Position numbers and translations under genes: made by a program
Notes under the pieces: generated by a model
Seen by the model: only the letters and a program-made list of their open reading frames with translations
The model's database searches: none
What the model was told of the DNA's origin: nothing
Assembly (NCBI GenBank): GCA_951406725.2
Contig: OX597821.1
Location: forward strand, 77,128,001-77,192,000
DNA from: Octopus vulgaris
Taxonomy: Eukaryota
DNA: 64,000 nucleotides
Direction: 5' to 3'
Shown here: one piece after another, positions 1 to 64,000 of the stretch
Position numbering within the stretch: the stretch's first letter is position 1
Layout of the letters: every line of letters begins with the position of its first letter

Positions 1-1495
1 GATGTAATCGACTTTCACATCCCCCCCTCAGAATTGCTGGCGTTGTGCCGAAATTAGAAAGAACTAAGTGTTCAGCTGGTTCTTAATTTACCGATCCTGA
101 AAGGATGAAAGTTAAAATTCAACCTCGGCGGAATTTAAACTCTTAAGAATTAAGAATTATTGATATCGGCGTGGATAGCCGTGGAGTTTTGCATATGATT
201 ATAAACCCTGAAATCGATATGAATTGCATATATTTTCCTTATTATGTATATGTAAGCCATTCTTACAAAATGGAAAATGTCCATGATATAAGGTTTTGAT
301 TCTAATGGTTAATAGTTTTCGCTTTTTTTCACACGCTAAACTCAAACAGCAGGCTTCTTCAGCGAAGAGATTAGAAACAGAGTCTAGTCGAGTAGCTTTA
401 CTGACTGCGTTAGCTGTCTCGTATTACCTTAATTTAGTGGCACCAAGGTTCCGAGTTAAGTTATTGAATATGCTCGAAATTGCAGTGGGGCTCAGGGAAA
501 TGCTAACTCAATCTTTCTGCCTTTTCCCCTAACTTCTAAACTAATTCAAAGTCATTATCCCCATGTTGCAGCCATCGTGGCAATGTAATAAACAGCTCAC
601 AACTTGTCGCGCTTAGTCGTTCGGTGGAGATTTCCTGGGTGCCATAGGTCTGCTCGATCAAAGCTATCCTGGGGCTACACAAACAACAACAACAGCAACA
701 ACACGCGACTAATTAATCACATATAAAGTAGAGGTTTAACGTATTTTACTTTAACTGTTTTAACAAACTATCTTATCTCGGTTTTTCAATTTAACATGTT
801 AAAAGATAAAATATATAGTTTTTAATAAAATCTGCGAATCATTCATATTAACTTTCTGCCAATGCGCAAAGGAAAAAGCTGGCAGAAAAGCAGGTCTCTA
901 GGTCCTTAGTGCTGCCAACTAAAACGATACACGGTGTTTATCTTCGGGTACCCGAAGTAATACGATTCTTTACTATATGAATGAACGTGGTTGAGATTAG
1001 GACGTTTTGGCACGTCTCACACTTAACTGCCTTGGGTTATTATAAAATACTTACTCAAAGTGTCGTGCAATGGGACTGAACCTGAAACCGCGGGATTGCA
1101 AGGCGAGCCTCTTAACAACATAACAATACCTGCATCTGAGTCCAAATATAAAAATAACAGGTGCGTATGTGGCTTCAATAACTTTTCCTGCGAGTTTTAA
1201 AACAAAATTTTGTCTTAATAAAACAGATGTGTCTCTTCTTCTAATAAAACGACAGAAGATAATCCTGCTTATCGTGATTGAAAGAATTTATTACAATAAT
1301 TGAAATTCAGTGCGTTTCTTTCCGCTGGTTTAATTCAAACTCTCCAGTCCTTGAATACCTTTAGCAGATTTCCTTCTGTCGAAAGAATTCGAACCAGGCC
1401 TTCGGCTTCAGCAAAATTTCCTTCCAAAAGTTTCGGTGGGTGTGATAAATATTTATGAACATCGCCTTTCCATTGTTGATTATGTCATAAAAAAG

Positions 1496-1885
1496 TGGAG
1501 GCGCAATGGCTCAGTGGTTAGGGCAGCGGACTCTCGGTCGTAGGATCGCGGTTTCGCTTCCCAGACTGGGCGTTCTGAGTGTTTATTGAGTGAAAACACC
1601 TAAAGCTCTACGAGGTTCCGGCAGGGGGGGGGGGGTGACGAGTCCTGCTGTACTCTTTCAGCACAACTTTCTCTCACTCTTTCTTTCTGTTGTACCTGTA
1701 TTTCAAAGGGCCGGCCTTGTCACACTCTGTGTCACGCTGAATCTCCCTCGAGAACTACGTTAAGGGTACACATGTCTGTGGAGTGCTCAGCCACTTGCAC
1801 GTTAATTTCACGAGCGAGCTGTTCTGTTGATCAGATCAACTGGAACCCTCGTCGTTGTAACCGATGGAGGTCCACGACGACGACG
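1496..1885 (+). mobile_element. tRNA-derived SINE, family 3 (5' partial copy at 2818-3010; 3' partial at ~48505-48690, minus)
   Basis: tRNA-like head with A box TGGCTCAGTGG and B-box-like GGTTTCG(A/C)TTCC, a tail of (GAC)n repeats, and recurrence within the window. Confidence 0.8.
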
Positions 1886-4853
1886 ATGCCATAAAAGATT
1901 TTAAGTGTCGAAAAAAAAACTTAAAGAAAAAAAGCTGGGAAATATATGTAAACTTGAAGGTGCAGACATAGCTGTGTGGTTAAGAAGCTTTTTTGCAACC
2001 ATGTGGTTTCGGTTTCAGTTCCAATGTGTGGCAGAACCTTGGGCAAGTGTCATCTAATGTAACCCCGAGCCGATCAATGCCTTGTGATAGAATTTGGTAG
2101 AAAAAAAGTATATGTGTGTGCGTGTGTGTTTGTGTGTAGATATATAGATATATATATGCGTGCGCGCGTGCGTGTGTATGTGTCTTTGTGTTTGTGCTTG
2201 AACCCATGCCATCACTTGACAACCGGTACTGGTTTGTTTACGTCCTCGTAACTTAGCGTTTCAGCGGCACTGACTGATCGAATAAGTACTGGGTCGATTT
2301 GCTTGACTAAACCCTTCACGGTGGCGACCCAGCATGGCCGTTGTCCAATGAGCGAAAAAAGTAAAAGATAAAAGATATTTCATATTGCTACAAAATTTTT
2401 GCAGAAAACAAAAAACAAAAAAAATGAAAAATCAAGAAAGACTGGAATAATGACCTGGAAACAAAACAAGATAAATAAGTTTATAATTTTTACACAAACA
2501 CCGAAATTTTCGAGGAAGGTCCAGCTGATTGCAGGGGCTAGAACGGAGGAATGGCGACGTTACCTTTGTTGAAATTTGAAATTAGAACCCAAAGTGTTGT
2601 AATTAAATATCGCAGGTATCAATAGAGCAGCGTTTTTAGCATGAAATTATATTCTGTAAGCAATGCAAATTGTTTTACCAAACTTGCCAAAGATAGTCTT
2701 CATAAACAAGTTGAGAAGTTTCGAATTTCAAGAGTCAATTTTAGATGAAACCGTTCTACTGCTTCATCTTAAATATAAACATCGAACTTCCGTTGAGGCA
2801 GCAGCAGCAACAACAGTGTGGAGGCGCAATGGCCCAGTGGTTAGGGCAGCGGACTCGCGGTCGTAAGAACGCGGTTTCGATTCCCAGACCGAGCATTGTG
2901 AGTGTTTATTGAGCAAAAGCACCTAAGCTCCACGACGCTCCGGCGGCGTGGGGGATGAACCCCGCTGTACTCTTTCACCACAACTTTTTCTCACTCTTTC
3001 TTCCTACTTCTACCACAAAGCAGAGGAACCATGGTGTAACCCACTATTGTGTGGTAAACTTTCAGACCCTAGTCTAGATTGCGAATCCTCTATACCCCAG
3101 TATGGTTCAGCTCTCCACCCGTTAAAAGCCACCGTTTACGGAATGAGGATAAAAACGTAGCTTTCGCGCTCGTGCAACCGCCAGTCTATCGTGTGTGGTG
3201 GGTGGATCTTCAAGTTGCCACACGCATTCTTAGTAGTTTAGGTTAGGCTCGAATTAGAGATTATTCTTTGTGGCTAATAGCGTGAGTCTTGATTGGAAGA
3301 AGAAGAAGATGAAGAAGAAGAAGAAGAAGAAGAAGAACAACAACAACAACAACAACACCAACAACTCAACAACAACAACAACAACAGTGATGCCAATAAC
3401 AACGGCAACCATAATAATAACTATTACAACGACAATTAAGTTGCTTATGTGTTGGGTGCTCTACTGGTTCTATAATCCAGCGCTAATAAAAAGAGTTATT
3501 TTCTGCCCGTTTCACATATTTTCGACCGGCGAAACGGTGGGAGCGATTAAGTCAATTGAAATGGCTCTATTACATGACTGGTGCACATTGTATGGAACCA
3601 AGGAGGGTGAAAAGTAAAGTTTGTATCGACCAGATTTGAACTCGAACATGAAGTGCAACACTTGAAGCAGGGAGATTAGCCTTGACTCCACTCAATACAA
3701 ATGGAGAGACACCTTCAGTAAAAGCTTCAAGCTGGAACTTTTAATAATCTGGTCAGTAGGGTTATGTGGATGCTGTAGAAGCCACCCAGATGATCTGCAA
3801 TTCTTGCCTGCAGTACATCATATCGAACGCCTCTCGATTACTTGGCCTTGGTGTCATTCATCCTTAGGGTCCATGCTTCACACACATAGAACCCTACTGA
3901 TCAAATTTTTAGAAGTTTCAGCTTTTTTTTTTTTGCTTAAGGTGCAGTCTCACCATTTATATTGAATGGAATCAGGGATGAATTTTATGCTCCATGTATT
4001 GTTCTGATTTCCTTGTTGCAGGCCTTTCTTTAGTCAACAATGAAGCCCAGATATTTGAACTAGTCGGCATGGGTTAGCGTGACCCCCCCTTGACACTCTA
4101 TGGTAAACTTCACTTTGTCCCTGGTGCTGTCACAACAAAAAGAGATGCAATCAAATACTGCAAGGTCATTTTCCGATTTATCTATGACAACGAACAGAAA
4201 TAAAATATTTACCGATTTTTAAAATTTAAAACAAGTTTAACAATTATGGATTCCTGTTCCTAAATGGACGTTTATGGTTGTGAAGCGAACTTCTAAACAC
4301 AGCCACGTTTGTTCCTCTCAGCACATGGCTCTTACCTCGATTTCATTCTCTGGGTACATAACTGCGTGTGTATGTGTGTGTGTGCGTGTGTGTGTATTTA
4401 TCTCTGTGAATGTAAATGTGTATGTATATCGGTTATGTGTGTGCGTGTGTATCTGTATGATGCATTTGTGTATCTCTTTCTTTCTCTCTCCCACTGTGTG
4501 CTTGTGCCTGTATATCTCTCATTGTCTCTGTCTCAGTCTCTGTGAACTTGCCTCTCTCTCTTCCTCTCTCTCCGCCCTCCTTCTTTCTTCTAACGCTCTC
4601 TCTCACTCTCCTTGACACTCATACTCTTTCTTTCACTCCCCTTCGCCTCTCCTTCTTATCAATACTTCCTCTCTCTCACACATACACATACACACAAACA
4701 GATCATAACTATCACTGTAACCACCACCACCACTACCGCCACCACCACTACCACCACCACTACAACCACCACCACCGCCGCCACGCTATGTTGTCTATTT
4801 CATTGTGGAAAGTTTAAAATACAAAAATGAACATTTTGTTTGTATATTCATTT

Positions 4854-5448
<595 letters not shown>

Positions 5449-5594
5449 GGAGGCAAGTGGTAGACACATCAGTTCGCTGCTAGGAAGGAGTATTTTTAGC
5501 AATTTCGAGCAATAAATTAGACAAAAACGGTGGAGTACCGGACTAAATTTTGAGGTTTTTTTAGAAGCCGTTGATGTTGTTGATATGTCACCGG

Positions 5595-6060
5595 AGCTGG
5601 TGGTGGTGGTGATGATGGTTGGTGTTCATGGTAATGGTGGTGGTGTTCATGGTAGTGGTGGTGGCGTTCATGGTGGTGGTGGTGGTGGTGGTGGTGGTGG
5701 TGGTAGTGGTGGTGGTGTTCCTGGTGGTGGTGGTGGTGGTGGTGTTGGTAGTGGTGGTGGTGTTCCTGCTGGTGGTGGTGGTGGTGGTGGTGGTGATGGT
5801 TGTTGTGGTGGTAGTTGTGGTGGTGGTGGTGGTGGTGGTGATGGTTGGTGTTCATGGTAGTGGTGGTGGTGTTCATGGTAGTGGTGGTGGCGTTCATGGT
5901 GGTGGTGGTGGTGGTGGTGGTGGTGGTGATGGTTGTTGTGGTGTTAGTTGTGGTGGTGCTGGTGGTGGTGATATTGTTAATATTGGGGTTGGTAGAGTAG
6001 ATAGTGCTGTTGTTGTTGTTGCTGGTGGTGGTGGTGGTGGTGGTGGTGGTGCTAGTGTTG
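5595..6060. repeat. (GGT)n cryptic repeat with ~18-21 bp higher-order units and an internal duplication
   Basis: GGTGGTGGTGTTCATGGTA-type units. The block at ~5610-5700 is repeated at ~5840-5925. Confidence 0.9.
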
Positions 6061-6376
6061 GTTAGTTCCATATCAGTCTTGCTGATCCAGCTGGTCTGTT
6101 ACTAAAGGCGCTTCAACCGTGACTTTATCAGTGATTCTTTCTACCTTTAATTGGTGAAGCTCGCTTTACAATGATGTCGTTTCGTGTTCATTCCCGGTAC
6201 AGCCCTGTTCAATACAGAAGAATAAAGCAAAACAAAAAAAAAAGACAACCTTTGGACAAGATTGTCTTTAATCTTTTCCTTTCCAAGTTGCTAAAACTCC
6301 TCTGCAAGAAACTAGAGACCATTCAATGAAGAGAGGGAAGAAACGGCGATATCAACATTTTATTTTTATTACCATA

Positions 6377-6747
6377 CTAGCAGTATCGCCCGGCGTTGCT
6401 CGGGTTTGTAAGGGAAATAACTATAAAGCATTTTTAGAGAGTTATAGCCAAAAAATGGAAAAAATATTATGGTAATTTTTTTGAGAGTTAAAAAGGTCGA
6501 GTTGCGTCCCCTAGACAGTCTGTGGTTTGTGTTTCTGATTCTCGACCCCATGTCGAATTTATCGATTCTTTTCAGAACTAGGGGAACTTTTCAAAATTTT
6601 CGCTGCGTTAGTTTTGAATTATGACATTGGGCTATGTGTGTGTCAAGTTTCATCAGAATCGGTTGAAAGCCGTGGTCAGGGTGAGGGTACAACCTAACAG
6701 ACACACAGACACGCAGACAGACAAACTGCCGTTTATATAGAGAGAGA
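6377..6747 (-). mobile_element. non-autonomous Helitron
   Basis: On the minus strand it starts A|TC (TCTCTCTCTATATAAA). It ends with hairpin CCCGAGCAACGCCGGG, ~9 nt of spacer, then CTAG|T. No TSD. Confidence 0.8.
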
Positions 6748-7644
6748 TGGGCGCAGGAGTGGCTGTGTGGTAAGTAGATGGCTTACCAACCACACGGATC
6801 CGAGTTCAGTCCCACTGCGTGGCACCTTGTGATTGGATTTGGCAGACGGAAATTGAAAGAAACCCGTTGTATATATATGTGTGTGCGTGTGTGTGTGTGT
6901 GTGTGTCATCCTCGCATGTAAACCGATGCTGGTGTGTTTATGTATACGTGACTTAGCTGTTCGGCAAAAGAAACCGATAGAATAAGTACTAGGCTTACAA
7001 AGAATAAGTCTTGAGGTCGATTTGTTCGACTAAAGGCGGTGCTCCAGCATGGCTGCAGTCAAATGACTGAAACAAATAAAAGAAAAAAGAAAAAGAGAAG
7101 AAAAAAGACCTTTCCATGTAGTTGATTCAGAGAAAAGAAAAGACAAGGAATGAAAAACCTCTCCCTCGTAGTTGACTGGTTCATTATTTATGCGATAGAT
7201 AAAACGCTGTTCCAACCTGGGTCGGATTTGAACCGAAGGGGTTACACTATACTTTCCGACGCTGTAGTACCTCCTTCGATTCGCCGCTTTGCTCACATCA
7301 GAAATGTCTCCCATTGAAGTTCTTTTCACTTTGAGCCGATCTGGGGGTTAATCGACGACAGCATCAACCTCTAAAGAATATGGGATGTACCTCTATGTAC
7401 ATAAGACAATGTGAATGCGATTGTATAGGTGTAACTGTATTTCTGTATTTAGTCGTGTGTGTGTGTGTGTGTGTATGTGTGTGTGTGTGTGTGTGAGTGT
7501 GTGTGTGTGTGTGTGTGCATGTGTGTGGCAATTAGTTTTGCAGATGTATGCTTAACATTTTTAAAAGAGAAATCAATCTTGAGGTGCGTGTACATGTGTG
7601 TGCCTGTGTCTGTGTGAGTCTGAATACGTACTGAGGTGTGTGAG

Positions 7645-7676
<32 letters not shown>

Positions 7677-7699
7677 CATACAGACATGCATATATATAT

Positions 7700-7764
<65 letters not shown>

Positions 7765-9524
7765 ATTAATCCCCCCCCCCCAAAAAAAAACGAAGAAAAA
7801 ACACAGGAAGAAAACAACAACGTGAGGACGTGGTACATGCAAAGTATTAACAGACGCTACGGTGTATGCTAGTGTGTGTGTATGTACCTATATGAATTTC
7901 AGCATTGGCTCAAAGCCACGTATTTTATGAAGAGGTTGAAGTCGCTTAAATTCCCACCAGTTCTTAATTGGTTGAAACTCGTTTTATCGACCCGGAAAGA
8001 TAAGAAGTTAAGGCGATTCGAGAAGAATTTCATGATAGAAATTGAGTACCACACATGTGCGTACCTACCTACCTACCTACCTACCTACTCACATACACAC
8101 ATATGTACACCTATTAAATACTCATACATACATTACATGTATATGTGTGTGCATTACATATGCAGACACCAGACAAACAGACAAAAACACATACATACTC
8201 ATAAATGATATATATATATATATACGCCGAATATAAATGTTCAGAGAGTGTCAACAAGTTTTCATAATGAACTCATTATTGTTCAATATATATATAATGT
8301 ATTGATCCGTGGCAGAAAATTCAACAAAAATGTACTTCATGTGTTGTGAGATAAATATTATTACATGTGGTTTGCGCCTGAAGAATATGTTTAAGATCTC
8401 TCGACATATGAAACTATTAGTAGCACATTTATATAGGCATTGTCACCTTTATATAAATAATATATATATATGTGTGTGTGTGAGTATGTGTGTGTATGTG
8501 TGTGTATGTATACGTATGTATGTATAAAAATGTCTGTGCATGAATATCCGTGTGTGTGTATGTATGTGTGTGTGTGTTTATTGTATTTTTCGAAAGAATG
8601 CTGACTGCATTCCTGATAATAATAATGTTGATATTGATGATAATTCCAACTCGTTTTACTTCAACGTTTCCTTGTTTTATTCAGGGGCCGTGGCTCTACT
8701 GGGACACCGCCATTTATTTGAATACAAAAACTTTGAAATATGTAGGAAAATGAATAATTAAATAATTTACCCGTTGACTGAAGTTAATTTCAGATATCTA
8801 TGGAAACGTTAACGACTCATTGAAAATCGTGACTAGTGGGATGTTAACTATAAATATAATGGTAATATTTATTTTTTAATTTCATTTGTGATAATATATT
8901 GATCTTGTTAGCTTGAAAGGCGAAAATCCATTTTAGCAAGACATAGGATAATTTCTCTCTCTTCCTCAATGCAGTTAATAAATTTTTTGATATCCATGCA
9001 TGATATATGATTTGAGATATAAATCTCTAACGCACTTCACATAAATCTATCTTTTTTCAAATTATTACTGACGAAATCACTCTCACCTAATTACAACTAC
9101 CGTTGATATTTTTATTTAGTTATAACAACAATAATTCTTTATTAATAATAATATTATATAATTTTAATATCATTACCATTGATAATTATGTTATATAATT
9201 TTTATATTTTCTATATAAATAATTGTTACAAAACTATAATGGCCATAACAAATACTTGCATGGTTGCAAACATTCATGATTCTTACCGAAATGGTTGTAG
9301 AAGTGAAGAAATAAAGTTTTGAAATACCAACCACATTGTTTTCTAGTTTGCCTCATATATTTTGCTCTCCACATCCCTTCTAGCCGATTGTAAACTTTTA
9401 CGCATCATCATACATGCGGTTGCTTTTGCTATTGAGTTAAAGCAATCAAAATATTGGAGCTTAACGTTACATCAAAACTTTAGCACTAAGCTCTGTAAAT
9501 ATATCTCTTGTGCACAAAGTACCC

Positions 9525-9610
<86 letters not shown>

Positions 9611-9793
9611 ACATACATATATAAATAGATGTGGGTATTTTTCCCTTGTTAACAATTACACTATTTTATTCCTTTGGAATAATACCAGAGATATCTTCGA
9701 AAAATGTGTCGGAGGTAAAAGAATTTGAATAACACCTGCGTTTAACGTCATTTATTTATTTATACACATACATACATACATACATACATACAT

Positions 9794-9841
<48 letters not shown>

Positions 9842-12046
9842 TTTTATTTGTTTCAGTCATTTGACTGCGGCGCGGCCATGCTCGAGCACTGCCTTTAGTT
9901 GAGCAATTCGACCCCTAGACTTATTCTATGTAAGCCTAGTACTTATTCCGTTGGCTTCTTTCACCGAACCGCTAGGTTACGGGGACGTAAGCACACCGGC
10001 ATCGGTTGTCAAGCGATGTAGGAGGTGGGAAACAAACACCGACACACACACATATGCACACACACACGTATATATACATACATATATATGACGGGCTTCT
10101 ATCAGTTTCCGTCTACCAAATCCACTCACAAGGCTTTGGTCGGCCCGAGGCTATAGTAGAAGACACTTGCCCAAGGTGCCACGCTTTGGGGCTGAACCCG
10201 GAACCATGTGATTGGTAAGCAAGCTACTTACCAGATAGGCAGCCACTCCTGCGCCTATGTGTGTGTGAGCGCGCGCGCTTGTGTGCGTGTGTATATACAC
10301 ACACACATACACATACGTGCTGCAACTATTCAAAGCATCAGAACATTTATTGACCTTAACTTTTTTTTTATTTCTTCTAAAAATTGTAAAGAAGTTTCCA
10401 TAAACGATTATTATTTTTTACTGTATGTTTTTGTTGTTGTTTTGATTTTTATATTTATATCGAAAACTTGTTTTTTACAAATAGAGCTTGGCAAAGAGAT
10501 AAAGTCTCTGACAGCCAGAGATCCAATAGCTTGTATCATATAACCATCGCTCTACTCTCTCCGAGCCATTTAATGCTTTATAGCTAAGTCCACCTAACTC
10601 TATAGAAGTCACTTGTGTTGGTGTAGTTTATTACTATTTTGCAGGCGTTTTGTGTTAGCAAATGAGTGATTCTTTATCACTGGAGTGCTGAGTTCAAGCT
10701 GTGTCCGGTGCAATGGAGTACGCAATGAGAATTAACTTCGCAGTATACCCATTAAGGATATCCTGAAATCGATAGCGTTACAAAGTGTTCAATATACATA
10801 GATTAATTTCAATAGTATAGGGAGGGGTAGGGTGATTAGAGTAAGTTAAGTTTATGAAAAATAAGTACTCAATACTTTGAGATCAAACTAACACAACCGA
10901 TATTTGCTTCCAATGACTGTTTATAAACGATAGAGATGGTTTTATACAGAAAGAGTATCTGTGATATTATGATGGATGCCAGTCTACTGCCTTCCAGTCT
11001 TCTACGATTTTATTTGAAAAACCTCTTGGATCATCTTTCCCAGCCAGACAATACTTAAAACAGGGGGTTATACCTACATATGTTTCAAGTAATTTTCAGT
11101 ATATTGCAATCGAAAGCGGAAGGGTTAATGTTTTAAACAGACATTTCATACATGTCTTTGATGTCGTTTAGACCTGTGTCACTAGGATCGATCAAAGGCG
11201 TTCCAGTCGTAACCATCCTGTCTTTTTATTAAGATGCAGAATATTTCTTAATATATACACTTTTTTTTATTTTAAAGTGTCGATTAGGTGCTATATAATG
11301 GAGATTTAACTTCTATCTCTAACATGTAAATGTCCACATATGAGGTTCCCTCGTTTTAAAATGTAACAGATATGTGAAGAGCAGAGATATTCTCTTTTCG
11401 ACTAAAAATGTCGCTTTGTAAGTAACGTATTGTTTGAAAATTACATTATTTCTCAGCTTTGATAATGTCACGATAAACCCAACTGCCCTACTGTAAGCTG
11501 TGGCTGTTTTCTTGGTGGAAGTGACTTAGTATAGAACATTGTCTTTGCTAAAAGATGGCCCTGTACGTAACCCATTTTTTTTCTCTACGAACATAAGATA
11601 CTTAAATATGTACATATTGTTACTATATACAGTTATCTTGGATACTTGAGTAACTCAGGGCTGCTTTTATCTCCTCTCATCTTTCCACGTTCTCGTATAA
11701 TTCATCTCCGCATCGCTCATATCTTAGTAAAAAGACATTCATATGTAGCGAGATGTCTTTCTATATTTGCATCTCTCTGCAGCCATCCATCAATCCCGAG
11801 AACGAGAACACCTCCGCCTCCAGTCAATCTGCCTTGACTAAAAATCACACACTTGTGAAAGAAAAGAAGACAAGCTTTGTTTCTTAAGATGCCGCTTTTT
11901 CTGATCTGTTTTTGTTAAGAACACAATGAAATAACAAATAAATTTCTCTCTCAGCAGAACGATGTACCTACCACATGTAGTCTCTGTTCTGAATAATACA
12001 ACACACATCTATCTCTCTGTCACACACAGCATTGTTGTGTCATAGT

Positions 12047-12052
12047 TTTATT
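12047..12052 (-). promoter_or_regulatory. candidate polyadenylation signal of the vg-like gene
   Basis: AATAAA on the minus strand ~730 nt after the stop codon, in repeat-free sequence. Other AATAAA hexamers occur further downstream. Confidence 0.3.
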
Positions 12053-12785
12053 AAGGGATTCACAAAAGTGCAAATTTAAAATCGTTCTAAATATACATTT
12101 GACTGATTTTTTAATATATTTTTTTATATTACTTTGTCATGGTTTTTTTCTGTGCTTCTAGATCACAGAGTGTATGTATGATATATGAGTATGTTTTGTT
12201 TGGATTCAAATCTCAGTATATCTCCATGTCAAGTCCAAAAGATATCGAGATTGGTGGCGTTGCCAACATCACAACAAATTGCCTTAGTTACAAATAGTCT
12301 GGAATATTTACGTCACGCAACCCATCAGGATATAGCAGTTACTTCCATTGCTACTGGTAATGGTTTAAAGCCAACGTTTTATTTTTATCTGACAGAACAA
12401 ATATCCAAATGAAAAAATCTCTGGTTTATACATTTCATTGGTTTCTTTCCGCACATTCATAACGTAACTGTTATTGGATCTTCCGAGCGGAAATTACTAC
12501 GTTTTAGTCGCTGACTGGATGTTCAATTTTTCTGTCGGCATAATCAGTCTGATCGATAATAATCGATCGGTTGATATGATTGCTTGGTCATTTGATATGA
12601 TCTGTAGATCAGAGGGTATAGTGTGAAACAATGTAGTCAATCTCCACCGCCGAAGTGCCAGCCCAATCGTGTATCGGGCGAACGGTTAAGTCATGCTAGT
12701 CCCGGCTCATAACACTTTGCTCCAAAACTGGGTTTTCTAACGCTTTCGAATATCAGGAGGAAGTCGATCCACCATCAGCCTACCG

Positions 12786-12838
12786 TCACCAATAAAATTC
12801 CTTTTTTGTTTGTTGAACTGGTACTTCTATTCCTGAAA
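12786..12838 (-). CDS. vg: vestigial-like terminal coding exon (VSGIEVPVQQTKKEFYW*)
   Basis: Strong polypyrimidine acceptor tattctttctctttgcAG, phase 1 and compatible with the donor at 18519. The peptide resembles the invertebrate Vestigial C-terminus (GLEAQVQ..SKDLYWF type). TGA at 12788-12786. Confidence 0.85.
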
Positions 12839-13579
12839 CTGCAAAGAGAAAGAATATGAGTTACAATATATTCAAAGAAAACAGTTACTAAACATGCATT
12901 CAGTTGTTCTAAGAATACCCTTTATACGCCTACCCATGCCACCGCACAATGCCCACCGACCCACACAGATGTATCCATATATGCATTTTGCGTGGGCGGT
13001 AACGGTAGCAATGAAGTTCTACTCCCTACTACATTTATTTTCTATTCAATATTGGTAAATTCATTAAGGCGGCGAGCTGGCAGAAACGCTAGCACGCCGG
13101 GCGAAATGCGTAGCCGTGTTTCGTCTGCCGTTACGTCCTGAGTTCAAATTCCACCGAGGTCGACTTTGCCTTTCATCCTTTCGGGTTCGATAAATTAAGT
13201 ACCAGTCACGCACTGGGGTCCATGTAATCGACTTAATCTGTTTAGCCCCTTGTGGGCAATAAAGAAATAATAATAATAATAATAATAATTATTATTATTA
13301 TTATTATTATTATACATATGTAGACGCAGAGGTATTTACTAGTATGCAAAAGCATTCTAACAAAATAATTTTCCCCCTATGGACTATTCCTACTACACAT
13401 CCGCGCGCGCGCGCACACACACACAGAGGCAGAGAGAGAGAGAGAAAGAGAGAGGGAGCACACACAAGTTAAATATGCATACCCACCAAGTCATTCAAAT
13501 CTATTTCCCACCCATCTCTCTTTCTCCCTCTCCCTCTCTCCCCCTCTCTCTCTCTCCATATATATGTATGTATGCATAC

Positions 13580-13637
<58 letters not shown>

Positions 13638-15019
13638 AAAACAAAAACACAGAAAAAAACACAGCATATATATATATAGCTGCATATCTGCTACTCTTCC
13701 ATTCTATTACTCATTCGCCCATTCATTTATCCAATCATAAATATGAAGACATAAAGAAATACCGAAGGAAGTGAAACTATTCGAATGGAACCCGTCTTCA
13801 TATATTCTTACTTTCAAAGAATGTAAACTAGGAATGAATGAAATAAATTAGTTGAAATGAAAGCTTCACTTTGTGTAAAAGATACGCTTTTTTCGAATGA
13901 GTAATGTTGATTGGAGCAGGACAGTTCAAATAACAGGCTTTTAATCCAGCAGTCGTCAAGTGCTGGGACTTCGTCTCGTAAGTGTTGTCTAGCTGTGGCT
14001 AATGTTACTGAAGCCTAGCTGAAATATAAGTTACGTTAACACCGCTGTTCCTTACTTGCTGACAGTACTAATCCGAAACACTGGGGTGGAGAAGGTGAGA
14101 GAAACGAGAAATAAAAGAGAGAAACATCACAGAAAAGAAGAAGAAGAAATAAAATAAATTTTAAAAAAAACCGTTTTGTTTTGCGTTTTTTAAACTGTTT
14201 TATCTTAAACGTTGTTGCTAGTATTGGAAAGTCTTATGAAGAAACGGACTGGTTTTGTTAATGGTCAAATTGGCAAGAGTGATTGAAAGGAGAAACTTGT
14301 CCTATGCAACATTAGAAGCTCATCACTTGTTCTAATACTCTTTATTTATGTTGGGATTATTTCCTAATCCCAGTTAATCAGCAAACATTACTTTTACAAG
14401 GGAAACTGTTATTGTTGAAAGTAAGCTTCACACTTAATTTCGGAATCAGGTTTGTATTTTAAAGTCTTCCATTCTTTGAGATGAAGTCAATTATTTTCAC
14501 TGGATTATTGTTATCAACGGACTAAACAAATTATTTCCTTTGCTGTTTAGCACAAAGTAACCGATTCCTTTCAACAAAGAAACTGGTTTCCTTCAATTGG
14601 GAGAGAAAGGGACGAATGTTCTGTTCTAGCAGAAGGCATGATACTCAACTGTGAATAGAATAATTGACTTTCTGAAAGAACAATAGTCGATCCCTTCTAC
14701 ACCAGTACATAACTGGTATTAACTCCAGGGGTGTAAAGTATGAAGTTTAACACGATGGAACCAAGTTGGACGAAATTAATCACTATTCACCGTTTCCTTT
14801 CCAGCTGAATATTTTGAAATTGATGTTCTTCAGAGGAAAGGAAAACGTTTGAAGTTTCACTCTTTGATTTGGAAACTTTTACAGCATCCAGTTTCTAACT
14901 CCATTTTAAAGCTTCAAAACTCAAGTTAAGTAAAACCAGTTTTATAGATAGAAATTATATTTTAAAATAAAATTGTCACCTCTAATATCTAAACTTTTTA
15001 AAGACTATTCGTCTTTTGT

Positions 15020-15324
15020 AGTAAAGATTGTTTGCCAACATAACATGGCAGTCCTGGTTTAGGACGAATGCTGCTGTAATTTATCCCCAGGAGTTATCAT
15101 CTCCAGCTGGCTATACGACACGATCTGTGTCCTTATATTTTCGAACAAGGGAATCTAGCACCCCTACCCAGCTCAAAACAATATCTGTGTATCGCGATTT
15201 CCGAGTTCTTTCCCCTCATCAGCACAAAATATAGCCAGCTGGAGACGATGTCTCCTGGGGCTAAATTACAGCAACATTCGTCCTAAACCAGGACGCCATG
15301 TTATGTTGGCAAACAACCTTTACT
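15020..15324. mobile_element. MITE-like foldback element with ~95-bp terminal inverted repeats
   Basis: AGTAAAGATTGTTTGCCAACATAACATGGC...CCAGCTGGCTAT at the left end is mirrored by ATAGCCAGCTGG...GCCATGTTATGTTGGCAAACAACCTTTACT at the right end. Confidence 0.8.
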
Positions 15325-17402
15325 CCAAAGTACTGTTGCTGAATGTCTCTCGTTGTGAGATTTTCAAATAGTAATTTTCTATTCATTTTTATATTTTACT
15401 TGTTTCTGTCATTAGACTGTGGCCACGCTGGGGCACTACCTTGAAGAGTTTTTAGTCGTACGAATCAATCCCTGTACTTTTTTAAAGACTGGTACTTATT
15501 CTGTCGCTTCCTTTTGCCAAATCGCTAGGTTACTGTGACGTAAACACATCAGCACCGACTGTCAAGCGGCAGTGGGGGAGAAACACAGATACAAAGAGAC
15601 AGAGAGACACACACGACACGCACAAATATGTGTGTGCGTGCGCACGCGCATACGAGTGACATCTTTCCGTCTATCAAATCCACACACAAGTATTTAGTCG
15701 GCCTGAGGCTATACGGCGAGCTGGCAGAAACGTTAGCGCGCCGGGCGAAATGCTTAGCTGTATTTCGTCTGTTGTTACGTTCTGAGTTCAAATTCCGCCG
15801 GGGTCGACTTTGCCTTTCAACCTCTCGGGGTCGATAAATAAAGTACCAGTTTCGCATTGGGTCGATATAATCGACTTAATCCGTTTGTCTGTCATTGTTT
15901 GTCCCCTCTATGTTTAGCCCCTTGTGGGCAATAAAGAAATATATACTAGAAGATTGTTGCCCAAAGTGCCATGCAATGGGACTGAACCCAGAACCATGTG
16001 GTTGGGAAGCAAACATATTACCATACAGCCACGTCTGCGCTTTCACATGTCTTTAATAGTTTCTCAGCAAATACAGGTTTTGTCTTAAAGAAGATTGAAG
16101 TAAATAATATAAATTTGCCATTCCTATTCTAGCGGTTTTATTAAATGAGATATTGTTGACTGTTAATACAGACTTTGGTTGTTTCCAGTTTATTGTATTA
16201 GTAGAGGCATTATTATATTTCTCATGGGAACACTTGCAGCAGTTATATTTATTTCTGTCTACAGCTATATTTAATTCAAATGTCTTCTTCTGAAACTAAT
16301 AGAGCATTAACGATTAAAGAACTGCTTCGCTCAAATATGAAAGAACCAACAAAGCTTGCTCTAAGACTTGCTGCAACTTCAGTCATCGAAAACAATCACC
16401 GAGGCTGGACTAGACACAGTCATGTGACACCTATGGTAATCATGATAACACTCAACGCAGGAAAATAAATCACCGGAACATATTAATTAATTAGTCACTT
16501 TCTGGTCAATTAATTGCATATAATTGCTGACATCGATTGACAAAGGCGTTTAGTGTTGTTAACATTAGAAACCATTTCATCGAATTATACGAGAATATAT
16601 TTTGTAGTTGAATTAAATGTGAACGAGTGTGCAAGCGAGTCTCTTTAATATGTAACCTGTACCTGAACGTACGCTTCGTTTAATATTAAAGATATTTAAA
16701 ACGATTGAGTCACTGTCGATACTTCATTAAGACTTACTCTTTTACTTGTTTCAGCCATTTGACTGCGGCCATGCTGGAGCATCGCCTTTAGTCGAGCAAA
16801 TCGACCCCAGGACTTATTCTTTGTAATCTTAGTACTTATTCTATCGGTCTCTTTTGCCGAGCCGCTAAGTTACGGGAACGTAAACACACCAGCATCGGTT
16901 GTCAAGCGATGTTGAGGAGGACAAACACAGACACACAAACTCACACATATATATATACATATATACAACGGGCTTCTTTTAGTTTCCGTTTACCAAATCC
17001 ACTCACAAGGCTTTGGTTGGCCCGAGGCTATAGTAGAAGACACTTGCCAAGGTGCCACACAGTGGGACTGAACCCGGAACCATGTGGTTGGTAAGCAAGC
17101 TTCTTACCACACAGCCACTCCTTGAAAGAAATTTAGATGAGTTAAAGAAGGAAGAGTTTATTGTTTTAGGATTATATACAAATAACATTTTTAAAGATAT
17201 CACTAAATATACGAGGAATGCCAGCTAATTGGTATGATAGGGGCAAGCTTGGCTGTGTGGTAACACGTTTGTTTCCCAACCACACGTTTTCGGGTTCAAT
17301 CCCACTGTGCGGCTTCCTGGGCAACTGTCCTCTAGTATAGCCTTGAACCGAATAAAGCCTTGTGAGTGGATTTGATTGACGGAAACTGAAAGAAGCATGT
17401 CG

Positions 17403-17457
<55 letters not shown>

Positions 17458-17686
17458 CTGTGTGTCTGTGTTTGTCCTTCACCACTACTTAACAACCGGA
17501 ATGGATGAGTTTATACCCCAATAACCTAGCAGTTCAGCAAAAGAGACGATAGAATAAATACCACGCTTTGAATACATAAATACTGGGGTTGATTCGTTTG
17601 ACTAAAAACTCTTCAAGGCATTGCCCCAGCATGGCCGCTCTCTAATGACTAAAACAAGGAAAAGAGAAAAGATAACTACCTACTGT

Positions 17687-18102
17687 AGGCGCAGGAGTGG
17701 CTGTGTGGTAAGTAGCTTGCTAACCAACCACATGGTTCCGGGTTCAGTCCCACTGCGTGGCACCTTGGGCAAGTGTCTTCTGCTATAGCCCCGGGTCGAC
17801 CAATGCCTTGTGAGTGGATTTGGTAGACGGAAACTGAAAGAAGCCTGTCGTATATATGTATATATATATATAAGTGTGTGTGCGTATATGTTTGTGTGTC
17901 TGTGTTTGTCCCCCTAGCATTGCTTGACAACCGATGCTGGTGTGTTTACGTCCCCGTCACTTAGCGGTTCGGCAAAAGAGACCGCTAGAATAAGTACTGG
18001 GCTTACAAAGAATAAGTCCCGGGGTCGATTTGCTAGACTAAAGGCGGTGCTCCAGCATGGCCGCAGTCAAATGACTGAAACAAGTAAAAGAGAGTAAAAG
18101 GG
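17687..18102 (+). mobile_element. SINE family 1, intact representative with internal (TA)n/(TG)n
   Basis: Head GGCGCAGGAGTGGCTGTGTGGTAAG...GGTTCAGTCCC, tail ...ATGACTGAAACAAGTAAAAGAG, flanked by a TACTGT direct repeat. Further copies (approximate): 1966-2372+, 6749-7085+, 9842-10255-, 15395-16040-, 16735-17120-, 17250-17665+, 21165-21843-, 35148-35510-, 42262-42660-, 45415-45802-, 57470-57901-, 58455-58912+, 60803-61280-. Confidence 0.9.
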
Positions 18103-18519
18103 TACTGTCGAATCCCTGCTTAAATCACATATATATATATTGCAACATATCTTGATGACCTTCGACTTTTTCGACATAGACGCTGTTATTTATAGCTTTA
18201 TCTACTTTCGTACTCTCTCAAAATTCCTAAGTTCTTTTGACGTAATTCTCATTGGTAAGCACTATGCTTCTAAAAGAGGCTGAGACAATCAAAGGGTTAA
18301 TTTGGTAGAATGGTTGGTCGTCAGTCATGTTTACAGGAAATGTAGGTTCGTCTCCCAATTCAAAGTTTTAAAACTCAATATTTACACGCTGTTACTTATA
18401 GTTTTATCTACTTCAAGTTCCACCGAGCGAAAAAAAAAAAAACGAATTATCTAAACGTTTAATTCATAAAATAATGAAAATAAGAAAAAGAAACGAAAAT
18501 AAATATTAATGGCACTGAC

Positions 18520-18948
18520 CTAAACCGCTTGATTCAAGATTGAAACTGGAACCCATCTCTCCGCTTAAACGAGGTACTGGATAATATGCTGAACTAAATG
18601 GGTCACTCGATTTCCCGACGTCGTACTGTCCGTGTCTCGACTCAATCCGACTGCTCATTTGCGCTGGAGACTGCATCATAAAAGGTGCATAGTGCGGACT
18701 ATATCGGCTGGCGGCGGTTTCCATTGGTGAATAAGAAAAGGTGTGAGCTGGTTGCGGAGCGTAGCTGTGAGTCTGTGATGCAAGTGAGTAAGGCCATGTT
18801 TTATGGAAACCCGACATTGCATAAAGGGATGAATTCAAATAAGCATCTGATGGAAAATGGAAACTGTGTGGAAGACTGCTCGTCGAACTTTGGTATGCAC
18901 TATCCCAAAACGAGGCTGGAAACTTCCGATGACACATAAGCGGTACAT
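18520..18948 (-). CDS. vg: vestigial-like (Vg/VGLL) transcription cofactor, internal coding exon (429 nt, phase 1-1)
   Basis: Acceptor tttatttgtAG (AG at 18950-18949) and donor G|GTCAGT (intron starts 18519). Translates xVPLMCHRKFPASFWDSAYQ...SSGL, matching the RNFPxSFWNS motif found after the TONDU domain in Vestigial/VGLL2/3. It is followed by typical Ser/Pro/Tyr/His-rich sequence. Confidence 0.9.
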
Positions 18949-19064
18949 CTACAAATAAATAAAATAAATGTTTTACAGTTTAAGCACTCAGTTTATCTTA
19001 AGACCTCAAATAGATTGCTTACAATTTGTCCTGTCTTCCATATTTGGATTTAGATCAGGATCTA

Positions 19065-19583
19065 CCGTAAATCCTCGAGTATAGTCCGCCCTTGAGTATA
19101 ATACGCAGGGGATTTTTAGGGGGCTGTACCTCTGAAAAACCTAAACCTTGTGTATAATACGCACCCCTTCTCTAACTTGAGTCAAGGAGGTCTATATAGC
19201 ATCCTTGGTTTGTAAAACTGTATACGGTAATATCCTTTATTATTATTGTATATATAACAATGCAAACGTGTTGCTGTTTTGTGCATTTTGTTTGCAGAAA
19301 ATAAAGAAATAACAGTAATAACAGTAATAACGTTTAATAAATGTTGCTTATTGCAAGTTACGGATGGTTCTTTTATGACTTCATTGCTTTCAGGCTTAGC
19401 TTAAAGTATTTTCGCGCCCAACATTACAAAATGCGTCTGAATAAACATTGCCGGACAGCAAATAGAGACTCGGACATTGCTTAGAAAATAATTTTCAATT
19501 TTAACCTCGTATATAGTACGCACTAGGGATTTTGACCTTTAAATCTTGGGGAAAAAATGCGGATTATACTCGAGGATTTACGG
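19065..19583. mobile_element. Tc1/mariner(pogo)-type non-autonomous DNA transposon
   Basis: TIRs CCGTAAATCCTCGAGTATAGTCCGC / GCGGATTATACTCGAGGATTTACGG, with a TA duplication on both sides. Confidence 0.85.
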
Positions 19584-19759
19584 TAATTGTGATCCTGGTA
19601 GTACTTCTGTCCCCTTCCATTCGTCCAGGTCCACACTCTTCCATACAAACCTGCTAAGTGTGAACATCCCTTCAGTCACTTCAAACTAAGGTAACTGATT
19701 TTGCGGTGTCCTTTTTATTAACCTCAAACATTGTACCCCGAAAGTAAGCCCTAACATCC

Positions 19760-20110
19760 CAATCTCTTCTTCAGTTCTTTAGAAACAGGCTACAATGTGT
19801 CCTATCCCCAAAGAAGACAACCTCTCTTACCCTGCCAACTATTGCCCTATCATACTCACTTCTAATATCACTAAGTTACTGGCGACAACTGTTAACAACG
19901 ATGTCCTCTGACGTCTTGAATCTCACGCTTTCTCTAATGACCATCAATACGGTTTCAGTGAAGCCAGGTCTTCTGGTGACCTACCGGTGGAGGGCTCTCT
20001 ATTTGGAAGAATTTGATGAGAGCAATGTTGTTGTCGCCCTTGATAGCAACGATGCTTCCAGCTGTGTCTGGGATACGTATTGAGACTGTCTGCCTCTGAG
20101 ATCCACGCGT
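19760..20110 (-). mobile_element. decayed LINE 3' fragment
   Basis: The minus strand reads ...PPVGHQKTW..., similar to the RPxGRPxKTW motif at LINE ORF2 ends. It is heavily degraded. Confidence 0.4.
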
Positions 20111-20608
20111 TTATCAACGCTTCGAACATCAGCTTCCTATCATGTCGTACTATGGACGTTTTTGAGAACGAAACTAACGAAACCATTGAAGTATTATGGA
20201 GAACATTAAATATGTCTTTACACAATATATCGTTAAAGCATATCCAGTGAACGAGCTATATTCATACTGCATATCATAACATTGGCAGCAAGATTCACTG
20301 CAAACCGTTAATATTTCGACCTACAAAGCAGTAAAACAAAAGATTCAGAACATAATAAGTGTCAAATCACTATCTACTATTTTAAGAAAAGTTCACATTG
20401 GATAATCAGTCCTAGATATATATGACACATCTAAAAGGAGGGAATAGTGATTACACAAGGAATGCGTTTGATCATATGAGCATTCTGTCAAGCTGGAGCT
20501 GGTTTTAGATAACCCTATAATTAAAAAAAAAAACAGGGCTTTTAAGATTCTTGATAAATAGTTATACCTGGAAGTTGAATTCAGTAGACTCTACGTAAAT
20601 CCTGGATT

Positions 20609-20731
20609 TTGTGTTTGCCTTCTCGAATCTAGTATTTTGTGACGCCAAAACCCTAGCAGTAAAAAGGCAGGCTTAATGTAGCACCGTTATTAAGTGTGGG
20701 TCAGGCGCGGCACACTGTACAAACAGGTGCA
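20609..20731 (-). ncRNA. box H/ACA snoRNA candidate, copy A
   Basis: 5' hairpin: GCACC/GGUGC base, AGUGUG/CACACU upper stem. H box ACAUUA at 20679-20674. 3' hairpin: UGCCUUUUU/GAGAAGGCA base, CUAG..UUUUG/CAAAA..CUAG upper stem. ACA at 20614-20612, 14 nt after the upper stem. Confidence 0.75.
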
Positions 20732-21645
20732 TGAACGAGAGTATCTGGTTTTCAAAATAATAATGTAAAATATATACACACACACACACACATACACATA
20801 CACTCACACACATACATACACACACACTCACGCACATACACACGCGCGCGCATATACACATTGGTAGGTATTTAATAGAATTGGTAGAGTCTAAGATAAA
20901 ACCTACTGGGGTAATCGATTATGTCTCTTAGCATTCTGGTATCGAATTTCCCCCACCTCGGATCCTCTTATGTTTTTATCCTCCATTCCAGAGAATCAGC
21001 ACCAGTCACCAAGTCAAGAACTAAGTTCTGGGGTCGAAGTAATCAACTTTTAGCTAAAGGTTCATTGCTTTCACTAGAAATGTTTTGTCAGAATTGGTTC
21101 GGTTCTTCTGTAGCGATGTCATAAAATTACCATTTGGGCTGATGAAACAAACTAACAGTTTTGTCTTTTACTTGTTTCCGTCATTAGACTGCAGCCATAC
21201 TGGGGCACCTCCTTGAAGAATCTTTAGTCGAGCAAATCACCCCCAGTGCTTTTTGTAAGCCTGGTACTTATTATATCGGTTATTTTTGTCGAACCGGTAA
21301 GTTATGAGGGTGCAAACAAACCAACACTACTTGTCAAGCAGTAGTAGGATTAAACGCAGACACAAACACACAAACACACAAACACACACACACACATATA
21401 AAACTGTCCGACGAACGGGAACGTGAAACTCCGAGTAACAGCTTTTGTTATATTTCTGCTGCTTTTAAATAAAGCATATTACTCTACCTCTGGTATTTGA
21501 GTACTCTTTTTTTCCACCTTGTTTCACATTTATGTGCTTACTCCGGTATATATATATATTAATATTATATAATATTTTACTATAAAATTGGATTTAATCC
21601 TAAATTTGATTTTTCCCTGTAAATTTGGATTTATTCCCTAATATT

Positions 21646-21683
<38 letters not shown>

Positions 21684-22246
21684 GATAAGCTTCTTTCAGT
21701 TTCCATCTACTAAATCCATTCACGAGGCTTTGGTCGACCCGAGACTATAGTAGAACACACTTGCCCAAGTGCCACGTAGTGAGTGAGTATGCATCCGGAG
21801 CCACGTGGTTGAGAAGCAAACTTCTTCCTAAACAGCTACGCCTGTATAAAATTCTCTATATACACGGTCATGATGCTGGTGTTAATATTGATCGGTACAC
21901 AAACTGTATATGTAAAGAGAAATTTGAAAATGTCGTTGATTGATTGTTGACAGAACTGGTGTCGTCTCAAGAACTGAACTAATTACGAATAAGATCAAGA
22001 AGTGTTTAAATTACGAATAAGATCAAGAAGTGTTTAATCAAACGCTGAAACGAATGAAATTCATATCCTTATTAAAGAGGCACGATTCTGATGAAAGGAA
22101 CGAGGAAAGCCTTTGATCGTATTTATCTCATTGGTTAAGGATGGCCTGGACTTAACACAGAGGAAACAAAGAGATTTCAAGTTTCTTGTTACATGAGTAA
22201 ATGTGGACATTGGGTCTATACTTAAATGATGAATGGTATAAGATTT

Positions 22247-22364
22247 TTATGTCTACCTCCGAGAATCTAGTATTTTGTTTCACAAAACACTAGCAGGTAG
22301 AGAGGTAGAATTAGTATAGCACTGCCGTTATGGGTGAACTAAAAGTGATGCAGGGGTTTGTGCA
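22247..22364 (-). ncRNA. box H/ACA snoRNA candidate, copy B (deletion in 5' hairpin)
   Basis: H box AUACUA at 22317-22312. 3' hairpin: CUACCUC/GAGGUAG base plus a 12-bp CUAGUGUUUUGU/ACAAAAUACUAG stem. ACA at 22252-22250, 14 nt after the stem. The 5' hairpin lacks ~5 nt relative to copy E. Confidence 0.65.
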
Positions 22365-22858
22365 TGGAGAATGGTATCTTGTCTTGAAGATAAAAATCTA
22401 CAATATACACTCATACATACTCACGCACACGAGCAGTGGTAATTAGTTGATAGAACTGGTAGAGTGGCGAATAAAGATGTTGGTGCTTTTGGTTACGTCT
22501 GTTTAGGTTCTGGAATCAAATTCCTGCAAGGTCCACTCACACATTTCACCTTCCATTCCAAGCAAGAGGCACCAGTCGACGAATAAGTAACGAAATAATT
22601 GAAGCTATCAACTTCCGGCCAAATTTCATTACTTCGCAATTGTTTGGTTAAAATATATTTTCCTTAAAATGTTTGCTCCTATAACTTAATTAGTTAATTT
22701 AGTGAAAATTGTGTTAACTTTGGTAATAGTCATCAAATTTATCAAGGAAAATTATATCACTAATTATCAAACAAAGTAGCTAATTAGAAAATCCCTGTAA
22801 GACATGAAAATAGCAACTACATTGAGAAATAATGCTTATTGCCTCTGCTTACAATATA

Positions 22859-23093
22859 CAAGGTGGTTCAAAAGTAGGTATACAGTTATGGAAAAAGAAA
22901 ATACGTACAATACTCATTTATTTTTATTTAAAAAAATTAAAAGTTACGATAAAAGTATTATTATTGTTATGATAAATAACTGAACATTTCAAAAATGAGG
23001 CTAACTAATTTAACGTGCTAATAATCTTAATGGATTAAGTATAATAAACATTGATGTAATACATACTGTATACCTACTTTTGCACGCCGCCTG
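22859..23093. mobile_element. Tc1/mariner-type MITE
   Basis: Imperfect TIRs CAAGGTGGTTCAAAAGTAGGTATACAGT / ACTGTATACCTACTTTTGCACGCCGCCTG, TA-flanked, with an AT-rich interior. Confidence 0.7.
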
Positions 23094-23325
23094 TATATCG
23101 GATTGCATCGATAATCAGCTGGAGGAAGCGTCCTGCTGGGGTTAAAAACGGTTGTAACGTCGGTTCTTATGGAACAGCCATGTTTAAGTGGCAATGAACA
23201 TTACTTCTCAGTATATTTACTACTTTGATCTTTTATAGAAATTTTCTCACTAGCTAATTTGCTTGTTGCAAAATCAGTGACTGGTTGTTACTTATTTTTC
23301 TATATACTGCTATCACTAGGAGTAA

Positions 23326-23451
23326 AATTGTTTGCCTCCGAGAATCCAGTGTCTTGTGGCACAAAACACTAGCTGGTAGGAAGGAAGAGTTGCTATAGCA
23401 CCATTGTCGTTCCGGGTGGACCAAGGGTGGTACACTACATGGACTTGTGCA
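23326..23451 (-). ncRNA. box H/ACA snoRNA candidate, copy C
   Basis: 5' upper stem GUG.ACCA/UGGU.CAC. H box AUAGCA at 23396-23391. 3' upper stem CUAGUGUUUUGU/ACAAGACACUGG, fully paired through G-U on this strand only. ACA at 23331-23329. Confidence 0.75.
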
Positions 23452-24458
23452 TGGATGGGATTACCTTGTCTTGAAAGTAAAAATGTCCAATATACACACA
23501 GTTAGTAAATCACACATTTGCACGCGCACGCACATTGGATGGTGGTGAGGGTAGGAACTGAACTCAGGACGTAAACACTCAGAAGAAATACCACCAATTC
23601 TGCCAATGCACCTCCTTCTTCTACCGATTCTGCCAATGCACCTCCTTCTTTGGCCTTGCTATGAATATATCAACCAGTATTTATACTTTTCTACTTTTCA
23701 CACGGCCTGAAATTTTGAGGAAGAGGTTAGGGCTTCCTTCAGCTTCCGTCTACTAAATTCACTCACAAGGCTTTGGTCGGCCCAATACTATAGTAGAAGA
23801 CACTTGCTCTCAAGGTGCCATGCAGTGGGACTGAACCTTGAACCATGTAATTGGGAAGCAGACGTGTTACCACACAGCCACATCTGCGTTTATTTTGTAT
23901 AAGATTTCTTCATATACATTTATTGAATTAGTCTCATGAACTGAAACGAACTCTGATGGGATCAAGAAATCTTTAAAATATTCATTTTAACGAAACCATT
24001 GAAAGCATTGAATTTTAAACTGGAATTATAGTACGATGGGATTTTCAAGACAGAAATAGGGACTGTCTAAGGATCACATATTCCAGTAGTCAAGGATGAA
24101 CAGGATCTAAGCCCTTGGTTCTCAATTGGGGTCCATATGATAATCGGGGGTTACGCATAAAATTTTGTTGTTAAAATTTATGTGCAATAAACTGGTTTAT
24201 ACTTCTGCTATACACAAAATATTTTAATCATATTTAAATAGAATTCCTTATAATATTTGATTATGAAAACTATAATAGAGTTTCTTTAAAATTGAGTGGT
24301 AATGAGGGTCCAATGAACAAAATTGGAATCACAGGGGTCCATAGGTGAAAAGTGGCAGAGAACTGCTGGTCTAAATGATAAGATAAGGGAAAGAAGGGGT
24401 TTCTAGATTCTTGTTACATTGGATCCAAAAGTTTATTCTTAAATACTAAATGTAATAG

Positions 24459-24584
24459 AATTGTTTGCCTTCGAGAATCTAGTATTTTGTGACACAAAAC
24501 ACTAGCAGGTAGAAAGTTAGAGTTACTATAGCACTACTGTCGTTCTGAGTGAACCAAAGTTGGTACACTACATGGACTTGTGCA
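24459..24584 (-). ncRNA. box H/ACA snoRNA candidate, copy D
   Basis: 5' upper stem AGUG.ACCA/UGGU.CACU. H box AUAGUA at 24529-24524. 12-bp 3' upper stem. ACA at 24464-24462, 14 nt after the stem. Confidence 0.75.
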
Positions 24585-25892
24585 TGAACGGGATTATCTT
24601 GTCTTGAAAGTAATTATGTCCAATATACACACAAACACTAACACACATGTACATGCTGAGACACATTGCAAAATAGCTGATAGAATTGGTAGAGTGGAGG
24701 ATAAAGATGTTGTGTTTGGTTGTTTCTTTATGTTCTGGGATCAAACCATTCCTATTCCCTCTACTAATTCTTTGATAGTCCCTTCCACACAATGAGCACC
24801 AATCGAGATATAGAGATATAAGTACTGGAGTCCAAGTAAGCAACTTCTAGGTGAAGTTCCATTGCTTTCAATAGTTCAATAGTTCAACAAATATTTCCGT
24901 AAAATATTTGTTCTTATTATTGATAAGTTAATTTCTTGACAATACGTTAATTTCGCCATTGTCATCAAATTTATTGAGAAAGATTATTTTTCCAATTGTC
25001 CAAAGGACTTTGAAGTTGTTCATCGACATGTTACCTTCTTGAAGTAGGAAGAAATTTAAAAGGGTGGTTTGTTTAACCAAAATATTTAATATTGGTCTTA
25101 AAATTTTGGCACAAGGACAATAATTTCGAGAGAAGGGGTCAGTCAGTTACATGGACCCCAGTACACAGCGAGTATTTATTTTATCAACTGCGAAAGGATG
25201 AAAGGGAAAGTCGGCCCCGGCAGCATTTGTGTTCAGAATGTAAGGACGGACGAAATGCCGCTAAGTACTTTTTTCCGGAGTGTTAACGATTCTGCTCTTA
25301 ATTAAAATATTAATATTGATAATGCTTTGTTTAAACTTAATATTGGTTTCGAATCGGATGGATAAAAAATAAAATTGACCCCAGTGGGAACTGAACTCAG
25401 AACGTCAAATGTCGAACAAAATACTTCATAGGAATGCTTTATAGGATTTGGTTTGTTTCTAGTAATTTCTTGAAATTACCATTTGTGTCAATAAGACAAA
25501 TTAACATTTTATATAAAATTTCTTCATATACACGTTCTTGGAGCAAAATATATTAATGTTAATATTCATTATTACATATCTGTATGATTGAAAAAAAGAA
25601 TTGAAAATGAGAGGACTAATCGTTGACAGAATTAGTTTTAGCAAACAAACTAATCGTAAATAGAATCGACAAATGTTAAAACAATTGAAATTTAATATTG
25701 AACCATATTTCGTGCGCTTATTATCACTCATTACACTCATGATACAAATACGTTGCATCATATCAATTGACGTTGATTGACGTTGATTATGGGCCTAATA
25801 GACGGAAGAGATACAAAGAGGCTTCGAGATTCTTGCTGCACACAAAATCTGGACATTGGGTCTATACTTAAAGACTAAATGAAATAAGACTT

Positions 25893-26015
25893 TTACGTTT
25901 GCCTCCGAGAATCTAGTATTTTGTTTCACAAAACACTAGCAGGTAGAGAGGTAGAATTAGTATAGCACTGCCGTTATGAGTGAACCAAAAGTGGTGCACT
26001 ACAGAGGTTTGTGCA
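25893..26015 (-). ncRNA. box H/ACA snoRNA candidate, copy E (ACA box mutated to ACG; possible pseudogene)
   Basis: Same fold as the other copies. H box AUACUA at 25963-25958. The terminal box reads ACG at 25898-25896, and the 3' basal stem has an A-C mismatch. Confidence 0.6.
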
Positions 26016-26085
26016 TGGAGGAGAGTATCTGGTCTTGAAGATAAAAATCTACAATATACACTCATACATACACATATACATATTT

Positions 26086-26520
26086 ATTAACATAAAGCTG
26101 AAGATCAGCGAAAAAGAGAATACCTACGTTGAACTATTGAGAAATCTGCAGTTACTCTATCCAAACTACAAGTTCATGTTTATACCTGTAATTAGGCTTA
26201 TCAAAACCAGAAAGGAGAATGCTAATTCGAAGACTACAGATCCAACCTATCACTGGAACTGTAATAATCTGTAAAACTTTCCAGAAGTTTATCATCTAAG
26301 TATATAAGAGCATGTCTAGACATGCAACTATATGCATGAGAATACATACATAAAAATCTGCACATACATACATACATACATACATACATACATACATACA
26401 TACATACAAAAATAATTTGTTGCTGATGTTGAAATTCCAATAAAGGAGTCTTGGGTCTAGGTTAGAAACCGGCTCTTTCTCTTTTGGTAAGAAATCTTGA
26501 AATAAAACTGAACAATGACA
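26086..26520 (+). mobile_element. 5'-truncated RLE-type LINE 3' end in (CATA)n; copies at 30341-30730+, 57160-57270-, 61412-61497-
   Basis: Encodes KISEKENTYVELLRNLQLLYPNYKFMFIPVI. The 30.3-kb copy reads QIQSITGTAKICKTFQKFII*. The 3' UTR ...GAAATTCCAAT...CTAGGTTAGAAACCG...AAGAAATCTTGAAATAAA is shared. Confidence 0.7.
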
Positions 26521-28300
26521 CACATACATACATACACACAATCACGTTCGTGGGAAGAAAACAGAATCTGAAATAAAATATATTTTATTATTTAGTTACG
26601 TCCCTTAAAGTTCTGAATGCAAGCCCTCCCCCCAGACCTATCCCTATTTTTCTTTACATTCTCATTTGATTGATAAAGTAAATACCAATTGAAAAATAAG
26701 AATGCAGATAGAAATAATCAATTATATCCTAGAAGCCGAGGCCCTAGGGTGGCCATAGTCCAAAGAGTGAAAGCTGTTAAAGAATTGAAGAAACGGTGCC
26801 ATCTAGAATAACAGAATGGTTCTGAAAGCTCTTCCCTCTCTACTGCTAATGTAAATATGTTACTCATTAAAATGATTAGACCAAATCGAAGACCAAATAT
26901 CAAGTCAAATGTTTTACTGATCAATTAGAGATCAATCTGATCTGCTTTGTGTCTTGGTTGAAATGGTTATAGACTTATGCTTTTTATGCTGAGGTATTTT
27001 TTTTTTTTTTTCAGATCACGTAATCTGCTAATATTACACGAAACGATTCCATCGAGGTCGACATTGCTTTTCATCCTTCCGGGGTTGATAAAATAAGTAC
27101 CAGTTGAGTACTGGGGTCGATGTAATTGATTCCCTAACTCCCTCCCTCCCTCAAAATTGCTGGCCTTGTGACAAAATTTGAAACCGATATTACTTGAAAC
27201 GGTTGGCGGCGAGCTGGACGAATCGTTATAGCATGCCGGGGAAAATTATTGGCGACAATTCGTTTGTCTTTATTTTTCGAGTTCGAATTCTGCTTAGGTC
27301 GACTGTCTTCCATTTTTTTTTCTCATTTTTTTTTTGTGGAATGAGGTCTATAAAATAAGAACGAGTTGAGCACTGGGGTCGATGTAATTGACACACCCTG
27401 AATTTGCTGAAGTTGCTGGCCCTGTGCTAAAATGTGAAAGCAATATTAATCGAAACGGCAAAATGCTTAATAGCATTTCGTCCGTCTGTATGTTCTTGCC
27501 CAAAGTGCATGCAGTGGGCCTGGACGCAGAACCATGTGGTTAGAAGGCAAACTGCTTACCACACTTTGCTTTCTCGCTCATTTTCACTTTGGAAATATTA
27601 ATACACAAATTTTTCTGTGATTAATTCTCGTCTTAAGATTGGAAAAGATTAATGAACTACGAAGAAGGAGAGAAATTGTGCGAATAGTTTGCGAAGTAGT
27701 CATGTTCAACAAACTGTCTGACTTTTCAAAGAATTAATGTTTGTGCAGAAATTCAGTGATCACTAACAGGGTGAAGTAGTTTTAAGAAAATCCTGTTTAA
27801 CGAAAATATTGAACGTATTGAAATTTGAATTTAAAATCTTGGCAAAGAAAGAGTGATACAGAGATGGCTATTTACTTAGTAGTGCCGCCGTTGCAATAAA
27901 CGGAGTTTTATTCAACCGAGCGGCTAATTGCAACATCAATGAATGTTCAAACATCGTTTTTCTATATCAGTAGTAACGGCTTTTGACTTGTGGTTACTAC
28001 TGAGAACATGCTGCTAACGAAGCGCAATGAGACAGAAATGCACATCTAGCATTTTCACGGCCATGCTGGATGAGTTCTCTCTGATACAGATATATTTCTG
28101 TTTCTAAACACAGTACGTTCATAAGAGATATCATCTCGGGACAAATATCGCAGAAAACTTGCTTTATTCGTGGTGTATTTCCAATAAGTTTGATATGAAG
28201 ATAGCTATTTTAATAAATATTGTTTCTGTTGCACATAATGGAATAATATATCTTTACCTTACATTCAATATTTTATTTTTGAATACTAAGTGAAAGGGAT

Positions 28301-28432
28301 TTTTGTTTACCCTCTCGAATCTAGCATTTTGTGACACAAAGCACTAGCAGTAAAAAGGTAGATTTTTATGTAGCACTGTTGTTATGTTGTAAACCATCAG
28401 TAGTGTGGTGGTGCACAACATACACGAGTGCA
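28301..28432 (-). ncRNA. box H/ACA snoRNA candidate, copy F
   Basis: 5' hairpin: GCACU/AGUGC base, UAUGUUGUG.ACCA/UGGU.UACAACAUA upper stem. H box ACAUAA at 28371-28366. 3' base UACCUUUUU/GAGAGGGUA. ACA at 28306-28304, 14 nt after the upper stem. Confidence 0.75.
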
Positions 28433-29251
28433 GAGATGAAAATTATCTGCTGATTGAAACTATAAATGTGCCATATGTAAATAGACGCATGCACACAGAG
28501 CGTCAGAGAGACGTTAAACTTGGTACAGTCTCAGGTAAAATGTTTTGTAGTGACTGGAGCCTTCCATATAATTTCAGAAACCAAATACCACCCGTGTACG
28601 CTTTTCTTTTCATCCTCTTTAGCTGGATAAAATAAATACCAGCTGAATGAAAAGTACAGAGTTCGAAACACCTACATTCTAGAATCCTGGGGCACCGAGC
28701 GACCGAAAGCAGTTAAAAAGGGCAAGATTAAAAGAAAGAAAAGCATTCTGTATTTCCCCACTTTTTTTTCTTTCAAACACGAAAGCATGTGGCCAAGTGG
28801 TTAGGGTGTTGCAATCACAATCACAAGATTGTGGTTTCGATTCATGGACCAGGGGATGCGTTGAACTTTTGAGCAAAACACTTCATTTCACGTTGTTCGT
28901 CTTCACTCATCTGTAACTTGGTAATTCTGCGACCAACTGACGTCTCATTCAAGGAGAAAGTTGTGATCTCGGTCATATATATGCCAGGGTAACCGGGTAA
29001 CCCGCCCCATGAGTCCAAGCACCCAAGATAGTAATGTCCAGGGGTGTATGTTGAGGAGGATTCTTTCAAATAGAAACATTTAATAGTTTTTTGGATAAGT
29101 GGCGAGATGGCAGGATTATTACTGTGCCGGGAAAAATATTCTTAGCGACAATTCTTCCGACTTTACACACTGAGTTCAAACACCGCCGGTTCGACTTCTA
29201 CCTTTCATCCTTTCGGGTCGATAAAATAGGTACCAGCTTGAGTACTGGGGT

Positions 29252-29289
<38 letters not shown>

Positions 29290-30311
29290 ACGACAATGTT
29301 AGCCTAGTGCCAAAATTTGCAACTCAGACTTTTGAACTGGCAACATCGTTAAAGCTTAGACCAAAACACCTTCAAGTAATAGGTAGACTCATTACGTTTT
29401 GGGTTCAAATCCTATCGTGGTGATGAACTTCGCATTTCATCTTCCCTGGATCGATAAAGTAACGATCAAGTATGATGTTGATATAATTGACTGTTTCCTT
29501 CCTTCTGCTAAAAGCCTTAAGTAAATGTAAGAAGTTAAGAGTTGTGTGTCGAAAGAATGGTTTGAGTGGAAGCGTTTAATTTAGTATTTAGTTAGGGTAG
29601 TTTAAATCCTGAGTTCACTTACTTTACTTTTCATTCATTCGTGATTGATAATATAAAATATCTGTCAAGTATTAAACCCAATGTGTAATCGATTATATAG
29701 TGCTCACAAATTCGAAATCGTATGATTTAGAAATCTTTAAGTAGATGGAAAATTCAAAAGAATGTATACATACATACGAACATATATACATACATACATA
29801 AGAACATACGTACATACGTGGTGGTGGCTGCCCTCTCGTTATCGAGTATTGCCATTGCATGAAGCTTAATCAATGTTGTTATCATGCAATGCCTGTGCAA
29901 GAAGATTTTTTTTTAAAGTGAGGAAAGGCTGTGCACTGAGTCAATCTCATTCACCAAGTAACAACAGCCATAATCCGAAAAGAAGAACAAGTCAACATCA
30001 TCGGTAACCACTGAGCCGCAGGTTTTATGTCGGAGTTATCCCAGTTACCTGAGTTACCTTCTCCTAGAAGGATGCCCTATCAAAGGATAGGAGTTCTTCA
30101 CTTCCAATGGTTTAACCGCGCGATCGGGTATTCAGCCCGATTATTTCTATGTCCCCGCCCATGATACATCCTTAAGACATTTATTGGATGGCCGTTGACT
30201 CTCTAGAGTTCCTCCACCCTTTGACGGGTTTTGTTTTTCACCCGCAGGGTGTCCAATACATACATACATACATTATACATACATACATACATACATACAT
30301 ACATACATACA

Positions 30312-30342
<31 letters not shown>

Positions 30343-30734
30343 GGGATGTGTAACATACTGCCTAATTACCAATCTTGAGAAATTAGGCTTATCAAAACTA
30401 GAAAGGAGAAAGCTAATTCAAAGTCTACAGATCCAATCCATCACTGGAACTGCTAAAATCTGTAAAACTTTCCAGAAGTTTATCATTTAAATATATATGA
30501 GCATGTCTAGATATGCAACTATATGCATGAGAATACATACATAAAAACATACAAATCTTCACCTACATACATACATACATACATACATACATACATACAT
30601 ACATACATACATACATACAAAAATACCTTATTGTTGATGTTGAAATTCCAATGAAGGAACCTTGTATCTAGGTTAGAAACCGTTTCTTTCTCTATTGGCA
30701 AGAAATCTTGAAATAAACTGAATAAAGGCATACA

Positions 30735-30768
<34 letters not shown>

Positions 30769-32688
30769 CATGCCTACATACATACATAAAGATACATTAT
30801 TCATCGGTACATATTTGTATATTTCAAGAAAATTTGAAAATGTAAATATCTCATAAGTCACTGTACCTTTAGAGTTCTTTAGAACAATTTCGAGTCAAAC
30901 ACAAGTCAGTCTCTACCAAACAAAGTAGTTTACAACATATTTCTGTTCAAAAGGAATTAAATTTTATACATATGTTTCAGCTGAAATTTTATTGTATTGA
31001 ATAATTTGGTTTAAGCAAATGCGAATTAATGGCGTATGTCTTAAATTCCTGACATAAATATCCGAAGTGGGAGAGTTTAAATGGCACACATTTCAAAAGT
31101 CAAAGAAAAGCTAACTGTGTGCTTAACTACCAACCAAAAAATAATATTTAGCGAGCGATGCTTCAGCAACAACAACAACAAAAAAAATCTTCCAAAGATT
31201 TATTTGACGTCAGAATTAAAACACTTTCAACGACTTTATATTTACCGTGTGAAAATTTAAATTTTGAAAAACAAATTTTAAAACATATTTAAAGAACATC
31301 TTAATACGTGTTGACAATAAGACGGCGAGATGGCAGAATCGTTTAGCAGGGCGGGGGAAAGATGCTCCGCGGCATTTCGTCTGAGTTCAAATTCCGTCGA
31401 GGTCGACTTTACTTTTCATCATTTCTAAATAAGTACCAGTTGAGCACTGGGGGCTGATGTAATCGACTTAATCCTTCCCTCGAAATTGCTGGCCTTGTGC
31501 CAAAATATGAAACCAGCATTTTTTCTGAAGCTATATCTTTCTTGTGAATTTATTTGTAATAAATTTTGTACAAGCTTTGCAGTTTTAGAGTGAGTAGTTT
31601 AGTCGCTTCTGTCGACCCCAGTGCCTGACTGGTACTTTATTTTATCAATCTTGAAACGACAAAAGTAAAGTTAGCCTCGTCGGGATTTGAAATCAGAGCA
31701 TAAAGAGACCGAAAATTTATTCGCAATAATATAGAAAATTGTATTGTTAAATATTCTTAAATTACAAATGTTTCTCTATTCTATTTTCATTTGAAATTCT
31801 GTCTCTGCGCAATTGGATAAGACAAAAGTCTATCACATGTAATACGTCTGGAATATTTTACACTCATTCTCCGGTTAGATAGGCTAAACTGGTGAATCTT
31901 AGCGATACAGGAAACAATAACTCATAAATCATGATTTGGTGTTCCAGTAGCATAAATTCGCTGATTTTCATTGTCTGAGACACTAAGTAAATGAACAAAT
32001 GCTTGCATGAATGAGCAGTGAATGAGTAACATATTCATTGGATCGTTGATTCATCACTGGAATCAAAGTCCTCATGTAGTACATCTGATCATCTCACCAG
32101 GAAGGGCCCACGTCTCTAATAACTAAGATGCGATTTAGACGCAACTTCCTTTAAATGAATGAAACAATTGTTGATAGTACATCACTCGTTTCATACATCA
32201 ATAAATTGTGACGAATTATATGACAATACTATGTGATGCGGCCATTTGAGATTTGTGTTAATTCTACGCCATGAAAATTTCTGCTTTTCGATTATGATAA
32301 GTATTATGATGTGGTGTTTTCCACAGTTATAAGGTCTGGCCACTGTTGTGACTCTAGCTGCTATATCTACTCTTGTAGCCACGATATTTCTTGGTAACAG
32401 GTAGAGTGTATCTTTTCTATACCGGAATGGTAATAAACTGCTTCGTCTATCGCTGATAGCTCTGCAAGACACCAACTTTGAACCGTTTACCTTGACTGTT
32501 ACTCGAATTCGACTATAACACATAACTGACACTTAACTCCAACTGAGAACTCGTACGACTCTACAACGACTGGCACATGATTCCCTGTACTGGTTGACGT
32601 CGTCTCACTTTATAGTGGCTGTGCCATACCACTTGTCGCGTGGGAAGGCTGTACCATTTCCACAATTACAATAAGTTACACTTTAAAT

Positions 32689-32967
32689 CAGTGTTCCTCA
32701 ACCGGGATACATGTGGCCCTTAGACCCCCATATAACCCGTGGGGTCCTTATAAGATTTTGCTGTTAAAATTTATCTGCAATAAACTGGGTCTACTTCTAC
32801 AATGCACAAAATATTCTAACGATTTTTTAAATATAATTCCTAATATTTAATTATAAAAATATAACAGTTTTTTTAAAACATGGAATGGCTAAGAAAATCG
32901 ACCCAAGTAAAAAACGGGAGCCAAAGATGTCCACAGGTAAAAAAAAAGATATAGTCGAGGACCACTG
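32689..32967. mobile_element. hAT-like MITE (second copy ~24113-24368)
   Basis: TIRs CAGTGTTCCTCAAC / GTCGAGGACCACTG. The interior 'ttttgttgttaaaatttatgtgcaataaactgg' is shared with the 24.1-kb copy. Confidence 0.65.
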
Positions 32968-33528
32968 TTTTATATGGATTCCACAACCGTGAATTTCACC
33001 TCTAAAGTGGCGGGCACGTAGAACAACCTATATGATTCAGTCCATGATTGTTAAGAATATTTATCACAAACCTGCTTCGTTTATATTCACCACAAATAAC
33101 TATCTAGAATAATCTTCCGCATCGTATTACATAATGTATGCTGGCTAAATTACTTCACATGAATTACCTTCGTAGTTATCCCAAAACTCAGCAGCGATCA
33201 GGCAACACCATAAAGACACCATTTCGACATCTTAAAACTATAACACTCTACTGATAACACAAATATAGTTTTTTTAAAAATTATTTTTGGTCTTGTTTTT
33301 GTTGCTGAATCTCGGATTACTTGTTTTGAATAATTATTTGTTGAAGAATGAAGTACAAACAGGAAATAGTTCCGCTAATTTTTTTTTATAAAACATTTTG
33401 ACCAACATATAGCATATGTGTATTTATATTTGTATATAAGTGAAGTGTGTTTGCACACACACACATATTTATATGTATGTATATGTATGAATGTGAATGT
33501 GCAAACACATGTTTGTAAATATTCACAT

Positions 33529-33598
<70 letters not shown>

Positions 33599-36500
33599 AT
33601 ACATATATACATATATATATGTATACATATATATATATATATAATTTTTTTCAGTCAACAGAGAAATAAGAAAATTTGACATATGCAGACATGTAGGTTT
33701 ACACACACACACACACATACACACACACATACACACACACAAACACATAAACAGATTTCCATTCCAAGCAATATTTCGGTAGCAATATTTTCCAGACATT
33801 TTTCGTTGAGACAGTGGAAATCGTTGATAGACATCGCTTCATTTCACTTTAGCAGTCACAAATATATAGAACTGTCACAGCTTCCAACGAAAACCAGGAA
33901 AAACAAACGATGTTTTCAATAAAACAAGCTGGTGACAAGCAATTTAGCGGAAAATATCTAAAACTGCTGACTGAATACAAGATGGCACTCAGTAACTCAC
34001 ACACACACATACAGAAGATTCTCATCGCAAGTGTTTGTTGTTGTTTTTTGCCTCTGTCTTTTTCTATCTCTCTTATTCTTTCTGTCTGTTTCTCTCTGTC
34101 TATATCTCATAATTTTCTTCTGACATGACAAAGTACTTGTGTTGAGGGAACAAACAACACGCAGTAGAAACTAATTTTTGTATGAGTAATTGTTTAAATC
34201 TGTTCGTTTGGATTAAATTTTAGCTGAAACATCCCCACCCCCATCTCTAGTTTGTAGAACAATAACGGAAAGTAGTTAATATGCTATGCTAAAACTCTTG
34301 TTATGTTCCCCAACTCCCATCCCACCTTTCTGTTTTATTAAACACCTTTCAAAACTATGATATATTAGATCGTTAAGGCGGTAAAATGGCTGAATCGTAA
34401 GCACGCCGGGCGAAATGCTTAACGGCATTTCGTCCGTCATTACGTTCTGAAATCAAATTCCGCCGAGGTCGGTAAAATAAATACCAGTTGAGCACTGGGG
34501 ACGATGTAATCGACTTAACCCTCCACCGAAATTGCTGGCCTTGTTATTACCAACATATTACTTAAATCGTTTGTATTTTCATCTCGAGGCTGTCAACGGG
34601 GGTAAGGCTACACGCGTCATCTTTCGCAGGTTTTCCGACTTTGGAGAGAGGAGGAGAGAAATCTATCGTTAGATTAAGGACTTTTCAGCCCTCCACTAAT
34701 CCACTAACGGCATCTAAGGTCTAGATGGTTGTGTCGAACCAAGCAGCGGATAGCTCTACCGCCTAAGAACATTCGCCCCGCTTCCGCATGGTTTCGGTAA
34801 CGAGATTTTGATGGACTCGAAGCTTCCAAACATGGTGCGCCGTGGAATCGAATTGAAAGTCATGTGATTGCAAATCAAACTTAGTTACATGGACATGCAT
34901 TTCCATTTTTACAATTAGAATCACCCTGTATCACCAGAAGACGTTACACAACATTCCTTTACAGAAACAGGGATACAAGACACAATTCCAAAAACAACTG
35001 AACAAACAATACATTAACAATAACAGAATCCTTCGAATGATTTCTGGAGCATTAGGAGACGTAACTCGGAGATCAGAGAATCACTTCGGATCGAACCGTT
35101 ACTTCTCCGCATTCAAAGGTCACGTTTCCCATACTCTGTGTATGTTTCTTTTACTCGTTTCAGTCATTTGACTGCGGCCATGCTGGAGCACCGCCTTTAG
35201 TCGAACAAATCGACCCCAGGACTTTTTCTTTGTAAGCTTAGTACTTATTCTATCGGCCTCTTTTGCCGAACCGGGGACGTAAACACAGCAGCATCAGTTG
35301 TCAAGCGATGGTGGGGGAACAAGCACAGATACACATACACACACACATGACGGGCTTCTTTCAGTTTCCTTTTACCAAATCCACTTAAAAGGCTTTCGTT
35401 GGCCCGAGGCTATAGTAGAAGACACTTGCCCAAGGTGCCACGCATTGGGACTGAACCTGGAAGCATGTGGTTGGGAAGCAAGTTTCTTACCACACAGCCA
35501 CTCCTACGCCTATGTGATTAGATTGTCACAGGCAAAAAATCGCAAGACGGACTTGAAGCCAAGCTAATGGGCAGAATGTCTAGAGAACGAGATGGATAGG
35601 TAATATCCAGGGTGTCAGCTGGTCACACTTGGGAAATCCAGCCGGAAAGTATAACGACAGTTGCTTCTGATAGAAGCGTAGATACCTGAGGACTCTACCC
35701 ACCACAAGCTGCCCAGGAATAGTGGGAGGTGAAACGGATGGATGGAAGTTTATTTAGGGATTCTTCATAAACAAGTAGAATTTAAAACTTTCTTCCGTGA
35801 TCCTTTGCACGTGAAGTGTTGCTTTGTTGCTTTCTTTCGTATACAATACATAAAGCGTAATTGTTGAAACTTCCTACGTCAGTGTAACTTATACAAAAAA
35901 TGAAAGGTTAGACGAATAAAAGAGCTGTAAATCCTAAATAATATCGCTTTTAATTAACAGTAACATCAGTTTGGGAGAAACACGTGCGAAACACGAAGCA
36001 TAGATTATTGCTCAGGAAGTCGCTTGATTTATATCCAGAATAAATAATACAAGTATCACTGCTCGCGTTGCTGGGTTGGCAGAATCGTTAAAGCGTCGAT
36101 CAGAATACCTTGCGGTATTTGTCCCTGCCCTTTACATTCGAATGCTCAATTCCCACCAACGTTAACTTTTTCCTTTTATTTTGTCGGGGTCGCTAAAATA
36201 AAGTGTCAGCCAAGTACCGGTGGGGTGGGGTCGATGGTATCTATTAATCCCCTTCTTTTAAAATTGCTGACCTTAGGTTCAAATCAGGAGCAAGTCCTCT
36301 TGCTGGTCACGATCCATAGAGCTCCGCCTGGGAAATGTTTTCTTTTAGCACCACCATATTGTTTTATCCTTATACTTGCTTCAGTCATTAGACTGCGGCC
36401 GTGCTGGAGCCTTGAAGAATTTTAACTGGACTAATCGAACCCAGTGCTTACTTTCTTTCTAAGCCTGGATCTTATTCTATCGGTCACTTTTGCCGAACCG

Positions 36501-37454
36501 CTAAGTTACGGAGTCGTAAACACACCAACACCCCTTGTCAAGAAGTGTTGGGGGAACCAAGCTTAGATGCAAAGGTATACCCATGAACAGACAGACAGAC
36601 ACATGCACACACGTGTGTGTGTGTAAAAAATGTTGGTTCGTGTTGCCATCAAAGGGTTTCGGAGTCTTCGAACGTGGAGGCCATCATATGGGTAAGAGGA
36701 AAACGAAACGCTTGAATTTAGATCATTCTGAACTGCTACACATTCGCCACAGGCAACATTTATATCCTATCCTAGAAGTAGGAAGAATATTTGCTTGCCT
36801 CACTAGGAATACCAGACTCCCAGATTTATTAAATATCCAGATGGAGCGTCGAACTTGGATACTCAGAAAGTAAAGACAGACGGCGTTCAAACGTTTCTGC
36901 CAATTCATCGATTTAGTGCCTGTATATATTATAACTTTGTTTCACCATTGTAATTTCTTACCAATTTCTATAACATTAGAACTATGTATGCTTGTATGTA
37001 TGTGTATATGCATGTATGTGTGTGTACATGTGTGTGTGTATATGTGTGTATTCATGTATGTATGCATCTATGTATGTACGCATGTATAAATGCATGTATG
37101 TATGCATGTATATGTGCATATCTCTATGTATGTACGTATGTATGTGTGTATGTTTGTGTATAGGTGTGCATGTATTCAAGGCACTGCCTGGAATTGAACT
37201 CACAATCTTGGAGTTAGTAGTCCGCGATCTTAACCATTACGCTGTATGCCCGAAACGTTGAGTTAACAACAAACAAGATGATGACACATATCCGTCCAGT
37301 GAACAGAATTCCTCATCTCTAGAATATAGAACAGTTTACTTGATATTTGGGATTCTATTGGTTTGGGTTACCATAATCAGAATAAAACCGGCATTTATCG
37401 AAAAGGCAAACTTTTGTCTGTAGATCCCGTTCAATTTTGAAAATGAAACAAATT

Positions 37455-37870
37455 TCTATTTCTTTACTACCCACAAGGGGATAAACACAGAGAGGACAAA
37501 CAAGGACAGACAAACGGATTAAGTCGATTATATCGACCCCAGCGCGTAACTGGTACTTATTTAATAGACCCCGAAAGGATGAAAGGCAAAGTCGACCCTG
37601 GCGGGATTTGAACTCAGAACGCAGCGGCAGAGAAAATACCTATTTCTTTACTGCCCACAAGGGCTAAGCACAGAGAGGACAAACAAGGACAGACAAACGG
37701 ATTAAGTCGATTACATCGACCCCAGTGCGTAACTGGTACTTAATTTATCGACCCCGAAAGATGAAAGGCAAAGTCGACCTGGGCGGAATTTGAACTCAGA
37801 ACGTAACGGCAGACGAAATACGGCTATGCATTTCGCCCGGCGTGCTAACGATTCTGCCAGCTCACCGCCT
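37455..37870 (-). mobile_element. SINE family 2 with tandemly duplicated 3' two-thirds
   Basis: Segment 37457-37640 repeats at 37640-37820; only the second unit has the head. Confidence 0.8.
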
Positions 37871-38409
37871 TGAAAATGAAACGTATTTCAACAAACAATT
37901 ATTCAATGTGTGCTATCATTTTTGGGGAGACCCGGTGTGTAAGAGCGTGTGTGGTCGTTTCCACCTATCACCTTATCCTCTGATATTTATCAAGTGAATC
38001 ACTCTAAGGTGGTAACTCTGCTTATGAATATCAAAACAGAAATATAAATATTCAATTTTTGTTTTCCCATTCATTTTGGTTGAGGGAAACGAGTGCCTTA
38101 AGTCAGACAGCAACAACTGACACATAGATTATTGGTGCGTATCTGATTCAGACATTTCATTCTCTTTCTGATTATAAACAAGATTAGGAGAAAGGTTTAT
38201 AAGGAAGGTCTATGCCTAAAACTTTGAGAGAGAATCTTTAGCGGCGAAAACATTTTGATTCATTCCATATTTTGTTGACAAACAGCATATGAGACCCTAT
38301 GCTAACTTTCCATAAATCTGTATCTGATTATTTCCGTAATGTTAGGTATCTTAATAGAAATCAGTTTATCTGGAATTAGCGCTTTTGATCAACTGACTTC
38401 GTAATACAC

Positions 38410-38830
38410 ATGGCTGTGACACAACACCTGAAAAGCAGCCAAGAAATGAAAGTGGCCACTTTTGACAGCAAATACCTTTGGAAAATACCAAGCATCAAAT
38501 GGAATGATTTTATCAGCATTGAGGAGGTCAGAAGAGTAAACCAACGCCCAGTGGTCATCACCATCTGCAGACACCAACTGAATTGGCTAAGAACTATCAC
38601 AAGACTCTCAATGAACAGACTTACCACTGAAGTCCTTTAGTGAAACCCCCAGGAGCAATGATGTAGGGGACAAACCAAGATTAACTGGCACTGGACAATC
38701 GGTAGGGACTTTCAGCTAGTAAACCTATGATGGAATGATACATTGACAGTGGATGCTGACTGATTCTGCTGGAGGGTTTTGTCAGCCCCGGATGTCACCC
38801 GACGCAGGAGCAGCTAAGTCTGAGTAAGTG
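38410..38830 (+). mobile_element. LINE (RTE/L2/CR1-like) 3' fragment
   Basis: Peptide FDSKYLWKIPSIKWNDFISIEEVRR...RHQLNWL...RL..EVL resembles LINE ORF2 C-termini. Stops are present. Confidence 0.6.
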
Positions 38831-40931
38831 TAATATGGGTAACCTTTACCTTTCAGCTGCTTAACTCCTTTGAATCTAGAGCTACCGACCGCTTCAATGG
38901 GCCCAAGTGCCTCATTGCAGTAACAAAGCACTAATTGTTTATACAGAAATAAAGATGAACAAATTCCATTAATTACAAAACAATTTCCAATATTCGTGAT
39001 TTTTTGTTTAGCTGACATACTTTCAGCTTTCTGATCCAGAAACCTGAAACAATGTAATATACAAAAATATTTATTCCTAGAAGATATCTTAATTCGGGAA
39101 AAAAATTGAGGCAAATCTATTCTAAAGTGAATGAAACAATAGCAAAACTATTTATTTCAAAACAGATATGGAAAATACTTCATTGTTCTGGATCACTGGA
39201 TGGTTTAGGTGAGTTGTGGGTTTGTCTCTTCCGTATTTAAGTAAGAGTAAGCAGACAGTCTTCTAAAGCAGGGTTAACTAACAGATCTTGTTTGACTATC
39301 GACTGCACGAAAAAAGAGCACGAATTACTCACTTAAAACCCCATCAATTCCAAATATCTTTCTTTGGGAAGATAATTTAATAACTCCAAAATAATTGACT
39401 GATTTAGTAATAATTTTTTTAAATTAACGAGTCCGCAGAAAACCAAAAACGTGGTATAGGAATTTACGTACACATATATTATTGACTAGATACAAAGCTG
39501 AGACAAATCTATTGTAAAGCCTTCCACGAAATATTTAAAGGGAACAGTATGTCAATCTGCTTCTATGATTTAACCAGATGATACACCACAACCTGATAAG
39601 TTGTAAAGAAATAATTGATTTTTCAAATGCGTTTGAAATATTCTCAGATGCAAGGGTAAAATAAGGCATAACATTTATGCTATTCTTTTTTCTTTCTTTC
39701 TTCTCAAGGGCATCAGAAGCATAAGCGAGGGGATTTTCAGATGAGAACTCAGATTGCATCCTGGGTACACGGTAAGATTGAACTTAGGTATCATCTTGCA
39801 CCAACTCCACAGCCCCCACGTTTGTATGCAAGAAGCAGAGCCTGTTTATGCAAAGTAAATTATGTTATAGGCAGCGACAGAGCTGACTGACAACATCAGT
39901 AAAATTTATTTAAAACGATGCATCATTAAGCTATGAATGACTGAATGATGGCCAAGACATATTTGTTTCTGCACAATGTATGTTCATCGCAGCAGGCTTA
40001 CTGTTTCCCAACCTGATCAACTCAGTAGGTTAGCAACGATCTCTCCACAACAGCTCCTGCTAACCCCATTTCGTTGCTATCCTTTTGCTGTCAGGAAGTT
40101 ACCCAAATGCTTTACCCTGCCGCTGTTGTTTCATTTTAGAAACTTCTGAACGAAACATGTTTTAAAACTTTGTCTGTTTTTTGAGGGAATTTTCTCTCGT
40201 TTCTTTTCCCCCACCTTTTATTATCTTTTTTATTTTATTTTTTAATGAAGAATCTTGTTAATGGAGAGTTGCTTGCCTTTCTGGAGAGATGAATATACTT
40301 TTATCAATGAATGCATAAATCTATTTTGCATCTTCACCTTCAGAATAAACGTAGGATTTTTTTTTCTTTCTGGATACGCGTAATTATTTGTGCACACAAA
40401 AGTAAATACATATGCACAAGTGCTTCGTAAAACTGTAAGTTTCGAGTAATTTTTTTTATCAGTAGATCAGAGAATTCCATTCCTTACTGCAATTTTAAAA
40501 CCGTAACATTACACGTGAATACACCCGTATAGCTTACCAAACTGTTAAGCAGACACATATCAGACGAAATTTTGCAACCATACCACAGCAATTTCTAAAT
40601 ACACTACTCGACAATATAAGCTTGTAACACAAGCTTAAAGCTTTGCATTATCAGTCAAAGAAAACAGAAAATCGTTATGTAGATATTCATTATTTGAGGG
40701 CAACAGTTTTTTTGATTTGGCCCAACAATACATGAAGTAGTCCTAAAATGGTTTTCAAGTTAGGTTTGCTTGGATTTAGTGCAACAAAACCGATTGTAGT
40801 GTATGATATATATTTGTTTAACATTTATGATATTCTGAGATATTTCTATGAAGCACAAGAGCAGCAAATCAATGGCAGTATTTGAATTCTGAATATTGAA
40901 GGAAGAGATTATATAGGATTAAATATTTATA

Positions 40932-41152
40932 AGGCGGCGAGCTGACACGCCGGGCGAAATGCGTAGCCGTATTTCGTCTGCCGTTACGTTCTGAGTTCAA
41001 ATTCCGCCGAGGTCGACTTTGCCTTTCATCCATGCGGGATCGATAAATAAAGTACCAGTTACGCACTGGGGTCGATGTAATCGACTTAATCCGTTTGACT
41101 GTCCTTGTTTGTCCCCCTCTATGTTTAGCCCCTTGTGGGCAGTAAAGAAATA
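40932..41152 (+). mobile_element. SINE family 2, young insertion with 22-bp target-site duplication
   Basis: GGCGGCGAGCTG...GAGTTCAAATTCC...GGGCAGTAAAGAAA, with TSD TATATAGGATTAAATATTTATA at 40910-40931 and 41153-41174. Further copies (approximate): 13068-13268+, 15712-15940+ (nested in a family 1 copy), 31321-31515+, 34377-34545+, 37455-37870-, 43759-43970+, 50058-50500+ (two copies), 55153-55386-, 63590-63780-. Confidence 0.9.
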
Positions 41153-42125
41153 TATATAGGATTAAATATTTATAGCGTGGTTTCTACTTTCTATATGAAG
41201 GTGCGTTGTCTAGTGGTGAGGATGCTGCACTTACGATAGCAAGGTCGTGGTTTCGATTCACAGGTCGGGCGGTGCGTTGTGTTCTTGAGCAAAATACTTC
41301 ATTGTACGTTGCTCCAGTTCAGTCAGCTGTCAATGAACAGACTTGAACAGACTAGCTTCACAGACAGGAGAAATGGTTGGAATCTCGTCACAGAAACCAG
41401 GAACCGTCCTTAGAACTCTAGACAGTAATTACACTTTTTTTATTCCACACTCTCAATCATTCTGCCGATCTAGGTGGAACTTAATATAAGGAAGAAAAAC
41501 ATAAGTTTGAAACCCCATTGTGTAATATATAGAGATTTGTATAAGAATTATGAACGCACGTAGCTGAATGTTAAGAAGTCTGCATTGCGAGGTCATGGGT
41601 TCGATTTCACTGTGAGACACCTCGGGGACTGTTTGGCTATGATTTTTATTATGGCCTTGAGTTCTTGAGTGAAAATGGATCGACGGAAATTGTGGACGTC
41701 CGTTGAATGTATTCCATCAATAACTTAAAGGAGTTTGCTCTTGTTAGACTGTGTCATGTTCATTATACTTGTGTATTACATAAAGGATATACAAGTCTGT
41801 TGGAATATTCAGCCGCGTACTGTATGAGCCTATAAGCAGTTGTTTATCGAATAAGAATGCGAATCGTAAACCAGAGGCAGTTGATCGAGCACAAACGAAT
41901 CGTAAGCCGGAGAAGGTCTTTACATATCCTATCATGTTGAAAAGGAATGATACATCAGACGGTGTAACACTGGATTTGTGAATAAACGAGGATGTCATGG
42001 ATGGAATTCTTTTCAACATAAAGCTCACAAACGGTTATATAACAATAACAGATTATAATCAATGAAAATATAAACTCAGTTTATAATGCAGAAAGTCGAT
42101 TAAACTAGGGAGATTTTGTGCCTTG

Positions 42126-42185
42126 TTGAAAATTAGCTGATTGAAAATTAGCTGATTGAAAATTAGCTGATTGAAAATTAGCCGA
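42126..42185. repeat. 4 x 15-bp tandem repeat TTGAAAATTAGCTGA
   Basis: Directly visible in the sequence. Confidence 0.9.
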
Positions 42186-42432
42186 TATTGATTGGTGAAA
42201 ATTAAAAGTGAGTTGAAGTGTTCAGCTTTGTATGAAGTTACAACATCTTTTATCATTAATTTGCTTCAGTTATTAGACTGCGGCCATGCTGGAACACCAC
42301 TTTGCAGACATTTTAGTCGAATGAATCAACCCCAGTAACTTACGTCTGTGTATTTTGCCGAACCACTAAGTTACGGGGACGTAAATACACCAACACTGTT
42401 TATCAAGTGGTGGGGAGGGATCACAAACACAT

Positions 42433-42503
<71 letters not shown>

Positions 42504-45500
42504 TCCATTTACATATATACATATATGCGACGGGCTTCTTTCAGTTTCCTCTACCAAATCCACTCACAAGGATTGGATAGTCCGAAACTATTGCAGAAGG
42601 CACTTGCCCAAGGTGCCATGAAGTGGGACTGAACCCGGAACTTCTTACCACGCAGCCACTAATAATTTTTTATTATATCCTATTGCCCATTCAGGTAAAT
42701 TCGATGTTTCTTTTCTAGTAATATAAAACAATAACAAAAAGCAACAAATATTAAATAATGTTTTCTTGCACGCGGCAGCAAGATCTCCCATTTTAGCATA
42801 GCTTATTTCTTCGAAGGTAGCAGAAAAGTAATTAAGAACACAAAGAATCAGATCTACATAGTTCCAGTGCCATTTCTGTCGTAACTAATGCTTCCCATTA
42901 GCAAAACACTTATGCTTGCCAATTCTCTATCTTTTATGTTCTTTCAGTGAGTTGCACTCTTGCTGTCAGTATCATCACATCTGACATTCAACCATTTCTA
43001 ATAAAGATGCTTTTATGACCGGATAATAAAAGTAAATATATATTTTATTCCAATTTCTGTAATTTTACGATTCATGCATTTTTTTCCCTCTACATAACCG
43101 AGCTCAGCTCTTCGTACCTTTGGGGTGTGTGTATGTGAAGCTGTTATTAATGTACTGTATTGATATGTAATACGGGTATAAAACTCAATATTGGTTTCTG
43201 GTATAGGTACAAGGCCTGCAATTTAGGAGAGGAGGGTAAGTTGATTACATTGTCGGGTAATTGTTTTACCAGCCCCGAAAGGATAAAAGATAAAGTCGAC
43301 TTCGACGGAATTTGAACTCAGAACGTAAGGACGGACGAAATGCTGCTAAGTATTTTTCCCGGTCTGCTAACGATTCTGCCCAGCAATGTTCATTTCAAAT
43401 TCTGGCACAAGGCCAGCAATTTCTTCTACAACTTTTGTTCATCGTTTTTGAAATTTGAATCAATTTTTACCTCTTTTCAAACACATGATGTATCAAGTAG
43501 AAAAAAAATACGAACGAATTTATCTGACAATGCGATATAAGTCTAGGAATCTATAATTTTTTTTTGATATCTTACTTTTACTTCTAAGTTCAGTCTTTCA
43601 TCATAGAGATTATTTTCAATCTCTAAATTTTGGGTATTTGTATTTTCACATTTCATTACTACGATAATTTCTCTTCAAGTCTATTAAAGAATCTGATGGA
43701 GCATATAGACCTCAATACTCGACGGCCACTTTACGCTATCAATATCTGAAAAGTATAAGACGGCGAGCTGGCAGAAACGTTAGCACGAAGGGCGAAATGC
43801 GTAGCGGTATATGGCTGTCTTTACGTTCTGAGTTCAAATTCCGCCGAGGTCGACTTTGCCATTTATCCTTTCGGGGTCGATAAATTAAGTACCAGTTACG
43901 CACTGGGGTCGATCTAATCGACTGGCTCCCTCCCCCAAAATTCCGGCCTTTGTGCCTAGAGTAGAAAAGAGTATCTGAAGAGTAAAAATGTAAAGTTGAC
44001 CCTGACGGGATTTGAGACCAGAGCGTAAATGGCTTTAATAAAATAGCACAAATCGTTTTGTCCGACGCACTATCGTCGGTATTAATCATTGTCTCACAGG
44101 GGTATTCCCTAATATTAACACAGCTTCTTTATTACTTTCTAACTTCTACTTGATTAAGTTTCTTGTGCGAATACAGGGTTTGCCATATATGACTTCTTTT
44201 TTATTTCTTTTACTTTTTTATTTCTTTTACTTCTATTAAATGAAACGGAATCACTCAAAACTAGAAATCCTTTAATAAGTATAACAAATATTACTATCGC
44301 CATTATTAGACATCCGGTGAAAACAAACAATATCAGAGAATCGTAAAATGCAAGCAACAAAACCATCCTGAACCAAGAACCCTTTAACAGGATACAAACG
44401 ATTCACTGACAAGAAGCACACCAAACAGATATTCCTATCATCAACTGCCAAACGGATATCATTGTCGTTTTGACACTTAGTACCATAGTTCTTGAAGGTG
44501 AAAACAGCTGGATATTTTAAGCATGTCTTCACTGAAATCAAACTTACTTTCCTGCCTAAACTGATTTAGTTGCCTATATCCTTTCCAATTTCTTTGAAAA
44601 TTATTATCGCTATAAGAAATCATTCATATAATGGCCATTATTACAATTGCGGTTTTCAGAACGGCCGCTTTCCAGGCACCTGGCAGGTGGAGGGTGCCTC
44701 TTCTGGTTGTTTAATCCTTGGATCTTAGATACTTAACGTTAAATTTAGCCCATTTATTTTTGCGAGACATTAACATTTGTTACATTGATTTCTTTGCTCT
44801 GTAAGATATGTTTTCCAATGAACTAGCTGCTATTTCTAGCAATATGCACCCTCCACTTCACCCCATGAAGTGAAAAGTCGACCTGACCTAGAGCAGTTGC
44901 TCCAGACTCCACCATCTCACTTTTCACTGAGACCTGGGTACATCTAGGACTACTACATTGTCCAAAATATCGTATTTCCATTTTGAAGACAATAAGCAAT
45001 GATTTCGAGAGAATTGACATCTACTTGTAACAATATGCCCACAGATACCAGAAGAACGGCATCAACTAGAACAGCTGCTCATTAACTCGTTTTATGCCAT
45101 AAATTCAGTCAAGCAGAGGTTCAGCGGCACTACTTAGAGCAACAAAAATGTCACCCATCTCGCTTTTAATTTTAACTCTCATATTTTCCTTCTTCTTTGA
45201 GAAATGAATATACAAAATACTTCTACTATTAAACTTAAATGCATTTACGCACACACACGCACACACACACATGCACACACACATACACACACATACACAT
45301 ATATACATATATGAGCATACAAGCCTATAAATATATATATGTATGGATGTATATATAACATATACGTGTATGTATATATATATACATATATATATATGTA
45401 TATATGTATTTTTTTATTTGTTTGTCATTTGACTGCGGCCATGCTGGAGCACCATCTTTAGTTGAACAAATTGACCCTAGGACATATTCTTTGTAAGCCT

Positions 45501-45622
45501 AGTACTTATTCTATCGTCCTCTTTTGCCGAACCGCTAAGTTACGGGGACGTAAACACACCAACATCCGTTGTAAAGCGATTTGGTGGGGGGCACAGACAC
45601 ACAAACATACATATATACATAC

Positions 45623-45655
<33 letters not shown>

Positions 45656-46369
45656 CGACGAGTTTCTTTCAGTTTCCGTCTACCAAATCCACTCACAAGC
45701 CTATAGTAGAAGACACTATCCTAAGGTGCCACGCAGTGGGACTGAAGCCGAAACCATGTGGTTGGTAAGTAAGCTACTTACCACACAGCCTCTCCTGCAC
45801 CTATGCACGTATTTATCTATCAATCTATACACGCACTGACACACACACACATACGCGCGCACACACAACACGTATGTATAATCCTTACTGTGATGAGGCC
45901 TTGGACTCATAAGACCAGAGATTAACCCCGGTTTTCATGGCATATTAGTAACTGAAGTTACAACACCCTCTCTCCTGGATGGGATGCCAGTCCATTGCGA
46001 GATTAACTTCCAAGCCTTTACTGGAACACATTTACAACTGAGTGGGACTGGAACAACGTGAAATGAAGATATGTTGATCAAAAACACAATGAACCGCCTG
46101 GTCCACAGATCGAAACCGTTGTCGTAAGATCGTGAGACCAACACTCTAACCACCAGGCCACGCGTTTTCAGTAATAACCCAGTTGAATACAACAAATGGC
46201 TCAGATTACTTTACAACGACTACTTGTGATCCATCAGAAATACCATCTCGAAAAATCGATCAATAATGAAGCAATGACACGCTAGGTGGCGTTGCCATAG
46301 TTACAATGTTGTTGGGAATCGATGAGGTGGCTATGGGTGGAATGTGGTTGGTCATAGGTCCGTTCAAGA

Positions 46370-47375
46370 AGAACTGTTCTGGAGGTTAATCAAACTGTGA
46401 AAGAAGAAACATGGCAGAATATTTGGTAAACAGCGAAGAAGAATTGCTGCAGTGTGATGCTAGTGCAGGAGGAGTTAACAAAAATGGACCTGAGAGCGTT
46501 CATGAATTCCGAACAAGAACAGCCAACGAGAGAGAAGAAACCCTACTCAAATTAAAAGAGCAGGAAGCATCATGGAGGTGGCTCAACAAGGGTGACCTAA
46601 AAACAATACTGAAAGCCTAATAATCGCGGCCCCGGACCAGGCATTGAATACCAACTCAGCGGAAAAGAATATATACCACACAAGTGCATCGGACCTCTGC
46701 AGAATGTGTGGGAAAAGGGTTGAAAGTGTGATTAACATTGTTAGTGCTTATGAAAGTCTTGCGCAGAAAGAATACAAGCATAGACATGATGAGGTAGCCC
46801 AAAACCTCCACTGGTTACTATGCCGTAAGTGTGGATATGAGGTTATGGGTGTTTGGTACCAACATACACCGGTAAGGTAATGAACGAAAAGGGGAAGGCA
46901 AAAACCCTCTGGGACTTTGATTTCCAGACAAAGTGTTAGACTACCGAAGGCCGGATATAGTAATCTTTAGGAGGGACAAACAAGAGTGCCTAATAATTGA
47001 AGTGGCAGTGCCAGGAGATAAACATATCATCATGAAAGAAAGAGAAAAGATTGATAAATATGGAGACCTGAGAATTGAGATCGCTAACATGTAGCAGCTA
47101 CGAGAGTCGAACATAAAGGTTATCTCTGTTGTAATCGGAGTATTGGGTTCAATACCACCCAATCTGAAAAATACATCTGAAAACCTTAGAAATACCCTAC
47201 AATCTAGATGTATTGCAAAAGTCGGCATTACTTGGAACTGCACGTATATTGCGTAAATTATTGTCTGTCTGAGGTCCTTGCGGTGACTTGACAAACAGTA
47301 CAAACCCCCGGTAGACACAATATCTGCAATCAACAACCTCACGTTAATGTATACTGTGCGACATCTATAATAATG
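46370..47375 (+). mobile_element. degraded 3' end of an RLE-type (R4/Dong-like) non-LTR retrotransposon
   Basis: Across frameshifts it reads IAAPDQALNTN...CRMCGKRVES...YKHRHDEVAQNLHW (degenerate zinc knuckle plus RHD motif). It continues WDF...RPDIVIF...LIIEVAVP...EKIDKYGDL...VVIGVLG, a restriction-like endonuclease. In-frame stops are present. Confidence 0.85.
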
Positions 47376-47748
47376 ATATAACTAAAAAATGTCACTGCAA
47401 CTTTTACGTGGTAAATCGACCAGCTAAAAATAGCAGTCAAGTTCCTTCCAGATTGCATTATTTCGTTAAAAGAATAAAGGAAACTGTTAATATGAAGGAT
47501 AGATATTTCTGTATCTTCTAGCTTTTACCTGTCATCGCTTTTTAGTTGTTTCAGTCATTAGACAGCGGCCAAGCTGGGGCTTCCGCTTGAAGATTTTAGT
47601 CGAACAAAAGTAACTCTAGGGCTTATGTTTTTTTAAAAGTTTAGCACTTACTCTATCGGTCTCTTATGCCCAAACGCTAAGTAAACAAACCGACGCTGGT
47701 TCACAAGGGGTGAGGCCGAAGACAAACACACACACGTGTGTGTGTATG

Positions 47749-47787
<39 letters not shown>

Positions 47788-50700
47788 CAGGCTTCCACGC
47801 AGTTTTCGTCCACTGAACTATTCTCACAAGGGATTGGTCGGTGTAGGCTATACTAGAGTTTAGTCCCATTGGGGACTGAACTCAAAACATCGTGGTTGCA
47901 AAGTGAGCTTCTCAACCGCACGACCATACTCGTGACTGGATGAACTTAATTTCTATATTTTCCTCCTCGGTTCCATATGTCAAAACTCGATTGTTAATGG
48001 TTGCTGTATATTTACGGTGTATCTGAATAAGAGAGATGGTCACGGCTAGAATGCTTCTGATCTAACTCTATTTTGCATGTTCAGAAATGAGTGGGGAACA
48101 AACAAGCATGACAACAACAATAGCAGCACAACAACTTGGCACCGATTGTAGCAGACAATCGGTGCCAAAAGTGACAGAAGCGAATGTCAGAATGATAAAT
48201 CGAGATCCGATTTGAAGTAATGTTGTATCAGCCGTTTATAGTAAGAGTAGATATTTACTCTTTTATTCTTTTACTTGCTTCAGTCATTGGACTGAGGCCA
48301 TGCTGGGGCACCATCTTGAAGAGTTTTTTCGATCAAATCAACCCCAGTACAATTTTTTTTAAAGTTTGATATTCGTTGTATTGGTCTGTTTTGCCGAAAC
48401 CTTCACCCCGTTTAGATGATGAAAATGAACCAATACCGGTTGTTAAGGGGGGTGCAAACACAAAATACCGTAGACACAGATACACACATACACATATACA
48501 TCGTGGTACTTCGTCGGTTACGACGACGAGGTTTCCTGATGATCCGATCAACGGAACAGCTTGCTCGTGAAATTAATGTGCAAGTGGTTGAGCACTCCAC
48601 AGACACGTGTACCCCTAGGTGTAGTTCTCAGGGAGATTCAGCATGACACAGCATGTGACAAGGCTGGCCCCTTTGAAATACGGGTACAACAAAAACAGTC
48701 TGTGATTCTTTCTTACTGTGTGCAGCATTTCTTTACTCATTGCCTGCTACAAAGCCTAATATGTGCACTCTGCATTTTTCATTTCAACTTTTTCTGTTTG
48801 TGTCTTTTATTCTCTCTTCGTCTCCCCTCTCTCTCGCTCCAAATCTATCTCGCTTCTCCTCTATTCTCCTTCTCTCTCACTCCTCCCTTTCTTTCTCCTC
48901 TCTCTCGCTCCCCTCTCTCTCGCTCCCCCTCTCTTCTCCACTCTGTCTATAAAATGTAAAGTTTGACTGAAGAAAATAACCAGCCAGTCAACATTTATTT
49001 CAGCTGTTATTAAACAGAGATAGGTAATACAAGCTTCAATACAGTTTCCGCCGACCGAATTCTCCCTCAAAGCACCGATCAATTCGAAGCCACAAGTAGA
49101 AGACACTGTGACCAAGATTCCGCTCAACAAACTCCAAACGACGTGGTTGCAACGGATAATTTCTACTTATTTTGCAGGTCTTTCCTTCTGGTTTCCCACC
49201 TCAAATTGATAAAAATGGTGTATTTTATTGAATGGGAATCATAGAGAACTCTAAATAGAGTTTACAAAGTAAACGATAACATTTTTCGGTGTTAATTTTG
49301 GAATCAGTTTTATCATCTTGAAACCTTAAACCGAACACAAGAAGGAATTGAAAACAAGACGAAACTGAAAACATACTCGAATCGAAAATCTTATCTTTTG
49401 TTTATAGAGACAAGCAGCAAACGGAACGTATTTTGTTTAGGGGTAGTTAAGAAGTTATATGGTAATAACTTCATCCTTTACTAGTTTTGCAAAGAACAAA
49501 ACAAAACAAAGAGAGAGAAAAGAAAAAAAGAAATGCTGGTGTTCTAACTTTAGAATTCTCGTTAGAGTGTTTCTTTAAAAAGAAATAAAAAATATAGATA
49601 AAACATCCGAAAAGTAAAAAGAAATTGCTGCTGTCATGCGAAGTTTCAATATCTTATAGAAAACTAATACTGGAACAATTCCGAACTTTCTTCAGTCAAG
49701 CTTCGTTAGTCTAACTAACAGTCTAAGAACGAAAATTGCAGGAAACAGCACAACGAACCATTATTTTTGCATTTTCGCTTTCGTCGAAATTACAGACGAA
49801 GAAGTAATGGCTTTTACCTCAAACATATTCGTAACTCGACAGAAAACCAAAATGGAATACATAATTAGATGGAACACCAATTTTACCGTCGTGTATTTAT
49901 ATTTTCTTGTCTCTAACCATTTATATTCTATGAATGTTTTAAAGTCTAGGAATCTAGAAATGTTATGCTACTTCGACATTTGTTTAGAAGCTGACATATT
50001 CACATTCAAAAATATTGTTTCTATTTTCTAAATTGACAATAATGATATTCTACAGTTTGGCGACGGTGCTGGCAGAATCTTTAGCAGAACGGAGAAGATG
50101 CATAACGGCATTTCGTCGGTCTCTTCGTTCTGGGTTCAAATTCCGCCGAGGCCGACTTTGCCTTTCATCTTCAATAAGATAAGTACCAGTTGAGCAATGG
50201 GGTCAGTGTAATCGACTCACCCCTCTCCTAAATTGCTGGCCTTGTGCCAAAATTTGAAATTCAAAGTTATATTCTTCAGTTAGGCGGTGCACTGGTGAAA
50301 CCGTTAGCAAACCGGGCCAAATTCTTAGACGTATTTCGTCCGTCTCTATGTTCCGAGCTCAAATACCGCCGAAGTAAACTTTGCTTTCTGGGGGGATGGT
50401 GGGGTGGATAAAATAAGTACCAGCTGTGCACTGGGGTCAATCTAATCAATTTACCGACTCCCTCGAAATTACTGGCCTTGTGCCAAAGTTTGGAGTCAAT
50501 AATTATATTCTATACTAATATATAAATGCTTACACGTGGTCAGTCGTTCTGCTAAAATTATCAACTCAAATTACACCTTACTGACATTTTTATTTTTAAA
50601 AAGGCACGGTTGTGTGGTTAAGAAGCTGACTCGAGCAATAGGGCTCATAAGACAGGTCCCCTGGCTTCCATAGTGTTTAAGTGACCGATATCACCACATG

Positions 50701-51164
50701 TCCCCCTGGACGTGACGCCGTCCTTCGCTGGGTTACTCATTCACTACACTGAAGTAACGTGGAATGAAGGGGTTTTTTTTTCTTCTTTTTTTTTTTGCAA
50801 GAGCACAACGATTCGTTTGATCTGGGAATCGAAATCACCATCTTGCGATCGTGAATGCAACAGCTCTGACTACTAGGCCACGCGATTTCTCTCAGAAATA
50901 ACAACTAAATTTTTAAATCAAACCATATCCTCTTACAGAACAGTAATCCTGAGAGAGAGAAAAAAAAACCCCAACAAAATGAAAACAAAAACAATTTACA
51001 GTTGGAAGGTCTTCAATCATGGGGGCAATCGATCATCTTATCGAATCCAGAGAACTGATCCCATTGGTCTTTCAAATTACTGATTCGTTCGATAAAAATT
51101 CTTTGAAGCGATGCCCCAGCGTAGCCTCAATCTAATGATTGATACAAGTAACAGAAAAAAGATT

Positions 51165-51200
<36 letters not shown>

Positions 51201-52641
51201 AATTACACAAATTCACGAACACATACACGCACGTGTGAATGAGTTTTAATTCTTTTGTTATTAATTTTAACTTAGAACATATTTTTTTTCTATCAGGATT
51301 TTTACAAAAAAGTTAAAGAAGTTAAAAACCCTGTTTTAAAACGAAAAAGAACAGTTGTAAATTGAAACCGAAAACAAACGATAGCTGTTCATGTCAAGAT
51401 GATCAGAAATTGAAACGTCGAAAAGCGAAAAAAATATACAAACAATGGAGGTTAATAGTCTGAAGAATCTGATACGACTCTAAATATTGTTATTTTAGTC
51501 TTTGACATTAATATATACGACTGGCCATTTATTAGTGTTTTTGAAGATTTTAAAAAGAAAATTTGTGTAAATTGTCAGTTATAATAAATCTCTCACTTGT
51601 TATGTCTATGTTGCCAAGACAAAGAGCTGGGAATGATCTGCTGCGGTGCATCGCAATCAACGCTATTGTGTCTATGTTCTTCATTCGGTCCTTCTCTTTT
51701 TGTAACTGTTTACCATAAAGTTTCTTTACTTTGTCTTCTCTTAAATTATCAAAACTTACTGAATTTAATCTACAACAATAGGAACAGTACAAACTCACCA
51801 ACCAATTCCTTCACCTATAATTGTGTTATTTACACGCTTGCCTCTTCCAGACTTTTTTTCTATATTTCACTGTGTTTACCCTTTCTTAAGTAAGCCGAGT
51901 CATCCGTGGCAGGGATATGTTATTCAAGTTATGATAATTTTGGTTACAAGGTCGTCAAAAAAGACGAAACCAATACTGTTTTTGGTTATCAGAGCAATTT
52001 CATTATATCTAGAACAGCAACAGCGATTCTTGAAAGCTGTTTATGTCAAAGCATTGGAAACTATTAAGGTAGTAAATGCTAATTTGTTTTATGGTACCCT
52101 ATGATCTATATTCATTGTTTTTTTTAAATCTCTATCGTTCTTCACTACACTAAGATCTGTTACCCAGACACTTAATACGCCTTCCTCATGACTCTCCATA
52201 TTTAAATACATTTAAAGACTCCATTTTGCAAACATAGATGTAAGTTAGGGAAACAAATAATATCAGCAGAAATTGAAAGAGGAACATAAAATGGGAGAAA
52301 AAATAATGAATTCTGAAAAGCAAGAACTATTCTGTGTAATAATTCAAATAAATGAAATAAGCTTTATGGTGGAAGGAAGACTTGAAATGTAACGTTTCGG
52401 ACAAAATTCTTCATCCAAAAGAGACGAAGTGTTACGTGGTTAGAAATGGTAAATAAATTAGCACAAGTGAGAGAAAGAAGAAAAAGGAAGTAACACAGAT
52501 TGAAAAAGAGGCAACGAGTGTTAGCTGAAAGGGCATCGGTCAGAGAGCAGAGAAAGGGAGAAAATATGACGTACGAAGGCAGATTGACAAGAGAGTTGAT
52601 GGAAAGAATAATGACAAGGACACGCTATACAGACATGCATG

Positions 52642-52704
<63 letters not shown>

Positions 52705-54834
52705 TGATAATTAGGGAAAAGGAGGATTAAAAAATCCTGAGAGACATCAAGAGATCACTCAGTATTAAAAGAATTCGGTTAACAATATGCAACAATTAGA
52801 CACTAGTAAATGTAAGTAGAGTACAGATCCCAGGTAAATCCAAATATCCTTTGACAGAATTTCGAAAAATTCAGAATATTTTACAACAAAAGATGAATGA
52901 TATAGGCGCAGGAGTGGGTGTGTGGTAAGAAGCTTGCTTCCCAACCACGTGATTATCGGTCAATAACATTGACTGATTTCCAACAAAGGAAGCTTCACTT
53001 CCTGGTCAGCTCAGAGTTGCCTCTCTTGATATCTAAGGCCAAAGAGAACTGACGAATTCGAAATGCATCCATCAGTCCAAAAGAGGGGGCTCTGAGCTGA
53101 CTCTGGAGAAATATTTTTCTCCGCGACAGACTATAGCGAAAAGCATTTACAAGTTCAAATATCTCACACATACATTTGAACTGGTCTTAAGTTTCTATAA
53201 AGTTCGTTAATGTAAGTTAAATTTTAAAAGAATTTATAGTGTAAACTTTGGTATTAAGCTCTTTTGAGACACGATGTGTCATGCTATCGTTATTTCATGT
53301 ATGAATTACTTTATTTTATCAACTTTGTATATATACAGCAATTTTGTATATATGCAGTTAAAGCAAAACAATAAAGTAGGAGATAGTAATATGTAGGGAA
53401 TATGAAGGATGGAGGACTCTGATAAAGAATGAAGATGAAGTGTGATGGGGTGAGGAGAGCGACAGGAACTTAATCCAAGTGTTTGTTGTTCGTAATGCTA
53501 ACAGAAAATCAGTTCTGATTGTCCAGATGTAAGATCAAAAGACATTTAGACCATGTGGTACCCAACACTTTTTGCAGACATATTGTACTTTGGACATATG
53601 GTACTAAGATGTACCATATTTTTGCAGACATATGGTACAAAGATGTAAAGGCTGAAATTGAAGAATAGCCTGTCACGTGTATCAGGTCACATGTAGAAGA
53701 TCGACCGAGCAAATAGGATCTCCCTTTTTGGTACCAAATGGTAGAAACTGTTGGAGATTTTATATTTTATGGCTGTAAACATTGTTAAATTCCAGAAAAA
53801 ATTTAACGATTCCTCAGGGATGTAAAGCAAAGTTGACTCTGGTGAGATTTGAACCCAGATAATAAAGAAAGGATACTAAATACCGTAAGGCATTGAATTC
53901 GTTTCTGCTAAACAGGAAAAATTGGATCCACTTTTAGGAAACCTATAGTCTGCGATAACCGGTCACGATTTCTGAAAATTTGATTCCTTTCATTTGCAGA
54001 TTAAAATACAAATTTTACTTCCCAGAACGCCTCTCACGAACAAATGATTTAGCATTTAAAAACGATATACATTCTCGTAAAGAATGGTTAGAATTGAAAG
54101 GGCGGAAGTTCTTGAATTCAGAACAGCTCTCTTGAGGTTAACATTTCGTCATTCTATCTGCGAATGAAACACATTAAACTGATGTTACCAGCTGCCTTGT
54201 CACAGCAATTTCTCAAATCTCTTTATCTTGCAGTTACTCGCTCTGATAACGAGTTGCGTAAATCAAAATTATAGATCTATATACTCTACCTATCTCCTGA
54301 CTATCAAGAACACGTTATCACGTAGGAGAGAGAGAGTGAGACACGCTTTGTAAGCTTTAAAGATTGCAAATCTACAGATCAACATGAATTACTAGAAAAC
54401 AACACAATATCCTGATAACCTCACTGGTCTCCACCTACCCACTTAAGTCGCTATCAGTATTAGATTTCTTTGAAAAGAATAGAGTAGAATAGAATAGGTG
54501 TAGGATACTTGGTATAGTGTACCCGAAATACACGAAAATAGAAGAGAAATACACCGATGCAATTGCGATGTTTTCTATTATTAGAAAATGTCTCCTAAAT
54601 ATCGTAGCTGTGTACAATAATGTAGGTTTTATGTTCGTACGTATTTCGATGATAATTATTTCATCTCTTTATCCATCTCCTATCCAACACGATCACAAAT
54701 AGGATGCTGTGTAAGCATCTGAAAGATTCTGCAGATTAAGTATTGTTTCACACCAGGGATCTCGTCTGTTTCCCATGATAAGGGGCTTCAGAACAAGAGG
54801 AGAGAAGTGCTGCATTGCTTTGATGTTCCCGCTT

Positions 54835-54870
54835 AACTGATCTTTGACCACGCCCCTTTATATATATATA
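54835..54870 (-). promoter_or_regulatory. candidate Pol II core promoter (TATA + GC box + Inr)
   Basis: The minus strand reads (TA)nTATAAA-GGGGCGTGG-TCAAAGA-TCAGTT, with the Inr A at 54838. Confidence 0.4.
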
Positions 54871-55067
54871 TATATATATACAGGCATACATACATATACA
54901 TATATACACAAGCACATACACATATGCACACACTCACACACACACACGCACATATATATATATATATATATACGTTTATATATATATATATGTATGTATT
55001 TACATACATGTTCATATAAATATATTCATATATATTTATACACACACACATATATTTACGTATGCAA

Positions 55068-55113
<46 letters not shown>

Positions 55114-55485
55114 CAGATAGATAGATAGATAGATACATACATACATACATACTTATTTCTTTATTACCCACAAGGGTCTAAACATAGAGGGGACAAACAT
55201 GGACAGACATAGGTATTAAGTCGATTATATCGACCCCAGTGCTTAACTGGTACTTAATTTATCGACCCCGAAAGGATGAAAGGCAAAGTCGACCTCGGCG
55301 GAATTTGAACTCACAACGTAACGGCAGCCGAAATACCGCTAAGCATTTCGCCCGACGTGCTAACGATTCTGCTAGCTCGCCGCCTTACATACATATATAC
55401 ATACATACATACATACATACATACATACATACATACATACATACATACATACGTACATACGTACATACATACATACATACATACA

Positions 55486-55517
<32 letters not shown>

Positions 55518-56471
55518 GTCATTTCTCTTCATATATATATATATTTCGTTTTTGGATTTGGTTTGCAAGATTCTTTATGTGAGGTTGTGTCTGGAGAGAA
55601 TCATTCTCTTTTATTGCCTTATTATTTAACACACTCACCTGTAAAATTTCCACTTATTTCTTATTTTTATTTTCTAAAATTTTCGTTGCGTCTTGCAACT
55701 TTTTCAATAGTTTTGACTCTGTCCGTTATTTACACTGCGTTCCCTTTTGTTTCCCTTTTGTTTCCCGTTATTTACACGACGTTCCCTTTTGTTCCTTTTT
55801 GTTTGAAATGGCAATAAAACAACAGTAGAATGAAAAAGTTTATTTTATGTAAAGTAAAAAGCATGTCAAGATAATAAGAAATTATTATTATTATTATTAT
55901 TATTATTATTGTTTTCTGAATCCCTTTCACTCGCATTAGATTCGCGCTCACCATCACTTGAGACGCGATTGTCGATTCACAAGCACTCGTAAACGGACTC
56001 GTAGATTTCTTTTTAAAATCCAGTCTAGAGTTGTTTACATAGAAAAAGCAATTTTTCGCTCTCTATACTTTCCTCAGTATCGCGCAGAACCATTTGTTAT
56101 GGTAGTAGAAACTTTTGCATTTCGTTCGATATTTGGATTTTGTGCTTGAAAAAGTAAAACTCGTAAACAGGGGGTCTCGTAAAGCGGATCGTCGTGAGTT
56201 ATTACTGTATACATAGCAACACTGCATAAACACAAATGCATATTCACGAGTTTATTGCATTAAAAGTTGACAGTCTAACCTAGATCCAGATTTTTTAAAA
56301 CTGCTTCACATATCCAATAGAAGGGTCCTCACGGGATTTTTTCATAGCACTGAAGTAAATCTTGGTTTAGATGCAAAATCCGAGTCAAATGAGAAGAGTA
56401 CTTATGCTTTCATTTAGAATTTAGATATTGAAAACTGTCATAGACGGGGTTTTATCTCGCTAATCTTAAAC

Positions 56472-56623
56472 GGAATGACCACATTTGATGGTCAGCTGAT
56501 TTTCCTAACAATACGTATATGACTTTTGTTTTCTGTTCCAAACAACTCTGTCCAGTCTGGTATGTTTACATTTTATGGAAGTTTTCACTGGAATGTTCCA
56601 ACAATAATTCTTCTGTTGGAATG
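56472..56623. promoter_or_regulatory. cluster of TEAD/Scalloped (MCAT) motifs with E-boxes
   Basis: GGAATG at 56472, 56590 and 56618, GGTATG at ~56559, and CAGCTG at ~56493. Confidence 0.4.
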
Positions 56624-56659
56624 TAATTCAACGTCAGAAATAACTTTTATTGTATAAAT

Positions 56660-57355
56660 ACAGTGTGTGTGTATGTGTGTGTATGTATGTGTATGTATGT
56701 ATGTATGTATGTGTGTGTGTATGTATGTATGTGTGTATGTGTGTGTATGTGTGCATGTATGTATGTGTGTATGTATGTGTATGTATGTGTATGTATGTGT
56801 GTGTATGTATGAGTGTGTATATGTGTGTACGTACGTGTATATGTATGTGTATGTGTGTGTAAGTGTGCATGTGTGTATATGTGTGTGTATGTATGTGTAT
56901 GTGTGTGATTGTATATGTGTGACTGTATGTGTGTGTATGTATATGTGAGTATGAGTAAGTATACGTGTGTGTGTAAGTGTGGGGATCTATATATGTATGT
57001 GTATGTACGTGTGTGTATGTATGTGTATGTGTGTGTGCATGTATGTGTGTGCGTGTCCATCACCTCTAACAAGTCTGTCAATCTACCCACCTTAAACATG
57101 TGTGTGTATGTATGTATGCATGTATGCATATGTGTATGTATTTATGTACTTATGTATGTCATTGTTCAGCTTTATTTCAAGATTTCTTGCCAATATAGAA
57201 AGACACGGTTTCTATCCTTGATCCAAGGCTGCTTAATTGGAATTTCAACATCAACAACAGGATATTTTTGTGTGTATGTATTTTTGTATGTATGTATGTA
57301 TGTATGTATGTATGTATGTATGTATGTATGTATGTATGTATGTATGTATGTATGT
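56660..57355. repeat. degenerate (TG)/(TATG) microsatellite field
   Basis: Directly visible in the sequence. Confidence 0.9.
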
Positions 57356-58063
57356 GGTTCACCCTACTGGGTATCCAGATAGCACCTTAGTCACCAAAGA
57401 GGCTTCGTCATTTTATCGTTACATAAATAGACACCCACAAACACATAAGTATGTATTTTATTCTTTTATTTTTTTATTTGCTTTAGTCATTTGACTGCGT
57501 TCATGCTGGAGCACCGCCTTAAGTCGAACAAATCGATCCCAGGACTTATTCCTTGTAAGTCTAGTGCTTATTCTATCGGTCGCTTTTACCGAACCACTAG
57601 ATAACGGGGACGTAGACACACCACCATCGGTTGTCAAGCGATGGTAGGGGGACAAATACAGATACACAAACACATACATACATACATGCATACATACATA
57701 CATACATACATACATACATACGTACACACACACACACACACATATATATATACGACGGTGTTCTTTTAGTTTCCGTCTACCAAATTCACTCACCGAGGCT
57801 ATTGTAGAAAACACTTGCCGAAGGTGCCATGCAGTGGGACTGATTCCAGGAACATGTGGTTCTTAAGCAAGCTTCTTACTACACAGCCACTCCTGCGCCT
57901 ATATATTATATATTATAAACAAACTTTAGAGGCGTCGAATGTGTGTGGTATAATACAGACAAGAAATTAAGTTTCGAACGCAGTATAACTATGGAAACGG
58001 TAGAAAGATTAGATAAATACCCTTAGAAAACAGAACAAAAAGTTCCCAGAAGATGGCTACAGA

Positions 58064-58235
58064 CAGGGCCGGCCACCAAGAGTTGCTGAAGCCCAGAGAA
58101 AGCTGAACTTCGGCGCCCTTACAAGTATAAACTTGTTTTTAAACTTTCACAAGGAGAAAAACTGAAAGTGTAGACTAAAAAGCAAATGGCGCCCCGAGGT
58201 GACTGCCTGAGTTGCTGGTACTTTGAGCCGTCACT
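58064..58235. mobile_element. short hAT-like MITE
   Basis: Ends CAGGGCCGGC / GCCGTCACTG, subterminal GGCGCCC motifs, and imperfect 8-bp flanks gctacaga/actacagg. Confidence 0.45.
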
Positions 58236-58615
58236 GACTACAGGAGTCGAACCCGTACCCTCAGATGCCGGCTAAGCTCTCAACCATTGAGCTAAATGCT
58301 GCTGTTTTACAGCTATACTGAGTTCGAAATTTACTTTCTTTTCTGTAAAAAAATATGTGTGTGTGTGTATGTGTATGTGTGCGTGTGTGTGCGTGTATGT
58401 GTATGTATATGTTTGTATATATATATATATATATATGTATATACATACATACAAGCGTGACTGTGTGGTAAGAAGCTTACTTCCCATCCAAATGGCTCCG
58501 GATTCAGTCCAACAGCGTGGCACTTGGACCATGTGCCTTTTACTATAGTCTCGGGCCGGCCAAAACCTTGTGGGTGGATTTGGTAGATGGAAAGCCCGTT
58601 GCATATATATGTATG

Positions 58616-58679
<64 letters not shown>

Positions 58680-58914
58680 TGTCTGTGAGTGTGTGTGTAT
58701 GTGTATGTGTGTGTCTGTGTTTCTACCCACCACTATCGCTTGACAACTAATGTTGGTGTGTTTACGTCTAGTAACTTAGCGGTTTGGCCAAAGAAACCGA
58801 TAGAATAAGTACTAGGCTTACAAAGAATAAGTCCTGAGGTCCATTTGTTCGACTAAAGGCGGTGCTCAAGCATAGCCGCAGTCAAGCGACTGAAACAAGT
58901 AAAAGAATAAAAGA

Positions 58915-58992
<78 letters not shown>

Positions 58993-58999
58993 TCAGCAA

Positions 59000-59610
59000 A
59001 AATTTAGATTCAGATGAATATGGTACTTAAGTTGAGGCACCAGAATTTAGTACGGTATTATCCATACAATTTCAAAATAAGGTGATTAGAATCAAAATAA
59101 GCAACAAGGATATCCAGAGATAATGCAGTACGATCGTTTCACGCAAATCCATTTAATTGAACAATGCAACCATTACATCAATTTAAATGCAGAGCAATCC
59201 TCAGCTGCACAAAGACATAGAATTTAATTAAATTAAAACAGATGGACACACTAGTATAATTTTGCCTAAAGGAGATAGACAAAGAACATGCCGCCTTTCA
59301 TTCTACTTAGAAGCTACTAAGGAATCAGGAAGAAAGACTTGTTACAGATTTTGCTCGTCACTGTTATATGGGGTCAGTTTTAAGTTATAGACTAGCTTTA
59401 TTAAATCCTTGTATATCTAAGACCGAGTCTGTTAGGAGTAAGATTGAGGGAATCGACAGATATCATAGTGGGTATAGTCATAAAAATCAAGGTTTGTTTG
59501 AAGTAATATCATGAGAATTGGTAAAGGAAAACTTAAATCAAGATGCTAGCTGATAATTAAGGGGCTGGCCACTAGCAGACCATTGATAATGAAAACCAGC
59601 GGTTTGGGAT
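59000..59610 (-). mobile_element. Penelope-like element 3' fragment embedded in microsatellite
   Basis: The minus strand has a degraded PYN...NER...C-type tail followed by a CTGAGGAT...GTGAAACG motif typical of Penelope ends. Similar end fragments lie inside (TA)n at ~21400-21645 and ~55545-55810. Confidence 0.4.
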
Positions 59611-59615
59611 ATATG

Positions 59616-59701
<86 letters not shown>

Positions 59702-60126
59702 CGCGTGTGTGTGTGTGTAAATGTAATATGTGACAATTATTCGGTAGCCAAGATGAAACTCCGAGTTTCGGATGCCGGTGAAAATCCACGCCATCATCTC
59801 TTCAGTTATCCGGCCATCGGAAAAAACGCTATGAAAAAGGACCGTTATACAAAGGGAAATGACTGTGTTATTGACCGCTATTAAGACAAAAGAGCTATTC
59901 GAATGACCGCTAAGTAAGGTAAGAGGGTAAAAAGTTCATAGTATTCGCCTGTTCATACCTACACATGTGCGCCCGCACACCCACGTGCGTACGCATACGT
60001 TCATCCACCCTCACTTGAAAAACGTACACATACTCACTCGCATCCTTCGCCAAATGTATATGCATATACATACAAACCCCTACACACACGCGCGTACCGT
60101 AAAAGTTCATACATACGTTTTTATTA

Positions 60127-60205
<79 letters not shown>

Positions 60206-60995
60206 TAGGCAATGAGTGATACGAGAGGGTTTGCATGTATTTTCAATACGTAGGCTATTGACTTCATATTTTTACAAGTGCAACAGAAAATAAATAAATG
60301 TTGACATTTTCAAAGAGAAGAATTGAATGCAACAAGTTGTACTGGGTCACGTGTCACAAAGATCCGTTAAAGGGCGAATAAGATCATGTCCTTCGACGGA
60401 CATCGAATTAAAACCAGCAAGAGTGAGTCTGATGTAAAACTTGCGGTTTCATGCTAGTACACGTCACACTGCTTCGGTTTGTCACGAGTTATTAATCACA
60501 AAGCTTCGCAGATTTTGTCGATTCGGTGTTGTACATGCGTCCATCGCTATAATGCAATGACGTGCAGATGTCTTTTTATGGTGACCTCATTTGTCATTCT
60601 GTCTAATGTAAGTCCTATGGCGATGGATGAGTGGTGTCCTGTGCAGACCTAATCAGCTGGAAGCGCAGGGTTATGCAGCACTGCAGCGGGTTTGGATAAT
60701 CAACTAAAAGGTCATGAACGGCAAGTCAGAAGTTCCATTGAGAAACATGGAGAAAGAGATGGAAATCATGTTCAAAGCTGGAGCAATCATCATGTGTTCT
60801 TATTTTTACTTGCTTCAGTTATTTGAATGCGGCCATGCTGGAGCACCACCTTTAGTCAAACAAATCGACCCCAGCACTTATTCTTTGTAAGCCTAGTACT
60901 TATTCTATCGTATTTTTTTGGCAAACCGCTAAGTTACGGGGATGTAAACACACCAACATCGGTTGAGAAGTGATGATGGGGACAAACACAGATAC

Positions 60996-61099
<104 letters not shown>

Positions 61100-62100
61100 A
61101 TATATATATATACGACGACGGGGTTCTTTCAGTTTCTCTCTACCAAAATCCTCTCACAAGGTTTCGTTCGGCCCGAATCTACAGTAGAAGACACTTGCTC
61201 AAGGTGCCACGCAGTGGGATTGAACCCGGAACTATGTAGTTGGGAAGCAAGCTTCTTACCACACAGCCACGCCTGCGCCTATATATGTGTGATTTTTCTT
61301 TGCATTTTATCAAGTTCTTTTTCAAGTCTTGCGTGAACAAAACGACAAGACTTCTTCAGTTAAGAGGGTTCCCGGTATTTGTAAATAAGTGGTTGAGTTG
61401 GGGTGCATCTATTCACCTAAAGAATTTCAGATGGAGAATCTTTGAAATGTCTTACAGATCTTCACTGTGCCGCTAAATTGGATTGGGAAAATCCGCGTCA
61501 TGTATGTATGTATGTATGTATGTATGTATGTATGTATGTATGTATGTATGTATGTATGTATGTATGTATGTATGTGTGTGTGTATGTATGTATGTATGTA
61601 TGTATGTATGTATGTATGTATGTATGTATGCATGCATGTATATGTGTATGTATGCGTGGCTATGTGATTGTGATAAAATGAGAGGGAGGATAGGAAAGCA
61701 AGGAGAGAGAAGGAAGGAGAGAGACAGAGAGAGAGAGAAGACAGACAGACAAACAGAGAAGTGTTGAACGTAGCTCTAATAGCTAAATCCAATTTCACAT
61801 GTGTCTGTATTCACATGTGATGTTTCCCTATTCACATGTGGGTTTATTGCATTCACATGTGACGGCGCAATTATATTCACACGCGACATTATTCTAACCT
61901 CGTCACATAACATCCACTTATATGCCGCCATCTTATTCTGATGGTGTCGTAACTTCTCAAGTACTTCGTGTTTTTGTTAGATACTTTACCACCGCGTGTG
62001 AGTGTGGGTGGGTTTCTGATTGTGCCTATTTATATGAACCTATCTGTGTGCGTGTGTATATATATATGTGTGTGTGTGTCACTATGTATGTGCGTGCAGT

Positions 62101-62165
<65 letters not shown>

Positions 62166-62379
62166 GTCATTTTATGTTTGTTAGTGTGAATCAACGTCAA
62201 TGCTTTCTATGACAAATGGCCTCTCTTACATATCACCACCTGCTCATTGCAAACGCACACATATACTCGTGTACACATACATGCAGACGCATAAATACGC
62301 AGACATGCATGCACGTACGCACAAGGAACATAAAGATGTCACCTAGTCACGTATATTTGCTTAAAACCATGTATTAATA

Positions 62380-63155
<776 letters not shown>

Positions 63156-64000
63156 ACTACATATGTTTGATTTCTATCTCTGTTCTTCTTCTTCTCGACT
63201 CTTCGAACCTCCTGCTGTTGAAATGCAAGCCCTTAAGTATTCGAGGCTAAGGCGTTGTCTTGATTAACCTTCAACTCCCACGGTACCCAGACGTTCGTTT
63301 TTTTCTTGTGTTCTTGACAACTACTTATTCCAGCTTCCACTTTTCAATTACCAAGACACTTAAGCTCTTTCAAACGCTTATGACAGGATCTGACTTACGT
63401 ATCGGAACAATGTTCTGGCCACATCGATGAAAAAAAAAAAATTAAGAATCACGCTCGCTAGGGCCTCTTAATTCGAAAGAGCTTACAACATTTTAATTTC
63501 CCTGTGTGTGTGTGATTGTATGTATTTCTCTGTATATATGTAAGTGTATGTACCTCTGTGCGTGTCTTTATATGTGAGCATGTGTGGCCCGAAAGTTTGC
63601 GGGGGGGGGGCAGTTGATTACATCGAAATCAGTACGCAACTGGTACTTAATTTATCGACCCCGAAAGGATGAAAAGCAAAAAAAAAAAACAAAGATGCTC
63701 TCGGCGGAATTTGAACTCAGAACATAAAGACAACTAAGCATTTCGCCCGGAATGTTAACGTTTCTGCCAGCTCGCTGCCTCAGTTCTTCGTATTCTATTA
63801 CAGTACAAGTTTATATTTGTGACTACCGACGTTAATAAATTAAAGCCACTTTTCTTCATCAGCTTTCAACTTCTTCAACACCCAATTGCATTTGACTTTT
63901 ATAATTACATTATATTAGCTTTTATTTCTTTATTATCATATCTATATCTATAAAAGAGTCCTTGGACGAAAATTGTATGCACATTTTGCTTTGACGGTTA

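Follow-up and report, generated by a model that had tools for sequence, protein, structure and literature searches.

Six similar elements, arranged in tandem within one intron of a vestigial-like gene of Octopus vulgaris and originally predicted to be box H/ACA snoRNA-like genes, raise the question of whether they represent genuine pseudouridylation guides and, if so, which RNA they would modify from such a host.

Layout of the array and its host intron

The analyzed window (a stretch of 64,000 nt) contains all six predicted paralogues on the minus strand across 20609-28432, each 118-132 nt long: copy A at 20609-20731 (H box 20674-20679; ACA 20612-20614), copy B at 22247-22364 (H box 22312-22317; ACA 22250-22252), copy C at 23326-23451 (H box 23391-23396; ACA 23329-23331), copy D at 24459-24584 (H box 24524-24529; ACA 24462-24464), copy E at 25893-26015 (H box 25958-25963; ACG instead of ACA at 25896-25898), whose nearest paralogue is B, and copy F at 28301-28432 (H box 28366-28371; ACA 28304-28306). 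The hinge hexamers were recovered as listed in the original prediction (ACAUUA, AUACUA, AUAGCA, AUAGUA, AUACUA and ACAUAA in A through F) and conform to ANANNA in all six copies, with the three A positions invariant and all three N positions variable in the alignment. The terminal box, expected 14 nt downstream of the 3' upper stem, lies precisely there in six of six copies, and its sequence is ACA in five of them.

The sense location in a vestigial intron was likewise borne out. The host is a Vg_Tdu gene, which we take to encode a developmental cofactor of the VGLL family, and spliced contigs from two studies (X1, X5) join the exons flanking the intron. Immediately downstream of the array lies a vestigial-like exon (18520..18948, minus strand), in which a match to the TEADIR3 omega-loop is weak (E 0.003, below cut-off); splicing joins it to a TDU exon (G000:C8:77196188-77196280) as well as to another exon in the vicinity of window positions 12809-12838. 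The host intron (18949..64000 in the window, minus strand) is ~49.2 kb long, its 5' end lying ~4.1 kb past the window, and the array occupies its final 1.7-9.5 kb. As a side observation, none of the contigs of X1, X5, X9 and X14 lies over copy A, and those of X9 and X14 do not cover the host exon; this was not counted as evidence.

Genome-wide, all detected matches are confined to the array, as revealed by BLAST (6/6 with copy D and 3/3 with copy F as a query) and by an exact pattern search (6/6). Neither nhmmer nor cmsearch yielded additional copies in the window plus 30 kb of neighbouring DNA (including 10 kb at a second Vg_Tdu gene), the genome-wide scope being that of BLAST and pattern searches and the covariance model being applied to the window and these 30 kb only, with distant relatives possible elsewhere. 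A metagenome pattern scan returned no matches. The depth of bins over the cores is 1.5-10 in X12 and X13, as compared to 1e4-1e6 for repeat bins. A dispersed high-copy transposon, an origin that would have refuted the original prediction, is thus contradicted by the confinement of all matches to the array and by the low bin depth; a SINE or MITE was rejected for the same lack of dispersed copies. Local tandem duplication of one probable H/ACA gene inside the host intron would account for the six copies.

Fold, strand and class

The consensus fold of the copies is a hairpin-hinge-hairpin-tail. Single folds give this shape for A, D, E and F and partly for C; in B, the 5' hairpin, whose upper stem had been described as kept, is disrupted by the deletion of 5 nt in this assembly. 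Compared to shuffled sequences, minus-strand folding gave z from -1.3 to -4.2, with five of six copies below -2.5, vs. +1.3 to -3.5 and two of six copies for the plus strand, although copies B, E and F fold well on the plus strand too. The predicted G-U pairs specific to the minus strand are well represented there (11 distinct G-U states vs. four A-C states). The basal-stem covariation (UGCC/GGCA vs. UACC/GGUA) stands for A, B and F and fails for C, D and E, in which the pair is mismatched. Covariation is modest overall: both sides changed in 3 of 28 pairs, and the observed values were reached by 6-23 of 500 shuffles on four of five measures and by 226 of 500 on the fifth. At the same time, 14 of 23 distinct derived stem-pair states are still paired, as compared to 6.7-9.2 expected under neutral change (p 0.0015-0.036), i.e., the stems are kept beyond neutral expectation despite roughly 25-35% divergence.

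The core was expected to be better conserved than its flanks, and this holds for the downstream 60 nt (0.73 vs. 0.56) and not for the upstream 60 nt, which are nearly equal to the core (0.69; random 0.47); the core outscores both flanks in 12 of 15 copy pairs. By hairpin, conservation is 0.80 on the 3' side and only 0.65 on the 5' side. Similarity between copies extends ~190 nt into the upstream and ~100 nt into the downstream flank and includes a common upstream element of 45-50 nt (24585..24634, minus strand, in the case of copy D). A search for an snRNA-type promoter upstream of the copies gave nothing beyond low-complexity matches, and a closing stem between the flanks, tried as a candidate, was no better than random.

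The H/ACA architecture alone is no proof of identity, because a crude H/ACA detector recovers just four of the six copies and fires elsewhere (~14 unrelated firings in 128 kb of both strands, or ~1 per 10 kb of strand, several of them microsatellites). This background frequency, along with the plus-strand folding of B, E and F and the conserved upstream flank, would be compatible with a duplicated intronic element of another kind (enhancer module, editing/splicing hairpin, transposon remnant or miRNA-like stem) whose resemblance to H/ACA RNAs is accidental. We consider such an element very unlikely in view of the invariant H-box A positions amid variable N positions, the fixed 14-nt spacing, the 11:4 strand bias of G-U pairs, the restriction to a single locus, a stem shape unlike that of a pre-miRNA, and a best target that coincides with a known pseudouridine (see below). 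Pre-miRNAs have a long near-continuous stem with two 22-nt arms and a loop of at least 8 nt; this class was ruled out, since a 3-nt loop closes an upper stem of only 12 bp, which stands on an internal loop of 4-7 nt.

The copies are similar to H/ACA guide snoRNAs in size, two hairpins, ANANNA hinge, a tail with ACA at a distance of 14 nt from the pocket, a sense location within an intron of the host and predicted bipartite complementarity to rRNA, but differ in the presence of six copies in one intron and of no Rfam family over cut-off. Indeed, the Rfam comparison suggested along with the original prediction produced no match at gathering level in the 64 kb; sub-threshold matches (13, 1 and 11 in separate runs) were not convincing, although those on the minus strand of C and F include four H/ACA families (SNORA15, SNORA40, SNORA35 and SNORA48; E 0.05-1.1), in keeping with the class. 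An H/ACA scaRNA is disfavoured by the lack of a CAB box (UGAG in none of the six copies). SNORA35, a brain-restricted H/ACA RNA in HTR2C, resembles the array in being located in a large intron of a gene with tissue-restricted expression; it is, however, a single-copy RNA, and its match on F (14.6 bits, E 1.1, at a cut-off of 39 bits) is no sign of homology. Drosophila clusters with several H/ACA genes per intron exist. Cis-duplicated snoRNA clusters in chicken and in Drosophila mfl also contain tandem paralogues in one host gene (PMC2653536, PMC1821038); unlike the array, the mfl cluster has one gene per intron and a ribosome-biogenesis host. In animals, introns with a single snoRNA are the predominant arrangement, and the majority of human H/ACA RNAs share their host with no other (PMC11028025). 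Both the host of the array and the presence of six copies per intron are unusual, and a constitutive modification would be poorly served by a host gene that encodes a developmental cofactor. The openly accessible literature that we covered contained nothing on cephalopod H/ACA clusters or a vestigial host.

Predicted targets of the 3' pocket

Pairing was scored against the 18S, 28S and 5.8S rRNA of this genome and U2 (1,424 uridines), and repeated with U5 and U6 added. For the 3' pocket of copies B-E, the top site in both sets was 18S U2389, with 12 bp and a single mismatch, which falls on position two of the left arm and adjoins the target. Taken alone, this site scores weakly, with p of 0.04 for C (the best fit among copies), 0.13 for D and 0.19 for B/E when U5 and U6 are included, and of 0.02, 0.11 and 0.12, respectively, in the set without them. 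U2389 corresponds to human Psi1643 at an offset of 746 (fragment 1639-1648 in PMC6182160, Table S5); this mapping rests on sequence context because a seven-base fingerprint of human 18S 1625-1703 had its maximum elsewhere, at an offset without relation to this one (7/7, vs. 5/7 at offset 746). The human site is 96% modified (PMC6182160, Table 1), and known pseudouridines of this kind constitute at most ~8% of uridines by our estimate. The left arm of B-E has C opposite both G residues at which this 18S differs from the human text and, therefore, matches the rRNA of this very genome.

That the best target of B-E is an rRNA site both conserved and constitutive points to an ordinary housekeeping guide. 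The guide interpretation is supported with respect to H/ACA architecture, sense orientation within the intron of a vestigial-like host, amplification in place and an origin other than a dispersed transposon; its tissue-specific aspect is not favoured by the nature of the best target. Based on the sequence evidence, the array is most likely a new, locally amplified family of H/ACA rRNA guides, predicted chiefly for the Psi1643 equivalent in 18S, a reading to which we assign about even confidence; the family is likely of an ordinary kind, and what is unusual is the gene that hosts it.

Vertebrate SNORA41 (ACA41), which presumably guides human Psi1643, shares this predicted target position with the array. 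Its chicken orthologue GGgACA28 targets 18S-1598 (PMC2653536); from the offset of 42-45 nt seen in adjacent rows of the same table, we place this position at human 1643. In SNORA41, the 5' hairpin guides and the host is EEF1B2, in contrast to the 3' hairpin and the Vg_Tdu host here. Membership in the SNORA41 family was rejected (no match, whether at the gathering threshold or with E values as high as 10; different pocket and host), and the array is a functional analogue at most.

In copies A and F, the 3' pocket is of another type, and the two types (A+F vs. B-E) match the tree (support 82/87). The best fit of A/F, with the top score overall, is 28S U4017 (14 bp, mismatch adjoining the target, p 0.003-0.007), which is human U4271, unmodified in human; in both copies, the longer basal stem is a competitor of this pairing. 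Because their pairing at 18S U2389 is loose (three unpaired bases and three G-U pairs) and better at 28S U4017, A and F may have drifted to this second predicted site. Its identification with human Psi3899 was ruled out (3899 maps to 28S 3512, and the site is human 4271), and a supposed link to yeast Psi2416 proved wrong; the yeast mapping was ambiguous and is left unused. As a site common to all copies, 5.8S U73 has a score of 20 vs. 19 (p 0.04), which speaks against the preferred target; it is human 70, which is not a known pseudouridine; Psi69 of 5.8S was ruled out, the fitting uridine being the next one. No good site for the 3' pocket was found in U2, U5 or U6. For the 5' pocket, there was no target common to the copies and no pocket was definable in B and C; the role of this hairpin is probably confined to structure.

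The A/F fit to 28S U4017, being the best of all, the agreement of pocket types with the tree, and the presumed developmental role of the host would suit real H/ACA RNAs with other jobs, such as host-coupled, tissue-restricted guides of a lineage-specific rRNA site (28S U4017, 5.8S U73) or of mRNAs. Alternatively, two copies could cap a sno-lncRNA spanning them, since two snoRNAs in one intron can yield such RNAs (PMC11028025). With four of six copies pointing to a conserved constitutive site, we regard these other roles as unlikely.

Lesions, possible decay and the host gene

Several copies carry lesions in the assembly that are not shared by the contigs of the two close relatives with which it was compared, where the canonical state is found in B, D and E. 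The 5 nt missing from the 5' hairpin of B are present in runs X1, X12 and X13; the basal pair of D, broken at 24517, is paired in X12 and X13; and the ACG of E is ACA in an X12 contig, which itself lacks 11 nt at 25938. Some copies are probably spares in decay, namely B and E as they stand in the assembly. X1 contigs span B (22209-22469) and C (23139-23494) plus flanks, as unspliced intron or DNA would, and contigs as such cannot reveal RNA ends.

These lesions, the flank similarity (~190 nt upstream, 100 nt downstream) and the mismatches adjoining the target are what one would expect if a guide gene had landed in the intron, undergone tandem duplication as a segment of at least 400 nt and mostly decayed, with a working gene located elsewhere. 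Pairing changes adjoining the target sharply cut activity (PMC6800473), although single mismatches are tolerated (PMC6049503), and under a third of annotated human snoRNAs (485/1541) are expressed (PMC10234308). A mostly dead array is nevertheless doubtful: the stems are kept beyond neutral expectation at the observed divergence, genome-wide BLAST and pattern searches detected no parent copy outside the array, and a narrow genome pattern describing a perfect guide for this 18S site returned 22 matches vs. 32 for the control, none with an H/ACA fold.

For the preferred reading of a functional rRNA-guide family, the copies would likely be cut from the intron, by exonucleases that free them from the lariat and by some cutting between copies, and assembled with dyskerin, NOP10, NHP2 and GAR1; the predicted 3' pocket would then guide pseudouridylation of rRNA, chiefly at 18S U2389. 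In a more far-reaching version, which we consider improbable, a TEAD cofactor gene would have captured the only guide in the genome for an 18S pseudouridine that is conserved and lies in the head-neck region of the 40S subunit, and amplified it sixfold within a single intron, with two pockets adapted to the changed 18S site of this lineage and to a new 28S site, respectively, leaving vestigial-expressing cells with differently modified ribosomes.

If this modification has no source other than the array, pseudouridylation of rRNA at a site of tRNA movement would depend on a developmental gene, providing a test case for specialised ribosomes; if its copies are uniform or dead, it would be an ordinary duplicated snoRNA cluster. 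The layout also raises the question of how one 49-kb lariat releases six guides. Cephalopod snoRNAs are known mainly through Rfam homology (PMC6962438), to which the array contributes a probable H/ACA family so far lacking annotation, with a specific, testable predicted target; in the giant squid, 41 H/ACA loci were reported (PMC6962438).

A six-copy array in an intron of a vestigial-like gene

The array of six paralogues is a real feature, extending over 20609-28432 on the minus strand with a spacing of 1.1-2.4 kb. Its cores (118-132 nt, with the end set three bases beyond the ACA box) occupy 20609-20731 (copy A), 22247-22364 (B), 23326-23451 (C), 24459-24584 (D), 25893-26015 (E) and 28301-28432 (F), all on the minus strand. 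Their alignment (51 of 144 columns invariant) yields a hairpin-hinge-hairpin-tail consensus fold, with an invariant 5' basal stem (GCAC/GUGC), the ANANNA hexamer one base after it (three A constant, every N varying), and a 3' hairpin in which an internal loop separates the 12-bp upper stem from the basal stem. The original prediction of six related minus-strand copies with this hinge is borne out in 6/6, and its 14-nt distance from the 3' upper stem to the box also holds in 6/6, although the ACA letters are present in only 5/6. Folding z-scores for A-F are -2.6, -4.1, -1.3, -2.5, -4.1 and -4.2 on the minus strand vs. -0.7, -2.2, +1.3, -0.5, -3.5 and -3.2 on the plus strand.

The copies are not a dispersed element, and the high-copy transposon fragment raised earlier as a counter-case can be set aside, since genome-wide matches are confined to the array and depth is unique-like. 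BLAST of the 2.8-Gb genome (which skips common words) returned six matches for query D and three for query F, every one in the array. A 20-place exact pattern taken from the 3' end matched six times, again always in the array (reversed control, 3). Bin depth over cores B-E in X12 and X13, DNA-like sequencing runs from two other, closely related organisms, is 1.5-10, as for unique intron, vs. 1e4-1e6 for interspersed-repeat bins. The tree groups B with E (support 100/99) and splits A+F from B-E (82/87).

Pfam Vg_Tdu has two matches genome-wide, both on the window's contig, one of them on the minus strand, 4.2 kb past where the window ends. This TDU exon ends in a phase compatible with the exon that starts at 18948, and contigs of runs X1 and X5 (two studies) span 18520-18950 and then match the TDU exon end and an exon near 12809; the array is therefore sense to the vestigial-like gene and inside its intron, as predicted. 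It occupies the last 1.7-9.5 kb of this ~49.2-kb intron, and no further exon between the two flanking it is spliced in in the X1 and X5 contigs. The second gene (G000:C8:76826577-76826666, minus strand) lies ~370 kb from the first on the same strand, so that the two vestigial-like paralogues form a tandem pair; a scan of 10 kb at that locus turned up no member of the RNA family. Directly upstream of the exon that starts at 18948 lies a MITE-like 520-bp repeat (19063-19585; 27-nt terminal inverted repeats, 96% complementary) with high depth in RNA contigs, and downstream of the vestigial-like exons a low-complexity block (5500-6100; GC skew 0.64, a strong strand skew) holds long His/Thr/Pro-rich open frames.

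Stem conservation, lesions and transcript contigs

Across A-F, 94% of 167 stem cells are paired and 3 of 28 stem pairs show two-sided changes. On four measures, 6-23 of 500 column shuffles reached the values observed, and on a fifth 226 did so, an outcome that is suggestive only, the sequences being related. With derived pair states counted once each, 14 of 23 are still paired vs. 6.7-9.2 expected if substitutions were random and 50-70% of them transitions (p 0.0015-0.036). G-U outnumbers A-C among stem pair states (11 vs. 4), in agreement with the earlier remark that apparent mismatches mostly read as G-U pairs on the minus strand. Against this, a crude H/ACA-layout detector also fires at ~14 unrelated places on both strands of the window. 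We regard it as quite improbable that the copies are not snoRNAs, and their H/ACA ancestry as very probable (a judgement overlapping our other estimates).

Similarity between copies is 0.73 in the core (3' hairpin 0.80, 5' hairpin 0.65), 0.69 upstream and 0.56 downstream (random, 0.47), a weaker contrast with the flanks than had been claimed; the duplicated unit extends beyond the core. On the minus strand, the ~45-50 nt upstream of each copy (e.g., 24585-24634) form an element whose conservation between copies nearly equals that of the core. It includes a weak 6-bp hairpin and an AG ~17 nt ahead of the core; in copy C, a perfect UACUAAC lies ~62 nt upstream. A short motif family, D13, is kept ~60-85 nt downstream of four of the cores (A, B, D and E; e.g., 24386-24419), and no pairing between it and the upstream element was found.

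Copy B lacks, at 22348, 5 nt present in three independent runs, X1, X12 and X13; the loss, an allele or an assembly error, breaks the 5' hairpin. X12 and X13 also carry in copy B a base that makes a pair in the 5' stem, and pair the broken basal position of copy D. A divergent X12 contig on copy E, with an ACA box and 11 nt missing from the 3' hairpin, may be another paralogue. Among the differences listed, drawn from single contigs at depth 4-10, the pattern fits a functional family in which spare copies decay; the rival reading, that the copies as such are decaying, is unlikely. X1 contigs cover B and C with flanks and an X5 contig covers part of D with flank; these are unspliced intron or DNA, and ends, strand and level are not readable from contigs. 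Processing of at least one copy to RNA is likely, a judgement that overlaps the others.

Predicted rRNA targets of the 3' pocket

All uridines of this genome's 18S, 28S, 5.8S, U2, U5 and U6 were scanned with the 3' pocket, the guide loop of the second hairpin, placed at the fixed 14-nt register. 18S U2389 (AACGAGGAAU-UC-CCGGUAGG) is the best-scoring site for B, C, D and E, with a 5-bp right arm and a 7-bp left arm with one mismatch (p 0.02-0.12 vs. dinucleotide shuffles; 0.04-0.19 in a scan that admits three unpaired bases and adds U5/U6). The guide rules in PMC6049503 set a minimum of 8 bp, with tolerance for single internal mismatches and for as many as four unpaired bases; for snR34, PMC6800473 reports activity abolished by changes adjoining the target or one extra unpaired base. 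By sequence correspondence U2389 is the human Psi1643 site, which is 96% modified (fragment m7G-A-A-U-Psi-CCCAG, 1639-1648; Taoka et al., PMC6182160). This adds weight, because no more than about 8% of the scanned uridines can be equivalents of human Psi (estimated from roughly 105 rRNA sites). The sequence after Psi is CCCAGUAAG in human vs. CCCGGUAGG here, and opposite both changed bases B-E carry C, A and F carry U.

The best site of A and F is 28S U4017 (p 0.003-0.007). Its human counterpart is U4271, an unmodified base two positions away from Psi4269, and pairing at U4017 must open the longer basal stem of A and F; these copies fit 18S U2389 only by leaving three bases unpaired and using three G-U pairs (score 19). 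One 5.8S uridine pairs 8 contiguous bp with five copies and ranks first among the sites shared by all copies (score 20, p 0.04); 5.8S Psi69 was rejected as the common target, the fitting uridine being human position 70 instead. The 5' pocket gave no site shared by the copies in the target scan. Host-coupled guides with other targets, a reading to which the A and F sites lend something and the B-E fit does not, would be a minority possibility; 18S U2389 is somewhat favoured as the true target (again an overlapping judgement). A search for a separate perfect guide of this site gave 22 hits vs. 32 in the control, chance level, none properly folded; its narrow pattern would overlook guides that are spaced differently or carry mismatches.

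In copies D and E, the 5' hairpin (24530-24550 and 25964-25981, respectively) holds a 12-nt stretch that matches the 18S complement at 10/12 positions, just upstream of the human Psi1347 equivalent (read by eye). The stretch lies 18-21 nt away from the H box and lacks a proper left arm; this match is likely chance. The rDNA array is assembled at G000:C20:23958968-24074368 (period ~18.4 kb), with strongly expanded, G+C-rich 18S (2,643 nt) and 28S (4,890 nt), and C stands at some positions that are Psi in human (e.g., equivalents of 28S 3713, 3797 and 4266). The genome also holds dozens of near-intact copies of 5.8S, U2 and U6 at scattered places (a rough first look gave 57,000-398,000 candidates), and U5 forms clusters on contig C25, which suggests many RNA-derived repeats.

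Known guides and a predicted route of processing

SNORA41 is alike in predicted target but has its pocket in the other hairpin and resides in another host gene (EEF1B2; bioRxiv 10.1101/2024.12.12.628228); with no match of its Rfam model to the copies, they are not members of SNORA41. Nor are they scaRNAs, because the CAB box that marks H/ACA scaRNAs is absent from A-F.

We give roughly even chances to the copies being processed intronic H/ACA guides for 18S U2389, as in the lariat-release mechanism. Host pre-mRNA would be spliced and the lariat debranched and trimmed, with H/ACA core proteins protecting one or more units; freeing inner copies would need cuts between units, else sno-lncRNAs would form (PMC11028025), and the 3' pocket would then place U2389 for dyskerin. 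The abundance of a snoRNA often does not follow that of its host (PMC10234308), so a restricted host is no proof of a restricted guide. Ribosome modification tied to vestigial expression is improbable. Duplication of snoRNAs in cis is already known (PMC2653536, PMC1821038); unusual here are six snoRNA-like copies in one intron of a developmental gene.
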